From positions 26,936 to 90,935 of IMG/VR virus record IMGVR_UViG_3300035698_010466: a stretch of DNA of 64,000 nucleotides; one strand, given 5' to 3'. This DNA is from a virus. The notes under the pieces were generated by a model. That model did no database searches. It saw only the letters and a list, made by a program, of their open reading frames with translations, and was not told the origin of the DNA. A program made the position numbers and the translations under genes. Within the stretch, counting starts at the first letter, position 1; the number at the start of each line of letters is the position of its first letter. Positions 1 to 64,000 of the stretch are shown here, in pieces.

Positions 1-132
1 CTGTAATGGAATTTGCTGAGATCAATAACTCAGTTCAAAAATAATTGGAATGTTCGGTATTCCGAACTAAACTTGTAAACGAATCTAATATATCAAATGA
101 GCAAGACGCGGGTTCAACTCCCGCCTGCTCCC
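1..132 (+). ncRNA. ssrA: tmRNA, 3' portion (5' part outside window)
   Basis: Typical tmRNA 3' end: TAAACTTGTAAACG ... GAC-GCGGG-TTCAACT-CCCGC-CTGCTCC (T-arm plus Ala-like acceptor strand). Confidence 0.85.
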
Positions 133-182
133 TCATAATATTTCTGCTCTTATTTATGAATATATAAAATAAATTATATTTA

Positions 183-1079
183 ATGAAAAGAGCTGATAAA
201 AGGAAGTATCATTACATATATAAAACAACATGTACAATTACAAAAAAGTTTTATATTGGATTGCATTCCACTGATAATCTTGATGATGGTTATAAAGGAT
301 CAGGTCGACAGCTTTGGAACTCAATTAATCAGCATGGCAAAGAAAATCATATAACTGAAATTTTAGAATATTTACCTGATAGAAAAAGTCTATCTAATAG
401 AGAACGTGAAATTGTTAATAAAAATCTTTTACGAGATAATATGTGTATGAATTTAACTTTAGGCGGTGGAGACATAAATGCACCATATCATGTAACAATT
501 AAAGATAAAGATGGAAATACATTTAGAACACCAGTTAATGACCCAAGATATTTATCTGGAGAATTAGTTGTATTAGCAAACGGAAAAGTTACTGTTAAAG
601 ATAAAAATGGAAAAACTTTTAGAACTAGTCTTAGTGACCCAAGATATTTATCTGGAGAACTAGTTCCAGTTGCTAAAGGATTTGTTAATGTTAAAGATAA
701 AAATGGGAATGGATATAGGGTATTAATCAGTGACCCAAGATATTTATCTGGAGAATTAGTAGGTGTCACTAAAAATAAAGTAACAGTTAAAGATAAAGAT
801 GGAAATATATACAGTGTATCAGTTAATGATTCAAGATATTTATCTGGAGAATTAATTCCTATATGGGTTGGTAAAAGTCATTCTTTAAGAACTAAGAATA
901 AAATAAGTAAAACTAAAAAAGGTACACAAACAGGTTCAGCAAATTCTCAATTTGGCACATGTTGGATTTATAACATAAAATTAGATGAAACTATTAAAAT
1001 AAAAAAAACAAAATTATCTGATTATCTTAATAATGGTTGGATAAGAGGTAGAATAAAAAATAAAAAATATTATATATGA
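183..1079 (+). CDS. GIY-YIG (Seg-like) homing endonuclease with four ~32-aa internal repeats and NUMOD3-like motif
   Basis: HYIYKTT...FYIGLHST...YKGSG N-terminus; VKDKDGN...DPRYLSGELV repeated 4 times (96-nt period). Confidence 0.8.
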   Translation: MKRADKRKYHYIYKTTCTITKKFYIGLHSTDNLDDGYKGSGRQLWNSINQHGKENHITEILEYLPDRKSLSNREREIVNKNLLRDNMCMNLTLGGGDINAPYHVTIKDKDGNTFRTPVNDPRYLSGELVVLANGKVTVKDKNGKTFRTSLSDPRYLSGELVPVAKGFVNVKDKNGNGYRVLISDPRYLSGELVGVTKNKVTVKDKDGNIYSVSVNDSRYLSGELIPIWVGKSHSLRTKNKISKTKKGTQTGSANSQFGTCWIYNIKLDETIKIKKTKLSDYLNNGWIRGRIKNKKYYI

Positions 1080-1255
1080 AACATTTTAATAAATCAATAT
1101 CAGCTATAATAGCTGGTGAAAAATGTCCTTTACCAATTGGTATTATACCTGATCAAATGGGTATTAATTTATGTTCAGTTGAAAGCATATCATGGGATGA
1201 ACTTAATGACGGGCAAATAGATAAGCTGACAATTAATTTTATTCCACTAAAATAA
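1076..1255 (+). CDS. small hypothetical protein (59 aa, below ORF-track cutoff)
   Basis: ATGA overlap with upstream gene; open frame MKHFNKSISAIIAGEKCPLPIGIIPDQMG...FIPLK. Confidence 0.6.
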   Translation: MKHFNKSISAIIAGEKCPLPIGIIPDQMGINLCSVESISWDELNDGQIDKLTINFIPLK

Positions 1256-1280
1256 ATTTAAAAAATATTATATTTTATGT

Positions 1281-1311
1281 GAAACAAACACATCATCTGT
1301 ATATATAAATA
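1281..1311 (+). promoter_or_regulatory. putative middle-class promoter (AAAC-N16/17-RTATAA) of the leader peptide
   Basis: GAAAC-17 nt-ATATAA; same spacing at 10375, 13631, 28503, 36465, 41878, 57771; also contains TATAAATA. Confidence 0.55.
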
Positions 1312-1327
1312 ACAAATAATAATATTA

Positions 1328-1432
1328 ATGCAACGAAGTTTACAAACATATTGGACGAGTATACATACTGAGATTAAGGAATCACAGATGGTAGATCCGT
1401 TTGCACTTGGCTGTAATTTAGGGAGAACTTGA
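1328..1432 (+). CDS. putative attenuator leader peptide, 34 aa, containing all 20 amino acids
   Basis: MQRSLQTYWTSIHTEIKESQMVDPFALGCNLGRT*; 29 distinct codons in 34; lies between a promoter and a terminator upstream of the tRNA array. Confidence 0.8.
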   Translation: MQRSLQTYWTSIHTEIKESQMVDPFALGCNLGRT

Positions 1433-1453
1433 TAATTTTTAACACGAATATAC

Positions 1454-1490
1454 AAGGCCTCCTAGTTATTCTGGGAGGCTTTTTTAGTTT
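1454..1490 (+). terminator. intrinsic terminator (attenuator) with competing antiterminator
   Basis: Stem AAGGCCTCCTAG/CTGGGAGGCTTT, loop TTATT, U-tract; the 5' arm can instead pair with 1418-1431 (TTAGGGAGAACTTG). Confidence 0.8.
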
Positions 1491-1502
1491 AACTGCTTCG
1501 AA

Positions 1503-1910
1503 AAAAAAATGAGGGTTTAGAGAAAAAGTTTCATAAATATTTTTTATTCCCAATAAAATTGATTATATTTAATTATAATTAAAAACGGTAAAATTAAACA
1601 CTGTTATAAACGTTCTTTAAAAAAATGAGGGAAATAAGAAAAAAGTTTCATAAAAATTTTTTATTCCCAATTTAATTGATTATATTTAATTATAATTAAA
1701 AACGGTAAAATTAAACACCGTAACAAACGTTCTTTAAAAAAAATGAGGGAATTAAGAAAAAAGTTTCATAAAAATTTTTTATTCCCAATTTAATTGATTA
1801 TATTTATATTGTAATTAATTCAAACTATTACAAATGTGAAATTAAAGTTTCAAGAAAAAAGTTTCGAGAAAATTTCAAATCGCAAAAACTTTATTACATT
1901 CGTACTGAAA
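1503..1910 (+). repeat. three ~117-bp tandem repeats plus a degenerate fourth; each carries an early-promoter motif
   Basis: Units start ATGAGGG at 1509, 1625, 1743; the core TTTTATTCCCAAT...TTGATTATATTTAATTATAATT recurs at 8751, 47657, 50285, 51444. Confidence 0.85.
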
Positions 1911-1930
1911 TTGATTACTTTTATAATACC

Positions 1931-1941
1931 GCTCTTTGACA
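1931..1941 (+). promoter_or_regulatory. boxA-like antitermination element
   Basis: GCTCTTTGACA resembles rrn boxA; related CGTTCTTTAAAA at ~1611 and ~1728. Confidence 0.6.
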
Positions 1942-2160
1942 TATTGGATGATATCAAATAAACACCTCCTCGTGGTGATATTGGATACGATTGAAAATAA
2001 TTCGACTAATTATCTTATGACGATAAATCTAACTAAGTTTATTATTTCCGGAAGGAATGAGGCAATATAGAATTAGCCGTTTGTTAAGGCTAGGAGCATA
2101 CCATAACTCAAGCATTTAAGTCATTAACTGATGCAAATATTGTAACGGAACTGCAGTTCC

Positions 2161-2220
2161 AATCTGGCCAGGGTGAAAGCGCGACTATCGCAAGCATAAG
2201 GTTCGACTCCTTACAGATTA
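2161..2220 (+). ncRNA. miniature tRNA-like RNA (acceptor stem and T-arm, reduced D and anticodon arms)
   Basis: AATCTG/CAGATT stem; TAAGG-TTCGACT-CCTTA T-arm; only 60 nt. Confidence 0.5.
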
Positions 2221-2232
2221 TTTTAATTATAT

Positions 2233-2304
2233 TGATCCATGGTGTAATCGGTAACACATAACACTTTGAATGTTAAGTACCAGGTTCAAATCCTGGTGGA
2301 CCAA
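2233..2304 (+). tRNA. tRNA-Gln(TTG)
   Basis: Cloverleaf; anticodon arm TAACA-CTTTGAA-TGTTA. Confidence 0.9.
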
Positions 2305-2383
2305 CTGAGTATCTAGATTTTTGTTTGCAAGCCCTTATTGTTACAATCGGCCGATACTAATGATAAGGAATCGAAAATACTTT

Positions 2384-2454
2384 CGCGATATAGTATAGTG
2401 GTAGTACATTGGCGTTCGAAGCTGGTGGCTCAGGTTCGATTCCTGATATCGCAA
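2384..2454 (+). tRNA. atypical tRNA, Pro/fMet-like body, nominal anticodon TCG
   Basis: Good acceptor, D and T arms; anticodon stem mostly G-U pairs with loop GTTCGAA. Confidence 0.55.
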
Positions 2455-2471
2455 CTATTGTAACTAAACAT

Positions 2472-2545
2472 GGCCCTTTCGTCTAATAGGCTAGGACACA
2501 TCTCTTTCAAGGATGAAACGCACGGATCGTAACCGGCAGGGGTCA
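2472..2545 (+). tRNA. tRNA-Glu(TTC)
   Basis: CATCT-CTTTCAA-GGATG; T-loop variant ATCGTAA. Confidence 0.85.
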
Positions 2546-2610
2546 CTAAATTAATCTGATGCCGTATAAAATATCGGTAGTATCTGAGGCTAGGATTAAT
2601 TTTTAAACAT

Positions 2611-2683
2611 GGATTAGTAGCTCAAATGGTAGAGCGCCGGTGTGAAGTACCGGAGGTAGGTGGATCGTTACCACCCTATTCCA
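2611..2683 (+). tRNA. tRNA-Phe(GAA)
   Basis: CCGGT-GTGAAGT-ACCGG; T-loop ATCGTTA. Confidence 0.85.
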
Positions 2684-2909
2684 CTGCATTGATTACCGGC
2701 TACAATCATCGGTCCTTTACCCTAAATTGTTAGGGAAATAACCAAAATGGGCAAACCGGGAAGCTTTCGTAAACGTATCCAAACCCTCAGTAGGGGATAC
2801 CGAAAAGAAATAAATTGTATAAGAAGCGAAAAATGGTCAACTCGAGATAAGGCCAGAGTATTGTATGAAAAAATATCCGTAAGGAGAATAACGAAGGGGT
2901 TTTTATAAT

Positions 2910-2991
2910 GGGTACGGAAAGTCATTTCGGATATGACAATCGGTCTGTAACACCGATCCTTTGGGGCGTGGTTCGAGTCCACCCGGATCCA
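2910..2991 (+). tRNA. tRNA-Tyr(GTA)
   Basis: TCGGT-CTGTAAC-ACCGA; variable arm; TTCGAGT T-loop. Confidence 0.85.
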
Positions 2992-3179
2992 CTAAAATCA
3001 TGGAGTATCGAAGATAACGTAGAAGCGGTAGGATTAATTTGCAAGAAGGCCTACAACGTTTGCAAACTCAAATTGATTTTAACTTTTAAATGATTTTAAA
3101 AAATCTGTGCTAATAATAACATGTAAAAAATTAGAACAGTTTCCTCGGGCAAGGTCTATGGAAATATTTAAAAGTCAAT

Positions 3180-3253
3180 ACTCTCGAAGCTCAAGTGAAA
3201 GTAGCTACGCTCTTTTAAAGCGAAGGTTGCAGGTTTGATCCCTGCGGGGAGTA
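3180..3253 (+). tRNA. tRNA-Lys(TTT), divergent
   Basis: CGCT-CTTTTAA-AGCG; D-loop lacks GG; T-loop TTTGATC. Confidence 0.7.
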
Positions 3254-3260
3254 CAAAAAA

Positions 3261-3346
3261 TTGGAAGTGATGAAATTGGCAAACATACTTCCCCAAGAGG
3301 GAAGTGGAAATATATTTCCGTAGTGGTTCGAGTCCACTCTTCCAAT
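3261..3346 (+). tRNA. atypical class II Leu-like tRNA (nominal AAG, C33)
   Basis: TTGGAAG/CTTCCAA acceptor; long variable arm; loop CCAAGAG lacks U33. Confidence 0.6.
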
Positions 3347-3555
3347 CAAATAAAATTAGTAAAGAAATCTAAATCTTGGATGGATACATCAATGTAGATT
3401 GGCAAGGATATTAATTTTATCAATAAGTAGCCGAAAGGTGTAGATAAACTAATGCATGATACGAGTACAGGGAACCAGCCCAATGACTCTACTTATGAAC
3501 TTATCGCTAATAGGTTTCCACCTTGGGAAGCGTTAAATATTCCTAAACGGACCAC

Positions 3556-3625
3556 GTCTGCGTAGTGTAATGGCTAGCATATCTGACTGTCTATCAGAAG
3601 GAGGGGTTCGAATCCCACGTCGACG
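3556..3625 (+). tRNA. tRNA-Asp(GTC)
   Basis: TCTGA-CTGTCTA-TCAGA; G73. Confidence 0.8.
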
Positions 3626-3705
3626 GCTAAGTTAATAGTAAACGCACCTAACGATTCTGAAAAGAACCGCGGACAAAATTCTTAGGTCTATTAACATTTT
3701 TAAAT

Positions 3706-3780
3706 ACCTTTGTAGGCCTCTTGGTGAGGAACTAGGCTGTCAACCTAGTAAGACAAACGGATCGTAACCGTTCAGGGGTG
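3706..3780 (+). tRNA. tRNA-Asp(GTC), second copy
   Basis: CTAGG-CTGTCAA-CCTAG; G73; T-loop ATCGTAA. Confidence 0.85.
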
Positions 3781-3785
3781 CAAAT

Positions 3786-3870
3786 GTTTCTATAGTTTAA
3801 TATTCGGAGTTAACCCTCCAGAAAAACACGGACTAGTACGAGCTTTAGGTTTGAAATCCTAATAGAGACA
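3786..3870 (+). ncRNA. tRNA-like RNA with a hairpin inserted in the D-loop and a collapsed anticodon arm
   Basis: GTTTCTA/TAGAGAC acceptor; GGAG-TTAACC-CTCC insert; TTAGG/CCTAA T-stem. Confidence 0.5.
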
Positions 3871-3877
3871 CAAATAC

Positions 3878-4022
3878 CATTCTATAGTGTAAGACTAGGA
3901 ACAAGTATTTAAGATAAGTATTCGACAAAGATCTATCGAAAAAAGGCTTAAAGAAAATTCTGTACTAGAACACAACCCTCATGGGGAGGGTAGATACAGT
4001 ATCAAATCTGTTAGAATGACCA
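3878..4022 (+). ncRNA. tRNA-Pro(TGG)-like RNA with ~70-nt structured insertion in the D-loop
   Basis: CATTCTA/TAGAATG-A-CCA; D-stem GTGT...ACAC encloses a CTAG...CTAG domain; ACCCT-CATGGGG-AGGGT arm. Confidence 0.6.
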
Positions 4023-4023
4023 T

Positions 4024-4099
4024 CGGGTGGTAGAGGAGTCAGGTTTATCTCGGTATCTTTGGACGATACAGCACGCAGGTTCAAATCCTGCTCACCCGA
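4024..4099 (+). tRNA. tRNA-Pro(TGG)
   Basis: GTATC-TTTGGAC-GATAC; C1-G72, A73. Confidence 0.9.
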
Positions 4100-4206
4100 C
4101 GACGGAGTTTTAATATTTTATTTTCTTCAAGTAAAGAAATTTTAAGTAGTCCTAGACAAAAGAAATTTTAAATAAAATGATATGACTGATGGAGAGACAT
4201 CAATAT

Positions 4207-4282
4207 CTGGTGGTAGAGGAGTCAGGTTTATCTCGGTATCTTTGGACGATACAGCACGCAGGTTCGAATCCTGCCTATCAGA
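4207..4282 (+). tRNA. tRNA-Pro(TGG), near-identical duplicate
   Basis: Same body as 4024-4099 with compensatory acceptor-stem changes. Confidence 0.9.
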
Positions 4283-4283
4283 C

Positions 4284-4550
4284 AATTATATTAAGTTGAA
4301 AATCTAACATTGTATTATGTTATACTAAATACCTTGGTACAACATATTAAGAATTGGTATTTTATTACAATTTCAAAACCTATGAATACGTTAGATTGAT
4401 TGATGATACTATAAAAGATTCCCCAATATACCAATGGTTTCAACAGTTGCGGGGTGCGAGAAGTGTCGATACGGATTTATAACCTGTATAAATAACCTGA
4501 CAGTCAACTTGGACTATTATTGTTTCATAGAGGTATGGCTTAATATAATT
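4284..4550 (+). ncRNA. candidate ~265-nt structured RNA, family unknown
   Basis: 14-bp closing stem AATTATATTAAGTT/GGCTTAATATAATT; internal AATCTAAC/GTTAGATT helix; no ORF. Confidence 0.6.
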
Positions 4551-4647
4551 TTTTAAAATTATCACAGTGGGCTGTTAATTAAAATGTTTAAAAAATATAT
4601 AGATGAATTTAATCCTTTACCAGGTATTAAATACTCAATAAATTAAT

Positions 4648-4735
4648 TCTAAGGTTGCCGTAGTTGGTCGAACGGTCCAGACTGTTAATCTGGTGAGTGT
4701 AAACTCCATCGTAGGTTCGAATCCTCCCCTTAGAG
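4648..4735 (+). tRNA. tRNA-Asn(GTT) with long variable arm
   Basis: CCAGA-CTGTTAA-TCTGG; GAGT-GTAA-ACTC variable hairpin; G73. Confidence 0.85.
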
Positions 4736-4771
4736 CGCAAATAGAAATCTTTAAAGATTTCAAAAATATAT

Positions 4772-4847
4772 TGCGGGATGGTAGCAGATGGTTTAGCTCA
4801 CCGGGCTCATAACCCGGAGGTCGGGGGTTCAAGTCCCTCTCCCGCAA
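4772..4847 (+). tRNA. tRNA-fMet(CAT)
   Basis: CCGGG-CTCATAA-CCCGG (three G-C pairs); T1-A72. Confidence 0.9.
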
Positions 4848-4918
4848 CTTTAAACATTTCTGACACATTAATGAATTTATATGTTGTGCGTATTGTTAAA
4901 TCAGACAAGCTATAATGC

Positions 4919-5071
4919 TGTTTAGGGATAGTTTTATAGTATACATACTAATTTTCTGGTCTCCCTAAGATTAGAAAATGTTAACGTGGTTTTATAATAT
5001 ACTTGGAAAGTTAAAGAGCGGACATAGATCCGTAAACTTTAACGATATAGGGTTCGAGTCCCTTGTGGAAC
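4919..5071 (+). ncRNA. expanded tRNA-like RNA (T-arm retained, D and anticodon arms replaced by long hairpins)
   Basis: AGGG-TTCGAGT-CCCT near the 3' end; AGTATA/TATACT and GTTAAAG/CTTTAAC helices. Confidence 0.45.
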
Positions 5072-5083
5072 ACTATTTAATAC

Positions 5084-5157
5084 GGGTCTTTAGCTTAGTA
5101 GGTTAAAGCAGTTGACTCATAATCAAAAGATCGCAGGTTCGATTCCTGCAAGGCCCA
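5084..5157 (+). tRNA. tRNA-Ile2(CAT, lysidine type)
   Basis: GGGTCTT/AAGGCCC acceptor typical of Ile2; TTGA-CTCATAA-TCAA. Confidence 0.8.
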
Positions 5158-5160
5158 CTT

Positions 5161-5334
5161 AATTCTTACATAAGGTACATTAGCAGTACTGAAAGAACTC
5201 TTAACTCTCACAGGATCGCAACCTTTAATGAGAGCTTTAAATGGCTTAAGAGATAATGTTGGAGTCCCTGCTCTATCATGCATGGTAACAGGTTATAGGG
5301 AACAAACTATAGGTAAAAACTCGACAGAAGAATT
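5161..5334 (+). ncRNA. candidate ~175-nt structured RNA, family unknown
   Basis: AATTCTT/AAGAATT closing stem; CTCTTAA/TTAAGAG and CTCTCA/TGAGAG helices; fills a tRNA spacer exactly. Confidence 0.5.
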
Positions 5335-5338
5335 ATAT

Positions 5339-5423
5339 GGAAGGCATCCGGAAGGCATGAGGAGCTGCTCTTGAAAAGCAGTAATGGGTAAGACCATCGG
5401 GGGTTCGAATCCGCCGTCTTCCT
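5339..5423 (+). tRNA. tRNA-Ser(TGA)
   Basis: CTGCT-CTTGAAA-AGCAG; long variable arm. Confidence 0.9.
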
Positions 5424-5599
5424 CAAACATTTTTAAAGTTATAAGCTAGTAAGGTCTGGGCGAATGGACACCAGGTTACCCCAATAGACAGATTTTAAAA
5501 ATGGGAATATTATCTTACATTCAGCTCTAATATTCTAAGTACATCAGAGGTTCAATTGGGAACACTTAAATGTTGAATTCAAAACTCACTCTGATAAAC

Positions 5600-5673
5600 G
5601 CGAGTAACGCATAAATGGTGGTGCACCTGCCTTCCAAGCAGGAACAGAGTCGGTTCGATTCCGACTATTCGCT
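5600..5673 (+). tRNA. tRNA-Gly(TCC)
   Basis: CCTGC-CTTCCAA-GCAGG; U73. Confidence 0.9.
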
Positions 5674-5683
5674 CAAATTCATA

Positions 5684-5825
5684 AGGTTTCTTACAGCAAC
5701 TAACTACTTTAAATCTGCTGCCTTAAATGGCTTACGTGGTTCGAACCCCGTTGCTCCCACTATTAAATTATCACATGGGAGTATGATGGAACTGGAAAAC
5801 ATGGCGGATGTAAAATAGAAACCTG
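5684..5825 (+). ncRNA. ACAGCAA-scaffold RNA carrying a circularly permuted tRNA-Leu-like body (Y RNA/YrlA-like topology)
   Basis: AGGTTTC-TTACAGCAA...GAAACCT-G closure; tRNA 3' half (V-arm, TTCGAAC loop, TGCTCCCA) precedes the 5' half (GGGAGTA, D-arm, GCGGAT). Confidence 0.7.
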
Positions 5826-5837
5826 GAATTTATTTAA

Positions 5838-5897
5838 AGGATGCTTACAGCAAATTAAACCAAATCAAACTTGAAAATTGAAAAACCATGCATCCTG
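5838..5897 (+). ncRNA. ACAGCAA-scaffold RNA displaying a Ser(UGA) anticodon loop
   Basis: AGGATGC-TTACAGCAA...TCAA(A)-CTTGAAA-(A)TTGA...GCATCCT-G. Confidence 0.65.
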
Positions 5898-5915
5898 AAT
5901 TTTTACTTACTACAT

Positions 5916-5988
5916 GGGGAATTGGTGAAATTGGCTATCACAAGACTCTTGCAAAGTCTAGTTTCCGAATCGTACTCGGAATTCTCCA
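5916..5988 (+). tRNA. tRNA-Ala(TGC)
   Basis: AGACT-CTTGCAA-AGTCT; G3-U70. Confidence 0.85.
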
Positions 5989-6036
5989 CTATTATCGGTT
6001 CAATTTATTGTGACTCCATGAATATATAAAATAAAA

Positions 6037-6819
6037 ATGGATATAAAGTATATTTGTAAAGAATGCAATATTGAATTTAAAACATTTCAAGATAAAGCTA
6101 ATCATGTTAGATGGAAACATAAAGATAATTCAAATTATTTAATAAAGGCAAGTGAATCTGCTAAAAAAGCTTGGACTAAAAAATTAGGGAAATGGGTAGA
6201 TGAAACTACTGAATGTTACATATGTAAAACTATATTTGATATTAGATATAGAGAAGGAAAGAAAAAAAATAAATATTTTTGTTCAAGATCATGCGCAAAT
6301 AGTAGAATTATTACTAAAAAAACTAGAGATAAAATATCTAAATCGTTAATCGGTAAACCTTCTCCACGTATTCATTTGAACATTAAAAAAGTTTGTGGTC
6401 AATGTAATTGTGAATTTGAAGTACGTGCTACAAGAAGAAATCAAAAGTTTTGTTCTATAGAATGTTCGAATAAATTTAGAAAAAAAACTAGGTCAGAATT
6501 TGCAAATTATAAATCTGAATGTAGATTTAATTTTAATTTAGCTGATTACCCTGATGAATTTGATTTTACTTTAATAGAAAATTTTGGTTGGTATAAAGCT
6601 GCAAATAGAGGAAATAATTTAAACGGTATTAGCAGAGATCATATGATAAGTGTTAAATATGGATATGAACATAATATCGATTCAAAATTTATTAGTCATC
6701 CTGCAAATTGTAAATTAATGAGGCATAATGATAATGTAAGTAAATATACAAAATGTTCTATTTCTCTAACAGAATTATTAAATAAAATAGAATATTGGAA
6801 TAAAACATATAAAAAATAA
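6037..6819 (+). CDS. zinc-finger HNH-like putative homing endonuclease
   Basis: Multiple CxxC and FCSxxC motifs; C-terminal SRDHMIS...HPANCKLM..N. Confidence 0.7.
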   Translation: MDIKYICKECNIEFKTFQDKANHVRWKHKDNSNYLIKASESAKKAWTKKLGKWVDETTECYICKTIFDIRYREGKKKNKYFCSRSCANSRIITKKTRDKISKSLIGKPSPRIHLNIKKVCGQCNCEFEVRATRRNQKFCSIECSNKFRKKTRSEFANYKSECRFNFNLADYPDEFDFTLIENFGWYKAANRGNNLNGISRDHMISVKYGYEHNIDSKFISHPANCKLMRHNDNVSKYTKCSISLTELLNKIEYWNKTYKK

Positions 6820-6838
6820 TAAAAGATTATTTTTAATT

Positions 6839-6914
6839 GCGATAATAGCTCAGTTGGTAGAGCATTAGGTTGCCAATCTAAAGGTCGTGGGTTCGAATCC
6901 CATTTATCGCTCCA
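6839..6914 (+). tRNA. tRNA-Gly(GCC)
   Basis: TTAGG-TTGCCAA-TCTAA; encoded CCA. Confidence 0.95.
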
Positions 6915-6917
6915 AAC

Positions 6918-6991
6918 GCTTCCATAGTTTAGAAGGCAGAAAACCCCGGATTTGTAACCCGGAAAACTCAGTTCGATCCTGAGTGGGAGCT
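6918..6991 (+). tRNA. tRNA-Thr(TGT)
   Basis: CCGG(A)-TTTGTAA-(C)CCGG. Confidence 0.85.
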
Positions 6992-7014
6992 CTCAAATAA
7001 ATCAAAAATAGTAT

Positions 7015-7524
7015 ATGATAGGTACAATTACAATAATTCAATCTTTAATAATAGTATCATATATTACTTTTCTTTTAATAAAATTTAAAGGACCTTTATC
7101 GTCGATATCACAATCATGGTATGCATTAAAGCCTTATAATTTAAGTTACTTATTTTATATTTTTATGATATCATTAGGTTTATGTATGGATTTTAGACAT
7201 GATCCTTTTTATTATATGTCAGGAATGGGTTTATTTTTAGTCGCAGGAGCGGCTGCATTTAGATCAAAATATAAAGGAACAAATATTCTACATTATACAG
7301 GAGTGTTATTAGCTACTGTTTTTGCTTTTTGGGGGCAATATTATAAAGTAGGTATATTACCACAGAGTATTAGTATACTCTCACTGGTCGCTCTGATATT
7401 TATCTTTTTTAGAAAGGATTATTTATGGTGGATAGAAATAGCAATATTCATATCAATAATGATAGGATTTGCAATACAAGATATGCGGGGTGGACTGGAG
7501 ATGGTTACCAGCTCGGGCTCATAA
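7015..7524 (+). CDS. multi-pass membrane protein; 3' end overlaps tRNA-fMet
   Basis: About six hydrophobic segments. Confidence 0.75.
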   Translation: MIGTITIIQSLIIVSYITFLLIKFKGPLSSISQSWYALKPYNLSYLFYIFMISLGLCMDFRHDPFYYMSGMGLFLVAGAAAFRSKYKGTNILHYTGVLLATVFAFWGQYYKVGILPQSISILSLVALIFIFFRKDYLWWIEIAIFISIMIGFAIQDMRGGLEMVTSSGS

Positions 7525-7562
7525 CCCGAACGACGAAGGTTCGATTCCTTCCCCCGCACCCA
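7484..7562 (+). tRNA. tRNA-fMet(CAT)-like, second copy
   Basis: TCGGG-CTCATAA-CCCGA; T1-A72; C73 then CCA. Confidence 0.85.
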
Positions 7563-7603
7563 TAACGCGGTTAGAGTTTCGCGTTTAAACAAAAACTCAA
7601 AAT

Positions 7604-7676
7604 TGACAGATAGCCCAAATGGTAGAGGGTCCGGCTGTTAACCGGAAAGATATAGGTTCGAACCCTATTCTGTCAG
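7604..7676 (+). tRNA. tRNA-Asn(GTT)
   Basis: TCCGG-CTGTTAA-CCGGA; G73. Confidence 0.85.
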
Positions 7677-7683
7677 CAAATAT

Positions 7684-7758
7684 GCTCGTGTGGTCAAAAT
7701 GGTAAAGGCGCTGGTTTTAGACACCAGAGATTTGAGGGTTCGACTCCCTCCATGAGTA
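7684..7758 (+). tRNA. tRNA-Leu(TAG) with short variable loop
   Basis: CTGGT-TTTAGAC-ACCAG; A73; no long V-arm. Confidence 0.85.
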
Positions 7759-7847
7759 CAAAGAAAGTAAGGTTAAAGATGATAGTCTGTAATAAAGCCG
7801 ACGACTATACGAGATGCATCTCGTTTCCGGTTATCTTTCTTTCTTTA

Positions 7848-7917
7848 GATGATATAACTCAATGGGTAGAGTAGGGCTTAGCGGCCTTAGTTACAGGTTC
7901 GAATCCTGTTATCATCG
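7848..7917 (+). tRNA. tRNA-like RNA with truncated anticodon loop (identity undetermined)
   Basis: Perfect acceptor, D and T arms; anticodon arm GGGCT-TAGC-GGCCT. Confidence 0.6.
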
Positions 7918-7937
7918 CAACAATAATATTCTGCATA

Positions 7938-8000
7938 AGGATGCCTACAGCAAACTAAACTAAACCAAACTTTTAATTTGAAAACACTGTGTATCCTGTA
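7938..8000 (+). ncRNA. ACAGCAA-scaffold RNA displaying a Lys(UUU) anticodon loop
   Basis: AGGATGC-CTACAGCAA...CAAA-CTTTTAA-TTTG...GTATCCT-GTA. Confidence 0.65.
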
Positions 8001-8003
8001 TAT

Positions 8004-8083
8004 GATCCTGTGGTGAAAATGGTAGACACGTTAGGTTTAAGCCCTAATGCTTATGCGTGCCGGTTCGAATCCGGCCAGGATTA
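8004..8083 (+). tRNA. tRNA-Leu(TAA)
   Basis: TTAGG-TTTAAGC-CCTAA; variable arm; A73. Confidence 0.9.
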
Positions 8084-8129
8084 CACGGTGGTTTTTCGAG
8101 GGTTCCACTTCAAATAAACCTGAGACCAT

Positions 8130-8204
8130 GCTCCTTTAGCTTAGTAGGTTTAAAGCGTGATTCTTACAAAATTGAGACCGGTGGTTCGAATCCACCAGGG
8201 AGTA
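8130..8204 (+). tRNA. tRNA-Val(TAC)
   Basis: TGATT-CTTACAA-AATTG. Confidence 0.9.
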
Positions 8205-8210
8205 CAATAT

Positions 8211-8283
8211 ACACGTATAGTTCAATCGGATAGAACATATGACTACGAATCATAAGATGAGGGTTCGATTCCTTCTATGTGTA
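8211..8283 (+). tRNA. tRNA-Arg(ACG)
   Basis: TATGA-CTACGAA-TCATA. Confidence 0.9.
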
Positions 8284-8297
8284 CAATAATTACAAAT

Positions 8298-8381
8298 GCC
8301 CCTGTATCTCATCGGTCTTCTAAACCGAGTCGTTAAATGAGTAATTGGAGTGACGTGTGGGTTCGATTCCCTCCAGGGGTT
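8298..8381 (+). tRNA. tRNA-Arg(TCT) lacking a D-arm, with an enlarged variable region
   Basis: GCCCCTG/CAGGGGT; only TATCTCA before TCGGT-CTTCTAA-ACCGA; 26-nt variable stem-loop. Confidence 0.7.
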
Positions 8382-8472
8382 CTAAAATTCAGTTTTCTGA
8401 CACCTAGGGTTAGTGAATAATTTAAAGCAGAACATAAGTGGTACACAAGTCCACGACTGAATTTTTTGACAT

Positions 8473-8543
8473 ACGTCTGTATCTTAATGGTAAAGTACTG
8501 GTCTCCAAAACCAGCAATGGGGGTTCGACTCCTCCCAGGCGTG
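8473..8543 (+). tRNA. tRNA-Trp(CCA)
   Basis: CTGGT-CTCCAAA-ACCAG; G73. Confidence 0.9.
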
Positions 8544-8553
8544 CACATAACAT

Positions 8554-8628
8554 CGATACGTGGCCAAGTAGGTGAAGGCACCTGGCTGATAACCAGGAGA
8601 TGCGCAGGTTCAATTCCTGCCGTATCGA
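8554..8628 (+). tRNA. tRNA-Ile(GAT)
   Basis: CCTGG-CTGATAA-CCAGG. Confidence 0.9.
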
Positions 8629-8633
8629 CATAA

Positions 8634-8718
8634 GGAAGGCTGACAGAAAGGTATTGTATTAGTTTGCTAAACTAAAGTCTGTGTCAAACCAGTGGGGGTT
8701 CGAATCCGCCGCCTTCCT
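8634..8718 (+). tRNA. tRNA-Ser(GCT)
   Basis: TTAGT-TTGCTAA-ACTAA; long variable arm. Confidence 0.9.
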
Positions 8719-8750
8719 CAAAAAATATTTTAAAAATAATCACCCAAAAA

Positions 8751-8797
8751 TTTTTATTTCCCAATAAAATTGATTATATTTAATTATAATTAAAAAC
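8751..8797 (+). promoter_or_regulatory. early-promoter repeat motif
   Basis: Near-identical to the core of the 1503-1910 repeats. Confidence 0.7.
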
Positions 8798-8804
8798 GGA
8801 AATA

Positions 8805-8972
8805 ATGAAAGTAACAATAATGAAAATGAAACACACCTTATTAGTTGAAGACAAAAAAGGTAAAGAGTCTCAAATTCCATTATGGGCTTTGATTGATGAA
8901 TGTGGTCATACTATGATACAAGTTTATAGTAAAGAAGAACCAATAGAATTACAAAAAGAATTAGAAAAATAG
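8805..8972 (+). CDS. small hypothetical protein (55 aa)
   Basis: Open frame directly after the promoter motif. Confidence 0.5.
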   Translation: MKVTIMKMKHTLLVEDKKGKESQIPLWALIDECGHTMIQVYSKEEPIELQKELEK

Positions 8973-9081
8973 AAAATTATTGATTAAGTGTACTAAGGTT
9001 CTGATACCAAGCTGTAAACGCGCAAGGAGGATATACCGACATCGCTGGTATGAGAAAACATGCTAATCAATATATAAAAAT

Positions 9082-9208
9082 TAATCCCGTAAAAGCAATT
9101 AAGAATGTATGCATACAATCGGTATTTTTAAGTTGCAACTTGAAGGCACCCCGTCATTGATGGTACTAATGTTCGACTCATTGGCAATGAATTAATTGTG
9201 AGGGATTA
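9082..9208 (+). ncRNA. stem-closed RNA containing an internal T-arm/acceptor-like minihelix
   Basis: TAATCCC/GGGATTA and CAATTAA/TTAATTG stems; TAATG-TTCGACT-CATTG. Confidence 0.5.
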
Positions 9209-9211
9209 TAT

Positions 9212-9285
9212 GGCGAGGTAGCTTAGTTGGTCAGAGCGTCGGAATCATAACCCGAAGGTCACCGGTTCGAAACCGGTCCTCGCTA
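9212..9285 (+). tRNA. tRNA-Met(CAT), elongator
   Basis: GGCGAGG/CCTCGCT acceptor; loop ATCATAA. Confidence 0.9.
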
Positions 9286-9287
9286 CA

Positions 9288-9487
9288 TTAAAAGAATGTC
9301 CATCGCTCGTAAGAGAGGAAGTTCAGGACATCGCAGTTTAAGGCAGGAGATTCAACGCTTATCGGAATCGTTCGTACTGCCGAGGATGCAACTTCAAAAC
9401 AGCTTAGAGGATGAACTGCTCATAAAGCAAGGTAGAAGGCAAAGATAAATGATGGACCACGACAGGATCCTGGCTATATTCTTTTAA
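9288..9487 (+). ncRNA. rnpB: minimal RNase P RNA (~200 nt)
   Basis: P4 signatures GAGGAAGTTCAGG and ACAGGATCCTGGCTATA; P1 TAAAAGAAT/ATTCTTTTA; P2 GTCCATC/GATGGAC. Confidence 0.85.
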
Positions 9488-9608
9488 AAATTAAATTGAG
9501 TGGTAGTAGGACGGAATATTGTAGGTTGCTGGACACAAACCGCAATAAAGGTAAAGCTCTAAATTGTAAAATCCAGTAAGGGCGAATAAAGTAACTCAAT
9601 TTTTATAT

Positions 9609-9683
9609 GGTGTTTGAAGCATTAAGGTGATGCGTCTGACTGTGACTCAGAAGAACTTGGATCAATACCAAGCTAATACCCCA
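9609..9683 (+). tRNA. tRNA-His(GTG)
   Basis: G-1, C73, CCA; TCTGA-CTGTGAC-TCAGA. Confidence 0.9.
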
Positions 9684-9717
9684 ATTTAATAAGTATAAAT
9701 ATTTTAAATTAATTAAC

Positions 9718-10227
9718 ATGAGCAAGTATACAAAAACATTAGTCGTTGATAATAGTTATATTCCACGAAGTATAATTCGTACAGAAAGAGCCTTTGTTAT
9801 TTCATATAAAGGAAATGCTGATGTTATTGCAGAACATCCAGAATCATTTAAGTTAGTTAATCCTAATTTAGATATTTTAAAGCCATCAATAATTAAAGTA
9901 CACAGATTTATTAATTCTCCATTTTATAAAGTTCCTTTAACAAGAGTGAATGTTTTTAGACGTGATAATTTTGAATGTGTATATTGTGGAAAGGGTGATC
10001 ATAAAAAAGAATTAACTCTTGACCACGTAATTCCTAAATCAAAGGGTGGTCCAGATTCTTGGGATAATTTAGTAACTGCATGCAAATCATGTAATATCGA
10101 AAAATCTGATTTAACTTTAGAAGAATGGGGTAAGGAAATTCCTAAACCACATAGACCACATTATTTAATGTTAATAAAAAAATTAGATTATGTTCCAGAA
10201 GAATGGAAAAAATACTTATTATTCTAA
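9718..10227 (+). CDS. HNH endonuclease
   Basis: RDNFECVYCG...LTLDHVIPKSKGG...WDNLVTACKSCN. Confidence 0.92.
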   Translation: MSKYTKTLVVDNSYIPRSIIRTERAFVISYKGNADVIAEHPESFKLVNPNLDILKPSIIKVHRFINSPFYKVPLTRVNVFRRDNFECVYCGKGDHKKELTLDHVIPKSKGGPDSWDNLVTACKSCNIEKSDLTLEEWGKEIPKPHRPHYLMLIKKLDYVPEEWKKYLLF

Positions 10228-10229
10228 AC

Positions 10230-10254
10230 AAAGCCTGATTAATTTCAGGTTTTT
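10230..10254 (+). terminator. intrinsic terminator
   Basis: AAAGCCTGA/TCAGGTTT stem followed by Ts. Confidence 0.6.
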
Positions 10255-10256
10255 AT

Positions 10257-10337
10257 GAAGGTGTACCTAAGCGGCCAAAGGGGATGGATTGCAAATTCAT
10301 TGCGAAAGCTTCGTCAGTTCGAATCTGACTACCTTCT
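10257..10337 (+). tRNA. tRNA-Cys(GCA) with extended variable arm
   Basis: ATGGA-TTGCAAA-TTCAT; U73; GC-GAAA-GC variable hairpin. Confidence 0.85.
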
Positions 10338-10428
10338 CTCTTTCAGAAATCATATACTTAGTTTATATTTTAATTAAACTAATGTTAATATATGCTATAT
10401 AAAAATATAGATAATTTAAAAATCCAAT

Positions 10429-12306
10429 ATGTCTAAAAACATTGAACAAAAATATCAAAAACTTACTGATACTGAGCATGTTCTGAAAAGACCAGGCATG
10501 TACATAGGTTCAATTAAACCTCACACAGAAGAAGTTCATCTTATTAACGATAAATCAAAAAGCTTTGAATTACAAGAAATTACTTATAATCCAGGTTTTT
10601 TGAAAATCTTTGACGAGATTATTTCTAACTCTATTGACGAACATAAAAGAAATCCTAAGCTTAATCAGATTAAAGTTAATATTGATTTAGAAACTTCTAA
10701 AATTTCTATTTGGGATAACGGAGGTATACCTGTTGAAATCCATAAAGAATATGATGAATGGGTACCTGAAATGATTTTCAGTAATCTTAAAGCTGGAAGT
10801 AATTTCGATGATACTGAAGAACGAATTGTTGTTGGTACAAATGGAGTTGGGAGTACGGTTACAAATATTTTTAGTACAATGTTTACTGTTGATACATGCG
10901 ATGGTAAAAAAAGGTTTGTACAAGTTTATTCTGATAATATGTCAAAACGAACTAAACCTAAAATTATAAAAGCTAAAAGAGCATTTACTGAGATTACATA
11001 TATACCTGATCTTAAAAGATTTGGTATGAAAACTATTGATAAAGCTTCACTTAAAATGATTAAGAAAAGACTTTATGATATTGCAGCATGTAATCCTAAA
11101 ATGAAAATTAAATTAAATGGAGATACTATTTTATTTAGAACATTCAAAGAATATTCTGAGTTATATGTAACTCCTGTTTTTTATGAACAATCAAATAATT
11201 GGCAAATCGGAATAGGTCATTCAACAAATGGATTTAAAGCAATTTCATTTGTAAATTCAGTAGAAACAAAAGATGGTGGTAGTCATGTAAATAATATAGC
11301 ATGGCAAATTACACAAGATCTTAGAGAAAGAATAAAAAGAAAATATCGTGTTGATGTAAAACCATCAGAACTTAAGCAACATCTTTATTTGTTTATTAAT
11401 TCTACTATTATTAATCCAGCATTTTCTTCACAAACAAAAGAAAAGCTTATAACAGAGCCAAAAGAGTTTGGAGAAATTCATGTACTTTCAGACAGAATTT
11501 TAAAGCAAATTTTTAATTCTGAAATTATTCAATCTGTATTAGATTGGATTGAACGAAAGAAAGAAGCTGAAGAAAGAGCTAAATTAAGAAAGCTTAATAA
11601 GAATCTTGATAAAACAAAAGTTATAAAATTAATTGATGCTAAGAAACGTACTAAAAGAGAAAAATGTACATTAGCAATTTTTGAGGGTGACTCAGCCCAA
11701 AGTGCGTTTCGTCGTTATAGAGATCCTCAATTACAAGGTGCATTTCCATTGAGAGGTAAATTTGTTAATGTACGAGAAATTCCTGATTCAAAGGTAGTTC
11801 AAAATAAAGAAGTACAAGGATTAATGGCTGCAATAGGTTTAAAGATTGGACACGAACCTAAAGATTTAAGATATGGTAAATTACTTGTGTATACTGATGC
11901 GGATTTTGATGGTTCAGGTATTGCAGGATTACTTATAAATTTCTTAGGCAAATATTGGCCAGAATTATTTGAACAAGGAATTGTATTAAAGGTTGAAACT
12001 CCAATCATAGTTGCTAAAAAGGGAAAAGAAACTTTGATATTTTATTCCGATGAAGAATATAAAGAATGGGAAAAGAAACAACGAAGTTTAAAATCATGGG
12101 ACATTGAATATAAGAAAGGATTAGCTGCATTGGAAGATGAAGAATATAAAGAAATTATTAAACATCCTCATGCATATATTCTTAAAAAAGATAATAATTT
12201 TAATTTAACCCTAAATACGTGGTTTGCAGGTGACTCTGCTCCCCGTAAACACAAGATATTAGGTAAACCAGTAATTAATAAACAGAGTAAAAAATCTTTA
12301 TTTTAA
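10429..12306 (+). CDS. type IIA DNA topoisomerase, ATPase/TOPRIM subunit (T4 gp39+gp60-like)
   Basis: EHVLKRPGMYIGS, DEIISNSIDE, EGDSA, PLRGK, YTDADFDG, YKKGL. Confidence 0.95.
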   Translation: MSKNIEQKYQKLTDTEHVLKRPGMYIGSIKPHTEEVHLINDKSKSFELQEITYNPGFLKIFDEIISNSIDEHKRNPKLNQIKVNIDLETSKISIWDNGGIPVEIHKEYDEWVPEMIFSNLKAGSNFDDTEERIVVGTNGVGSTVTNIFSTMFTVDTCDGKKRFVQVYSDNMSKRTKPKIIKAKRAFTEITYIPDLKRFGMKTIDKASLKMIKKRLYDIAACNPKMKIKLNGDTILFRTFKEYSELYVTPVFYEQSNNWQIGIGHSTNGFKAISFVNSVETKDGGSHVNNIAWQITQDLRERIKRKYRVDVKPSELKQHLYLFINSTIINPAFSSQTKEKLITEPKEFGEIHVLSDRILKQIFNSEIIQSVLDWIERKKEAEERAKLRKLNKNLDKTKVIKLIDAKKRTKREKCTLAIFEGDSAQSAFRRYRDPQLQGAFPLRGKFVNVREIPDSKVVQNKEVQGLMAAIGLKIGHEPKDLRYGKLLVYTDADFDGSGIAGLLINFLGKYWPELFEQGIVLKVETPIIVAKKGKETLIFYSDEEYKEWEKKQRSLKSWDIEYKKGLAALEDEEYKEIIKHPHAYILKKDNNFNLTLNTWFAGDSAPRKHKILGKPVINKQSKKSLF

Positions 12307-13649
12307 TGAAAAGTAAAACAGTTACAGAATTCTTTGATAAAGAATATTTAGATTATGCTAAGTATGTAGTAACTTCTAGGGCTATACCACATTGTATAGA
12401 TGGATTCAAGCCAACACAACGAAAAATAATTTATGTTGCTAATAATATCTGGAAAACCGGAAATGAAAAGCAAATGAAATTATTTCAATTAGGAGGACGT
12501 GTTGCTGCGGATTCATACTACCACCACGGCGATTCTTCAATGAGTTCTGCTATTGTTGGAATGGCTCAAAAGTTTAAAAATTCAATACCATTGCTCGAAG
12601 GTATTGGACAGTTTGGTTCTTTACGTTCTCCTGCTGCAGGTGCTCCAAGATACATTAGTGGAAAGCTCCATAAAAATTTCAGGTTAATTTATAAAGACTT
12701 TGAATTATTAGAAAATAAAATAGAAGAAGGTAATAAAATTGAACCTAATTTCTTTTTACCAATTATTCCAACTGTCATATTAAATGGATCTTCCGGTATT
12801 GCGATTGGATTTGCTACAAACATTCTTAATCGTAAACCTATTGATGTTGTTAATGCATGTTTGGATGAACTTAAAAATAAGAAACTTAAAACTCTTCCAC
12901 CTTGGTTATCAGAATTTCATGGTACATACGAAAGAAATCCTGAAAATCCAAATACATGGAATATTCTAGGTAGCTATAAAGTAATCAATACAACAACAGT
13001 AAATGTTACAGAAATTCCACCATCATTTACATATGAAAAGTATGAAGAGCATTTAAATAATTTAGTTAATAAAAGAATTATTACAGGTTATGAAGATAAT
13101 TCATCTGAAAAATTGGAATATGTAATTAAGTTTCAAAGATCTATTTTAGCAACTTATGTTAAGAAAGATACATTACATCGATTGTTAAAAATTAATTCAC
13201 AAGAAACTGAAAATTTAACTACGATTGATGAAAATGGAAATCTAAAAATATTTGAAAGAGTTGAAGATATTGTTAAACATTTTGTTACAATTCGTTTAGC
13301 ATATTATTTTAAAAGAAAGGAGTATCTTTTAGCCAAACTTAAACAAGAACTGTTAATACTTTCAAATAAAGCAAGATTTATAAAAGATATCATTGATAAA
13401 AAATTATTGGTTAATAATATACCAAAGCAAAAAATCATTGATTATTTAGAAAAGAAAAAGTATGATCTTGTAGAACAATCATATAACTATCTTTTGAACA
13501 TGCCAATATATTCATTAACAAAAGAACGATTTAATGAACTCTTAAAACAAATAGAAGTAAAAAAATCTGAGATCGTAATAATTAAGAATACTGACGCTAA
13601 AGATATGTATATAAAAGATTTAGATCAGCTTAAACAAGTGATCAAATAA
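12306..13649 (+). CDS. type IIA DNA topoisomerase, breakage-reunion subunit (T4 gp52-like)
   Basis: RAIP..DGFKPTQRK, YHHGDSS, APRY catalytic Tyr. Confidence 0.95.
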   Translation: MKSKTVTEFFDKEYLDYAKYVVTSRAIPHCIDGFKPTQRKIIYVANNIWKTGNEKQMKLFQLGGRVAADSYYHHGDSSMSSAIVGMAQKFKNSIPLLEGIGQFGSLRSPAAGAPRYISGKLHKNFRLIYKDFELLENKIEEGNKIEPNFFLPIIPTVILNGSSGIAIGFATNILNRKPIDVVNACLDELKNKKLKTLPPWLSEFHGTYERNPENPNTWNILGSYKVINTTTVNVTEIPPSFTYEKYEEHLNNLVNKRIITGYEDNSSEKLEYVIKFQRSILATYVKKDTLHRLLKINSQETENLTTIDENGNLKIFERVEDIVKHFVTIRLAYYFKRKEYLLAKLKQELLILSNKARFIKDIIDKKLLVNNIPKQKIIDYLEKKKYDLVEQSYNYLLNMPIYSLTKERFNELLKQIEVKKSEIVIIKNTDAKDMYIKDLDQLKQVIK

Positions 13650-13677
13650 TGTATATAAAAATAAAATAAAGAATAAT

Positions 13678-13905
13678 ATGTTAATAGAACAAACATCTAA
13701 AACTGATTCTTCAATGATAAAGAATGTAGTTTATAATTTTTCTACAAGCGGATTAAAAGTAGAATTCATGAATGGATCTGTTTATGAATATGCTGAAGTA
13801 GATCCTGTTGTATATTCTGCATTATGTGAAGCAGAATCTCAAGGTAAGTATTTTAATGAAAACATTAAGAATAGTTACAATCATTCAAAATTATTATTAG
13901 GATAG
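13678..13905 (+). CDS. KTSC domain protein
   Basis: SSMIKNVVY...LKVEF..GSVYEY..V...Y..L..AES.GKYFNENIK. Confidence 0.85.
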   Translation: MLIEQTSKTDSSMIKNVVYNFSTSGLKVEFMNGSVYEYAEVDPVVYSALCEAESQGKYFNENIKNSYNHSKLLLG

Positions 13906-14384
13906 TGAATAAGATCATATTGGTAGGGAAGGCTGCTTCTGGTAAAGATCATATGAGAGAGATATTGGAAGGCCGTGGATTTATCTATGGCATTTCATAT
14001 ACTACACGACCTCCTAGAGAGGGTGAAATTGATGGTAAAGATTATTATTTCGTTACTGATTCAGATTTTAAAGATAAAATTGAAACTAATTTCTGGTATG
14101 AATATGTAGAATTTAACGGGTGGTATTATGGTACAAGCGTTGAGCAATTTAAACGTACTTGTAATTTATTCATAATGACACCAAAGGGAGTCAATTTTAT
14201 TGATCCTATTGATAGAAAAGAATGTACAATAATTTATTTGAATATTCCAATTGAAGCAAGAAGAGAGCGATTATTAAATCGATTTATGCCGGGTGATAGT
14301 CTTGAACGTAGATTATATGCTGATGAAAGTGATTTTGAATTATTTGATGATTATGATATTCTTATAAATAATGAAAAATTTTAA
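13905..14384 (+). CDS. gmk: guanylate kinase-like nucleotide kinase
   Basis: GKAASGKD P-loop, SYTTRPPREGEIDGKDYYFV, YYGT. Confidence 0.85.
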   Translation: MNKIILVGKAASGKDHMREILEGRGFIYGISYTTRPPREGEIDGKDYYFVTDSDFKDKIETNFWYEYVEFNGWYYGTSVEQFKRTCNLFIMTPKGVNFIDPIDRKECTIIYLNIPIEARRERLLNRFMPGDSLERRLYADESDFELFDDYDILINNEKF

Positions 14385-14386
14385 AA

Positions 14387-15017
14387 ATGACAAAAATAAA
14401 TAATGGGTCCCTTCAGAGCAAGTTCATTGTCCTCGAGGGACCTGACTAAAGGCAACACTGGAAAGAATACTCAACAAGATTTGATAATTGAAAAGTTATC
14501 AAATACTGTGTTTCATAAGATACATTATTCATCATTACCATTTAAAGATGATAAGATTAAACATATTAAATATTCTAGTAAGATGTATGATGATATGTTT
14601 AAACTTATGACTTTGTGTAAAGATAAAGATATCAATATTATTTTTAATAGATCTCATTTGGGTGAAACTGTGTATTCACCTCTATATAGAAATTACTTAG
14701 GTGATTATGTATTTGATATTGAAAAGAAATATGTAAATGATTTAAGAGAAGAACTTTACTTGATTACTTTAGTAAACGATCCTGAAATTATTTTTAAACG
14801 CGATGATGGTAAATCATTTTATAAAGATATTGAAGGAGTAAAGGCTGATGTTGATGGATTTATACGAGCTCATAGGTTAAGTAATATTAAAAATAAACTT
14901 TTATTACAAATTGGGACAATGGATCCTGTTGAAGTTAATAATATAATTCTTGAGTTTTTAACTCATGAAAATACATTAGAAGAAACTAATATTGAACAAT
15001 TAAAAATTAATATGTAA
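14387..15017 (+). CDS. dNMP (thymidylate-like) kinase; P-loop interrupted by 7 extra nt
   Basis: ATG at 14387 gives KFIVLEGPD*; NTGKNTQ follows in another frame; later FNRSHLGETVYSPLYR. Confidence 0.7.
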
Positions 15018-15020
15018 TAA

Positions 15021-15899
15021 ATGAGAAGATATATAGGCGAAACTTTTGCAGAGGCATATCAAATTGCATTACAGGATATATCAAATAATCCTGAATTTAT
15101 AACTGCACCAAGAGATATGCATATCAAAGAAGTTACAAATGCAGTATTAGTTATTCAAGATCCTTCATTTCCACTTTATGAAAATGAAAGACGAAGTAGT
15201 CAATTAAAATATATTGCTGGAGAATTAGTTTGGTATTTCACTGGGCGAAATGATGTTGAATTTATTTCAAAGTTTTCAAAGTTTTGGAAGCATTTAGCTA
15301 ATAGTGATGGGACAGTTAATTCTGCTTATGGAAATCTTATATTCAAAGATAGAAATCCGTTAGGTTATACACAATATCAATGGGCATTAAATTCTTTGTT
15401 AAATGATAAAGATTCACGACAAGCAATTATGCATTTTAATACTCCTGAACATCAATGGGAAGGTAATCGAGATTTTGTATGTACTCTTACTGGAGTATTT
15501 CAAATCAGAGATGATAAGTTACATTTTACTATTGACATGAGATCTAATGATATTATCTTAGGTACACCTACTGATGTCGCTTTCTTTTGTATGTTACAAA
15601 TGCAAATGTTAGAACATTTAAGAAAGCATTATCCTGATTTAGAATTAGGTACTTATACTCATATAGTACATTCACTTCATATTTATGAAAGACATTTTGA
15701 TTTAGTAGATGAAATGTTAGAATATAAATTTGAGCCAATGTCTTTCCCTAGTATTAGAGAATTTTTTATAACGCCACAAGGGCATGCTACTTCGATTTTA
15801 AAGGAATTAGAACAAGGAATAGAAACAGAAGGTAAGTCAGATCTTCGTGGATCAAAGGATGATCCTTTATTTAATTGGATTATAAATCAAATATTATAA
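15021..15899 (+). CDS. thymidylate synthase paralog, probable dCMP hydroxymethylase/methylase type
   Basis: SAYG, DSRQA, DFVCT, MRSND..LGTPTD (Asp at the TS Asn177 position), SLHIYERH. Confidence 0.8.
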   Translation: MRRYIGETFAEAYQIALQDISNNPEFITAPRDMHIKEVTNAVLVIQDPSFPLYENERRSSQLKYIAGELVWYFTGRNDVEFISKFSKFWKHLANSDGTVNSAYGNLIFKDRNPLGYTQYQWALNSLLNDKDSRQAIMHFNTPEHQWEGNRDFVCTLTGVFQIRDDKLHFTIDMRSNDIILGTPTDVAFFCMLQMQMLEHLRKHYPDLELGTYTHIVHSLHIYERHFDLVDEMLEYKFEPMSFPSIREFFITPQGHATSILKELEQGIETEGKSDLRGSKDDPLFNWIINQIL

Positions 15900-16837
15900 T
15901 TATGAGAATAGCATTTCATAGTGGACATTTAGGAGTAAGAGGAACTGATATTGCAATATATGATTATGCGTTATATAATATGAGTTTGTTAGAAAATGAT
16001 TCTATTATAATTACCGATAAAAATGCAGATTTAACTACACTGGAAAAATTCAAGTCAAAGTTTAAAGTATTTTTTTATAATGATTTTAGTGAAATTGATA
16101 ACATAATTAAAAAAGAAAATGTTGATGCATTTTATTCTATTAAAGCTGGTTATAATGACGGAAAATTAGCTAAAAATGTTAAAAATTTAGTACATTCCGT
16201 TTTTATGCATAATGAACCACATGGCGATGTTTATGCATATGTATCTGAATGGTTGTCAGATAAAATGTCAAATAAGAATCTTCCTTATGTTCCGCATATG
16301 ATAAATTTACCTGATCATAATCATGATTATAAAGAAATGTTAAATTTAAAAGGTAAAACAGTTATAGGATGGTACGGTGGAGATAATTTTGAAATTTCTT
16401 TTGCTAGAAATGCAGTTATTGATATTGCTAAAAAACGCAAGGATATCGTATTTATGTTTATGAACTCAACTCCATTTGCTGATGAGTCTAATATTTTGTT
16501 TTTTGATAATATTTTCGACATGTACACTAAAGTTAGATTTATAAATACATGTGACGCGATGATTCATGCAAGACTTAGAGGAGAAACCTTCGGCTTAGCA
16601 ATTGGAGAATTTTCTAGTAAAAATAAACCTATAATTACTTATAGAAATTCAATAGAGTGTAATCATAATTTAATTTTAGGAAATAAAGGAATGTACTATT
16701 CAGATTATAATGAATTATATAATATTTTGAATAATCTTGATATTAATACGTCAAATGATTATAATTGTTATAAAGATTATAATCCTGTTAAAGTAATGGA
16801 AAAATTTAAAAAAATATTTTTAGATGAAAGCGTTTGA
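15875..16837 (+). CDS. GT-B glycosyltransferase
   Basis: RGTDIAIYDYA; HARLRGETFGLAIGE; likely start at 15902. Confidence 0.8.
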   Translation: MDYKSNIIIMRIAFHSGHLGVRGTDIAIYDYALYNMSLLENDSIIITDKNADLTTLEKFKSKFKVFFYNDFSEIDNIIKKENVDAFYSIKAGYNDGKLAKNVKNLVHSVFMHNEPHGDVYAYVSEWLSDKMSNKNLPYVPHMINLPDHNHDYKEMLNLKGKTVIGWYGGDNFEISFARNAVIDIAKKRKDIVFMFMNSTPFADESNILFFDNIFDMYTKVRFINTCDAMIHARLRGETFGLAIGEFSSKNKPIITYRNSIECNHNLILGNKGMYYSDYNELYNILNNLDINTSNDYNCYKDYNPVKVMEKFKKIFLDESV

Positions 16838-17465
16838 TAGTTGGTACAATATTATGGTTGAAAATATATTACCGGTTAAGATTATATTTGATAATTATTA
16901 TACTAGCGGTATTATTTTAGATATTGGTGGAAATGTAGGAGCTTTTACTGATTATGTTATAACTAAGTATCCTTTATGTGAAGTTCATATATTTGAACCG
17001 GTTTTAAAATTTAAAAACTATTTAGCTAATAAATATGAAAATACTAATGTGGAATTTGTGCCATGCGGGTTATGCGAAATTAAAAAATCAGTTCGAATAA
17101 GTACAGATTCTACTAACTTAGGATTGAATGAAATAACCCATGAAGATGCAAGTCATTTAGAATTAATTCAATTAATTACATTAGATGATTATATTATTTC
17201 GAATAAGATAAATGAAATTGGGTTAATCAAAATTGACGTAGAATTTTACGAACCTTTTGTATTAAAGGGAATGCGAAAATATATTGAAACTAGTAAAAAA
17301 TTACCTTTTATAATTATAGAACATAATTATGAACTTTCTCCATATAAAGATACTCAAGATGAAGTATTTTCATGGTTATTTAATTATTATGAAGAATTTG
17401 ACTATAGTTCATATAATTATACAAAAGATATAATATTAATTCCAAAAATAAATTATAATGAATAA
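16824..17465 (+). CDS. FkbM-family methyltransferase
   Basis: LDIGGNVG, FEPV, TLDDY, IKIDVE. Confidence 0.88.
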   Translation: MKAFDSWYNIMVENILPVKIIFDNYYTSGIILDIGGNVGAFTDYVITKYPLCEVHIFEPVLKFKNYLANKYENTNVEFVPCGLCEIKKSVRISTDSTNLGLNEITHEDASHLELIQLITLDDYIISNKINEIGLIKIDVEFYEPFVLKGMRKYIETSKKLPFIIIEHNYELSPYKDTQDEVFSWLFNYYEEFDYSSYNYTKDIILIPKINYNE

Positions 17466-18204
17466 ATTACCAATTTCAATAGGTATTCTTGCATGGCATT
17501 CTAATGAAACTTTAATTAATACACTTGAAACATATAAGAAGAATAATTTAAGAAGTATAGTAAATGACATCACTATATTTTTTCAAGAATTTACGGACGA
17601 AGATAAAAAAATTGCAGATCATTTTAATATTTCTTATATTAAAAGTGATAAAAATATTGGCATTGGTAAAGGTTTTATTAAATTAGCAAAAAATGCAAAA
17701 ACTGATCATATTTTATTATTAGAACATGATTGGGCATTAATTGAAAATAAAGATATATCATATTCAAGATTATTAGAAGGTTTAAATTTAATTAATAATG
17801 GGTATCATTGTGTTAAATATAGACATCGAAAAAATTATGGGGATCCTTTATTTTCACGAAATGCATATGAAGGAAATGAACTGAATCATTATGATCCGGT
17901 GATAGGTTTAGTATCTCCTCATTTATTAGATACTATACATTGGATTGATAATCCAGATATTATATTTTCTGATAAAATTAAAAAGAAAGACAATTTTTAT
18001 AACACTATAAGTAGATGGGCAAATTGGACAAACAATCCTTGTTTATATAATGCTAATTTTTATATAAACATAGTTCAACAGTTTGTTGGAGAAAACATTG
18101 AACTAGAAAATAATATTAGTGCTTGGTGGGCAAAAGAAAATTTTAAAGTAGCACAAGGTGAAGGATTATTTAAACATAATGATTTAAAAAAATATAACTT
18201 ATGA
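17458..18204 (+). CDS. putative GT-A glycosyltransferase
   Basis: NIGIG, LLEHDW, WTNNP. Confidence 0.6.
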   Translation: MNKLPISIGILAWHSNETLINTLETYKKNNLRSIVNDITIFFQEFTDEDKKIADHFNISYIKSDKNIGIGKGFIKLAKNAKTDHILLLEHDWALIENKDISYSRLLEGLNLINNGYHCVKYRHRKNYGDPLFSRNAYEGNELNHYDPVIGLVSPHLLDTIHWIDNPDIIFSDKIKKKDNFYNTISRWANWTNNPCLYNANFYINIVQQFVGENIELENNISAWWAKENFKVAQGEGLFKHNDLKKYNL

Positions 18205-19025
18205 TAATAGATACATTTCCATATTTTAATGAAAAAGAATTATTAGAACTTAGAATAAATTTGTTAAAAGATTATGTTGATAGGTTTATAATAATTGATG
18301 CAAACAGAACTCATACCGGGCATCATAAAGAATTTACGTGTAAAAATATACTTAGAGAGTTAAAGCTAACTTCAGATAAAATTATAGTTATAAATTTAGA
18401 TCTTTCTATTTATGATAATGAAAAAGATGATTGGGTTAGGGAACGCGCACAAAGAAATGAAGTGTCTAAATATGTTAATGATAATGATATATGTATTGTA
18501 ACCGATTGTGATGAAATCATAAATCCTATTTTTATTGGTCAACATACAAATTTTTTACAATCTAATTTCGGTACAGTTTTAATGATACCTTTATATTATT
18601 TACAACATAGAGGTGATCTTCAAGTGGCTGATGAAAATGGCAATTTACGCGAATGGATGGCATCTTATATGTGTAATGGAAAAATTTTTAAAAATAATAC
18701 ACCTTCTATCATAAGAGAAGCCATTTCAGTTGGTAATGAGATATCTTCTACGTATCATTTTACATGGTTAATAAATGATATAAAAAATGGATGGCATTTT
18801 ACTTGGATGGGAAATAACGAAACTCGAAAAATAAAAAGCAATTCAACTGCTGAATGTGAGTTAATTCATACTAAATTTAATTTACAAGATGACTCATATA
18901 AACCCGAAGTTGGTAATTTTGATTATTTAGGAAGGGAGGACCATATTCTTGTTAAATTTGATACTAAGTTGTTGCCTAAAATAATCAATAATTTGCCAAA
19001 TGTGAAACACTATTTATTTCAATAG
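18201..19025 (+). CDS. GT17 (MGAT3-like) glycosyltransferase
   Basis: IDTFPYFNEKELLELR, RERAQRN, DCDEI, GWHFTW. Confidence 0.85.
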   Translation: MIIDTFPYFNEKELLELRINLLKDYVDRFIIIDANRTHTGHHKEFTCKNILRELKLTSDKIIVINLDLSIYDNEKDDWVRERAQRNEVSKYVNDNDICIVTDCDEIINPIFIGQHTNFLQSNFGTVLMIPLYYLQHRGDLQVADENGNLREWMASYMCNGKIFKNNTPSIIREAISVGNEISSTYHFTWLINDIKNGWHFTWMGNNETRKIKSNSTAECELIHTKFNLQDDSYKPEVGNFDYLGREDHILVKFDTKLLPKIINNLPNVKHYLFQ

Positions 19026-19049
19026 AATATATAATCAAAATACTATTTA

Positions 19050-19991
19050 ATGCAATATCAATATATTAAATTATTTGAAGAATTTATTAGTTCTGATTTA
19101 AAGAAGATTTATCTTGCCATTAAACGAAGTAGTGGTCATAGATGGTGGACTTATAAAGGTTTTGCTGGAAATAAATTTTTTATTCAGATAGATGAAAATA
19201 ATATTAACACACTTGATATCAATTCTGATTATCCTATTTTAAATTACAATAGCGATACAATTAAAGAGCTTTTAAAAAATGGAAGTATTAAAGAAGAGAA
19301 CATATATAATAATCCTACTGACATTAATTTATCTGGATCTAAGGAAGAATTTCATAAATTGGTTGGAGATCATAAAAATGTACCCAAGACAGTTTATTCA
19401 AAAGATGAGGCGATAAAAGTACTAAGTTTTCCAATTATAGCAAAACCTGCTCATGGCCATAGTGGGATAGGAATTACCATCATTAATAATATAAATGAAA
19501 TGAATAATATTGATGAAAAGAATTTTGATACTTATTCTGAATTTATTGATAAGGCTGAAGAGATGAGATTTTTTACATTTAAAGGTAAACCTATTTTTTG
19601 GTTAGAACGTTTACCTATGAATGATAAAGCAAAAAATGGTAAGGGAGATACAAAAGAAGAAATGGAATTCAAATATATTAAGAGGAATATTTCTGAATTG
19701 CCAAAAGATTATAAAAATGTACTTACCGAGTTTTCAAATATTTTTAAAAAATTACCTTATATTTGTTTTGATGCAATGAAATCAAAAGATGGTAAAGTTT
19801 ATGTGGTTGAATCTAATGCTCAACCAGGTGTACCTTTTGACAGTACTGTCGAAATTTATAAAAGTATTTTTGAAGATTTTTATAAAAATCCAGTAAATAA
19901 AGAATCTAATAATCAACTAAATGATTATGCCAAAGAAATGGTAAAAATGACACTTAAAAAAGATAATAAAAGATTTTCTGATAAATCTTAA
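19050..19991 (+). CDS. ATP-grasp (RimK-like) ligase with capsid-targeting-like N-terminus
   Basis: VPKT, FPIIAKP..GHSGIGI, CFD, VESNAQPG; N-terminal YIKLFEEFI. Confidence 0.8.
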   Translation: MQYQYIKLFEEFISSDLKKIYLAIKRSSGHRWWTYKGFAGNKFFIQIDENNINTLDINSDYPILNYNSDTIKELLKNGSIKEENIYNNPTDINLSGSKEEFHKLVGDHKNVPKTVYSKDEAIKVLSFPIIAKPAHGHSGIGITIINNINEMNNIDEKNFDTYSEFIDKAEEMRFFTFKGKPIFWLERLPMNDKAKNGKGDTKEEMEFKYIKRNISELPKDYKNVLTEFSNIFKKLPYICFDAMKSKDGKVYVVESNAQPGVPFDSTVEIYKSIFEDFYKNPVNKESNNQLNDYAKEMVKMTLKKDNKRFSDKS

Positions 19992-20064
19992 TTTTTTAAG
20001 AGTTGAACTTTCAATGTTTAAATAAACTTGTTATAATTAATTAAATAAAACTATATGCTTATTT

Positions 20065-20604
20065 ATGTTAGACGATAATATACCCAAAGATTTCTTTTTA
20101 ACATCAGACACATGGTTTGGTAGACAACAGATTTTAGAAATAGGAAACAGACGTTCATTTTCATCAATTGATGACATGAATAAAACCTTCATAAAAAATT
20201 GGAATAAGGTAGTTAAGAAAGATGACGTTATATTTCATTTAGGTAATTTCGCATGGGATCCTAAAACAGCAAATGACATGTTAGTAAAACTTAATGGTAT
20301 TATTTATTTTGTATTAGGTAATGTTGATGAAGCATTACTTGAAGTTTATGAAAAATACAAAGGCGTTTATGTTCTATCTGATCAAATAGTTGAACTAAAA
20401 GAACATGACGCTATAATATCACATTACCCATTAGAAGAGTGGAATGGTAAAGAAACCGGTACTATTCATTTTCATGGTCATACTATTTATAGACTTAAAA
20501 CTGATTTTAATTTAATGAACAGGGTTAATGTATGTACAGATTTTTGGAACTATACACCTATAAGATATTCAACAATTAAAGAATTTATAAATGAGAAAAA
20601 GTAA
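20065..20604 (+). CDS. calcineurin-like metallophosphoesterase (some metal ligands substituted)
   Basis: TSDTWFG, FHLGNF, GNVD, SHYP, FHGH. Confidence 0.75.
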   Translation: MLDDNIPKDFFLTSDTWFGRQQILEIGNRRSFSSIDDMNKTFIKNWNKVVKKDDVIFHLGNFAWDPKTANDMLVKLNGIIYFVLGNVDEALLEVYEKYKGVYVLSDQIVELKEHDAIISHYPLEEWNGKETGTIHFHGHTIYRLKTDFNLMNRVNVCTDFWNYTPIRYSTIKEFINEKK

Positions 20605-21220
20605 AACTTACAAAGAATTAGCAATTGAGTTTCAAAAAACTCGCTCAGTAAAGGCTTATAACGAACTTTATCGTAAAATAAAACCAGGGTTATCAAGATA
20701 TGTATATAACATTGTCAAAGATCAATCCATTGCAGATGACATAGTTTCTTCAACATTAACTACAATTTATTTAAAAATTGATCAGTATAATGAAGAATAC
20801 CAAATTACTACATGGGCTTATAAAATTGCATATAATGAATGCATAGGATGGATTAGGCACCGTAACAAAAAAGTAAGTTTAAATGTATTTACTGATGCAG
20901 GTGTTGACCCATCAGTAAAAGTTTCAATAGGAGCTCTTGATGAAAATTTTATTAAAACTGATGAAGATTTTATTGAAGAGGATAATATCATTGATGAACA
21001 AACACGACTAACAAAGGAAGCTATTTATGCATTACCTCCGATGTATAAGAAATATGTAGTTGAAAGATTTATACACAATAAATCATATCTTGATATTTTA
21101 GATGTAATGAAAACACATGAAAGAAATATAAATTTACAAACTGTAAAGAATAGAATATTTCGTGGCAGAAACATTATTAAAAACCAATTAGAAAAAATGA
21201 GAGTTTTTAATGAAGTTTAA
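20591..21220 (+). CDS. ECF-like RNA polymerase sigma factor
   Basis: Region 2 (ADDIVS..IY.KIDQY...TTWAYKIAYN) and region 4 (LPPMY...TVKNRIFRGR). Confidence 0.85.
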   Translation: MRKSKTYKELAIEFQKTRSVKAYNELYRKIKPGLSRYVYNIVKDQSIADDIVSSTLTTIYLKIDQYNEEYQITTWAYKIAYNECIGWIRHRNKKVSLNVFTDAGVDPSVKVSIGALDENFIKTDEDFIEEDNIIDEQTRLTKEAIYALPPMYKKYVVERFIHNKSYLDILDVMKTHERNINLQTVKNRIFRGRNIIKNQLEKMRVFNEV

Positions 21221-21235
21221 AAATAATATAATGTT

Positions 21236-21679
21236 ATGTATATAAATGACTTAATACATGAAGCAAAAATATGGTATAAAGTAAGAAAGATTGCCAAAGA
21301 AAATTTAGAAATTTTAGATGAAAATGGATTTAGGGTTGATTGGGTAGGCCGTATTTATACAATTATTAATTTACCTGAAGAAGTTATTACTCAGCCTGTT
21401 TCAGAAAATGCATACGTTCTTATGACTATGCAAAAATTCAATCAACTATTTTTAGATTTAGGAATAGGCAGTGATGTTTTTCCAACATTAAAAAAACTAC
21501 CAAATCGATTTGCTTATCTTTTATATTTGTCACCGGATAGAGAATTTTTTAAATTTTGGAAAATGACTAAATTTTTATTCAGCATAGTCGGATTAGCAAT
21601 ATTACTTCGAATAATCGGTGGTTTGTTTGTTAAGTATTGGGATTATCTTTCTGGATTAATAAGTAGCATAAATTTATAA
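21236..21679 (+). CDS. hypothetical protein with C-terminal membrane anchor
   Basis: ORF; hydrophobic C-terminal helix. Confidence 0.7.
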   Translation: MYINDLIHEAKIWYKVRKIAKENLEILDENGFRVDWVGRIYTIINLPEEVITQPVSENAYVLMTMQKFNQLFLDLGIGSDVFPTLKKLPNRFAYLLYLSPDREFFKFWKMTKFLFSIVGLAILLRIIGGLFVKYWDYLSGLISSINL

Positions 21680-21680
21680 T

Positions 21681-22409
21681 ATGTCAATAGTAACTCAAAC
21701 AATTAATAATAAGCGATATTACTTAATAAGAGATGCGAAACTTCCATCTGTAACATCTATTATTGGTTCTATGACCGATGATTCATGGTTAGAGAAATGG
21801 GAGAAGCGTATAGGTAAAGAAGAAGCTAATCGTATTACAATATTTTCAGCTAATCGTGGTACTATCATGCATCAAATGTGTGAGTACTTTTTAGGGTCTA
21901 TCTTAGAAACTCAAAGAGATCGTTTAATAGAAACACAAACAAGAATAATTAAATTTGTTGAAAAAGAAGGTTTTACTGACGAGGAATTAAATGTAGGCAG
22001 AAAATTATTTTATACATTTTATAATAATGGATTATTCGATAAGATAAAAGATGTAATTAGTTTAGAGGAGGCGTTGTACTCACATGTATGCGGCGGTTAT
22101 GCAGGTAGGGTAGATACTATTTATAGAAATAAAAAACTAATGCTACTCATCTTAGATTTTAAGACTAGTCGTAAGCTTAAAAAGAAGGAATGGATAAAAA
22201 ATTATTACATACAAACTGCCGCATATTTTTTAGCTTATTGGGAAATGACAGGCATAAGACCTGATGGCGGTGAAGTTTGGATTGCAGTAGAAGATAATGT
22301 ACCACAAGTCTTTGAAATTTCTTGGGAAGAGATCAAAGAATATGGTAAAGAATTTTTAATGATGGTTAAAGATTATCATAAACAATATCCCTTACCTAAG
22401 AATATATAA
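21681..22409 (+). CDS. PD-(D/E)XK (Cas4/RecB-like) exonuclease
   Basis: LPSVTSI, RGTIMH, YAGRVD, LDFKTS, YYIQTAAY. Confidence 0.88.
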   Translation: MSIVTQTINNKRYYLIRDAKLPSVTSIIGSMTDDSWLEKWEKRIGKEEANRITIFSANRGTIMHQMCEYFLGSILETQRDRLIETQTRIIKFVEKEGFTDEELNVGRKLFYTFYNNGLFDKIKDVISLEEALYSHVCGGYAGRVDTIYRNKKLMLLILDFKTSRKLKKKEWIKNYYIQTAAYFLAYWEMTGIRPDGGEVWIAVEDNVPQVFEISWEEIKEYGKEFLMMVKDYHKQYPLPKNI

Positions 22410-22424
22410 AAAAATAATTACCCA

Positions 22425-22715
22425 ATGACCATAAAAAAATTCGCTGAGTTTATTTCTGAAGAATCTAAATATATTAGAGATAAGAAAGTTAAACACATAG
22501 AAGATATCGAAATTAAAGATGGATCTGATAAAAAATTAGAAAAAGAGGTTGATGATTATATGATTAAAAAAGGCGAGGCATGTCCTCGTTGTGGTGAAGA
22601 ACCTGATGATTGTGTTTGTAAAGATAAGGATCCGTGGTCAACTCAAAATTATCACAGAGTTCCTAAAGGAAAGGTGAAAGAGAATAAACCTAAACAAAAA
22701 TTCAAATCTGATTAA
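22425..22715 (+). CDS. small Cys-containing protein with capsid-targeting-like N-terminus
   Basis: IKKFAEFISEE; CPRCG...CVC. Confidence 0.7.
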   Translation: MTIKKFAEFISEESKYIRDKKVKHIEDIEIKDGSDKKLEKEVDDYMIKKGEACPRCGEEPDDCVCKDKDPWSTQNYHRVPKGKVKENKPKQKFKSD

Positions 22716-22717
22716 TT

Positions 22718-23008
22718 ATGAACAATTTTAATAAATTTTTTAAAGATAATGGTATGATTATAATAATAGTCATATTATTATTGTTTTATATTAAATCATG
22801 TAATATACATTCTGATGTAGAGAAAACGCAAACCCAAGTAAATAGTATTGAATATAAGATTGATTCATTAACACAAGTTACAATAGATGAAGATGAAATG
22901 GTTGATATCATTAAAGATACACCAGCTTGGAAAACTCTAAGACTTGAAGAAATATCTGATAAAGAACATATTTCTATTAATGTCTTAGAAGAAAAAGAAA
23001 AGGAATAA
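22718..23008 (+). CDS. membrane-anchored hypothetical protein
   Basis: N-terminal hydrophobic helix followed by KSC. Confidence 0.65.
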   Translation: MNNFNKFFKDNGMIIIIVILLLFYIKSCNIHSDVEKTQTQVNSIEYKIDSLTQVTIDEDEMVDIIKDTPAWKTLRLEEISDKEHISINVLEEKEKE

Positions 23009-24213
23009 TGTCTGTAACATATAACGTATCGGATCCATCTTGTTCAATGTCATCTTGTTCAAGAATTATTGCACAAGTTAGTTGTATTGATATAATTATG
23101 CAAGGGACTACAAGCTGCATAGACATTCAATTATTTGATAGTGATGGAAATCCATTAGATTTAACTACTATTGATAAAATAGAATTAAAAGTATTTAATG
23201 AACTTGAATGTGTTATTGGAAATTTTTGGTACCCTGAGATACCTTTAAATGAAAATGGATCTTTATTAGGAATATTACAAGAAACTGCGACTGGTGGTAC
23301 AATTGTTAATAAAGGCATCATAAGAGTATGTTTAGCATCAACTACAACTCACACATCACCTGGTGGTATTTTTGCTGAAATTTTATTGTACACTGAACTT
23401 GGAATAGACACGGGATCAACCGGTGGTGAAATGCAATATGATATTGTAGGAATTCCATGTTTTCAAATAGGAACAATTATTGAATCTAAAATTCTTAATA
23501 GTGAATCTGGATTATCAGAAGGTGTTGGTATAAGAGTATTTGGAGGTACGCAGGGAACACAGGGTATTCAAGGAATAATTGGAAGCCAAGGTACACAGGG
23601 TATTCAGGGTATAATTGGAAATCAAGGTGTCCAGGGAATCCAAGGAACGTTTGGAATTCAAGGTATAATTGGAATTCAAGGTGTCCAGGGAATTCAAGGG
23701 ATGCTTGGAATTCAAGGAACTCAAGGAATTCAAGGAACTCAAGGAACTCAAGGAATTCAAGGTATTTTAGGAGTTCAAGGTATTCAGGGTGTAGCAGGAT
23801 TTGGTTTTGGTGAATATTTTACATTAAGTGCATTTACTATACCTTCTCATAAGGCTGATGTTTTAACATTATATGATAAAGATTATAATCAATTTTCACA
23901 TTATGACATAGACAATAATACTATAGTATGGTTTGAAGCAAGTATTGTAGCAATTGGTGGAACCGATAACATTTATGCAACATGGCTATATAGAGGTAGT
24001 ATACAAAGAGGAAGCACTTTAATTTCTCTTATATGGTCTTATGCTGGCGATCCGGTATTAGTTCATGGCGGTAATCAATTTGATTTAGAATTAACAGTAC
24101 GTCTTAATAATAGTTCTAATGGTGGATTGGATTTTTATGTGGACAGTGATAACATCACTGATATTGTTTATTGGGCAGGGGAATTAAAAATTATAAAAAG
24201 AACTTTTATATAA
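23008..24213 (+). CDS. collagen-like (G-x-Q repeat) structural/fibre protein
   Basis: Run of GTQ/GIQ/GVQ triplets at 23545-23795. Confidence 0.8.
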   Translation: MSVTYNVSDPSCSMSSCSRIIAQVSCIDIIMQGTTSCIDIQLFDSDGNPLDLTTIDKIELKVFNELECVIGNFWYPEIPLNENGSLLGILQETATGGTIVNKGIIRVCLASTTTHTSPGGIFAEILLYTELGIDTGSTGGEMQYDIVGIPCFQIGTIIESKILNSESGLSEGVGIRVFGGTQGTQGIQGIIGSQGTQGIQGIIGNQGVQGIQGTFGIQGIIGIQGVQGIQGMLGIQGTQGIQGTQGTQGIQGILGVQGIQGVAGFGFGEYFTLSAFTIPSHKADVLTLYDKDYNQFSHYDIDNNTIVWFEASIVAIGGTDNIYATWLYRGSIQRGSTLISLIWSYAGDPVLVHGGNQFDLELTVRLNNSSNGGLDFYVDSDNITDIVYWAGELKIIKRTFI

Positions 24214-24216
24214 ATT

Positions 24217-24972
24217 ATGAAAAATAAAATAGTACATTATTCAATTATAATAATATTTGCTAGTTTATATTTTTTGGTTGCTACAATATCAATGATAAAT
24301 TCTGTATCATTTTTCGATATTGCTCACGAAGGAATTATGAATTGGGCATTAGCAATAGGATTTGAATTAGGTGCAGCTGCATCATTGGCGGCTATTATAA
24401 TTTTACAAAAAACAAACCAAACGTTAGTTTGGGGTTTATTTTTAATTTTAACTTCATTTCAAATGATGGCTAATTCATTTCATGCGTTCATAAATTTAGA
24501 AAATTATATGGCGTGGATTGAACTATTTGGATTACAAGATGAATCATTAATTTATAAAAAAAGAATAGTATCAATAGTTAGTGGTGCAATTTTACCTTTA
24601 GTGGCACTAGGATTTATTAAATCATTAGTAGATTACATTAGACCGTCATCAAAAGAAGAACCACTAAAGCCAATACCTGAATACATACCTGACTACAATG
24701 AAACCGATGAAACCGTTGATTGGGATACAATAGAAGAATCAAAAGAAAACAAAGATAACAGTACAAATATAAGTTCCGAATCGGAAACAGTTATAGAGAC
24801 TGAAGAATTACTTGATGATACATCAGAAAAGGTAGAATCATCGTTACAAACTAAATCTCCAGAAGAAACTGAACCTCAAATTATTGAGAAACCTTCAGTT
24901 GAAGAAACTAAAAAAAATAACGATAATTCTAATAAAAGGGTATATCAAAAGCAACATGTTTATAAACCATAA
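24217..24972 (+). CDS. four-helix membrane protein with acidic C-terminal tail
   Basis: Four hydrophobic segments then an E/T/S-rich region. Confidence 0.75.
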   Translation: MKNKIVHYSIIIIFASLYFLVATISMINSVSFFDIAHEGIMNWALAIGFELGAAASLAAIIILQKTNQTLVWGLFLILTSFQMMANSFHAFINLENYMAWIELFGLQDESLIYKKRIVSIVSGAILPLVALGFIKSLVDYIRPSSKEEPLKPIPEYIPDYNETDETVDWDTIEESKENKDNSTNISSESETVIETEELLDDTSEKVESSLQTKSPEETEPQIIEKPSVEETKKNNDNSNKRVYQKQHVYKP

Positions 24973-25011
24973 ATAAACAATCTTCTCTAATTAATTTGTG
25001 GATTAAAATAA

Positions 25012-25746
25012 ATGTATAATATGTCGGGTAAAACCAACGATGATGAGAAATTTCGTAAAAAAAGAGTTATTAAAAATCCAATTAAGTTTAAATTACAATT
25101 AAATGAAGAACAAAAATTAACCAAAGAGCAAATATTAAATAATACCATAACATTACTTGCTGGTAAAGCAGGAAGTGGAAAAACGTTATTGGCCTGCCAA
25201 ATTGCATTAGATGGATTATTTAGAAACGAATATAGCAAAATCATAATAACACGTCCAACTGTATCAAAAGAAGATATCGGTTTTTTACCAGGGGATCTGC
25301 ATGATAAAATGGATCCATGGGTACAACCAATTTATCAAAACATGTATCTTTTATATGATAAAGTTAAAATCGATAAATACATATCTGATGGAAAAATTGA
25401 AATAGTTCCAGTATCATTTATGCGTGGACGAACTTTTATAGATTCTTGTTTAATTGAAGGTGAAGTGATATTAACTAAAGATAATGGATATATGAAAGTT
25501 GAAGATATTTTAAGCGATATTATACTTGGAATATTTCATAATGTATTATCTTATAATGAAACTACTAATATATTTGAATATAAATTATTAGATGCAATAT
25601 CACCCGCTAACATAAATTCATACATAGAAATTGAATTAGAAAATGGTGATATTACAAAAGTTTCGTCTGACCATGAATTTTATACCAAACGAGGTTTAAT
25701 TAAAGCAAAAAATTTATTAGATTCTGATGAAATACTTTCATTATAA
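25012..25746 (+). CDS. phoH: PhoH N-terminal part fused to split intein N-fragment (99 aa from 25447)
   Basis: GKAGSGKT, GFLPGD, FMRGRTFIDS|CLIEGEVILT...SSDHEFYT. Confidence 0.9.
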   Translation: MYNMSGKTNDDEKFRKKRVIKNPIKFKLQLNEEQKLTKEQILNNTITLLAGKAGSGKTLLACQIALDGLFRNEYSKIIITRPTVSKEDIGFLPGDLHDKMDPWVQPIYQNMYLLYDKVKIDKYISDGKIEIVPVSFMRGRTFIDSCLIEGEVILTKDNGYMKVEDILSDIILGIFHNVLSYNETTNIFEYKLLDAISPANINSYIEIELENGDITKVSSDHEFYTKRGLIKAKNLLDSDEILSL

Positions 25747-25791
25747 GTGATGAAATACACATAATAAGAATATATAAAATAAAACTATATA

Positions 25792-27142
25792 ATGAATAAT
25801 TTTTATATATATGTGTATTTAAACCCATTTAAAAAAATTAAATATATTACATCAGCGCGTTCATTTGAATATGAACCAATTTATGTTGGTAAAGGAAAAT
25901 AACCGAATTTTTGATCATATAACACCTAGTTATTTAAAAATTAATAATCATAGATATCATTTACTAAATAAAATAATTAATGAAGTTGGTTTAGATTATT
26001 ATAAAGAAAATTTTATTATTAAGATTAAAGATAATTTAATCGAAGATAACGCGTTAAAATTAGAATATGATATAATGTATGAATTAGGAACATTTTATGA
26101 TATACACCCTTTAATTAAAAATGGCCCTTTATTAAATTTTATGTTATGTGGAGTTAAAAATCCTATTTTATATGGTAATAAAAATCCAAAGTATAATAGA
26201 TCTTATTTAGATGTCTGGAAAGAAAAATACCCATTAATAATTTACAATAACATGCTCGAAGATCATAAAAAGATATTATCTAATGCTGGTAAAAAATATT
26301 GGAATACTTTAAATGAAGGTGATTATAAAAAAAGATGTGAAACCATTAAAAAAAATGTAAACGAATATTGGAATAACTTAAGTGAAGATGAATATGAGAA
26401 TGTCATAAGACAACGAACAAATAATTTTAAAAATTTTTATAAAAAATATAAAACATTTAAAAATTATTATATTGAAAAATTTGGATTAGTAGAGGGGTTA
26501 CAGAAAGAAGCTGAACGAAATATGAGTATTAGTATAGGTATACTTAATTTTTGGAAAAATGCATCTGATGATTTTAAAAATAAACATAAACTAAATTCTT
26601 ATAAAGGTCTCAAGATTTTCTTTGATAATTATTATAGTGTTGATAATTATCAATTACAGAAATTAGGACATGCTGAATTTAAAAAATATAAAGTAAAACT
26701 TAGCAAAAAACAATCAAATTCACAAAAATTAAGATGGCAAAATATAACAGAATATGAAAAAACAATAATGTCTAATAAGAAAAAACAACAATATAAAAAT
26801 TTTATTAATACACTGTCTAACGAAGAATATTTGGAATATAAAAAAAGTATATCAGGCAAAAATAATCCAATGTATGGCAAAGGTGATTTAGTAAAGGGTA
26901 ATAAAAACGGTAGAGCTACACAATGGATTATTCATATGCCTACCGGTGAAAAATATTTTTGTGATGGGAGTTTTAAAAGATTTTGTAAGGATATTTTACG
27001 AAAATATAAACCACAACCTCATAGAAAATATTTAATGGAAATATTAAATACAAATGAACCTATTAATGGTTGGTATTTTAAAAAAATTAATAAAAATATT
27101 GATCAAAATATTGATAAAAAAAAATATATCATTTATGAATAG
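25792..27142 (+). mobile_element. free-standing GIY-YIG homing endonuclease inside fractured phoH (frameshift near 25900)
   Basis: ATG at 25792: FYIYVYLNP...EPIYVGKG, continuing in ORF 25865-27142 with NUMOD3-like GKNNPMYGK. Confidence 0.75.
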
Positions 27143-27533
27143 TATTAAAATAAAAAAAATAACAATTATCGATGATCCAGTGTTAAGATATTCAGTAAAT
27201 GTACAGGATAATCATAATTATATATCAACTGGAAATTTATTATCAAAAAATTGTATAATTGTAGATGAAGCACAAAATGTTACAAATGACCAAATGGAAA
27301 TGATTGTTACAAGAGTAGGGCTAAGATCTAAAATGGTCATATGTGGAGATGATGGGCAAGTAGATTTAAAAAATAGAAAAGATTCAGGTTTTAAATTTTT
27401 ATATAAATGCTCTTCTAAGATTAAAAATTTAGAAGCAATTACTTTATTACAAAATCATAGAGATCCTATTGTAGATGATCTTATTGATGTTTATAATGAA
27501 GAATATGAAAAAAGAAATGGTAAAAATAAATAA
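27135..27533 (+). CDS. phoH: split intein C-fragment (39 aa) fused to PhoH C-terminal part
   Basis: MNSIKIKKI...VQDNHNY...LSKN|CIIVDEAQN...ICGD..QVDL. Confidence 0.9.
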   Translation: MNSIKIKKITIIDDPVLRYSVNVQDNHNYISTGNLLSKNCIIVDEAQNVTNDQMEMIVTRVGLRSKMVICGDDGQVDLKNRKDSGFKFLYKCSSKIKNLEAITLLQNHRDPIVDDLIDVYNEEYEKRNGKNK

Positions 27534-28479
27534 AGAAATTATGTGGCTTAAATTTGGTTCAAAAGGAAATGATGTAAAAACATTACAAAAATTTTTAGGT
27601 ATAAGTATCGATGGAATATTTGGTAAAAAAACAGAAAATCATGTAATGCATTGGCAAAGAGATCATATGTTAAAAGATGATGGAATTGTTGGTAATATTA
27701 CATGGAAGTCTATGATGGTATCAGCAACAACAGATTTACAAGAAAATCAAAATCATAATTTTCTTATTCATAAATATCATTTATCTGATGATGAATATCT
27801 TAAAGCAAATATTAAACCTTTGTGGATTTTTATACATCATACCGCCGGTTGGGATAATCCATATACTACAATTAAAGATTGGGAAACTGATTCACGAGGT
27901 CCGGTTGGAGTTAAATATGTTATAGGTGGAAAATCTGTAAAGGGTGGTACACCAAAATATGATGGGGAAATTGTCGAAGCAATACCTGATGAAAACTGGG
28001 CTTGGCATTTAGGTATAGGTACTACTAATATGCATAAAAATTCAATAGGAATCGAATTATGTAATTTTGGTTATTTAGAACTTGGTGGATATCATAAGTA
28101 TGATAATAAAACACGAAAGAAAATATGGATTCCTAAAGATTCTAATAAGTATTATACATATGTAGGTACTATTGTTGTTAAAAGTGAAGTTGTTGAATTA
28201 GATAAACCTTTTAAAGGATATAAGTATTGGCATCGATATTCAGATAATCAAATTAAATCACTCAAAGAATTATTATTATGGTTAATTGATCATTATAATA
28301 TAGACATCTCATTCAGTTTACCTCAAATGATAGTACAACATGGCGATGAAGCATTCGATTTTAATAACGATGTACTTAAAGGGAGTGTTAAAGGCATCTT
28401 TTCTCATTCAAACGTGCGTCATGATAAGGTTGATATTTTTCCACAAAAGGAAATGAAAGATATGTTAATGAGTTTATAA
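27517..28479 (+). CDS. endolysin: peptidoglycan-binding domain plus Amidase_2
   Basis: GSKGNDVKTLQ...DGIFGKKT...DGIVG; IHHTAG, AWHLG, SIGIELC, SHSNVRHDKVD; start uncertain (27475/27517/27541). Confidence 0.88.
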   Translation: MVKINKEIMWLKFGSKGNDVKTLQKFLGISIDGIFGKKTENHVMHWQRDHMLKDDGIVGNITWKSMMVSATTDLQENQNHNFLIHKYHLSDDEYLKANIKPLWIFIHHTAGWDNPYTTIKDWETDSRGPVGVKYVIGGKSVKGGTPKYDGEIVEAIPDENWAWHLGIGTTNMHKNSIGIELCNFGYLELGGYHKYDNKTRKKIWIPKDSNKYYTYVGTIVVKSEVVELDKPFKGYKYWHRYSDNQIKSLKELLLWLIDHYNIDISFSLPQMIVQHGDEAFDFNNDVLKGSVKGIFSHSNVRHDKVDIFPQKEMKDMLMSL

Positions 28480-28552
28480 TGAATAAAATAATTAAATAAT
28501 ATGAAACTAATTAATGGTTTGATTATATAAAAATAAAATAAAAATTATAATT

Positions 28553-28828
28553 ATGACAAATAATCAAGTTCCAGATGAATTAAATGCTTCGCAAGCTATT
28601 AATGTATTAATACAAGCTGTTAGAATTGGTCAATCTAAAGGGGCATTTACTATAGAAGATGCTGAATTGATTGGAAAGGCAATTAAATTATTTAATCCTC
28701 CAGCTGATGGGGATACTCAAACCGATCCTGCTATGAATGAAACTCCGGAAGCTCCATCATCTACTAAGCCAATAGTAAAAAAAACTGCTCTTAAACAAGT
28801 AAAGACACCTACTAAAAATAAGAAATAG
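28553..28828 (+). CDS. hypothetical protein
   Basis: ORF between a promoter motif and a hairpin. Confidence 0.7.
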   Translation: MTNNQVPDELNASQAINVLIQAVRIGQSKGAFTIEDAELIGKAIKLFNPPADGDTQTDPAMNETPEAPSSTKPIVKKTALKQVKTPTKNKK

Positions 28829-28890
28829 AATTAATTTTTGATATTATGAATTAGGAGAGGATATATTAATATATTCTCTTTCCTATTTGT

Positions 28891-30411
28891 ATGAATATAT
28901 ATATAAAATTAACTATAATGACAAAGAAGCTGATTAGAAAATTGAATTTACGTACAGTTACTTCATATGTTCCTAAAAATGCAAAGGTAAATATAAAAGT
29001 AAAACATATAAAAACAGCTAAACCTTCTACAGCTAAACCTTCTACAGAAAATGCAAAAATTAAAACTGTCATGTATAATAAAACTTCTATAAATTTACCT
29101 AGACGAAGAAGTAATAGAGTATTTATTATTGGTGGTGGTCCTAGTGTATCAAATTTTGATATAACTTCATTAGTAAATGAAGAAACTATTTGTATAAACA
29201 AATCAATTGACATTATACCTAATCCTACATATTTTATTACTATGGATTATAGTTTTTTTGGTAAAATTAATTCTAGTATAAAATCAATTACAAGTAAAGC
29301 AAAATATAGTTACTTTATTCTTAATCGTGAACATTCTTTTATAAAAATTGAAAAAGGTATAGTTAGAGATACTAGAATTAACATGGTTTATAGAAATATA
29401 CATAATTTTACGAATGTTATAGAATCATTTAGAAGCTCAAATGATGGAAAATTTGGATTAGACGTTAAGCATTTTTCTCATGGGTCTAATAGTGGATTTT
29501 GTGCTATACAGCTTGCATTGTTATTAGGCTATGAAGAGATATATCTTGTTGGTTTTGATTTAACAACAGAAGGTCATAAAACTCATTATCATGATGCATA
29601 TCAAGAACGTGAAGTACACTTTAAAAGGAAATTAGATAGTTATAAACAATCATTAGAAACTGCAATTAATCACCTAGATAAAAAGAACTCCCGAATTTTT
29701 ACATTAACAGATTCTCCAGTTATAATTAAGATTGTGCCTAAGATAAATATTGCCGATTTAAGTAACACTAAACAAAGTATAATTAAATCTCAAAATAAAC
29801 CTTCACAAATGTCTAAGTTAAATAATTTAATGATAGTTGCATATTATACATTAAATACTCCATATGAACAAGAAGCAAATAAATTAAAAACATCTTTAGA
29901 TAAATTAGGTTTACATTATGATATTGTAGGCGTCCAGAATTTAGGTAATTGGCAAGCGAATACTCGATTTAAAGCTAAATTTATGGAGGATATGCTAGTA
30001 AAACATAAGAATAAAAATTTATTATATGTTGACGCTGATGCTATATTTCATAGTGTACCAGTATTATTTGAAAATTATGACTGTGATATTGGAGTTAGAT
30101 GGCAAGACTTTAGATGGAGAAAAAATGAATGTCTAAGTGGTACGATTTATATGGCTAATAATCAAACGACATTAGACTTATGTAAAAAATGGCAGAACAT
30201 TAATGTTAGGGAAGGTAATAAAGCTAAAACATTTGAACAATGGAATCTTGGTAAAGTTATTGAAGAAATGCGGAATAAAGGTAAATTAAAAGATAAAAAT
30301 TTACCACCAGAGTATACATTTATTTTTGATAGTATGAAAAAAATGTATCCCAATATTAAACCAATTATTGAACATTTTCAAGCAAGTAGAAGGCTTCGCA
30401 ATCAAGTGTAA
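28891..30411 (+). CDS. two-domain glycan enzyme (DUF115/Maf-like plus GT-A)
   Basis: IIGGGPS, NSGFCAIQLA..LG...IYLVGFD; LYVDAD. Confidence 0.75.
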   Translation: MNIYIKLTIMTKKLIRKLNLRTVTSYVPKNAKVNIKVKHIKTAKPSTAKPSTENAKIKTVMYNKTSINLPRRRSNRVFIIGGGPSVSNFDITSLVNEETICINKSIDIIPNPTYFITMDYSFFGKINSSIKSITSKAKYSYFILNREHSFIKIEKGIVRDTRINMVYRNIHNFTNVIESFRSSNDGKFGLDVKHFSHGSNSGFCAIQLALLLGYEEIYLVGFDLTTEGHKTHYHDAYQEREVHFKRKLDSYKQSLETAINHLDKKNSRIFTLTDSPVIIKIVPKINIADLSNTKQSIIKSQNKPSQMSKLNNLMIVAYYTLNTPYEQEANKLKTSLDKLGLHYDIVGVQNLGNWQANTRFKAKFMEDMLVKHKNKNLLYVDADAIFHSVPVLFENYDCDIGVRWQDFRWRKNECLSGTIYMANNQTTLDLCKKWQNINVREGNKAKTFEQWNLGKVIEEMRNKGKLKDKNLPPEYTFIFDSMKKMYPNIKPIIEHFQASRRLRNQV

Positions 30412-30435
30412 ATATAACTAAAATAAGGTATAAAC

Positions 30436-31176
30436 GTGAAAGAAGCTATTAATTATAGAGTAACAATACTTATTCCAACATATAATAGGGCAAATTTAAT
30501 TAATAGAACTATTGAAAATTGTTTTGAACAAACATTCAAAAAGTTTAAGATTATAATTTATGATGATGGGAGTACTGATGATACCGCTATTATTATTAAG
30601 AAATTACAAATTAAATATCCTAATAGAATTAAATACATTAAAGGTAAAATTAACAATGGAGTAGGATTTTCTAGAAATATATTGCTTAAAAATTTAACTA
30701 CGGAATATGGAGTTTGGCTTGATAGTGATGATATCATGGATTCCAATAGGCTTTATAAATGTATAAAATATATGAATAGGCATAAAGATGTGTCAATTGT
30801 ATATTCATATATTAGTAGATTTACTGAAATTGATGGAATTTTTACAACTAAAGGATCTGAAATAAAACTTGACACATCTAAATTTGATAAGACAGATTAT
30901 AATAGTTTAAAATCTAATACAACTTGTGCAACCGCATTCTTTAGAAATACTATAAAGAATGTAGAAATAGAACTATTAAGATATGGTAGTGAAGATGTCC
31001 TATGGCTATGGAAAATTTTAAATATGAATATTAAAGTTGGACAGATATCAGAATCTTTATATTTTTATAGAGTTCATAATGATAGACTAGGTATAGAAAA
31101 ACGAACAAAAACTGAGAAAAAAAGGTTAGAAGATATTATCATTTTTGAAAAAATAAATGAATATAGAAATGGATAA
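30436..31176 (+). CDS. GT2 glycosyltransferase
   Basis: LIPTYNR, DDGSTD, LDSDD, SED. Confidence 0.92.
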   Translation: MKEAINYRVTILIPTYNRANLINRTIENCFEQTFKKFKIIIYDDGSTDDTAIIIKKLQIKYPNRIKYIKGKINNGVGFSRNILLKNLTTEYGVWLDSDDIMDSNRLYKCIKYMNRHKDVSIVYSYISRFTEIDGIFTTKGSEIKLDTSKFDKTDYNSLKSNTTCATAFFRNTIKNVEIELLRYGSEDVLWLWKILNMNIKVGQISESLYFYRVHNDRLGIEKRTKTEKKRLEDIIIFEKINEYRNG

Positions 31177-31960
31177 GATTTATGCTAGATGGTATAAGCA
31201 TACTCCGAATTGGGGAGATGCTTTAAATAAAGTAATGATAGAAAAAATCTCAGGTAAAACTGCTACATGGATTAATACTAACGATGGTAACATTATTGAA
31301 AAATATATTGTGTTAGGCAGTATACTCCAATGGGCTGATGAACATACTATTATTTGGGGACCAGGATTTATTGCTGATGATAGAAGGTTATCAAAGAAGC
31401 CTAAAAAGATTTGCGCAGTTCGTGGGCCTTTAACTAGAGATATTATATTAAAACAGGGATATGATTGTCCTGAGGTTTATGGCGATCCTGCTTTACTTTA
31501 TCCAAGATTTTATAATCCTAAAAATATTAAAAAGAAACATAAGATTGGAATAATTCCTCATTATATTGATGCCGATTGTGCATGGATCAACAGATTAAAG
31601 AAACATGATATTAAGATCATAAATATATTAGATCCTATTAATAAAGTGGTTGATGAAATTTTAGAATGCGAAAGAATAGCAACAAGTTCATTACATGGTA
31701 TTATTGCTGCTGATGCGTATGGCATACCATCAACATGGATAAAATTATCAGATAAAGTATTAGGTGATGGTTTTAAATTTAGAGATTATTTTATGTCAGT
31801 AGGCAGAAAGGATAGAAATCCATTAGTCGTTAGTGAACATACATCATTAAAAAAGGTACATGCTCAGTTTTATGAATATACGATAGCTATTGATTTAGAT
31901 AAATTATGGAAAGCATGTACCCTTTTAAAAAATAAGAATATGAAAAAACGACACAATTAA
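31169..31960 (+). CDS. polysaccharide pyruvyl transferase
   Basis: NWGDALN, AVRGPLTR, GDPALL, SSLHGII, FKFRDY. Confidence 0.9.
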   Translation: MDKIYARWYKHTPNWGDALNKVMIEKISGKTATWINTNDGNIIEKYIVLGSILQWADEHTIIWGPGFIADDRRLSKKPKKICAVRGPLTRDIILKQGYDCPEVYGDPALLYPRFYNPKNIKKKHKIGIIPHYIDADCAWINRLKKHDIKIINILDPINKVVDEILECERIATSSLHGIIAADAYGIPSTWIKLSDKVLGDGFKFRDYFMSVGRKDRNPLVVSEHTSLKKVHAQFYEYTIAIDLDKLWKACTLLKNKNMKKRHN

Positions 31961-33596
31961 TAAAATAAGAATAAATTTTTCACATCATTATACCCGACAT
32001 ATTTTAAAAGCTTTAAAAACTACAGGCGGAGATATTGAACATGATCCTAATATTCCACCTGAATTTATATATGTTAATGATGAGCTTGTTGGATACATTG
32101 CATGGTGGGATTCTCTTAAATTTACATCCGCAAATCTTAAAGCAATGGGGGAAAATGATTTTAAAATAATTTTTAAATTTCATTATAGTCCTAATGTTAT
32201 GGATTATTCAATATATGGTAAATATGAAGATAGAATAGTTCCATGTGGATTATGGCGGACTTGGGAAACTGATGATCCTAATTATAAATGGGATAAGAAT
32301 AATATAATGGAAAGACCAAGACCTATTGATGTTACTGCTCAAATGAGACATATTAATAATAATAAAAAATGGTACCCATGGTCGCATATTAGATTAAAAC
32401 TTAAGAACCTTGCTAAAGCTATGAATGATAAGGGATTTAATACTTCATTTAAAATAATAGATAGAAAGGTTTATGAAAAAAAATTATTAGATACAAATAC
32501 GGCATTCATCTGGAGTGCGACAGCATACTTAGGTTGGAAGATATGTGAATTTTTGGAACAAGGTGTCATAATGATAACTGAACCGCTAGGTAAAGATTAT
32601 CCTTTATGTAATGGCGTTGTACTAGAGGATGATGTACATTGCGTATTTTGTAATGATCCTGACCAATTTGAAAATGTTGCTAAACAATTATTAGCAGACC
32701 CAAATAGAATAAAGAGAATAAGAAAAAATATTTTAGATCTTTGGGAAGATAAACTAACACAATCACATATTGGAAATTGGTATATGAATAAAATTATAGA
32801 AACTTATGAAGATCTTAAATTGGAGCCTGTTATAAATATTTCATGGTGGAATAAAAATGGTAAAAATTGGGGAGATGCCCTTAATCCTATTTTAGCTCGA
32901 TATATATCCGGTAAACAAATTAATTGGATTAAGACAGGTGATTCTAGTGATGTATCACGATTTTATTGTATAGGAAGTATTTTACAATCAACTATGTCTA
33001 AGAATAGTGAAATATGGGGGACAGGATTAATGAGAGCTGAACATAAAATAAAAGTTAAACCTAAAAAGATACACGCAGTAAGAGGGCCTTTAACTAGAAA
33101 AAGTCTAATTGAACAAGGAATTGAATGTCCTGAAGTTTATGGAGATCCTGCCTTACTATATCCACGATTTTATAATCCTGATATAGAAAAACAATATAAG
33201 TGGGGAATCATACCACATTATATAGATCAGAAAGTACCATGGTTAGATAGATTCAAAAATATGGAAAATGTTAAAATTATAAACATATTAGATCCTATCA
33301 ATAAAGTAGTAGATGAAGTAAAGAGTTGTGAATTAATCATATCAAGCACCCTTCATGGAATCATAATAGGTGATGCTTATGATATACCTTCTAAATGGAT
33401 TTTACTTTCGAACAAAGTTGGTGGTGGTGGTTTTAAATTTAGAGATTATTTTGCATCTGTAAAAAGAACTGATGCCGAACCTATTATATGTAAACCTGAT
33501 CTTAGATTAAAAGATATTGAACGCCAATTTGTTGATTATAAAATAGACATTGATTTAGATTTACTTTATAAGTCATGTCCATTTAAACGTAAATAA
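31940..33596 (+). CDS. GT-like domain fused to polysaccharide pyruvyl transferase (start upstream of 32145, homopolymer frameshift)
   Basis: Frame is open from ~31950; C-terminal half is paralogous to the upstream gene. Confidence 0.8.
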
Positions 33597-33603
33597 ATTA
33601 ATA

Positions 33604-34377
33604 ATGATAATAGATGATTACTTAAATATAAATGTTAATATTGAAGCTGCTTTATCTTTAATTAAAGATAAAATAGTAAACAAAATTCCTTTTGCTTTCA
33701 CGAGATATGGTGATGGGGAAATTCGTATATTAAATAATAGAGGTAATATAGAATTTAAACATAGAATAGCAAAAAGATATTCATACGCAAACGAAAATTG
33801 GTCTGCTGCTTATAAAGATGCTAGAAATATTTTAGTAGATACATTAAATCATTCAGATTTAATAGGTTTATTTGATAATAATGGTATACTTAAAGGTAAA
33901 ATGAAAGTAAATAAACATGATTGGTCACTTAAGAAAACACATCTAAAAAGTTTAGGTATACATAATGTAGATAATTTTATGATTTGTGATCATCAATTAC
34001 CTAGAGGAAAATCTTTAGGAAATATTTATCAATTTAAAAAGATTTTAAATGGTAATAGTCTTTGTATAATTTCCCCACATACAGATAAATTACAAAAAAA
34101 TATTGGGACAATATTAGAAGCTGATGTAAGTTATATGAAGTGGCCTATGCCTTTAAATATTAAAAATAGAATTCATTTATTTAAAGAATTAGATAATATA
34201 AAATCTGATGTAGTTATTTTTGGAGTAAGCCAAGGTGGGAAGGATATTGGAACATATCTCAAAACTCATGGAAAGGTTTGCCTTGATTTTGGTGCAACAT
34301 TAGATGGGTGGGCTGGCATCATTTCTAGGAAGTGGTTTAATTCCGATGGGGTTCAACATCATTGTGTAATAAAATAA
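33604..34377 (+). CDS. GT-D fold-like glycosyltransferase
   Basis: FTRYGDGE; CLDFGATLD. Confidence 0.7.
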   Translation: MIIDDYLNINVNIEAALSLIKDKIVNKIPFAFTRYGDGEIRILNNRGNIEFKHRIAKRYSYANENWSAAYKDARNILVDTLNHSDLIGLFDNNGILKGKMKVNKHDWSLKKTHLKSLGIHNVDNFMICDHQLPRGKSLGNIYQFKKILNGNSLCIISPHTDKLQKNIGTILEADVSYMKWPMPLNIKNRIHLFKELDNIKSDVVIFGVSQGGKDIGTYLKTHGKVCLDFGATLDGWAGIISRKWFNSDGVQHHCVIK

Positions 34378-34385
34378 TTTAAAAT

Positions 34386-35228
34386 ATGTTTTTTATATTA
34401 GGAAATCCTAGATCAGGTACAACATTACTTAGAGTAATATTACATTCTCATGAGAACATAATTGTTCCACCTGAATGTGGATTTTTAACCTGGCTTTATA
34501 AAGATTATTATGATTGGACTAAAAATGATAGTAGATTATATTCATTTATAGATGATTTGAAAGCTGCTAAAAAAATGGAAACTTGGTCATATGACTATAA
34601 TTTATTTAAAGAAAATGCTTTGTTGCTGAATCCTAAAAACTACGCTGAATTAGCAACAATTGTATACGAATCATACGCTGAACATTTAGGTAAAAATAAA
34701 GTTACATTAATTGGTGATAAGAATAATTATTATATAGATGAACCTGAAATATTATATGAAATTTATAACGATGCTAAGTTTATCCATTTAATTAGAGATG
34801 GTAGAGATGTTGCATGTTCATATAAAGAATTAAATTCAAGGAAAGTAGATGAAAATTATTACCCAAATCTTCCAAATGAAATAGCAGAAATTTCTAAAGA
34901 TTGGAATAAAAATTTATCTACTATAAATAATTTTTTTACAAAGTCTGGTTGTAATTATATTGAAATAAGATATACTGATTTAATATGTGATACTGAAAAT
35001 ACATTAAATGATATATGTAAATTTCTTGATATTGATTATGATGTTAAAATGTTAAATTATACTGATGATAAAACAGAGCCATCAAATTTCGATAGTTGGA
35101 AAGGTAACATTAAGAAACCGATTTTTAACAATGTTGGTAGATTTAAAATGGAATTAACAAAGGATGAAATTTCATTATTTGAATCTTTTTCATTGCAATA
35201 TTTACAACAATATAATTTTATAAAATAA
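34386..35228 (+). CDS. sulfotransferase
   Basis: GNPRSGTTLL (5'-PSB) and IRDGRDVACS (3'-PB). Confidence 0.92.
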   Translation: MFFILGNPRSGTTLLRVILHSHENIIVPPECGFLTWLYKDYYDWTKNDSRLYSFIDDLKAAKKMETWSYDYNLFKENALLLNPKNYAELATIVYESYAEHLGKNKVTLIGDKNNYYIDEPEILYEIYNDAKFIHLIRDGRDVACSYKELNSRKVDENYYPNLPNEIAEISKDWNKNLSTINNFFTKSGCNYIEIRYTDLICDTENTLNDICKFLDIDYDVKMLNYTDDKTEPSNFDSWKGNIKKPIFNNVGRFKMELTKDEISLFESFSLQYLQQYNFIK

Positions 35229-35238
35229 AACAATAATA

Positions 35239-35823
35239 ATGAACATTAACAACGAGATAAAAACCGATAATCAATTTAATTTTTCTGGTTTTTATAAGCA
35301 GATAGTTGAAGAAAATCCAAAATTTAAACGGTTTATAGAAATTGGGGTATATAAAGGGCATTCTATTACATACTTAGGACAACTTTTGCTCAATAGATCA
35401 GACGCTGAATTATACGCAGTTGATTTATGGGATGATAGTTATATTTGGAATGATGATTTTAGTAAATTACCAAATAATTATAAAAAATATAAACAAGAAA
35501 TAAAACCTTATTTATTTGAGATTTATAAAGCACATTTAAAACTTAAAGGGTTGGATAAATTCATACAAACAATTAAAGGATTTTCCGATAAAGTTGCTGT
35601 ATATTTTACTGATGAATATTTTGATTTTGTATTTATCGATGCTGATCATACTTATGATCAGGTAAAAAAGGATATACTTGCATGGTTACCAAAAGTTAAA
35701 TCTGGTGGGATTATTGCAGGTCATGATTATGGAAATAAAGGAACTGGCGTTAAACGCGCGGTAGATGAAATATTTACAAAAACTGAACATTTTAAAAATG
35801 TATGGTATAAAAAAATAAAATAA
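35239..35823 (+). CDS. class I SAM methyltransferase (Methyltransf_24-like)
   Basis: EIGVYKG, FIDADHTY, GGIIAGHDY. Confidence 0.9.
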   Translation: MNINNEIKTDNQFNFSGFYKQIVEENPKFKRFIEIGVYKGHSITYLGQLLLNRSDAELYAVDLWDDSYIWNDDFSKLPNNYKKYKQEIKPYLFEIYKAHLKLKGLDKFIQTIKGFSDKVAVYFTDEYFDFVFIDADHTYDQVKKDILAWLPKVKSGGIIAGHDYGNKGTGVKRAVDEIFTKTEHFKNVWYKKIK

Positions 35824-35825
35824 AT

Positions 35826-36455
35826 ATGGCTAACGGAATTTATAAAATAACAGAAGACTTTGAAAAGGCAATAGGTAAGTATACAGGTGCTCCTTATGTC
35901 GTAAGTGTAGATAATGCATCTAATGCAATTTTTTTATCTTTAATGTATGAAAATATTACCGGTAAAGAAATTACAATACCTGCTAGAACATACCCATCAG
36001 TACCATGTGAAATTATTCATGCAGGTGGGACTGTTAAATTTGATGAATTAAAAGAAACTCATATAACTGGAGCATATCAAATAAAACCAACAAAGGTATG
36101 GGATTCGGCACTAAGATTTACTACGAATATGTATATTCATGATACTCATATGTGTCTTTCATTTACAGGTCCGTATAAACATTTTAAATTATCTAAAGGT
36201 GGTGCAATATTAACAGATTCATTAGATGCATATAATTGGTTTAAACGAGCAAGATATAGTGGCAGAAAAGAATGTTCATATCATGATGATGATTTTGATA
36301 TGTTGGGTTGGAATTTTTATATGATGCCGGAATTAGCAGCTAGAGGATTATTACTTATGAATCAATTTTATAATAGTGATGGTTCTCCAAAACATAATGA
36401 AGATTTGACTTTAAAATATCCTGATTTATCAAAATTTAAAATATATAGTACTTAA
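35826..36455 (+). CDS. short DegT/DnrJ-family PLP sugar aminotransferase
   Basis: FEKAIGKY, WDSA, CLSF..YKH...KGGAILT, GWNFYM. Confidence 0.8.
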   Translation: MANGIYKITEDFEKAIGKYTGAPYVVSVDNASNAIFLSLMYENITGKEITIPARTYPSVPCEIIHAGGTVKFDELKETHITGAYQIKPTKVWDSALRFTTNMYIHDTHMCLSFTGPYKHFKLSKGGAILTDSLDAYNWFKRARYSGRKECSYHDDDFDMLGWNFYMMPELAARGLLLMNQFYNSDGSPKHNEDLTLKYPDLSKFKIYST

Positions 36456-36509
36456 AATTAACATTAAACAAATTAAATAATTTAAGTATAAATATAAATA
36501 AGAAATTAT

Positions 36510-36800
36510 ATGAATCAACAAAATATTGATTTAACTAAAACAACCGCAGTAACATGCGAAGAATGTGGGTCTGTTAAATTCAGACCATTTTTCTTTATAA
36601 GAAAATTAAGTAGGTTTGTATCTCCTGATGGAAAAGATACAGTTATTCCTATAGATTCATTAGAATGTGCAAAATGTGGACATGTCAATAAAGAGTTCAC
36701 ACCTAACATTCCAGATATCTATGGCACATATGAATCTGGACAAAAGGTAGTTAAAGAAGAACCAAAAACTGAAAGTAAAATTACATTAGAAAACAAATAA
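36510..36800 (+). CDS. zinc-ribbon protein
   Basis: CEECG ... CAKCGH. Confidence 0.75.
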   Translation: MNQQNIDLTKTTAVTCEECGSVKFRPFFFIRKLSRFVSPDGKDTVIPIDSLECAKCGHVNKEFTPNIPDIYGTYESGQKVVKEEPKTESKITLENK

Positions 36801-36811
36801 ATTTATAAAAA

Positions 36812-37396
36812 ATGGTTAAAGTAGAAAAGAAAGAAATAGAAGCACCTAAAGTGGTGTATAAAAAAAGCGAAGTATTAAAGGAACATAAAGAAGTTTCTGA
36901 AGCTAATGATAAACTCATTAAAGTTTCACAAGAAACTGAATATGAAATTACTTTAAAGAACAAAAAGATTTTTGATAGACTTATTAAGTTTTTAGAAAAG
37001 GATGCTCCATGGGGACATACCACAGCAACAGGTTTGATTATGTTATTTAATAACATGGCAGAACAGAGAAAAGTAACTCAAGATAAAGATTGGAATGGAA
37101 TTTTAAAACTTCGTTCTGCAAGTATTTCAATACTTTGGACAATGATTACTAAAATGACAGGTGCAGGATTTTATGAAGCAAGAACATTTGTAGAATTAAT
37201 GGCTATTTGTGGTGAAAGTTTATCAAAAGCAGTTCAAACTGTAAGTGAAAGTCATACTGCTATCAGAGAATTACATCAAAGACTTGCTACGTTGGATGAT
37301 TTAATTGATAATCCTGATACAATCAATGATGTCGAAGAAACTGAAGAAACTACTAAATCTTTAGCTGAAGAAGTTGATCCTATAGTAGAAGCATAA
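36812..37396 (+). CDS. hypothetical protein
   Basis: ORF followed by a terminator. Confidence 0.75.
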   Translation: MVKVEKKEIEAPKVVYKKSEVLKEHKEVSEANDKLIKVSQETEYEITLKNKKIFDRLIKFLEKDAPWGHTTATGLIMLFNNMAEQRKVTQDKDWNGILKLRSASISILWTMITKMTGAGFYEARTFVELMAICGESLSKAVQTVSESHTAIRELHQRLATLDDLIDNPDTINDVEETEETTKSLAEEVDPIVEA

Positions 37397-37417
37397 TAAA
37401 AATAATAATTTGAACTT

Positions 37418-37446
37418 AGAGGGACTATTTTGTAGTCTCTTTTTTG
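37418..37446 (+). terminator. intrinsic terminator
   Basis: AGAGGGACTA/TAGTCTCTTT stem plus U-tract. Confidence 0.75.
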
Positions 37447-37496
37447 TTGCTAAATATTTATTGAATAAATAATAAAAATATAAACTATTTTAAATT

Positions 37497-38168
37497 ATGA
37501 AAAATCTTAAATCATTTCCTGACTTTATTAATGAGTCTAAAAAGGTACAATCTACGAAAGTAGAATACAAAGGTAAAACTTATTATGTTGATGATTCTGA
37601 TCCGAATGATACTAAATATTTTGCATTTGAAGATCCTGAGTTAACTAAAAATGCTAAAACAAGTAAAGGGACTTTAATGTTTAAAAAGAAAGACATTGAA
37701 GAATTTCTTAAAGAAGGCACATGGGCTTTCGATAAAAAAGTAATTAAATCATTTATTGATGAACTTGAAAATTTAGAAGTTCCCCATGACATCAATGATT
37801 CTATGTATGATGAATACTTTAATAAAGTTGGAGATGATGAATTATTTGATTATTTAGATACAGCAAAAGAAGGCGGAGCTAATTGGAAAAAACAAGTTAA
37901 GTTAGCAATTAAAAGATTAAAAGAATTACAGAATATTAAAGAAGACAACGAAAGTGAACTTGGGATGGGAATTAAAACTGAAGCAGAACATTCTAATATT
38001 TATGATGAATTGGAAGAATTTGTAGAAGAATTAAATATGCAAGATGATATAGGCGGCGAAATTATGTTGCCGTGGACAAAAGAAGAATTTTATCAAAAAA
38101 TAGCAGAAGCTCATATTAAAGAAATTCCAGATTATTATACACGACTACACAAAATGGAAAACGAATAA
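37497..38168 (+). CDS. probable internal head protein (capsid-targeting-like N-terminus, DUF5661-like C-terminus)
   Basis: MKNLKSFPDFINE; GMGIKTEAEH...IAEAHIKEIPDYYTRL. Confidence 0.7.
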   Translation: MKNLKSFPDFINESKKVQSTKVEYKGKTYYVDDSDPNDTKYFAFEDPELTKNAKTSKGTLMFKKKDIEEFLKEGTWAFDKKVIKSFIDELENLEVPHDINDSMYDEYFNKVGDDELFDYLDTAKEGGANWKKQVKLAIKRLKELQNIKEDNESELGMGIKTEAEHSNIYDELEEFVEELNMQDDIGGEIMLPWTKEEFYQKIAEAHIKEIPDYYTRLHKMENE

Positions 38169-38190
38169 CTAAAACTTCATATTAATTTTT

Positions 38191-38222
38191 AAACCGATTT
38201 ATTGTAAAATAAGTCGGTTTTT
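38191..38222 (+). terminator. intrinsic terminator
   Basis: AAACCGATTTATT/AATAAGTCGGTTT stem plus Ts. Confidence 0.7.
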
Positions 38223-38277
38223 GCTTTCAATTATATCCTACTTATATTATTATTAAAATATAAACAAAATTAAATTT

Positions 38278-38598
38278 ATGGGAGAGATTTATTCAAATGA
38301 AAATTCAGGTAAAGCTGAACCTACAACAAAGTCTTTAACAGTATTAGACTCTTATGGAGTTAATATTTCAAAATTAGCACAGGAAAAGAAATTAGATCCT
38401 GTATTTGGAAGGGATGAGGAGATATTACAAATAATTCAAATTCTTGGTAGACGTAAAAAGAATAATCCAGTATTAGTAGGTGAACCTGGTGTAGGTAAAT
38501 GTGTTACTGGAAAAGCGGAAATTCAAATCAGAAACAAAGAAACTGGTGAAGTTGAAATTATAAATATTCACGAATTTATTAAAAAAATTAATTTGTGA
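38278..38598 (+). CDS. clpC: ClpC/ClpB-type ATPase N-part fused to a 32-aa split intein N-fragment
   Basis: [28 protein letters not shown]|[12 protein letters not shown]... Confidence 0.9.
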
Positions 38599-38656
38599 TT
38601 TCCCCACACCAGCTTCCATTAATAGTTACTTTCTTTAATATATAAAATAAAAGGTT

Positions 38657-39770
38657 ATGGTTATAACTAGACGAAAGGGAAAGGAACAAACGAAAATTAG
38701 TATTGAAAGTAGAAAAGACCTATTATCATATATTAATACTTATTTTAAACTTAAATATCCATGGGTTGGTTTTAGAAATGAAATTCTATTTTATATTGAT
38801 AATTTTATAAAAAGCGATATTGAGATATCTCATAAAAAATTTTATATTAATTATTTTAATAATTTTAAAGGTGATCATATGTCCAGTTATCAAATTGGTT
38901 TTTGGACTGACCGTGGGTATACTATTAATAATGCAAAGGAATTAATTAAAAAAGAACAATCAAAAAATGGATTAAAGTTTTCTAAAAAAATAAAAGAAAA
39001 TCCTAAAAAGTATAATTCTAGAACCTCAACACAATTAGGATATTGGTTAAAAAAAGGTTATTCAAATGAAGAAGCAAAAGAAAATGTTAAAAAAAGACAA
39101 ATTACATTTAGTTTAGAAATATGTATTAAAAAATACGGTAAAGAAAAAGGTACTGAAATTTTTAATGAAAGACAAAGAAAGTGGTTAGAAAGTAGAAAAA
39201 CTTCCTTTAAAGGAAACTTATGGTTATAATTGGATTGACGAGCATGTAAAGATATTAGAATTATCAAATAATACCACAATAAAATATATTGAAAGTATAA
39301 AGAAATTATCAAATGCTTATAAGAAAAATAATATAAAAGAATTTATAGAAAATCTTTCATTTGACGAGGTTTTATATTTTAACAAAAATAAAAGATTTTG
39401 TAATTTTTTAAAATTAAGACCAATAAGCATTTGGTGTTCAAAGAATGGAATTAAATTAAAAAGAAATAAATACGGAAATCAATATTGGTTTAAGGATTAT
39501 TACTTAAAATCAAATGGAGAATTTAAAATTGCTAGATTTTTGGATAAAACTAATATTAAGTTTTTATCTAATAAATGTTATCCTAAAAGTAGAATGTGTT
39601 ATGATTTTTATTTAATTGATTATGATATTTTTATAGAATTAACTGGAATGGGAGAGGATAATTATTTTAAAAAAAGAAACATATTAAAAACTACTAACTA
39701 TAAAATTTTATGGGTTAATAATTTAAATGAATTAAAAAATTTTATCAATGAAGAAAATTATAAAAACTGA
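38657..39770 (+). mobile_element. free-standing putative homing endonuclease inside fractured clpC (frameshifted)
   Basis: W..KGY...EAK repeats; C-terminal YDFYL..YDIFIELTG nuclease-like motif; ORF broken at an A-run near 39200. Confidence 0.65.
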
Positions 39771-41880
39771 TAATGTATCAAACTATGAAATATTAACTGA
39801 TACTGGATGGTCTGATATTAAAAATGTACATACTACAATTGAATATGAGATTTATATTATAAAGACACATAATAGTCTTTTTTTAGAATGTGCTGATAAC
39901 CATATTTTATTTAATAGTAAGATGGATGAAGTATTTGTACAAAATCTTAAAATCGGTGATATTATTCAAACTATAGATGGAAAAAGTTCTATCGTCTCTA
40001 TTTTTAAGACAGGTGAATTTGAAGAAATGTATGATTTAGAATTAGATGATTTAAATCATAGATACTTCACAAATGGCATATTATCACATAATACTGCAGT
40101 GATACACGGATTAGCCGTTAAAATTATTGAAGGCAATGTTCCAGCAGTATTACAAAACAAATTAATTTATACATTAGAATTAAGTACTCTTATAATTGGT
40201 ACTAAATATCGTGGCGAATTTGAAGAAAGAATGAATGGCATTATAGATGAGCTAAAAGAAAATCCTAATGTAATTATTTTCATTGATGAATTACATACTT
40301 TAGTTGGAGCCGGTGGAGCTGCTGGATCAATGGATGCTGCTAATATAATTAAGCCTGCTCTTTCGCGTGGAGAAATTCGTTGTATAGGAGCAACTACATT
40401 TGATGAATATAGAACTGTCATAGAAAAAGATGGAGCTTTAGATAGGAGATTTCAAAAGGTTGTAATTAATCAACCATCATTAGATGATACCGTTAAAATA
40501 TGCACAAGTCTTAAATCATATTATGAAGATTTTCATAGTGTAACATATTCTGATGAAATTATTGAACTTATTGTAAGGTTAGCTGATCGTTATATAACAA
40601 ATAGATTTTTTCCTGACAAAGCAATTGATATTATTGATGAGGTTGGCTCTTATAAACATTTAGTATTTGATAAGCCCCCAAAGAAACTTTCAACATTAAA
40701 AACTAAGTTACGTAAAGCTGATGTTTTAAAAATAAATGCAGCCGACTCTCAAGATTTTGAAACAGCCGCAACACAAAGAGATATTTGTATAAATCTTAAA
40801 CAAAAAATTCAAGTAGAATATGATATATGGAAATCTAATATTTTTAAAAATAAATTAGAAGTTACTGAAGATGATATTTTAAAACTAGTTTCAAAATCTT
40901 CAGGTATTCCTATCGAAAAAATTAGTGATAAAACAAATAAAATTTTATTAAGTCTTAATGATCATTTATCTTCAAAAATAATTGGCCAGGATGAGGCTAT
41001 TGATAAAATATCTTTGGCAATCCAACGCAATAGAGTTGGAATCAGAAGAAAGAATAGAACCGTTGGAAATTTTATTTTTTTAGGCCCAACTGGCGTTGGC
41101 AAAAGCGCGCTAGCAAAAGTTATCGGAGATCATATGTTTAGTGATAGCGAAAATCTGATACGTGTTGATATGAGTGAATACATGGAACGTCATTCAGTAT
41201 CAAAATTAATCGGAGCTCCTCCAGGATATGTTGGTTATGAAGAAGGTGGCATATTGACGGAACAGGTGAAAAGAAAACCTCGTTCTGTTATATTATTCGA
41301 TGAAATAGAAAAGGCTCATCCAGACATCTTTAATGTATTGTTACAAGTATTAGATGATGGTCAACTTACAGATTCATTAGGACGTACAATTGATTTTAGA
41401 AATTGCTTAATAATTCTTACATCAAATACAGGAGCAGTAACAGTTAAAGATTTTGGTAAAGGCGTTGGCTTTAGTATTGGCAATCCTGAATTAGAAAGAG
41501 CAGAAAAAGAAAGATCACTTTATATGAAATCTTTGAGTAAGAAATTTCCACCAGAGTTTTTAAATAGAATTGATGATATCGTGGTATTTAATAAATTGAA
41601 TAAAGATCATGTTATGAAAATTCTTGATATTGAATGTAAAGAATTGGCAAAAAATCTTTTGGAAATTGGTGATTATAAACTTAAAGTTTCTAAAACTGCT
41701 AAGGAATTAATTCTAAATGAAGGATATGATGAAGCTTACGGTGCGAGACCATTAAAAAGAACTTTAGAAAGAATGGTTGAAAATCTAATCGCAGAGTACA
41801 TATTACATGGAAAATTTGAGAAAGGCGATACAATTAAAATAGGTGCTGCTAATGGATTAATTAAAGCAGATAAAGGATAA
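39748..41880 (+). CDS. clpC: split intein C-fragment (115 aa) fused to the remainder of ClpC
   Basis: ILTDTGW...ECADNH...MYDLEL...NGILSHN|TAVIHGLA; FIDELH, GPTGVGKS, DMSEY, GARPL. Confidence 0.92.
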   Translation: MKKIIKTDNVSNYEILTDTGWSDIKNVHTTIEYEIYIIKTHNSLFLECADNHILFNSKMDEVFVQNLKIGDIIQTIDGKSSIVSIFKTGEFEEMYDLELDDLNHRYFTNGILSHNTAVIHGLAVKIIEGNVPAVLQNKLIYTLELSTLIIGTKYRGEFEERMNGIIDELKENPNVIIFIDELHTLVGAGGAAGSMDAANIIKPALSRGEIRCIGATTFDEYRTVIEKDGALDRRFQKVVINQPSLDDTVKICTSLKSYYEDFHSVTYSDEIIELIVRLADRYITNRFFPDKAIDIIDEVGSYKHLVFDKPPKKLSTLKTKLRKADVLKINAADSQDFETAATQRDICINLKQKIQVEYDIWKSNIFKNKLEVTEDDILKLVSKSSGIPIEKISDKTNKILLSLNDHLSSKIIGQDEAIDKISLAIQRNRVGIRRKNRTVGNFIFLGPTGVGKSALAKVIGDHMFSDSENLIRVDMSEYMERHSVSKLIGAPPGYVGYEEGGILTEQVKRKPRSVILFDEIEKAHPDIFNVLLQVLDDGQLTDSLGRTIDFRNCLIILTSNTGAVTVKDFGKGVGFSIGNPELERAEKERSLYMKSLSKKFPPEFLNRIDDIVVFNKLNKDHVMKILDIECKELAKNLLEIGDYKLKVSKTAKELILNEGYDEAYGARPLKRTLERMVENLIAEYILHGKFEKGDTIKIGAANGLIKADKG

Positions 41881-41920
41881 ACTATTTTAAAAAATTACAT
41901 ATAAAAATAAATAAGAGTTT

Positions 41921-42751
41921 ATGGAATTAGCATTAACATATGATGACATTCAAATAGTACCTACATATTCTGAAATTGAAAGTCGTTCAGAATGTTTATT
42001 AGGTACAAGATTTACGAAAAATCATTATTTAGCAAAGCCGTATGTATCTGCTCCTATGGACACAGTTACTGAATTGCACATGGCAATAAGAATGATGGAA
42101 CTAGGTGGAGTTGGATGTTTACATCGATTTATGCATCCTGATAAACAAGCACATTATATTAAAGAATTAATAAAACATTCACGACATAAAGGATATGCCA
42201 CACCTATATGTGGAACAATTGGCGTTAAATTCTATCATCAAAATGTTAAAACTTTAATTGATGCAGGTGCGAATGTAATTTTAATTGATGTAGCTAATGG
42301 AAATACATTAACGACGAAAAACATCATTACATGGATTAAAGAAACTTATCCTAAAGTAGATGTTATAGCCGGTAATATTGCAACAGCAGAAGGTGCAAAG
42401 AATTTATGTGAATGGGGAGCAGATGCTCTTCGAACCGGCATTGGAAATGGGTGTTTTACACCTAATATGGAAGTAAAAACTGAAAATGGGTTTATAAAAA
42501 TAAAAGATATTAAAATAGGAGATTTCGTGTATACACATACTGGGGAATTAAAACCTGTATATAATAAATTTAAGTATGATGATCATAATGAAATTTTTAA
42601 TATTAATGGTATAGAGTCAACATCAGATCATAAATTTTATGTAATTCATAAAAGTAAAGCAGATTTAGTAACTGATGAAAATTTTCATGAATATGCTGAA
42701 TGGGTGTCGGCAAATAAATTAACAAAAGACTATTTATTAATAGAATTATAA
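41921..42751 (+). CDS. IMPDH/GMP reductase N-part fused to split intein N-fragment (99 aa from 42452)
   Basis: LTYDD, SAPMDTV, GNIAT, GIGNG|CFTPNMEVKT...STSDHKF. Confidence 0.9.
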   Translation: MELALTYDDIQIVPTYSEIESRSECLLGTRFTKNHYLAKPYVSAPMDTVTELHMAIRMMELGGVGCLHRFMHPDKQAHYIKELIKHSRHKGYATPICGTIGVKFYHQNVKTLIDAGANVILIDVANGNTLTTKNIITWIKETYPKVDVIAGNIATAEGAKNLCEWGADALRTGIGNGCFTPNMEVKTENGFIKIKDIKIGDFVYTHTGELKPVYNKFKYDDHNEIFNINGIESTSDHKFYVIHKSKADLVTDENFHEYAEWVSANKLTKDYLLIEL

Positions 42752-42786
42752 TAAGTGCATTAATATATATTATATAGAGATAGGCA

Positions 42787-43695
42787 TTGCCTCTTTTTGA
42801 AAAAAAGTATATTATGATAAACGAAATTTATATAAATAATAATCTAGTTAAAACAGAATTACCTAAGTCTCAGTTTAACCATGGATATGTAATTAGGTGT
42901 ATTGAATGTGATCAATTAATTGATAGGCGTACATTTACTAATACAATTTTAAGTAAAAAGTATATATGTAAAAAGTGTGTATTAACTAATCATAATCCAA
43001 TGAAAAATAAAAATGTACATGATGTTTGGATTGAGAAATATGGTAAAAAAAATGCAGATAAAAAATGGGATAAAAAATGTAAAAATCAGTCTGATAAAAT
43101 GAAAGGTGATAAAAATTCTTTTTTTGGAAAAACTCATACTGATATTACAATTAAAAAAATAGCTGAGACTACTGAAAAAAACTGGAATGCATTAGATGAA
43201 GGCGCTAGAAATAAAATACGAAAACAAAGATCGGTATCAGCTAAAAAAGTACAAGCCGATCTATTAAAAAAAGATCCTATTGAATATAAAAGACTTAGAT
43301 CAAAAGCAGCTAATATATCTAATAGAAAACAATTACAGAATGCTAAAATGAATAAAATTGAAACTATTGTGTATAACTATTTAAAAAATGAATTAAATGT
43401 TAATGTAAAATTTTCAATAATATTAGCATCTTATCAATATGATTTTGGAATAAAAGATGAACGAGTATTAATTGAAGTTGATGGAGATTATTGGCACGGT
43501 AATCCTAAATTTTATAATTTAGATGGTAGTAATGGCAAACGTAAATTAAATAATCATCAAATTAAAAAAATTAAAAATGATGAAGAAAAAACTAATTGGG
43601 CTAAGAGTCGAGGATTTAAACTAGTTAGAATATGGGAATGTGATATCAATAATAATGCATTTAAAAAAATATTAAATAACGAATTAACTATATGA
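42787..43695 (+). mobile_element. free-standing NUMOD3 plus Vsr/DUF559-like endonuclease inside fractured IMPDH/GMPR
   Basis: NSFFGKTH; YDF...IEVDGDYWH...RIWE. Confidence 0.8.
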
Positions 43696-44309
43696 AATTA
43701 ACAGAAATTCATACCATAGAAAAATTATCATATAATGGCGATGTATATGATTTAGCAGTTGAAGATAATTTTACATATAATATTAACGGTATTGTTGTTC
43801 ATAATAGTCTTTGTGAAACCAGGATAAGAACAGGTATAGGTGTTCCTCAAGTTACTGCACTTCGTGACGTGATTAATGTTGCAAAAGAATATAATGTTCC
43901 TGTTATTGCTGATGGCGGTATACGATTAATTGGAGATGTTTCTAAAGCACTTGCATTAGGAGCAGACACCGTAATGTTAGGATCAATTTTAGCAGGCACT
44001 AAAGAATCTCCAGGTTCTATTTCTAAAGTAGGATCATGGCCTAATGAAAAATTATTTAAAAAATATCGAGGCTCTGCTTCGTTAGACATAAAGAAAGATA
44101 CACATCAAGATGAAAAAAATGTAGAAGGGAATTCAACAATGATTCCTTATAAAGGAAAAATCGCAAGATTATTCTCAGACATTAATGATGGTGTTCGTTC
44201 TGCAATGTCTTATGTTAATGCGACAACTTTAACAGAATTCAGAAGGAATTCAAAATTTGTTAGAATAACACAAAGCGGTATAATCGAAGCAAAACCACAT
44301 TTATTATGA
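43692..44309 (+). CDS. split intein C-fragment (38 aa) fused to IMPDH/GMP reductase C-part
   Basis: [17 protein letters not shown]|SLCETR, IADGGIR, KYRGSAS, EG. Confidence 0.92.
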
Positions 44310-44408
44310 AAAAATTTACGTTAGAAGATGTTGAAATGTTCTGTCGAGTTAATGGATATTACTTAGGTGAGTATTGGTTTCCGCATAGAGATAAAAATAA
44401 AAAGAAAG

Positions 44409-45656
44409 ATGAATAACTTAGATAAACAATACCTAGAATTATTGCAAGATATTCTAGAAAATGGTGTCAAAAAATCTAACAGAACTGGCGTTGATACGCT
44501 ATCGGTTTTTGGCAGAGTAATTAGGCATGATATGTCAGAAGGGTTTCCTATTCTAACCACAAAGAAGGTATTTTTTAAGCAAATCGTTACAGAACTTTTA
44601 TGGTTCTTGTGCGGAGAAACAAACATACAATCTTTAGTTAAAGATGGTAATAACATTTGGGTGGGCGACGCTTATAAATTTTATCAAAAAGAACGACCTA
44701 AATGGAAAGTTGGTATAATTGAAGCTTTACCTGAATTATCAAAGGAAGAGTTCATTGAAAAAATTAAAACTGATAATGAATTTGCTAAAAAGTGGGGAGA
44801 GATGGGACCGATATATGGTAAGCAATGGAGAAATTGGGAATCTATAAAAACTAAAATATTTACCGATGAGGATAAATTATATGAAAGTGTATCAGATGTA
44901 ACAACAATCGATCAAATACAAAATTTAATTGATAAATTAAAATCAAATCCAGACGATCGTAGAATGATGGTAAGTGCCTGGAACATAGCTGATATTTCTG
45001 CTATGAAGCTCCCACCGTGCCATTATGGATTCCAAATTTATACAAGGGAGTTGGCATTAGAGGAAAAAATAGCCTGGGTTATGAAAAATATAGAACTTCC
45101 TTTAGAGAACTTAGCCATAACAGAGGAAGCCTTCAAATTAAGTACACCGCAACGAGCTATTTCACTTATGTATAATGCTAGAAGTCAAGACTTGCCATTA
45201 GGAACTCCATTTAATATAAGTTCATATGCATTACTGTTAATAATTTTAGGAAAGCTAACAAATATGGTGCCTGATGAACTAATATCTATTATGGGCGATA
45301 CACATATTTATGAAAACCAAATAGAAGGTATTAAATAACAAATAGGGCGTAAGTATACTTCATATGAAAGGGAAGATCTTTACGCTAAAAGAGAAGGATT
45401 ATCTGAAATGGAACGATTTGAAATGAATCCTAATGCTTATGATGAAGATGTACACGAAGTTATGGATAAAGAAAATATTCCTAGATCTGATCGTGAACCT
45501 TTTGAATTACCAAAATTAGTATGTAAAGATGAGTATTGGTATCTAAAGGATCATGATATATCATTTTCAGATAAGATAAAAGAATTTAAGTCGGAATGGT
45601 TTAGATTAAAAAATTATCAATCTCATGCTAAAATTAAAATGCCATTAAATAATTAA
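44409..45656 (+). CDS. thyA: thymidylate synthase ThyA (in-frame TAA at 45336, probably a base error)
   Basis: RTGV, ELLWFL, GPIYGKQWR, LPPCH, RSQD..LGTPFN, DTHIYENQ; C-terminus ends YQSHAKIKMP. Confidence 0.9.
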
Positions 45657-45657
45657 T

Positions 45658-46464
45658 ATGAAATATCAAATACCAGTTTTAGGAATACCTATAGTGAATG
45701 GATATAAATGGATAGAAAGATTAATAAATTCTATAGATTTTCCAATAAAACATGTAATTATTATAGATAATAGTGGTGGAAAAGATAAAACTTTTGTAAA
45801 AAACTTAGATTTATTGGTTGAAAATGGTTCAAGTTTTGTTGAAAGTATGAAAGTTTGTCATTTACCATCAAATATTGGAGTAGCCGGAGCATGGAATCTT
45901 ATTATTAAGAGTTATTTAATGGAATCATCTTGGATTATTGCTAATCATGACATTGCATTTGCACCAGGATTACTTGAAGAAATATTTGAAACTGCGAAAG
46001 ATTCTGAAATTGGAATGATACACCCAAGTGGTGGTGATTTTAATTTAGGATCATATGATTTATTTATGATTAAAGATTGGGTAGTACAAAAAATTGGATT
46101 GTTCGATGAAAATTATTACCCAGCTTATGGTGAAGATGCAGATTATATTATGAGATTAAGAAATGATCCAGTTAAATCTAAAATAGGATTATCAAAAATA
46201 CATTTACATGGTGATGATACTGCAAAGCCTGGAACTGAGAATTATAAGAAGGAAGGCAGACAAACTGCAAAGGAAGGTGGTAAAGTTTTAAGTATGAGAT
46301 TGGATTGCATTAATGATATTAATTTTGAATACTCATTTAAAAAATGGGGAGAAGGTTGGAGATGGTGTAGCCCATATAAAACTCCAATGAATAATTCTGA
46401 ATTACCTTTATCATATACTACATATGATTTAAGTTTTGTTAGAATGAAGTATTTAGATTTTTAA
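45658..46464 (+). CDS. GT2-like glycosyltransferase
   Basis: IIDNS, NIGVAGAWN, NHDI, FDENYYPAYGEDADY. Confidence 0.8.
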   Translation: MKYQIPVLGIPIVNGYKWIERLINSIDFPIKHVIIIDNSGGKDKTFVKNLDLLVENGSSFVESMKVCHLPSNIGVAGAWNLIIKSYLMESSWIIANHDIAFAPGLLEEIFETAKDSEIGMIHPSGGDFNLGSYDLFMIKDWVVQKIGLFDENYYPAYGEDADYIMRLRNDPVKSKIGLSKIHLHGDDTAKPGTENYKKEGRQTAKEGGKVLSMRLDCINDINFEYSFKKWGEGWRWCSPYKTPMNNSELPLSYTTYDLSFVRMKYLDF

Positions 46465-46481
46465 AATAAATAAATAATAAT

Positions 46482-47063
46482 ATGAAAGTTTTATTTTTAG
46501 ATAACGATGGCGTTATATGTTTAGACAAAAATTGGGGAAGCAGATTCCAAAAACAAAAAGTTTTTTATAAAGGCAAAGATAGACCTCCAATGAATAAGGT
46601 TGATATCTCAGTTAGATTTGATGAATTTGATGAAAGAGCTATTAAAGTTCTTAATGAAATATTAAAAGAAACCGATGCAGAAATAGTAGTTAGTTCTGAT
46701 TGGAGAAGACATGCAACCTTAGATGAGTTAGGCGATTTTTATGAAGCCCAAGGTATGATTAAAAGACCTATAGGAATTACAGAATTTTTTCATTATACTA
46801 ATTGGATTAATGAAGGATTTATCTCTACTACCTTTCCATTTAGCCGCTATGATCAATTGGAACAAAAGAGATATTTTGAAATACTAAGATGGTTAAAGAA
46901 TAATCCAGACGTAACAAATTGGGTTGCAATTGATGATTTGAATATGGGACTTAGTGAAAATCCTGCATCAACTAGTTGGGGCTTAACAAATTTTGTTTTG
47001 ACTAACCCACTTGATGGAATAGGTTTAACAAAAAAAGAAGAAATATTAAAATTTTTAAAATGA
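46482..47063 (+). CDS. HAD-family (HAD_SAK_2-like) phosphatase
   Basis: FLDNDGV, VVSSDWR, WVAIDD. Confidence 0.8.
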   Translation: MKVLFLDNDGVICLDKNWGSRFQKQKVFYKGKDRPPMNKVDISVRFDEFDERAIKVLNEILKETDAEIVVSSDWRRHATLDELGDFYEAQGMIKRPIGITEFFHYTNWINEGFISTTFPFSRYDQLEQKRYFEILRWLKNNPDVTNWVAIDDLNMGLSENPASTSWGLTNFVLTNPLDGIGLTKKEEILKFLK

Positions 47064-47632
47064 AACTATTAAACAATATATGGCTGTGGCTTAAATGGGA
47101 TGCTAAATATCTTCATAGAGATATTTATGTAGGTATTAAAAATTTAATTTATTGGTTTCCTGTTATTTGGATGGATAGAAATTGGGATGAGAGTTATATT
47201 TTTGAAGTACTTGAACATAAAATAGCAGCACAGTCAAAATATATTAATGATCGTCGATATCATATGCGATCAGAAAGAGATGCTGAAATTATGATGACTT
47301 GTGTTAAATTATCAGCAAAAGTTAGAGAAGAATTTTATGCGATAGAATACTCTGAGTATCATGAAACTGATTTTTATTTTGTTCCATGTAAAGATATACC
47401 AGATCATTCTGAATTAAAGACTGATACGAAAAGTGAACATTTTGATGATTACTTTAAAAAATATCCATTAATTTATAAACGTGTTATAAATGGAGAAGGT
47501 ATATTTAATCTTAATGGAAGAGAAAATGACAAAGAAGTCATTGCATTAAACATGGCTCATATTAATCATAATAGAGCAAGGAAGATACTTTTTACAATGT
47601 TAGAAAGAAATATCGAACGTTGGTGGGATTAA
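47060..47632 (+). CDS. hypothetical phage protein
   Basis: ORF with W.DR.WD and terminal WWD. Confidence 0.75.
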   Translation: MKLLNNIWLWLKWDAKYLHRDIYVGIKNLIYWFPVIWMDRNWDESYIFEVLEHKIAAQSKYINDRRYHMRSERDAEIMMTCVKLSAKVREEFYAIEYSEYHETDFYFVPCKDIPDHSELKTDTKSEHFDDYFKKYPLIYKRVINGEGIFNLNGRENDKEVIALNMAHINHNRARKILFTMLERNIERWWD

Positions 47633-47656
47633 TGATTAAAAACTTTCAGTTCTTAC

Positions 47657-47687
47657 TAAAATTGATTATATTTATACTGTAATTAAA
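47657..47687 (+). promoter_or_regulatory. early-promoter motif (partial)
   Basis: TAAAATTGATTATATTTATACTGTAATT. Confidence 0.55.
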
Positions 47688-47695
47688 TACTTTTT

Positions 47696-47935
47696 ATGAA
47701 AAATGATTTTAAATTTATAAATAAAGATTCTTATAATAATTTTTATGAAGGTGTTAAAAAATATTCTACTAAATATATCTTAACTGATGCTAAAATTCTT
47801 GCTTTAATTGATCATACAAATCCAGAAGGTGATCGCTTATATGAAATGGCTGAAGCTTTTTTACATTTATTTAAAAATAGAGAAGAATTTGAAGTATGCC
47901 AAAAAATAATATCTAACTGGCCTAAACTAAAATAA
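47696..47935 (+). CDS. hypothetical protein
   Basis: ORF after a promoter motif. Confidence 0.65.
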   Translation: MKNDFKFINKDSYNNFYEGVKKYSTKYILTDAKILALIDHTNPEGDRLYEMAEAFLHLFKNREEFEVCQKIISNWPKLK

Positions 47936-47958
47936 CATTTACTTAAATTAATAAATAT

Positions 47959-48294
47959 ATGAATAAATTTACATTTACATCCGGTGACAAAAGAAGATTA
48001 ACTGCAATCGCAAATGAATTCGGATTAATCGAAGCAACAACAAAAGGTCAAAAAAAGAATGGAACAATTTCTTATGTTGATCCTATCACAGTATCAGTTT
48101 ATACATTATATGAGAGTGGTTATATCAGACGTGCTAATCATGGGGCAAGAGCTTCCGGTATATTTTATCAATTAAACCCGAAACATGAAAATGGTGATCA
48201 TGTTACAAGAGTAATGTTAAACCCATTGGAACAAATTGGACAACTTGTATCAAGTATAATTGCATGTAGAAAAACTAAATCAGTAAAACCATAA
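47959..48294 (+). CDS. hypothetical protein
   Basis: ORF. Confidence 0.7.
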   Translation: MNKFTFTSGDKRRLTAIANEFGLIEATTKGQKKNGTISYVDPITVSVYTLYESGYIRRANHGARASGIFYQLNPKHENGDHVTRVMLNPLEQIGQLVSSIIACRKTKSVKP

Positions 48295-48467
48295 GTTATG
48301 AAAATTAAATCTCATAAACATAAAGATAAACGTACTATCCGAAAATTTTTATGGCTACCAAAATACCACAGAGATGGTTATATACTATGGTTAGAATATG
48401 TTGAATTAAATCAAGTGTATCTTAATGGTAAAGATGGTCGAGGTTGGTATACATATACTGAATAATT

Positions 48468-48767
48468 ATGACAAAACAATATAAATATCAAATTAAAGAT
48501 TTGCGCCCACCTGCGTTTGCTACATTAGGTGGACAAAAATATCTTTTTCCTGGATGGATTCCAGTAGATGATAATATTACTTTTGATGATGTTGAACATA
48601 TAAATCCTTTACAACATCTTAAAAAAGAAAATTTCGAAGTGACCGGTTCTACGGGTAATAAATATATTGTAACTAAACATGGTGATACATTTAACTGTGA
48701 CTGTCCTGCTGGTAAATTTAGAGGAACATGTAAACACATTAAAAGTATTAAGGAAAAACACTTTTAG
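48468..48767 (+). CDS. SWIM zinc-finger protein
   Basis: Y.V...CDCP....RGTCKHI. Confidence 0.85.
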   Translation: MTKQYKYQIKDLRPPAFATLGGQKYLFPGWIPVDDNITFDDVEHINPLQHLKKENFEVTGSTGNKYIVTKHGDTFNCDCPAGKFRGTCKHIKSIKEKHF

Positions 48768-48770
48768 ATT

Positions 48771-49319
48771 TTGTTAGATGAAAAGACATTAGTAAACTTC
48801 TGTAACAATAAACGAATCCTCGTTGTTGGAAATGCACAAACATTAATTAGAAAAGATAATAGTAAATTTATAGATTCTTTTGATGTTGTTATTCGTATTA
48901 ATCATGCAGTACCTTCGAACTTAATAGGTAAAAAAACTGATATTTGGATTTGTAATTACAATACTGTAGATCGACAATATCCAGAATATAAAAGATTTTT
49001 ACCTAAGTTTGTTATGAAGATGAATGAAAACACTTATATTGATCCTAAACTAAAATCCAATTTATATGTATGGCCTGTTGGTGAATTTAAAAAATTTAGA
49101 TCATTATTAAGTCTGAATAAACCTAGTACTGGCTTGAGTATACTATTTTGGTTAACAACTAAAGTTAATGCGAATATTAGCATAATTGGATTCGATTCGT
49201 TTAAAACTAAAACTTTTTATTATCATAAAGATATTCATCAGAAATATCATAATGGAAACAAAGAAAGGGACTGGATAAATAAATTAATTAATAGCAAACA
49301 AATAATAAAATACCAATGA
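48771..49319 (+). CDS. GT29 (sialyltransferase-like) protein
   Basis: VVGNA...IDSFDVVIRIN...GKKT; PSTG; GFD. Confidence 0.75.
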   Translation: MLDEKTLVNFCNNKRILVVGNAQTLIRKDNSKFIDSFDVVIRINHAVPSNLIGKKTDIWICNYNTVDRQYPEYKRFLPKFVMKMNENTYIDPKLKSNLYVWPVGEFKKFRSLLSLNKPSTGLSILFWLTTKVNANISIIGFDSFKTKTFYYHKDIHQKYHNGNKERDWINKLINSKQIIKYQ

Positions 49320-49690
49320 AAACTTATAATGAATATTTAAATGAAGGGGTACTCCAAAACATAAAGGATTCTGATTTTAATGGAGGAGATCCTGAAAGTA
49401 TTCAGGTTCATAATCAAGGTGTTGGTGGAGTTCAAAGTTTACAAGGAATGAGAAAACGAATAGTTCAACTTTTAGAGCAAATGTTGAAATCTGCAAAATC
49501 AGCAGAAAAAAATCATTCATTAGCTCATTATAATATTCAACAGGTTTTAAATTTAGCAAATCCTAAAAGTACAGGCGGAGTACTTTTAAAATATTTAGAG
49601 AACCATCAAAAAGCTGTCGAAGAACTTGAACAATTACGAAAGAAAGGTGGTAAAGGTGCTGGAAAAACCGTGCCAAAAAATTTAACTTAA
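49316..49690 (+). CDS. probable internal head protein
   Basis: N-terminus MKTYNEYLNE resembles the T4 capsid-targeting sequence. Confidence 0.7.
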   Translation: MKTYNEYLNEGVLQNIKDSDFNGGDPESIQVHNQGVGGVQSLQGMRKRIVQLLEQMLKSAKSAEKNHSLAHYNIQQVLNLANPKSTGGVLLKYLENHQKAVEELEQLRKKGGKGAGKTVPKNLT

Positions 49691-49693
49691 ACA

Positions 49694-50215
49694 ATGGGAA
49701 TATCAAATTTTGAAGATTTTATAAATGAAGCTCGTTCTATTACAAAAATCGATAAAGACATAATGCAAACTGTCGATTGAATGGCAGAACTTGTGACAAA
49801 CTGGAAAGCTGCTAAACAATCCGGTGATAAAACAGCAGAAGCTAATTTCGTTAAAAAACTTAAAATTCTAACAGATAAGAAAATAGCTCTTAATAAAGAA
49901 TTAGATATATCAATAGGATTAAAAGATGTGCATGTAGAATTTGTCGGTGAAGACTTTATCAATGAAGATTGGGGTTCATCTGATCAACATTCAATGAATA
50001 TGTATATTCATGATTTATTAAAGAAACCTAAAACTATGCCATCACCAATTGATGATAATTTAAAAAGTGCAGCAGAAGATGCTGTTGATTATTATTGGGA
50101 AGATTGGCCAGAATACAAAAAAGAGAGGAATACTTTAATTTTAAATGCAATTAGACTATATTTACAAAAAATGTTTACAAAGGAATTTAATAGATTTGCA
50201 GACTTTTTTAAATAA
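49694..50215 (+). CDS. probable internal head protein (in-frame TGA at 49778)
   Basis: MGISNFEDFINEA... in frame with ORF 49781-50215. Confidence 0.6.
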
Positions 50216-50241
50216 GATTAACTGATACATTACAATATCAT

Positions 50242-50263
50242 GGGGCTAATAAGCCCCTTTTTT
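50242..50263 (+). terminator. intrinsic terminator
   Basis: GGGGCT/AGCCCC stem plus T7. Confidence 0.8.
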
Positions 50264-50284
50264 ATGAAAAAAGTTAGTGTTTTA

Positions 50285-50332
50285 TTTTTTATTCCCAATA
50301 AAATTGATTATATTTAATTATAAATTAAAAAC
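50285..50332 (+). promoter_or_regulatory. early-promoter repeat motif
   Basis: Matches the core of the 1503-1910 repeats. Confidence 0.7.
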
Positions 50333-50339
50333 AGAAACT

Positions 50340-50894
50340 ATGGAATATAAGTTCGTAAGGCTAAAATGTAATCATTATAACATGGAATATCCATGGATTC
50401 TTGAATGCAAAGATATTGAAACACTTATAGAACATACTGAAAAGTACATGAACACTGAGATTGAAAGAGGTGTAAAGGATTGGTTTAAATCACAAAAAGG
50501 GCATTTAACAACTAATTATGCTAGTGCAGTAGAAAAAATGATGATATTCACGGGTAATAATTTTATTAAAGAAAGCACTATAATGGAAAATAAAATATTC
50601 CAAGGTAAACTTAAAATGTTACTGAAATTTGGGACTTTATATCTAAGAGAAAACGGTTCTTATATGGTTCATTCTGATTCTCTAATTATAATTGATAAAA
50701 AAGTTATGGATGAAATGGTTTGGCCAGAATATACAGTAGATGATATCAAAATTTCAAAATGGGATGGGGGTTCACATTACTATGCTAAAATTGGTAGAAT
50801 GGATGTTACTGATGCTGATGGTAATGTAAAGTGGAATACACACAAAGAAGCGAAAAGACATGCTCTTGTATTTTTTGAAAACCTTATAAATTAA
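50340..50894 (+). CDS. hypothetical protein
   Basis: ATG at 50340 follows the promoter motif. Confidence 0.7.
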   Translation: MEYKFVRLKCNHYNMEYPWILECKDIETLIEHTEKYMNTEIERGVKDWFKSQKGHLTTNYASAVEKMMIFTGNNFIKESTIMENKIFQGKLKMLLKFGTLYLRENGSYMVHSDSLIIIDKKVMDEMVWPEYTVDDIKISKWDGGSHYYAKIGRMDVTDADGNVKWNTHKEAKRHALVFFENLIN

Positions 50895-50899
50895 ATAAA

Positions 50900-51136
50900 A
50901 TGAGAAGCGAAATTTGTGAAAGAATATTAAAATCAATACCTTTAGAAACAAGACTTAAAGTAGGTAATGAAATGGCATTTATTAACTTAATTGTTGAATT
51001 AGGTTATAGAGAAGATAGAATGTGGTCTGATGAGGAAGATGAATTACTTACTAAATTAATGGATCTTGCTAAACAACATACTGATGATACGTTAAAGGAG
51101 ATTGAAAGTTGGAAAGAGGATGGATGTCCTGAGTAA
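50900..51136 (+). CDS. hypothetical protein
   Basis: ORF. Confidence 0.65.
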   Translation: MRSEICERILKSIPLETRLKVGNEMAFINLIVELGYREDRMWSDEEDELLTKLMDLAKQHTDDTLKEIESWKEDGCPE

Positions 51137-51142
51137 AATAAA

Positions 51143-51421
51143 TTGAAAATGGAAACTATGAAAAGAAAAGTTATTAAAATATTTGAAACTCAAAGTGATC
51201 TTATATTGGCTAGGGCACAATTTTTATATGGCATAAATGTTCAATATGAAGATATCAGCAAGCTCGAAGAATTCATTAATAAGTTAGTGGGTAGTTATGG
51301 ATATCATTATACAAAGAATGACAATCCAACATCTGGTACTGAAGAATTTGATTATATTAATCAGCATGGTGGACTTAAGATTGGAGATTATATTGAACCG
51401 CCGTTTTACACGTTAAAATAA
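51143..51421 (+). CDS. hypothetical protein
   Basis: ORF. Confidence 0.6.
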   Translation: MKMETMKRKVIKIFETQSDLILARAQFLYGINVQYEDISKLEEFINKLVGSYGYHYTKNDNPTSGTEEFDYINQHGGLKIGDYIEPPFYTLK

Positions 51422-51443
51422 ATTAAAAATAATTAGCGAAATA

Positions 51444-51490
51444 TTTTTTATTCCCAATAAAATTGATTATATTTAATTATAATTAAAAAA
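51444..51490 (+). promoter_or_regulatory. early-promoter repeat motif
   Basis: Matches the core of the 1503-1910 repeats. Confidence 0.7.
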
Positions 51491-51501
51491 GGAGATACAA
51501 A

Positions 51502-52486
51502 ATGGGAGGGAACGCTTTAAAAAACACAATAACTCGGAGATACGATAAGGATGAATATTTTAAGTTAAGAGATGAAATCTTAGAAAAACTTAAAACAATC
51601 AATCTAACTGGTCGTGATCTTAGAGCTTTTAGAAAAAAAGAAACTTTCGGTGATATGGATGTTCTTATTTTAAACGATGGAACTATTAAAGATATCAGAG
51701 AAAGAATCGAAAAAACATTCAAACCGAATGAAATGTTTTTTAATGGCAATGTATGGTCATTTGATTACAAAGAACTTCAAATTGATTTTATCTTAACTCC
51801 AACCAGAAACTGGGAGAGTGCGTATAATTTCTTTTCATGGAATGACCTCGGAAATGTTATGGGAAAAATTTGCCACAAGTTTAATTGTAAATACGGATTT
51901 GAAGGTCTTAATTTCAAATACAGAACTGAAGATCAAAGACATCTTGGAGATATTAATCTAACAAGAGATACTGAAAAAATCTTTGATTTTTTTAGGTTTT
52001 GATTACGAAAGATGGCTAGAAGGTTTTGATACAATGGAAGAAATTTTTGAATATGTTATCGGTTCAAAATATTTTTCAATGGAAATCTTCGCATTTGAAA
52101 ATCTTAATCATATCGATAAGAAACGAAACAAGAAAAGAAAAATGTACAATGAATTTCTTGAGTATGTTAATAACAAAGAAAATCTTACAACATACAAGTT
52201 TCATAAAGATAAGACAATGTACCATGAAAAAATTGAAACTGCATTTCCAGGATTCCTTACTAAACTCGAAGAATTCAGAGAAAAAGAAAGAATCCGTAAA
52301 GAAGTTTCTGATAAATTCAACGGTAGACTTGTAATGGAAAAGTATGGCTATGAAGGTAAAAGACTTGGTGAAGTTCTAGGAAACTTTAAATCATTATTTT
52401 CAAACTTTTCAATCTATGTTTTAAATACTAATGAATCAGAAATTTGGAAAGATTTTGAAAAGTTTTTGGATGAAACAAATGCGTAA
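51502..52486 (+). CDS. Pol-beta/PolX-superfamily nucleotidyltransferase (one gene, frameshift in a T-run near 51990)
   Basis: KETFGDMDVLI, QIDFI; ORFs 51502 and 51983 join as EKIFDFLGFD. Confidence 0.7.
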
Positions 52487-52517
52487 AATGTTATAAAATA
52501 ATAAATTAAATACATTA

Positions 52518-53225
52518 ATGTCAAAATTGAAAATAACTTTTATTTCCGATACACATACTAAACATAATGAATTAGATCTCCCTAGTGGGGATCTTTTAAT
52601 TCATGCAGGAGATTTCATGAACTCCGGTTATAAAGAAGGTAATATTCATGCGTTCGGTAAATGGTTTAGTAAGCAGGATTATGAACATCTTGTTTGTATT
52701 GCAGGTAATCATGACAGATATTTTGAAAATCACAATCATCATGCTAGACGCATCATTAATTCTTATAAAGGTATTACTTATTTACAAGATAATGAAATGA
52801 TAATCAAAAGTGATGATGATACACGAGATATTAAATTGTACGGAAGTCCTTGGCAACCAGAATTTATGGACTGGGCTTTTAACTTACCGCATAATGGAAC
52901 CTATCTTAAAGCAGCATGGGATAAAATTCCTGAAGATGTTGATATTTTAATCACTCACGGACCTCCTAGAGATCATCTTGATAAAAGTGGACCTCCTTGG
53001 ACACAAGCTAGATTAGGTTGTGAATTATTAAGAGCAAGGGTTGATAAGATTAAACCAATGATACATGTCTTTGGACATATTCATGGTAGTTACGGATATA
53101 AGTTTCATAATGGTACACATTTCATTAATGCATCAATATTAAATGAACAATATCAATATGTAAATACTCCACTTACGATTAAATGGGATCCTGTAACAAA
53201 TGGAATAGAATTTATACTAGATTAA
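52518..53225 (+). CDS. metallophosphoesterase (MPPED/239FB-like)
   Basis: SDTH, HAGD, GNHD, THGPP, FGHIH. Confidence 0.92.
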   Translation: MSKLKITFISDTHTKHNELDLPSGDLLIHAGDFMNSGYKEGNIHAFGKWFSKQDYEHLVCIAGNHDRYFENHNHHARRIINSYKGITYLQDNEMIIKSDDDTRDIKLYGSPWQPEFMDWAFNLPHNGTYLKAAWDKIPEDVDILITHGPPRDHLDKSGPPWTQARLGCELLRARVDKIKPMIHVFGHIHGSYGYKFHNGTHFINASILNEQYQYVNTPLTIKWDPVTNGIEFILD

Positions 53226-53415
53226 TATGAAATGTTTTGCATGTAACCAACAAATAGAAAATGAACTACATATCATTCATGTTGGAGATGGAGATTTTGT
53301 ATGTAATAAAGTATGTAAAGAAAAATTCGAGAAAGATAGAAACGAATTCTTTGCAAACATACATGATGATAATTGGTATGAAACAAATTTTTTTAAATTA
53401 AAATAAAATAATATT

Positions 53416-53781
53416 ATGATGAGAACCGGAAGTAGAACCGTGCATATTAATAAAGCTAAATTAATAGGAAAGATTAGAGAAAATAAAGCTAATCATATAG
53501 TTGAATATGATAAAGCAGTAATTGCTTATAAGCAAGAAGCATTAAAGCAATTGGCAAAATTGAACCGTGATGTAGAAAATGGTGAGATGGAAATAATGAT
53601 TGATTTAGTAACTCCTGTTAATGCTTGTGACAATTATGATAAAATAATTGAAATGTTTAATTGAGAACTTAATACAGAAGTGGATTTAACACAAGATGAA
53701 TTCAAAGAATATGTACAAGATGAATCTTCAACAGCAGTTCATGCTAAGATGATGAATTCAACTTATTTAATGCAGCATTAA
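53416..53781 (+). CDS. hypothetical protein (in-frame TGA at 53662)
   Basis: Frame continues ELNTEVDLTQDEFKEYVQDE after the TGA. Confidence 0.6.
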
Positions 53782-53785
53782 AAAC

Positions 53786-54004
53786 ATGAAAGTATACCAA
53801 ATAAGAACAGCAAAACAATTCTTTGATTTTTATAGAGATAAAGAATTTGATATAGAAGAATTATTAGAAGTATATGCTAAGGATGTTGCAACTCGATTTG
53901 CAGCTGAATGTGTAAACCAAGCATTAGGAAATAAAATGGAAGTTTCTAATGCATTACATGATAGAATTAATTCAGAGTATAATTCAATAGAATGGGAACA
54001 ATAA
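53786..54004 (+). CDS. hypothetical protein
   Basis: ORF. Confidence 0.6.
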   Translation: MKVYQIRTAKQFFDFYRDKEFDIEELLEVYAKDVATRFAAECVNQALGNKMEVSNALHDRINSEYNSIEWEQ

Positions 54005-54016
54005 AAATTTTAAGAA

Positions 54017-54286
54017 ATGACAGGTAATTACGATAGCGTTTCAGAAAGGCTCACTGATGATTCAACTTTCCTTGAAAGTTTCAATAAATATGCGAAGATA
54101 GTAAATAAGCTTAATTCCCATAATATAGAACTTATTGGTAGTATACCAAATCCTGAAGTAGCAGATCCTAAATGCGGATTTAAAATGATTCATAATAAAA
54201 TTACTTGGGATATCTTTAGAGTAGACGATGTGGTTGATATGATAATTAAAGCTAGAAATGCATATAAAGAAAGAATAAAATCATGA
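54017..54286 (+). CDS. hypothetical protein
   Basis: ORF. Confidence 0.6.
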   Translation: MTGNYDSVSERLTDDSTFLESFNKYAKIVNKLNSHNIELIGSIPNPEVADPKCGFKMIHNKITWDIFRVDDVVDMIIKARNAYKERIKS

Positions 54287-54501
54287 CAGATAAAGATATT
54301 GTATATTTTATAATGAGCCACACAGTAGAACTAACACCTGGTGGCAAAAAAGATTTTCAGTGGCCTTGTATGCCTGATCCTGAGATGGGAGATGAATTCA
54401 TTCGTAAAATAAAAGATCAATTTTATGAAATTAAACTTTGGATAAAATTTAATCCGGAAAGATATCAACAAGCAATTAATGGATATTATCAAATAAACTA
54501 A
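54283..54501 (+). CDS. hypothetical protein
   Basis: ORF with ATGA overlap. Confidence 0.6.
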   Translation: MTDKDIVYFIMSHTVELTPGGKKDFQWPCMPDPEMGDEFIRKIKDQFYEIKLWIKFNPERYQQAINGYYQIN

Positions 54502-54503
54502 AT

Positions 54504-55022
54504 ATGGAACATAAAGAAATTAAACATATAGACATTAAAGAATTTCGAGAGAAAGGATATCTACAAGAACTAAATCGAAGATTCTTACATCCTTTAGGTA
54601 TGGCATTAGAAGTAGTGATAGAAAAAGGTGAGGAAAGAATTGGTGGCATTTGGGATTATCGTGATGATGAGGAAGGTATCTATTATGATATTGAAAATTC
54701 TAATGAAGAAAGAAAAAATAAATTTGCAGAAAATAAAAAGTTTGTAGATAGTGAATTAACAAACCATATTAACAAAAGATTTGAAATTCTAGGATTTCAA
54801 ATAGAACCAATAAACAATAAATTGGATAAACTGAATAAATTAGAAACAGTTAAAGAATTTTTACTTAAAAGAAGAAATATTAATAGGGCTAACTTACAAG
54901 ATGAAGCAATTAAAGAAGATGGATTTTTTGACGCAAATTCTTATAGCGGTGGGAATTTTGATGATTGCTTTCATTTAGCATTTGAAATGGGTGAAGCTGA
55001 ATTAATCGAAGAATTATTATAA
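54504..55022 (+). CDS. hypothetical phage protein
   Basis: GYLQELNRRFLHPLGMAL...GIWDYRDDEEG. Confidence 0.7.
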   Translation: MEHKEIKHIDIKEFREKGYLQELNRRFLHPLGMALEVVIEKGEERIGGIWDYRDDEEGIYYDIENSNEERKNKFAENKKFVDSELTNHINKRFEILGFQIEPINNKLDKLNKLETVKEFLLKRRNINRANLQDEAIKEDGFFDANSYSGGNFDDCFHLAFEMGEAELIEELL

Positions 55023-55056
55023 ATAATAAACTAAATAAAACTAAATAAAACTAAAT

Positions 55057-55695
55057 ATGCGTTATTGTAGTATAGATATTGAAACAACTGGATTAAATTC
55101 AGAGAATTGCCAAGTACTAAGTATTGGGGCAGTTATAGAAGATACCAACGATATTAAACCTATTAAAGAATTACCTTCATTTCATGGGGTAATAGTTCCT
55201 AACAGAATTGAAGGTGAACCTTATGCAATTAATCTTAATAAAAAATTAATTGAAACTATCGTTGAATATTCAGTAGCAAAAACTGACATTGAGAAACTTG
55301 AAATCTCCCAGAAAACCGGAATGACATTTTATAATAAAGATAAGATTATACTTGCGTTTTATAATTTCTTAACTAAAAATGGATTTGGCGAGATAAGTAA
55401 AAAAACAGACTTAATTGAATATCCAATACATTTAAATGTTGCAGGTAAAAACTTCGGAACATTTGATTTAAAATTTTTAGAGAAGTTACCGAGATGGAAA
55501 CAATTTATTAAAGTTCGTCAACGTATACTTGATCCTGCTATATTACATATAGATTGGAACAGAGATGATTCTTTACCCGGATTATTAGAATGTAAAAAAC
55601 GAGCATGCATAAATGGAGAAGTAACACATAATGCGTTAGAGGACGCACAAGATGTAGTAGAAGTTTTAAGATTCACTTATGACATTAATATTTAA
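55057..55695 (+). CDS. DEDDh 3'-5' exonuclease
   Basis: SIDIETTGL, GKNFGTFD, HNALEDA. Confidence 0.9.
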   Translation: MRYCSIDIETTGLNSENCQVLSIGAVIEDTNDIKPIKELPSFHGVIVPNRIEGEPYAINLNKKLIETIVEYSVAKTDIEKLEISQKTGMTFYNKDKIILAFYNFLTKNGFGEISKKTDLIEYPIHLNVAGKNFGTFDLKFLEKLPRWKQFIKVRQRILDPAILHIDWNRDDSLPGLLECKKRACINGEVTHNALEDAQDVVEVLRFTYDINI

Positions 55696-55722
55696 TTAAT
55701 ATGCTCTTATAAATATAAAAAT

Positions 55723-55795
55723 AGGATGGTGCCCAACCATTGATGCCCTGAGTCAATAAAGGCTTTAAAGTTATGTAACAGTAGCAAAAGGGTTT
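55723..55795 (+). promoter_or_regulatory. structured 5' leader whose first 16 nt are complementary to the sequence just after the gene
   Basis: AGGATGGTGCCCAACC pairs with GGTTGGGCACCATTCT at 56562-56577 (one G-U). Confidence 0.65.
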
Positions 55796-55816
55796 AAAAA
55801 TAATAAAATAGGTACT

Positions 55817-56557
55817 ATGAATAAACAAGCAACTGCGCATATAGCGCTAAATAAAAATAGACTAAAACATTACCCAGTCACCGGACCAGGTATAGTTTAT
55901 TTAAACGACAATGATAATTTTGAAATTGAATTATTCAACGGATATGACACTGAAGTTTTGGCTAAGATATGGATTAATGATGAACTCATATCACAAGGCG
56001 GTTTAGTAATTAAACCAGGTCAACGATATTTCCTAGAAAGATTTATAGATTCAAATAACAAATTTAAGTTTGACACTTACTCAGTCGAAAACTCAACTGA
56101 AGCAAAAGAAGCCATTAAAAATAATGGAAGTGTTAAAGTTGAGTTTTATTCTAAAACTCCAAACTTAACAAGATATCCAAAAACATTAAAATCGAATTAT
56201 GGTGAATATTCCGGTAATATCCATTTCCATCAAAATTCTGGCGGATATGCATACAGAAGTAATACAAACGATGTAATTGGAATGGATCTTTGCGATACAA
56301 CTTTTACCTCTATGTGTTGTTTAGATAGCATTGAAACAGGAAGAGTTGGTAAAGGAGAAAGTTCAGATCAAAGTTTTGGAACATCTGATCTGAAATTTAA
56401 TATATTTACATGTAACACTTATGAATATAAAATATTACCGAATTCACAAAAACCAGTTGAAGTAGCTGAAATTAGAAATTACTGCAGTGAATGTGGTTTT
56501 AGAATTCGTAAACAGAATTGGAAGTTTTGCCCAAGCTGTGGCGATACATTAAATTAA
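55817..56557 (+). CDS. hypothetical protein with C-terminal zinc ribbon
   Basis: CSECG...FCPSCG. Confidence 0.8.
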   Translation: MNKQATAHIALNKNRLKHYPVTGPGIVYLNDNDNFEIELFNGYDTEVLAKIWINDELISQGGLVIKPGQRYFLERFIDSNNKFKFDTYSVENSTEAKEAIKNNGSVKVEFYSKTPNLTRYPKTLKSNYGEYSGNIHFHQNSGGYAYRSNTNDVIGMDLCDTTFTSMCCLDSIETGRVGKGESSDQSFGTSDLKFNIFTCNTYEYKILPNSQKPVEVAEIRNYCSECGFRIRKQNWKFCPSCGDTLN

Positions 56558-56608
56558 GAAGGGTTGGGCACCATTCTTTTTGAATAAATAATTAAACAAC
56601 ATACATTA

Positions 56609-57763
56609 ATGGCACTACGTAAATTTAATACATATAAGCTTATGACTGAGGCACAGGATTCATTAAAGATTTCTGTACCTAAAGATGTACTTGACTTATA
56701 TAAACTTTTTAAGAAAAATAAAAAGGAACTTTTCATTGTTGGCGGTGCAGTAAGAGATGCATTATTAGGTAAGAAACCTAAAGATTTTGATCTTGCGACC
56801 GATGCATTACCTAATGAAATTATTAGCATCATAACTAAAGGCGGTTATACAACAGCCGGTGAAATTGGACAGCAATTTAATATTGTCTTCGTTCAAGTTC
56901 CTTCCTCTAAAGAACCTATCGAAATCGCTACGTTCCGAGAAGATGTGGGCAAGGGTCGTAGACCTGATGCAGTTAAAGCTTCAACAATTGATAAAGATGT
57001 TTTAAGAAGGGATTTAACTATGAATGCTTTATTCTATGATATCGGATCAAAACAGATTGTAGATTTAGTTGGCGGAGTAGATGATATTATGTCAGGTACA
57101 GTACGCACAGTTGGAAAACCTACTGATAGATTTGATGAAGATAAGTTAAGAAAGTTAAGAGCATTAAGATTTGCAGGTAGAACTAATGCAAAATTAAATG
57201 ATGAAACTTCTAAAGCGATTCGTGATAATAATTCATTAGATGGTGTAAGTTCTGAAAGAATCAGAGATGAATTCAAAAAATCAATTGAATCTGCTAAATC
57301 TCCAAAGTATTATTTAGATTTAGTATCTTCATTTAATTTATGGGATGTAATGTTTCCTGGTCTTGTTATTGATAAATCTTTTGTAAACTCAAATGATTGG
57401 TTAATTCAAATATCACAACTATTTGGAAACAATCCTCTAGAAAAAATTGAAAAACTTTTAAATACTTATAATTTTACAGTAGACGAAATCAAAATTGTTA
57501 AGTTCTTAAAAGATTTGAAAAATCTTGAACCAAGTAATGTTTTTAAGACATATGAAAAATATGAATCATCAAAACTTGATAATAAAACAATACTCAATTT
57601 TGCTAAACTAAACAATTTAAACTTTAAATTAATTAAAGCATTTTTAAAGTATAAGCCATCAACAAGCGGTAATGATATAATGAAACAATTTAATTTAAAA
57701 GGATCTGCTATTGGTGATAAGAAATCTGAAATCGAAGCAGAAAAATTTAAAAAAATGTTATAG
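56609..57763 (+). CDS. cca: CCA-adding tRNA nucleotidyltransferase
   Basis: VGGAVRDALLG..PKDFDLAT, EIATFR, DVLRRDLTMNAL, RFDEDKLRKLRALRF, SERIRDE. Confidence 0.92.
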   Translation: MALRKFNTYKLMTEAQDSLKISVPKDVLDLYKLFKKNKKELFIVGGAVRDALLGKKPKDFDLATDALPNEIISIITKGGYTTAGEIGQQFNIVFVQVPSSKEPIEIATFREDVGKGRRPDAVKASTIDKDVLRRDLTMNALFYDIGSKQIVDLVGGVDDIMSGTVRTVGKPTDRFDEDKLRKLRALRFAGRTNAKLNDETSKAIRDNNSLDGVSSERIRDEFKKSIESAKSPKYYLDLVSSFNLWDVMFPGLVIDKSFVNSNDWLIQISQLFGNNPLEKIEKLLNTYNFTVDEIKIVKFLKDLKNLEPSNVFKTYEKYESSKLDNKTILNFAKLNNLNFKLIKAFLKYKPSTSGNDIMKQFNLKGSAIGDKKSEIEAEKFKKML

Positions 57764-57848
57764 AATGTCTTAAACATTTTTTAAAAACTTCATATAAAAA
57801 TAAAAGGATCTTAGGATCCTTTTCTATTCTAAAATAATTAATGACGAG

Positions 57849-60800
57849 ATGGAGGATATAATCGAGGAAATAGTAACAAAAACAGAAACAAACTTCAACA
57901 ACGAATTTAGCAAAGAGATTTATGAACAGACATATAAATTTGGTAATGAGAATATAAACATAACACTAAATAGAATAGCAAAAACATTAGCAGAAAATGA
58001 AAAAGATTCTGAAAAATGGACATCGAAATTTTTAGATCTATTAACAGATTTTAAATTCGTACCAGGCGGTAGAATTATTTCAAATGCAGGAGTACCTCTA
58101 AAGGGCACAAGTATGATTAATTGTTTCGTTGATGGATTTATTGGAGAAGATCAAGATTCAATGGAAAGTATTTTAGATACATTAAGGCGACAAGCATTAA
58201 TATTAAAATCAGAAGGCGGTTATGGATTTTGTGCTAATGTGATGAGACCACGTGGGGCTTTTATTAGAGGTATTGGAAATGAATCACCAGGCTCAATTAA
58301 AATGTTAGATATGTGGAATACACAGTCTGAAGTAATAACTGAAGGAAGTGGTAAAAAACCAAAAAGAGAAGATAGCAAAATTAAAATTCGTAAAGGTGCT
58401 CAACTTTGCACTTTATCGTGCTGGCATCCTGACATTGAAGAATTTATAACTGCAAAACAAACCTCCGGTAGATTAACAAAATTTAACATGTCGGTATTAA
58501 TTACTGATGCGTTCATGGATGCTGTTAAAAATAATAAATCTTGGGCTTTAGAATTTCCTGATTATGAATATTCTGATCAACCTCCTTTCGAATCTTCTGA
58601 AAAATATCCCCCTTTAGCTATTCACGTTGCACAACAATGGTCAAAGGAGATGATAAAAATCGCATATAAAGAAGAATGGGATGGTGATTTAAAAAAATGG
58701 AAAGCAAAAGGATTACCTACACAGATTTATAAAACCTTTGAAAATGCAAATGAGTTATGGGATCTTATAATGACCTCGACTTATAATAGAAATGAACCTG
58801 GTGTACTTTTCATTGATACAATTAATAAGCTAAATAACTTAAAATATATTGAATATATTAATGCTACTAATCCATGTGTTATTGGTGAAACTTTGGTATC
58901 AACTGATAAAGGCGATATCAGAATAGACGAGCTTGTAAAGCGATATAATGAAGGTGAGAGTTTTAATGCAACATCTTACAATATTGATACAAAAACTATC
59001 GAATTAAAAGAAGTGGAATTTGCACAAAAAACAAAAAAGAACACTAATGTAATTAAATTAGTTTTAGATAATGATGAAACATTAACTTTAACACCTGAGC
59101 ATAAAGTGTATACTGAAAATCGAGGTTGGATAAAAGCTTCACAGTTAAGTAATATTGATAATTTAATTGCAATTAATACAAAACCTAAAATTAAAAAAAT
59201 AGAAATTGTTGAAAATCAAGATGTGTATGATATTAGAGTTGCTGATAATCATAACTTCTTCGGTAACAATTTATTAATACATAATTGCGGAGAGCAGACA
59301 CTCCCAATCGGCGGCGTATGTTTATTAGGATCAATCAATTTAACACAATTCATTGATTACAAGAAAGAAAATTGGGATTATGCTAAACTTAAACAATACA
59401 TTCCAACAATTATAAGATTAATGGACAATGTCAATGATATTACATATGTGCCATTAGAATATCAAACTGAAAATTTAGTAAATAAAAGACGTATAGGTTT
59501 AGGTATAATGGGATATGGTTCTGCATTAATGATGTTAAAATTAAAGTATGGATCTAAAAAAGCTTTAAGATTAACTGATGAGTTAATGAATTTTATTGCT
59601 AATACTGCATATCAATCTTCTGCCTTATTATCAAAAGAAAAAGGATCATTCAAATTATATAATGAGAAAGAATATCTTTCGTCTGCTTTTATTAAACAAT
59701 CATTATCAAATGAAACTATTGGAATGATTAAAAAGAATGGCATAAGAAATTCACATCTCTTGTCAGTGCAGCCTACTGGTAATTCCGCGATCTTTGCTAA
59801 TAATGTATCAGGCGGTTTAGAACCTTTATTTATGACTGAATACATTCGAACCTCTATTATGCCATATTCTCCTGATGGATTAGATATTCCTAAAAATATC
59901 AATTGGGAAAGTAAAGAATATGAATCATCTAATGAATGGGATTGGATTAAAGAAGGTGATGAATCTTTACTATCAATATCATATGAAGGGTATATTTATA
60001 AGTTTGATAAAAGTCGTGGATTATTAAGAGAGACTTTAGTAGAAGATTATGCTGTACGTTATTTAAAATCAATTAATGAATATGATGAAGATGCTGATTA
60101 TGTAGCAACTACCATATCATTAGGTATTGATGAACATATTGATACATTGAAAGTAATATCAAAATATGTGGATAGTGCACTATCCAAAACTGTGAATTTG
60201 TCAAATGATTATCCTTATGAGGATTTTAAAAATCTTTATATGAAATTATATGATAGTCATACTGTTAAGGGATGTACTACTTATCGTGCAGGTACTATGA
60301 CAACGGTATTATCATTAAAAGATAAATCTGAGAATGATAATAAAAATATATTAGCTAAAACACATTCACCACGAAGGCCAAAAGTATTACCTTGTGACAT
60401 ACATCAATTACAAGTGTTAGGTGAACAATGGGTTGTGTTAGTTGGTTTATATGGAGATAAGAAAGATCCTTATGAAATATTTGCATTTAAGAAAAAGGAA
60501 ATAGGAATTTCTGCTTCTATTAAAGAAGGTTTATTAACGAAAGTTAAAAGTGGCCGATATGATTTAGACATTAATGGAGTTGTACTTGAAGATATCAAAA
60601 CTCATTTTGAAACACAAGAAGAGGAAGCGTTAACTCGTATGATATCAACTGCATTAAGACATGGAGCTGATATTAATTTTATCTTTGAACAATTACAAAA
60701 ATCTGAAGGTGCTATCATATCATTTTCTAAAGCGATTGCCAGGACTCTTAAGAAGTATATTAATGATGATGATTTTAAACCTGGCGATTGTGAAGTATGT

Positions 60801-60872
60801 GAAGGGAAAGGCACTTTGGTAAGACAAGAGGGCTGTTATATTTGTGTTGGATGTGGAGCATCGGCTTGTTAA
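57849..60872 (+). CDS. nrdJ: class II (B12-dependent) ribonucleotide reductase with intein
   Basis: PGGR, NCFV, EPGV, TNP|CGEQ, RRIGLG, QPTG, SKTVN, C-terminal Zn domain. Confidence 0.93.
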   Translation: MEDIIEEIVTKTETNFNNEFSKEIYEQTYKFGNENINITLNRIAKTLAENEKDSEKWTSKFLDLLTDFKFVPGGRIISNAGVPLKGTSMINCFVDGFIGEDQDSMESILDTLRRQALILKSEGGYGFCANVMRPRGAFIRGIGNESPGSIKMLDMWNTQSEVITEGSGKKPKREDSKIKIRKGAQLCTLSCWHPDIEEFITAKQTSGRLTKFNMSVLITDAFMDAVKNNKSWALEFPDYEYSDQPPFESSEKYPPLAIHVAQQWSKEMIKIAYKEEWDGDLKKWKAKGLPTQIYKTFENANELWDLIMTSTYNRNEPGVLFIDTINKLNNLKYIEYINATNPCVIGETLVSTDKGDIRIDELVKRYNEGESFNATSYNIDTKTIELKEVEFAQKTKKNTNVIKLVLDNDETLTLTPEHKVYTENRGWIKASQLSNIDNLIAINTKPKIKKIEIVENQDVYDIRVADNHNFFGNNLLIHNCGEQTLPIGGVCLLGSINLTQFIDYKKENWDYAKLKQYIPTIIRLMDNVNDITYVPLEYQTENLVNKRRIGLGIMGYGSALMMLKLKYGSKKALRLTDELMNFIANTAYQSSALLSKEKGSFKLYNEKEYLSSAFIKQSLSNETIGMIKKNGIRNSHLLSVQPTGNSAIFANNVSGGLEPLFMTEYIRTSIMPYSPDGLDIPKNINWESKEYESSNEWDWIKEGDESLLSISYEGYIYKFDKSRGLLRETLVEDYAVRYLKSINEYDEDADYVATTISLGIDEHIDTLKVISKYVDSALSKTVNLSNDYPYEDFKNLYMKLYDSHTVKGCTTYRAGTMTTVLSLKDKSENDNKNILAKTHSPRRPKVLPCDIHQLQVLGEQWVVLVGLYGDKKDPYEIFAFKKKEIGISASIKEGLLTKVKSGRYDLDINGVVLEDIKTHFETQEEEALTRMISTALRHGADINFIFEQLQKSEGAIISFSKAIARTLKKYINDDDFKPGDCEVCEGKGTLVRQEGCYICVGCGASAC
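58875..59285 (+). mobile_element. contiguous mini-intein (137 aa, no endonuclease) at the RNR active-site Cys
   Basis: CVIGETLV...LTPEHKV...VYDIRV..NHNFF..LIHN|C. Confidence 0.92.
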
Positions 60873-60897
60873 AATATATAATAAAAGATATCATTAA

Positions 60898-61569
60898 ATG
60901 AAGCATATAAAAAGTTACGATTCTTTTATTACAGAAGCTAATGTACTGAAAACAAAAGAAGTTGATATTAATCAATTTCCAAATCCTTTAGGTAACGCAT
61001 TAAAAAAACATTTCTTTAAGAAAGGTAAAATGGATGGCGATCCTAATGATGATATTGTTAAAGTAGAATGGGTAAAGATTCCTGCTAAAGACCTTAAACC
61101 ATCACAGAATACTATCTATATGGCTGAGAGTTTAGAGATGGCTAGTAGGAATGTGGCAGGAGGAGATCTAGGAACTATTATATCAAAAGATAATTACATT
61201 TTGGATGGACACCATCGTTGGGCTTCAACAATGTGGAATGATCCAAACCTAGAAATTGAAGGTTATAAAGCAGATCTAAACATTGGAGATCTTATTCCAG
61301 TTTTACGTGCTTATGGTGATGCTTTAGAGAATCCAAGAACCGATGTACCAGGAGGGCATCATGTTTCAATTTTCAGTGGGACTATTGAAGATGTTCATAA
61401 TATCTTAAATGGTGAAGGAATGGAAAAATTTAAAAGATTTGATAAAAAGAAAGCAAAGAAATTTCTAGAAATTAAAGGTGATGATTGGTTTAAGAAGATA
61501 CTTAAAATGTTTAAAAAGTATAAGCCACCTTTGAATGCATTACCTCGTAAAGATATGCCATCAAATTAA
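60898..61569 (+). CDS. ParB/Srx-like protein with capsid-targeting-like N-terminus (3' end probably error-truncated)
   Basis: MKHIKSYDSFITE; LKPSQ...ISKDNYILDGHHRW. Confidence 0.75.
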   Translation: MKHIKSYDSFITEANVLKTKEVDINQFPNPLGNALKKHFFKKGKMDGDPNDDIVKVEWVKIPAKDLKPSQNTIYMAESLEMASRNVAGGDLGTIISKDNYILDGHHRWASTMWNDPNLEIEGYKADLNIGDLIPVLRAYGDALENPRTDVPGGHHVSIFSGTIEDVHNILNGEGMEKFKRFDKKKAKKFLEIKGDDWFKKILKMFKKYKPPLNALPRKDMPSN

Positions 61570-61641
61570 AAGAAGAAAAGAAGACGAATAAAAAAGTAGC
61601 TAATTCCTTAAACAAAGGAGAAATTGATATAAGAAAACCAT

Positions 61642-62370
61642 ATGCGTAAACTAAAACATTTATTAGTATTATTGTTGATAACATTATCACTTAATACATT
61701 CGGACAATTACCAACAAACAGCTTTAATAGTGCAATATTAGGATTAAATGCAGATACTACCATAACCAACAATAATTGGGAATTCGGTGACAAGATCATT
61801 GTGACAACTATATTAGGTGATACATGTGGTATCCAATCATACGGTTATGTTAACGTGAGTGATTCAAGTGTATTAGGAGTCGGTTTAGCTATATTTGGAA
61901 ATATTCCAAATTATGAACACTTACCTTTAGAGGGTGATACTCTTATTTATAGCTTATATGATACTGTGTATAATGTAATCCGACCTTGTTTAAATATTTA
62001 CTGGAAAGATTCTGGATATAATCCTAACTCAAATACTTGGTATACTGTACATAATGGAAACACATATAAGCAAAATGGACTTTATGTACCGTATGCAATA
62101 ATATGGGATTACAATCCACCTGTGGTAATTTCAGAAGTATCTAACGAACACGTAATTACATATCCAAACCCAGCTGATAATTTTACTAATATCAGAGGAT
62201 TACATGATAGTGATATTCAAATATTTAATATGAATGGTTCAATGATATATCATACGATTAATCAATATGGTGTAATTGAAATACCAACGTATAATTGGGC
62301 CAATGGGGTATATATAATCAAAATAACAAATGAATCTAAGATCATTACAAATCAATTGATTATACAATAA
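61642..62370 (+). CDS. secreted protein with signal peptide and T9SS (Por) C-terminal sorting domain
   Basis: N-terminal signal ending TFG-Q; YPNPA...IQIFNMNG...NGVYIIKI...QLIIQ. Confidence 0.85.
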   Translation: MRKLKHLLVLLLITLSLNTFGQLPTNSFNSAILGLNADTTITNNNWEFGDKIIVTTILGDTCGIQSYGYVNVSDSSVLGVGLAIFGNIPNYEHLPLEGDTLIYSLYDTVYNVIRPCLNIYWKDSGYNPNSNTWYTVHNGNTYKQNGLYVPYAIIWDYNPPVVISEVSNEHVITYPNPADNFTNIRGLHDSDIQIFNMNGSMIYHTINQYGVIEIPTYNWANGVYIIKITNESKIITNQLIIQ

Positions 62371-62380
62371 AGATATAAGT

Positions 62381-63112
62381 ATGAAACACATCAAATTATT
62401 TGAAGAATTTATAGAAGAAGGATTTAATGATCCTAATATTCTTAAAGCATTTTTTATGGCAGGTGGTCCTGGTAGTGGCAAATCTTTCGTAGCAACAGAA
62501 TTATTTGGCTTTCCTAAAGATGTTGTATCATCAGTATCATATCATACAGGATTAAAGATTGTTAATTCTGATATTGCTTTTGAAAAATTAGCAAAAGATG
62601 GTGGATATGATATATCTAAACTAGGAGAGATTAAAAAAGATCAAAAGGAATGGGAGAAGATAATGGCAATTAGAAATAAAGCCAAAAGCATAACCAAAAA
62701 ACAAGAAAATAATTATCTCGAAGGAAGATTAGGATTAATCATAGATGGCACTGGTAAAGATTATGATAAGCTTAAAAAAGAAAAAGATCTTTTAGATATT
62801 TTAGGATATGATACTTACATGGTATTTGTTAATACATCATTAGACGTAGCACAAGAAAGAAATCAGAACCGTGCTAGAAAAGTACCTAAAGAATTTATAA
62901 AGGATGCGTTGATAAATGTACAAAATAATATTGGTAAATTCCAAAATCTATTTGGTAACAAAAATTTATTCATTGTCGATAATTCATCATATGATAATAA
63001 AGATGCATTAAATAAAGTAGAAAAACATTTAGCAAAACAACTTAAAGTGCCAATTCAGAATCAAATTGGTAAAAAGTGGTTATATGAAAATGATCCTAAG
63101 AATAAAAAATAA
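62381..63112 (+). CDS. zeta-toxin-like P-loop kinase with capsid-targeting-like N-terminus
   Basis: MKHIKLFEEFIEE; AGGPGSGKS, VNSD, IIDGTG, ERN..R.R. Confidence 0.8.
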   Translation: MKHIKLFEEFIEEGFNDPNILKAFFMAGGPGSGKSFVATELFGFPKDVVSSVSYHTGLKIVNSDIAFEKLAKDGGYDISKLGEIKKDQKEWEKIMAIRNKAKSITKKQENNYLEGRLGLIIDGTGKDYDKLKKEKDLLDILGYDTYMVFVNTSLDVAQERNQNRARKVPKEFIKDALINVQNNIGKFQNLFGNKNLFIVDNSSYDNKDALNKVEKHLAKQLKVPIQNQIGKKWLYENDPKNKK

Positions 63113-63114
63113 TC

Positions 63115-63288
63115 ATGGAAGATATTATTTGGGGTACTTTTGTAGAAACTGGTAAAATATCAAAAGATTATATAAGGTTAATCGCGAAGAAGATTAAATT
63201 TAATAAAGAACTATCAACTAAAGAACTATCTGTGTACAAAGAACATAGTCACGATATTGAAAATATTTTAAAAATGAATGAAAGATAA
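63115..63288 (+). CDS. small hypothetical protein (57 aa)
   Basis: Open frame MEDIIWGTFVETG... Confidence 0.5.
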   Translation: MEDIIWGTFVETGKISKDYIRLIAKKIKFNKELSTKELSVYKEHSHDIENILKMNER

Positions 63289-63348
63289 ACACCATCTTAT
63301 ATGGTCAGTTGGAGATATGTATCTTCCGATATATTATCAACCTTATAA

Positions 63349-64000
63349 ATATTAATTATTACTGGAGATATTAGTACTAATTCTTTATATCTTCCTGAAG
63401 TACAATCAAGAAACTCAGCTGAAAATTTTCCTACTGGTGGTATTATAGAAATTTGGGATGATTATGGATATTTAGGTGGTTCTATAAATATAAAGAAACA
63501 TCCAAATGATACTAATGTAACAATAAATGCTGCAAGTGATATTTTAACTTTTACTACTTCTACTACAAGAGCTAAGATAATATATTTAGGTAATGATTTA
63601 TTTGTTACTTTTGGCGCAGAATCATATTATGGCACTAAAGGCGCGCAAGGAACTCAAGGAATACAGGGTATTCAAGGAATATTCGGATCTCAAGGTATTC
63701 ATGGTATAATTGGTTCTCAAGGTACGCGAGGTACATCTGGAACACAGGGAAGTCAAGGTACATCTGGAACACTTGGTACACAAGGAACACAAGGTATTCA
63801 AGGAATAATCGGTTCTCAAGGAACACTTGGTACGCAAGGTATTCAAGGAATAATCGGTTCTCAAGGAACACATGGTACAACTGGAAGCCAAGGAACACAA
63901 GGTATTCAAGGAATAACTGGAAGCCAAGGAACACAAGGAACACAAGGTACAATTGGAAGCCAAGGAACACAAGGTATTCAAGGAATAACTGGAAGCCAAG
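63349..64000 (+). CDS. collagen-like (G-x-Q) fibre protein, runs off the window; start unresolved
   Basis: Continuous GTQ/GIQ/GSQ triplets from 63631 to the end; upstream frame blocked at 63346. Confidence 0.75.
   Translation, partial: MLIITGDISTNSLYLPEVQSRNSAENFPTGGIIEIWDDYGYLGGSINIKKHPNDTNVTINAASDILTFTTSTTRAKIIYLGNDLFVTFGAESYYGTKGAQGTQGIQGIQGIFGSQGIHGIIGSQGTRGTSGTQGSQGTSGTLGTQGTQGIQGIIGSQGTLGTQGIQGIIGSQGTHGTTGSQGTQGIQGITGSQGTQGTQGTIGSQGTQGIQGITGSQ

Follow-up and report, generated by a model that had tools for sequence, protein, structure and literature searches.

Ahead of a viral tRNA array lies a short open reading frame (ORF) that fits all 20 amino acids into 34 codons, and this frame, together with the terminator behind it, is in our judgement probably a ribosome-mediated (leader-peptide) transcription attenuator controlling whether transcripts extend into the tRNA genes, a reading founded on computation throughout. 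Such an attenuator had been proposed from a sequence-only reading of the same DNA, and the proposal gains support from the codon coverage of homologous leaders, from leaders matched to separate tRNA blocks in relatives, and from the co-variation of ORF end and terminator across families. With less assurance, we also lean towards a general rule for large phages, under which tRNA genes are placed under supply-and-demand control by attenuators tailored to the tRNAs downstream; complete arrays would then carry a universal 20-amino-acid test message, such that loss of nearly any tRNA, including loss to anticodon nucleases, switches on the set. If true, this form of regulation would be widespread and as yet undescribed in print, and would give tRNA genes their first known attenuator. 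Here, 'the window' means the whole stretch of 64,000 nucleotides that was analysed, which belongs to a 91-kb contig; coordinates refer to the window unless another locus is named.

The window opens with the 3' end of a tmRNA gene (1-135), after which comes an ORF resembling GIY-YIG homing endonucleases (183-1079, plus strand; weak Pfam matches to SegE_GIY-YIG and NUMOD3). This ORF, which contains four internal repeats of about 33 residues each and separates the tmRNA gene from the tRNA array, is probably a recent insertion, since relatives such as L066 and L011 do without it; a comparable case, T4 segB within the T4 tRNA region, is cited in PMC8421152. It is followed by a 59-residue ORF with no Pfam family (1076-1255, plus strand); relatives of its product occur in 41 viral contigs, many being 200-320 kb in size, and in L011 the gene lies directly 3' of a tmRNA gene. 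Beyond the leader ORF and its terminator stand three to four tandem repeats of 117 bp (1502-1853, plus strand), carrying a promoter-type motif that is single in relatives; by comparison of sequences the motif is amplified ahead of the window's array, and the repeats are probably promoters. The same motif occurs, for example, twice per locus in L046-L057. A boxA-like element beginning CGCTCTTTGACA (1930-1949, plus strand), which we take to resemble the E. coli rrn boxA consensus, has an equivalent after the leader terminator in every relative and, by analogy, may serve Nus-type antitermination.

The presumed regulated target is the array itself (2233-10338, plus strand), with about 33 tRNA genes of 26 anticodon classes; the first tRNA lies 800 nt downstream of the leader ORF and on the same strand. 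The 26 anticodons were obtained by pooling ARAGORN, relaxed ARAGORN and Rfam matches, and those for Lys-UUU and Arg-UCU were read by eye from matches found by Rfam alone. Among the tRNA genes there are also an RNase P RNA-like match (9288-9487, plus strand; Rfam archaeal RNase P, 48 bits against a gathering score of 84), an Rfam freshwater-1 RNA match (5257-5318, plus strand; 59 bits, gathering score 72) and an HNH endonuclease ORF (9718-10227, plus strand; PF01844, E = 6e-17), the second mobile nuclease of the region.

The leader ORF runs from ATG to TGA at 1328-1432 on the plus strand, and a recount agrees with the earlier one in giving 34 sense codons, 29 of them distinct, and all 20 amino acids. 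A cognate codon had been claimed for each of the 26 anticodon classes of the array; strict wobble rules give 25, the sole exception being Leu-UAG, for which CUA and CUG are missing and CUU alone is there, and four-way reading by U34 brings the coverage to 26 of 26. The coupon-collector expectations put forward with that claim (about 72 draws for 20 types and about 100 for 26) are arithmetically correct, and the supposed excess of G/C-ending codons is suggestive only (7/31 against 12.5% expected, P = 0.08). Within the 91-kb contig, all 20 amino acids occur in 29 of 36,769 stop-free windows of 34 codons (0.08%), and the leader is the only one among 187 ORFs of 30-38 codons to contain them all. 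The genome-sampled comparison that had been suggested gives P = 7e-4 for this composition among random 34-codon windows from the phage's long ORFs, and random ORFs sharing the leader's base composition give P = 1.4e-3. Taken alone, then, an ORF of this length with all 20 amino acids is rare and, having been found by a post-hoc search, is not decisive. Coverage of anticodon classes is a sharper statistic: neither 200,000 coding windows nor 28,668 random ORFs of matched composition include a single case with at least 25 classes, and in a ranking of the 492 small ORFs of the contig the leader comes top, with the next best at 23.

A Pfam search with the leader peptide gave no match. The leader is also without a Shine-Dalgarno motif and has an A-rich start context like that of the phage's other genes; this is counted as normal because the motif precedes only 2.5% of 80 long ORFs of the phage, against a random rate of 9%, and its absence was accordingly dropped as a case against translation of the leader. 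An antisense ORF of 65 codons (1258-1455), which has no Pfam match, was also rejected, as it carries stops in L065 and L058 and is not conserved.

Relatives were gathered by way of topoisomerase II, whose gene lies downstream of the array, yielding 80 loci with 58-79% identity. The leader is present in all nine loci that have 22 tRNAs and in none of the 71 that have 0-7, although loci with both array and leader may represent few lineages, so that this association would be partly phylogenetic. Each of the nine 22-tRNA arrays adjoins a tmRNA gene and has the leader at its head, and the nine loci share the string GTGAAACAA-N13-ATATATAA, the first seven bases of the ORF, the motif ACATATTGGA and the CCUCC core of the terminator. 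Many of the 71 loci, in which ORF and terminator are both missing, carry the window's promoter-repeat motif (1752-1818), and in L077, with seven tRNAs, no leader was found between the tmRNA gene and the first tRNA.

The homologous leaders (L066/L063, L058, L132 and L065) are 31 codons long and fall into four variants, whose peptides are 32-42% identical to that of the window. It had been proposed that homologues be inspected for broad coverage kept in spite of divergence, and this is what they display: every variant has 20 amino acids and codons for 19 of 20 downstream classes, which none of 200,000 random windows attains. Between L065 and L066 nine residues differ, and the sole Lys and sole Phe have each been lost at one position and regained at another; L066 and L063 differ by just three third-position A/G changes, all synonymous and within one decoding class. 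The reading frame is intact in all homologues and antisense frames are interrupted in L065 and L058. Because the inventory is kept where the peptide has diverged and the antisense frames are broken, the alignments indicate that selection is keeping the frame and the inventory of codon classes and not the peptide sequence.

Searches beyond these loci added little to the family. None of the 41 loci encoding the 59-residue protein, mostly without nearby tRNAs, has a leader homologue, and blastn searches of GenBank phages with positions 1-2300 and with the L066 element returned tRNA matches and one endonuclease match only. A pattern scan of metagenomes gave four real loci among the matches listed, all of them known variants, most of the listed matches being due to chance; as a rough control, chance ORFs with the scan motif have 12-19 amino acids. 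Scans of viral contigs with two strings from the ORF tail produced nothing new, and the contigs of four salt-lake DNA runs yielded only identical fragments and promoter-motif repeats, the leader being invariant there; no RNA run was listed as containing the locus.

Scanning for the promoter motif led to a second phage group, which has the same promoter and boxA-like strings and whose tRNAs are divided into three blocks; every block has a promoter, ORF and terminator of its own in front of it, with no promoter repeat between leader switch and tRNAs. Here the codons of the leaders follow the contents of the blocks. Leader 1 (L292:6596-6703, 35 codons), ahead of 15 tRNAs, devotes 27 of 34 codons to tRNAs of its own block (P = 1e-4) and provides a codon for each of the 15 classes of that block, as none of 200,000 random windows does; it has no Leu codon, the Leu tRNAs being in other blocks, and its Ile codons are AUC and AUU, ahead of tRNA-Ile-GAU. 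The block behind leader 2 (L292:975-1034 and longer variants) encodes Ser-UGA, Arg-UCU, Pro-UGG, Ile-UAU, Met and Leu-UAA, and the core of that leader is restricted to Ile-AUA, Leu-UUA, Arg-AGA, Pro and Ser codons; ATA, TTA, AGA, CCN and TCN thus stand ahead of Ile-UAU, Leu-UAA, Arg-UCU, Pro and Ser tRNAs. In total 11 of its 18 codons are cognate (P = 5e-5), all six classes are covered, and its variable positions swap solely among block-cognate codons. Leader 3 (L292:5460-5549) covers four of four classes (Glu, Asp, Met and Leu-UAG), with an enrichment that is not significant (7/28, P = 0.24). Leader 2 also exists with an earlier stop, at 19 codons instead of 24 (L290:3892-3951, L292:975-1034 and L302:2214-2273), and in this short form the antiterminator strand lies just past the stop, still within reach of a terminating ribosome.

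Further units of this kind occur in other phages, at L001:836-949 and, on the minus strand, at L258 13767-13919, where the 50-codon ORF again includes all 20 amino acids. The cultured Caulobacter phage phiCbK has cognate-rich small ORFs before two of its three main tRNA blocks: those of blocks 2 and 3 (L307, that is JX100813, record 46800-53000: 2741-2878 and 4542-4640), each with a hairpin and T run, are rich in Ser/Ala/Leu/Pro/Lys and in Gln/Phe/Val/Ile and stand ahead of blocks encoding those tRNAs. At phiCbK block 1 (L307:664-942), the Glu/Asp/Gly/Trp-rich end of a 92-codon ORF occupies the equivalent position. Set beside these sub-array leaders, the pan-leader of the window looks like the form that the device takes where the array is a single complete unit.

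The sequence-only reading had placed a strong terminator about 20 nt past the stop codon, which folding bears out: an intrinsic terminator occupies 1454-1488 on the plus strand (arms 1454-1465 and 1471-1482, loop 1466-1470, T tract), its G+C-rich stem at 1454-1482 having 12 bp and -18.7 kcal/mol, followed by a T run and beginning 21 nt after the stop. The A/T-rich spacer between them (1433-1453, plus strand) is of typical length: in almost every unit of each family, 20-27 nt separate stop and hairpin, a distance at which a ribosome on the stop codon should not obstruct the hairpin. The ORF closes with five codons (1417-1431, plus strand) that are a degenerate copy of the terminator's 3' arm and would form the antiterminator strand; as had been claimed, the 5' arm can pair with them, its best partner being 1420-1431 at -10.3 kcal/mol. 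This antiterminator is the weakest among the families (-10.3 vs -18.7 kcal/mol for the terminator). Of 18 units, 16 have the segment that pairs best with the 5' arm at the end of the ORF or over its stop codon. The terminators differ from family to family, and across eight families tails pair with their own arm at a mean of -11.9 kcal/mol and with the arms of other families at -5.8 (permutation P = 2e-5), the own arm ranking first for six of the eight and second for the other two. Across the five homologues no cell of the terminator is unpaired, and two of its pairs are compensatory; the antiterminator of the window's family, over five sequences, is paired in 97.5% of cells, with one compensatory pair, C-G in relatives of the L066 type and U-A in the window. 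Within that family the antiterminator score is reached by 94 of 500 shuffles, five sequences being too few for significance.

The nascent RNA was then folded up to the terminator loop with the ribosome footprint masked. In the window, the 5' arm is sequestered when the A site is at codons 2-28 and freed at codons 31-35; with no ribosome, eight of the 12 bases of the arm pair with the ORF end. The same pattern emerged for the L066 type and for leaders 1 and 2, whereas the masked folds of L001, L258 and L302 yielded no clean release of the arm. It had been cautioned from the outset that stalls at late codons would mask the antiterminator, and indeed only codons 2-28 lie where a stall leaves it free. 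Within this stretch 18 amino acids and 21 classes are represented; codons 29-30 are the sole positions for Cys and Asn, and 32-33 the sole positions for the Gly-UCC and Arg-UCU classes. The claim that the leader senses loss of any tRNA would therefore hold for the 21 classes within codons 2-28 and not for the five of 26 outside this stall-sensitive zone, four with cognates only in the masked tail (29-33), plus Leu-UAG. Similarly, read-through on stalling is predicted for codons 2-28, but not on stalling alone, as the folds predict that the untranslated state reads through as well.

On the computed features (the ORF with its codon coverage and conservation, the terminator, the competing pairing with its co-variation, and the codon matching in relatives) we base the following model, which presumes that the ORF is translated, that its promoter is active and that ribosome and polymerase are coupled, and in which the direction and size of the effect are predictions. 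Transcripts from the promoter-like element, or from the genes upstream, would carry the 34-codon ORF. Because the end of the ORF copies the 3' arm of the terminator, a ribosome at the stop would free the terminator and a late or absent one would leave the antiterminator in place. Thus a fast ribosome on the last codons or the stop would cover 1417-1431, the terminator would form, and transcription would end at about 1488; where the ribosome is delayed in codons 2-28, or is absent, 1417-1431 would be first to pair with the 5' arm (1454-1465), and with this arm held no terminator would form, so that RNA polymerase could pass the boxA-like element into the tRNA genes. Since the ORF has a codon for nearly every tRNA of the array, shortage of almost any of them would increase transcription of the whole set, amounting to supply-and-demand feedback on the tRNA pool. 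A link to host anticodon nucleases is speculation. The array is probably transcribed apart from the switch too, because promoter-type repeats stand between terminator and array; the earlier suggestion of promoters downstream of the terminator, with the attenuator as an additional input, agrees with the position of the repeats (1502-1853), whose activity is presumed from the recurring motif. If these promoters are active, the attenuator would be one of several inputs to the array, adding to its transcription and not solely controlling it.

By the folds, the element would report on translation as a whole, initiation included, and not on tRNA loss alone, which brings us to the best of the other explanations: a general sensor of translation status, for which the all-20 composition is simply a representative test message and which would report failure of initiation or elongation, as in host shut-off, attack by ribosome-targeting toxins, or starvation. 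The predicted fold without a ribosome, in which the terminator arm is sequestered so that any failure of translation leads to read-through, fits this explanation, as does the Anabaena trn operon, the only published stress-induced tRNA array that was found, which answers general stress (PMC8421152, PMC10272220). Yet it leaves unexplained the block-restricted codons of the sub-array leaders and their avoidance of common residues whose tRNAs are elsewhere, and it overlaps the attenuator reading more than it excludes it; we regard it as an outside possibility.

It is less likely still that the ORF is an independent gene for a small protein of 31-50 residues with its own promoter and terminator and a function unrelated to transcription of the array. 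The frame is conserved, close copies differ synonymously, and promoter, ORF and terminator do form a complete transcription unit; however, the amino-acid inventory persists although peptide identity is just 32-42%, composition tracks the tRNA sets in three or more families, and the end of the ORF always mimics its own terminator arm; Pfam has no match to it. Our starting view was plainer, namely a chance ORF in the 3' UTR of the upstream operon of endonuclease and 59-residue ORF, accompanied by that operon's ordinary terminator. The scan was post hoc in a window with hundreds of small ORFs, and in 41 other phages the 59-residue gene is directly followed by other genes, with the leader absent, as such a view would allow. 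It was dropped when the leader proved to be conserved in the topoisomerase II relatives: ORF, promoter-like element and terminator persist beside tRNA arrays in relatives that have no endonuclease, the antisense frames are not conserved, and the extreme coverage statistics and the match between tail and arm also contradict it, so that we now consider it very improbable.

Two further nucleotide signals accompany the attenuator proposed here. The promoter-like element GTGAAACAA-N13-ATATATAA (1279-1308, plus strand), a putative start site of the leader transcript, lies 20 nt before the leader ATG and has no second copy in the 91-kb contig; it recurs with equal spacing ahead of the leaders in L066, L063, L058 and L065 and also stands before leaders 1 and 2 of the second phage group. 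A T4-type late promoter, TATAAATA at 1304-1311, was considered and rejected, since it is lost in L063 and L058 and what is conserved is GTGAAACAA-N13-ATATATAA. Inside the leader, the motif ACATATTGGA (1346-1355, plus strand) is repeated at 1939-1948 beside the boxA-like element and is also found at L066:6958-6967. Other leader families have a similar string at the same distance from the ATG and in a different reading frame, and because the frame differs at constant ATG distance we read the motif as probably a signal at the level of nucleic acid, which may be a pause or factor-binding signal. The conservation of ACATATTGGA in differing frames is also what might suggest an RNA-only switch, T-box-like or a riboregulator bound by protein, in which the open frame is incidental, but this is scarcely credible given the preserved frame, all 20 amino acids and the block-specific codons, and no Rfam family is found at 1279-1490 with E up to 1.

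The roles proposed for phage tRNA genes include the matching of codon usage and the replacement of tRNAs degraded or cleaved by host defences. If the array came on only under slow decoding, this would mean that phages keep watch on the tRNA pool and answer to it; the switch would bring tRNA genes themselves within the range of classical attenuation, as targets of a new type, and would provide a compact natural sensor of decoding speed over nearly all anticodon classes, with the block-specific leaders of relatives as built-in controls. Full-text literature searches for control of tRNA genes or phage tRNA arrays by leader peptides or attenuation found nothing, and the element is best placed by comparison with systems that share a part of its design.

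With the trpL, hisL, pheL and leuL leaders of E. coli and Salmonella it shares a short ORF of cognate codons, an intrinsic terminator and a ribosome-dependent antiterminator. The energies in the window are similar in size to those of the trp attenuator, which are about -12 kcal/mol for the antiterminator and about -20 kcal/mol for the terminator. It differs from the attenuators of amino-acid operons in that the target is tRNA genes and not biosynthetic enzymes, in having no run of a single codon, each class being represented once or twice, and in the position of the antiterminator strand, which is on the last codons of the ORF itself. The protector helix is a feature of the trp type and is not common to all attenuators; folds of the window leader contained no protector or pause 1:2 helix that would give termination when the RNA is untranslated and, because no such separate helix was found, read-through is predicted for the untranslated state, contrary to trp superattenuation. 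Leaders that respond to several amino acids are familiar from thrL (Thr and Ile) and from ilvL of ilvGMEDA (Ile, Val and Leu), but these sense two or three amino acids, whereas the window leader represents 20, and 25-26 classes, with isoacceptors separated by the choice of codon.

In pheM of pheST and in T-box riboswitches, as in the proposed attenuator, how strongly a decoding component is expressed depends on whether the matching tRNA is available. Unlike the window leader, pheM reads a single amino acid and controls a synthetase, and the T-box binds uncharged tRNA directly through a conserved specifier loop and T-box sequence; the Rfam scan of 1279-1490, with E up to 1, contained neither a T-box nor another cis-regulatory family. 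The bmrB leader of bmrCD (PMC4191407) and the erm leaders likewise employ slowing of the ribosome in a short ORF to switch a terminator, although these are drug-responsive, serve resistance genes and are not matched to a tRNA set. Closest in its target is the Anabaena trn operon, which comprises 26 tRNA genes, is silent until translational stress and is repressed by TrcR (PMC8421152, PMC10272220). There too, impaired translation turns on an entire set of accessory tRNA genes; the switch in Anabaena is a protein repressor, and the words leader, attenuation and terminator appear in neither of the two papers on it (PMC8421152, PMC10272220), whereas in the window the corresponding decision would be made by a ribosome on the leader ORF.

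What the first reader, a model, noticed from the sequence alone, without database searches (positions are those of the whole stretch)
5684..5825. Circularly permuted tRNA-Leu body mounted on the same ACAGCAA scaffold
Seen: inside an AGGTTTC/GAAACCT closing stem followed by TTACAGCAA, a tRNA 3' half (ATCTGC, variable arm, T-arm, TGCTCCCA) comes BEFORE the 5' half (GGGAGTA, D-arm, GCGGAT), joined by a 17-nt linker. The scaffold replaces the anticodon loop. Known: bacterial Y RNAs (YrlA) have this topology, but with a different Ro60-binding stem. Inference: one scaffold carries either the anticodon alone or everything except the anticodon. This suggests a Y-RNA-like family, or a mimic of anticodon-cleaved tRNA that RNase P could process into a two-piece, LeuRS-chargeable RNA.
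Basis: partly seen in the sequence, partly recalled or inferred. Interest (0 to 1): 0.8.

Follow-up and report, generated by a model that had tools for sequence, protein, structure and literature searches.

The report
Phage Y-like RNA carrying permuted tRNA
Inside a huge phage's tRNA gene cluster sits a 141-nt RNA in which a leucine-tRNA-like body, written back to front and lacking an anticodon loop, is mounted on a conserved "handle". Many phages use this handle on small RNAs that travel with a Ro60-like ring protein, so it is a new variant of the bacterial Y RNA (YrlA) design rather than a tRNA.

Summary
Window 5684-5825 (+) has a 7-bp end stem, UUACAGCAA, then the tRNA parts in permuted order, closed by a 10-bp helix where the anticodon loop would be. 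Details: 7/7 acceptor stem, A73, 17-nt linker, Leu-like D arm, T stem with one bulged U.

It is not an isolated oddity. A covariance model built from 35 similar phage RNAs, without this one, matches it end to end (45.4 bits, E 3e-8). In those RNAs 20 of 21 pairs show compensatory changes.

The handle family co-occurs with a DUF2828+vWA protein: 17 of 28 records, and 5 of 5 near-complete ones. Its predicted fold matches Ro60. This contig is about 30% complete and lacks that gene, but two relatives carry it about 67 kb upstream of the topoisomerase II gene.

Long-linker members often encode N73-CCA (6 of 16 in exact register; 0 of 35 short loops), which suggests RNase P cleavage and CCA tailing as in M. 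smegmatis YrlA. The phage encodes a CCA-adding enzyme.

Rfam YrlA does not match, and the GNCGAA motif is absent. I file it as a new variant of the Y RNA kind.

The handle has the same design as Dictyostelium Class I RNAs but scores below Rfam's threshold. The scan found this RNA-protein system before on at least 20 other genomes. Charging by LeuRS is untested.

The parts
5684..5690 (+). 5' strand of the terminal stem (AGGUUUC)
   Evidence: Pairs 7/7 with 5818-5824. The stem covaries across the family: all 6 modelled pairs show compensatory changes.
5691..5699 (+). Conserved handle motif UUACAGCAA, predicted single-stranded
   Evidence: UACAGCAA is invariant in 38 aligned members. It matches the 11-nt motif of Rfam RF01414. 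It is left unpaired in the MFE fold.
5708..5718 (+). 3'-side strand of the helix that stands in for the anticodon stem (UUUA, then AUCUGC)
   Evidence: Pairs with 5804-5814: MFE fold, duplex -10.3 kcal/mol, and 6/6 for AUCUGC with GCGGAU.
5719..5733 (+). Long variable arm (GCC / UUAAAU / GGC), a class II tRNA feature
   Evidence: Seen in the sequence and as a hairpin in the MFE fold. L170 carries a similar arm.
5734..5751 (+). T arm: 5-bp stem with bulged U5737 and loop UUCGAAC
   Evidence: Infernal's alignment to the family model puts U5737 in as an insertion. GUUC.A..C is conserved across the family.
5752..5759 (+). Acceptor 3' strand UGCUCCC plus discriminator A73
   Evidence: Pairs 7/7 with 5777-5783. 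The A73-C74-U context resembles the trailers of the array tRNAs.
5760..5776 (+). 17-nt linker between the acceptor strands, with U at -1 before G1; proposed to be removed
   Evidence: The equivalent linkers of other members start with N73-CCA in 6 of 16 cases, plus 2 in a shifted register. Removal is an inference.
5777..5783 (+). Acceptor 5' strand GGGAGUA; proposed RNase P site lies 5' of G5777
   Evidence: The 7-bp acceptor stem is shown. Cleavage is inferred from M. smegmatis YrlA.
5784..5803 (+). U8, G9, D arm (3-bp stem AUG/CAU, loop GAACUGGAAAA with GG) and G26
   Evidence: Closest to the D arm of array tRNA-Leu(AAG) at 3261-3347, which has the same stem. The D stem covaries in the family.
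5804..5814 (+). 5'-side strand of the anticodon-stem-like helix (GCGGAU, G, UAAA)
5818..5825 (+). 3' strand of the terminal stem (GAAACCU) plus G, giving the family's ..CCUG end
   Evidence: The 3' CUG also matches the end of the RF01414 model.
5838..5898 (+). Neighbouring short member of the same handle family (GGAUGC, UUACAGCAA ... GCAUCC, UG)
   Evidence: RF01414 36 bits against a gathering score of 41.5, E 4.5e-5. R1 32.5 bits.
7938..7998 (+). Third member (GGAUGC, CUACAGCAA ... GUAUCC, UGU)
   Evidence: R1 27.6 bits.
56609..57763 (+). Phage gene for a tRNA nucleotidyltransferase (CCA-adding, PolyA_pol family); proposed to tail the processed RNA
   Evidence: PF01743 at 112 bits, E 1.5e-33, at G000:83664-84041. 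ORF listed. Its role on this RNA is an inference.

Best explanation
Window 5684-5825 encodes a small non-coding RNA of a widespread phage family built like bacterial Y RNAs of the YrlA type.

The two ends pair into a 7-bp stem that is followed by single-stranded UUACAGCAA. Together these form a handle, which is most likely the docking site of a phage Ro60-like ring protein (DUF2828 + vWA).

On this handle the RNA displays a circularly permuted, class II (Leu-like) tRNA body. A helix in the anticodon-stem position joins it to the handle, so there is no anticodon loop and the RNA cannot decode.

It is transcribed with the tRNA array; tRNA-Gly ends 10 nt upstream.

Because it has a full 7-bp acceptor stem, A73-C74 and a 17-nt linker with U at -1, I infer three steps: RNase P cuts 5' of G5777, the linker is trimmed, and the phage CCA-adding enzyme completes the 3' end. 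The product would be a nicked two-piece tRNA mimic held together by its helices, as shown for M. smegmatis YrlA.

Shown here: the anatomy, family membership, covariation, and the co-occurrence of the family with a protein predicted to have the Ro60 fold.

Inferred: protein binding to the handle, processing, and any role in tRNA or RNA surveillance or repair during infection.
For: - Anatomy.
- Family size: at least 81 distinct RNAs from one pattern scan have closing stems of differing sequence, plus further members.
- Structure: on a MAFFT alignment of 35 members without the window, RNAalifold finds the handle, T, acceptor and D helices, with 20 of 21 pairs compensatory. 96.8% of cells pair against 64% in shuffles. 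The covariation score is 0.888 against 0.231 (0 of 500 shuffles reach it), and slid controls give 0.09-0.15.
- Membership: model R1 matches the window copy end to end, 45.4 bits, E 3e-8.
- Partner gene position: a DUF2828+DUF7788 gene lies beside the RNA in 10 of 29 loci.
- Partner gene frequency: it occurs in 17 of 28 records and 5 of 5 records that are at least 90% complete, against 711 of 50,697 GenBank phage records overall.
- Partner fold: the AF2 model has pLDDT 84.8. The top 13 PDB matches are all Ro60 or TROVE structures, E 4e-9 to 1e-5.
- Same clade: two relatives of this phage carry the gene, followed by handle RNAs.
- Cultured phage: in mycobacteriophage Rumpelstiltskin three such RNAs, one of them a permuted tRNA mimic at 66 bits, follow the annotated 'Ro-like RNA binding protein' and end at a terminator.
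- Processing: N73-CCA is encoded in 6 of 16 long linkers and 0 of 35 short loops. A CCA-adding enzyme gene is in the window. C74 without CCA is the rule for the array tRNAs. The precedent is in Chen 2014.
Against: - No Ro60-like gene lies in this 91-kb contig, so the partner is inferred from relatives.
- No RNA data exist for this phage, so expression, ends and CCA addition are unobserved.
- The T stem needs a bulged U, which could mark a decaying copy.
- No orthologous copy was found in the related loci that I hold.
- The linker does not encode CCA.
- Binding of the handle to the protein has not been shown for any member.
Confidence: 0.7

Rival explanations
1. The RNA is a free-standing tRNA mimic that works without a Ro60-like protein. 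It could be a decoy or sponge for host tRNA-directed enzymes (nucleases, modification enzymes, LeuRS), with the handle serving only as a stable clamp or a processing signal.
For: - No partner gene lies in this contig.
- 11 of 28 records that hold handle RNAs show no DUF7788 gene, although most of these are small fragments.
- The RNAs sit in tRNA arrays rather than next to the protein in many loci.
- The body keeps U8, A14, G18-G19, the T loop and A73.
Against: - All 5 near-complete records carry the protein.
- Invariance of UACAGCAA at the sequence level, next to a freely covarying stem, is what a protein-binding site looks like.
- Relatives of this phage have the gene.
Confidence: 0.15
2. [quoted passage not shown] It then acts as a charged, anticodon-less tRNA-Leu, for example to protect its 3' end or to report or titrate charging capacity.
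For: - A73 and a Leu-type D arm and variable arm are present.
- Other members encode CCA.
- Chen 2014 raised possible aminoacylation of the cleaved YrlA.
Against: - There is no direct evidence.
- The T stem carries a bulge.
- The bodies of other members resemble various tRNA types, not only Leu.
- Identity rules for the unknown host are unknown.
Confidence: 0.08
3. The element is a remnant: the 3' half of one decayed tRNA gene next to the 5' half of the following one, or otherwise non-functional debris in the array.
For: - The family model also gives a 35.6-bit hit across the junction of two real adjacent tRNAs at 8158-8254.
- The T stem is imperfect.
- No close orthologue was found.
Against: - The two acceptor strands pair 7/7, which only 3 of 870 cross-combinations and no adjacent pair in the array achieve. 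The junction hit at 8158-8254 has mismatches flagged in its acceptor stem.
- A 6-bp helix and a 7-bp stem also close the element.
- It carries the invariant handle motif and end.
- More than 50 independent RNAs have the same order of parts.
Confidence: 0.03
4. It is a true permuted tRNA gene of the red-alga or archaeal kind: the precursor is circularised, the linker is removed, and a normal decoding tRNA-Leu results.
For: The 3' half precedes the 5' half, with a linker between the acceptor strands.
Against: - Joining the ends would leave the roughly 40-nt handle where a 7-nt anticodon loop should be.
- I saw no bulge-helix-bulge motif in the sequence or the fold.
- Bacterial hosts lack the splicing endonuclease (general knowledge).
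- The handle is conserved as a motif in short RNAs that have no tRNA parts.
Confidence: 0.02

Closest known systems
YrlA, the tRNA-like bacterial and phage Y RNA bound by Ro60/Rsr (Chen et al. 2014, PMC4201824; Rfam YrlA)
   Same: - The paired 5' and 3' ends carry a protein-binding module.
- The order of parts is variable arm, T arm, acceptor stem-loop, D arm.
- The partner is a TROVE-like ring plus vWA protein.
- The M. smegmatis form has a 7-bp acceptor stem that RNase P cuts and that is then given CCA.
   Different: - The handle is UUACAGCAA after a short stem, not GNCGAAN0-1G.
- No Rfam YrlA match appears at E up to 10 in the region of the window around the finding, or up to 0.1 next to a phage Ro-like gene.
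- The partner family is DUF2828+DUF7788, which Pfam TROVE does not detect (0 of 28 records).
- The RNA lies in a tRNA array, and no partner gene lies within 4 kb or anywhere on this contig.
Class I RNAs of Dictyostelia (Rfam RF01414; Kjellin et al. 2021, PMC7919456)
   Same: - A 6-bp end stem that covaries, starting with G and preceded by AA.
- The conserved motif CUUACAGCAA directly after the 5' strand.
- An end of ..CUG(U).
- A median length near 60 nt for the short forms.
   Different: - Scores fall below Rfam's gathering score of 41.5: 36 bits for 5839-5897, 19.7 for this element, and no RF01414 match in 12 other loci.
- This copy is 141 nt and carries a tRNA body.
- It is a phage gene in a tRNA operon, not a gene with a DUSE promoter.
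- The known Class I partner is the RRM protein Rnp1A/CIBP.
- Whether dictyostelids have a DUF2828 protein could not be tested here.
Circularly permuted tRNA genes (Cyanidioschyzon merolae and others) and two-piece (permuted) tmRNA
   Same: The 3' acceptor and T portion is encoded before the 5' acceptor and D portion, with an intervening segment that is removed.
   Different: - There is no anticodon loop after any joining, and no BHB motif.
- The tmRNA_permuted model scores 13.7 bits against a gathering score of 47.
- The third acceptor pair is G3-C70, not G3-U70.
- There is no tag reading frame.

Membership tests
YrlA (Rfam YrlA; Chen 2014) | The 5' and 3' ends pair, and the body runs V, T, acceptor stem-loop, D | tested here: met
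YrlA (Rfam YrlA; Chen 2014) | GNCGAAN0-1G motif near the 5' end | tested here: not met
   5685-5712 reads GGUUUC, UUACAGCAA, CUAACUAC... and contains no GNCGAA.
YrlA (Rfam YrlA; Chen 2014) | Match to the curated covariance model | tested here: not met
   No YrlA or Y RNA match at E up to 10 in 5400-6100. None at E up to 0.1 beside the Ro-like gene of mycobacteriophage Rumpelstiltskin, where R1 scores 66 bits.
YrlA (Rfam YrlA; Chen 2014) | Encoded within 4 kb of a Ro60/TROVE gene on the same strand | tested here: not met
   No TROVE or DUF7788 gene in the 91-kb contig. The feature is met for other members of the handle family with the DUF2828 protein.
Phage UACAGCAA-handle RNAs (undescribed; defined here by model R1) | Covarying end stem, NUACAGCAA, ..CCUG end, and full-length match to the model | tested here: met
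   45.4 bits, E 3e-8, model positions 1-119 of 119. The model was built without the window.
Phage UACAGCAA-handle RNAs (undescribed; defined here by model R1) | Ro60-like DUF2828+vWA gene in the same genome | tested here: inconclusive
   Absent from this 30%-complete contig. Present in two relatives about 67 kb upstream of the topoisomerase II gene, which would lie off this contig's 5' end.
Dictyostelium Class I RNA (RF01414) | 6-bp end stem with 5' G, 11-nt motif, 3' CUGU | tested here: met
   GGUUUC/GAAACC, CUUACAGCAA (10 of 11 positions) and an end of CCUGG. The two short neighbours end CCUGA and CCUGU.
Dictyostelium Class I RNA (RF01414) | Rfam gathering score, length of 42-65 nt, and DUSE promoter in a dictyostelid genome | tested here: not met
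   19.7 bits for this element and 36 for its neighbour, against 41.5. This element is 141 nt. The contig is a phage contig.
tRNA (RF00005) | Cloverleaf with an anticodon loop, detectable by ARAGORN or Rfam | tested here: not met
   Not called in its native order. There is no anticodon loop. The acceptor stem, D arm and T loop are present, and the T stem has a bulge.
Permuted (two-piece) tmRNA (RF04321) | Model match, G3-U70, and a tag reading frame | tested here: not met
   13.7 bits against 47. The third acceptor pair is G-C. ARAGORN reports no tmRNA.

The most novel reading that the evidence does not exclude
The end stem plus UACAGCAA may be an old, portable protein-binding module that is shared across domains of life. 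The same module defines the orphan Class I RNAs of Dictyostelium. On this reading, those RNAs and this phage RNA are Y-RNA-type partners of DUF2828 Ro60-like rings, a protein family also present in plants and fungi. In this phage the module would tether a CCA-tailed, possibly leucylated, anticodon-less two-piece tRNA to that ring.
Probability: 0.2. Interest if true: 0.85.

Novelty: new variant of a known kind. Interest (0 to 1): 0.68.

Why it matters
Ro60-Y RNA particles are known from animals and from about 5% of bacteria, and their tRNA-like Y RNAs are still unexplained.

This element belongs to a second, far more widespread phage branch with a different RNA handle and a divergent Ro60-like protein. 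Homologues of that protein occur in 711 GenBank phage records. These include Felix O1-type, Listeria, Staphylococcus, Campylobacter and Vibrio phages and mycobacteriophages.

I found no description of the RNA family in the held literature.

The family is directly testable in cultured phages. Its members with an encoded CCA suggest a class of nicked, CCA-tailed tRNA mimics.

The shared handle design also offers a concrete hypothesis for the function of Dictyostelium Class I RNAs, which were reported as unique to social amoebae.

GenBank currently labels at least one stretch holding a match to this RNA family as aberrant tRNAs: 'tRNA-Ser' of 121 nt and 'tRNA-OTHER' in Cronobacter phage S13.

Tried and rejected
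- ARAGORN on re-circularised constructs of this RNA and six relatives found nothing, or only odd calls for L142. My first construct also carried an extra base. The result is uninformative and I dropped it.
- Rfam at E up to 10 gave no YrlA or Y RNA match. tmRNA_permuted scored 13.7 bits and I rejected it.
- Pfam TROVE gave nothing in the own contig or in 28 carrier records.
- RtcB is absent from the own contig.
- A search for an orthologous copy of the permuted element in 80 related loci and about 240 other loci by blastn found none.
- RF01414 at the gathering threshold on 12 carrier loci gave no match.
- Sequencing runs: no RNA holder is listed. Three salt-lake DNA runs hold parts of the stretch. 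Laid contigs had a depth of about 2. One contig, identical over 5734-5884, may come from the source sample. No information on ends or variants came out of this.
- Literature on DUF2828 covers only plant and tardigrade mentions. Motif strings returned primers only. Avesson 2011 is not held. The supplements of Chen 2014 are not held, so I could not check which 22 phages they listed.
- Whether Dictyostelium, or the Class I pull-down protein DDB_G0281243, has a DUF2828 domain could not be tested. The protein atlas and the search among longer proteins returned phage, plant and Trichoderma proteins only.
- An anticodon-stem helix as a general family feature is rejected. Duplex z-scores have a median of -0.1, and only a few members have such a helix.

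Full report
**Setting**

- The window is part of a 90.9-kb IMG/VR viral contig estimated at 30% complete. Its G+C content is 25-34% and all large ORFs lie on the + strand.
- It has T4-type topoisomerase II subunits. The nearest GenBank relatives are uncultured huge phages of about 640 kb.
- Positions 2200-10400 hold an array of about 30 tRNA genes.
- The finding lies 10 nt after tRNA-Gly (5600-5674). A 60-nt sibling RNA and tRNA-Ala (5916-5989) follow it.

**Observation**

All the listed elements are present.
- The end stem AGGUUUC/GAAACCU pairs 7/7, and UUACAGCAA follows it.
- AUCUGC pairs 6/6 with GCGGAU. The fold extends this by UUUA/UAAA into a helix of about 10 bp.
- Between these strands the order is: variable arm, T arm, acceptor 3' strand plus A73, 17-nt linker, acceptor 5' strand, U8-G9, D arm, G26.
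- The acceptor stem pairs 7/7.
- The T stem reaches 5 bp only with U5737 bulged. Infernal makes the same choice.
- The D arm (AUG / GAACUGGAAAA / CAU) has the same stem as the phage's tRNA-Leu(AAG) at 3261-3347, and a similar loop. That tRNA is the closest of the 30 array tRNAs. 'Leu-like, class II' is therefore a fair label.
- tRNA finders do not call the element.

**Not two decayed neighbours**

- Only 3 of 870 cross-combinations of acceptor strands from the array tRNAs pair 7/7. Adjacent tRNA pairs reach at most 6 and usually 1-4.
- The family model does hit a real tRNA-tRNA junction at 8158-8254, but mismatches are flagged in the acceptor stem there.

**The scaffold is a family**

- Rfam at a loose threshold matched the neighbour 5839-5897 to Dictyostelium Class I RNA (RF01414) at 36 bits against a gathering score of 41.5. 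It matched the 5' part of the finding at 19.7 bits. There was no YrlA or Y RNA match.
- A third copy lies at 7939-7998.
- Pattern scans of IMG/VR found many RNAs with the motif and a closing stem.
- One scan, for the motif followed by a T loop, gave 81 distinct RNAs whose closing stems differ in sequence: GGAUGC, AGACAC, GGUUUC, GAAUCG and others.
- In 55 RNAs, a 7-nt strand directly after the T stem pairs in at least 6 of 7 positions with a strand that ends 2 nt before a D arm. That is tRNA geometry in permuted order.
- On a MAFFT alignment of 35 such RNAs without the window, RNAalifold recovers the handle, T, acceptor and D helices, with compensatory changes in 20 of 21 pairs.
- 96.8% of cells pair, against 64% in shuffles. 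The covariation score is 0.888 against 0.231, reached by 0 of 500 shuffles. Slid controls give 0.09-0.15.
- The covariance model built from that alignment matches window 5685-5825 end to end at 45.4 bits, E 3e-8. This is the best hit in the window.

**Variation within the family**

- The helix in the anticodon-stem position is a minority feature, seen in the window copy, L156, L170 and L221.
- About half of the long members (24 of 55) instead fold a hairpin of their own between the handle and the T arm, in several cases with a 7-nt loop such as CUUCUAA.
- A few RNAs carry the tRNA parts in normal order, with the handle stem standing in for the acceptor stem: L116 and L207.

**Partner protein**

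I tested this independently.
- Clustering the ORFs around 29 carrier loci gave one dominant neighbour, a protein of 470-490 aa present in 10 loci. It carries DUF2828 (PF11443) and DUF7788 (PF25043, vWA-like).
- PF25043 occurs in 17 of 28 carrier records and in all 5 that are at least 90% complete. Pfam TROVE occurs in none.
- An AlphaFold model (pLDDT 84.8, pTM 0.84) gave Ro60 or TROVE structures as its 13 best PDB matches. These include Xenopus and human Ro60, Deinococcus Rsr and Thermus phage phiLo Ro60, over the whole length, with E 4e-9 to 1e-5 and TM 0.45-0.64.
- Homologues occur in 711 of 50,697 GenBank phage records. Mycobacteriophage copies are annotated 'Ro-like RNA binding protein'.
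- In mycobacteriophage Rumpelstiltskin that gene is followed by three handle RNAs with the motifs UAACAGCAA, CUACAGCAA and UAACAGCAA. The middle one is a permuted tRNA mimic (R1 66 bits). A terminator follows. Rfam YrlA does not match there.

**This phage's own partner gene**

- The contig has no such gene.
- Two relatives (76% topoisomerase II identity) carry it about 67 kb upstream of the topoisomerase II gene, followed by handle RNAs.
- In this contig that position would fall beyond the 5' end.

**Processing**

- Among 51 distinct permuted members, 35 close the acceptor stem with a loop of 3-8 nt and 16 have linkers of 9 nt or more.
- N73-CCA is encoded in exact register in 6 of the 16, plus 2 in a shifted register, and in 0 of the 35. 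About 0.25 would be expected by chance.
- Most of the CCA-encoding linkers have U at -1.
- The window copy has A73-C74-U and U at -1. 28 of the 30 array tRNAs likewise have C74, and all but one lack a full CCA; several share its ACUAUU/ACUAAA-type trailer.
- The phage encodes a CCA-adding enzyme at 56609-57763.
- M. smegmatis YrlA has a 7-bp acceptor stem, is cut by RNase P, and receives CA in vivo.
- From these points I infer RNase P cleavage at G5777, trimming and CCA completion. None of this has been observed for this RNA.

**Comparison with what is known**

- Topology and partner fold are those of YrlA with Ro60.
- The handle motif, the Rfam model and the Pfam family of the partner all differ. 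I therefore do not file the element as YrlA, but as a new variant of the Y RNA kind.
- The handle shares all four stated hallmarks of Dictyostelium Class I RNAs: an AAG start, a covarying 6-bp stem, the 11-nt motif and a CUGU end. Those RNAs were reported as absent outside Dictyostelia.
- The match stays below Rfam's threshold. The known Class I partner is an RRM protein.
- DUF2828 proteins exist in plants and fungi. I could not test dictyostelids.

**Standing**

- The scan has reported this RNA-protein system before on at least 20 other genomes.
- I found no published description of the RNA family in the held library.
- There is no expression evidence for this phage.

Noticed in passing
window 5838-5898 and 7938-7998: Two short (about 60 nt) members of the same handle family. 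Each has a small hairpin whose loop resembles an anticodon loop (for example CUUUUAA at 7970-7976). The first scores 36 bits on Rfam's Dictyostelium Class I model.
   Followed up: partly
window 2200-10400: 28 of the 30 array tRNAs encode C74 after the discriminator, and all but one lack a full CCA. Only tRNA-Gly(GCC) at 6839-6914 encodes CCA. Several share an ACUA/ACUU trailer.
   Followed up: partly
window 56609-57763: The phage carries a gene for a tRNA nucleotidyltransferase (PF01743, 112 bits).
   Followed up: partly
window 6037-6819: An HNH homing-endonuclease-like ORF (phrog_1271, phrog_23051) sits inside the tRNA array, right after tRNA-Ala.
   Followed up: no
L329 (Cronobacter phage S13, KC954775) 5894-6140: Two tRNA-like genes in normal order, each with an acceptor stem and encoded CCA. 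Their anticodon arm is replaced by a shared insert of about 30 nt: a CAAACU/AGUUUG hairpin followed by UAUUCAGCA. GenBank labels them tRNA-Ser (121 nt) and tRNA-OTHER. A permuted handle RNA follows at 6155-6289.
   Followed up: partly
L328 (mycobacteriophage Rumpelstiltskin, JN680858) 5470-5780: Three handle RNAs follow directly after the 'Ro-like RNA binding protein' gp54 and end at an intrinsic terminator. Two of them use UAACAGCAA instead of UACAGCAA.
   Followed up: partly
L325 2165-2228: In a relative of this phage, the first RNA after the Ro60-like gene has UUCCGCAAA in place of UUACAGCAA, between GGAUAAC and GUUAUCC-UGU. This looks like a divergent handle.
   Followed up: no
L118 4845-5279: A phage tmRNA gene (Rfam, 111 bits) ends 5 nt before a short handle RNA.
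   Followed up: no
L121 12005-12069: A type II hammerhead ribozyme match (61 bits) lies in a phage locus that also carries a handle RNA and the Ro60-like gene.
   Followed up: no
loci L019, L119, L146, L167, L170, L198, L205: A calcineurin-like phosphoesterase (Metallophos) of about 190 aa is the second most frequent neighbour of the handle RNAs, present in 7 of 29 loci.
   Followed up: partly
window 7848-7918: ARAGORN reports a tRNA with an undetermined anticodon ('ag'). Rfam's tRNA model scores it at 54.6 bits. It lies just before the third handle RNA.
   Followed up: no
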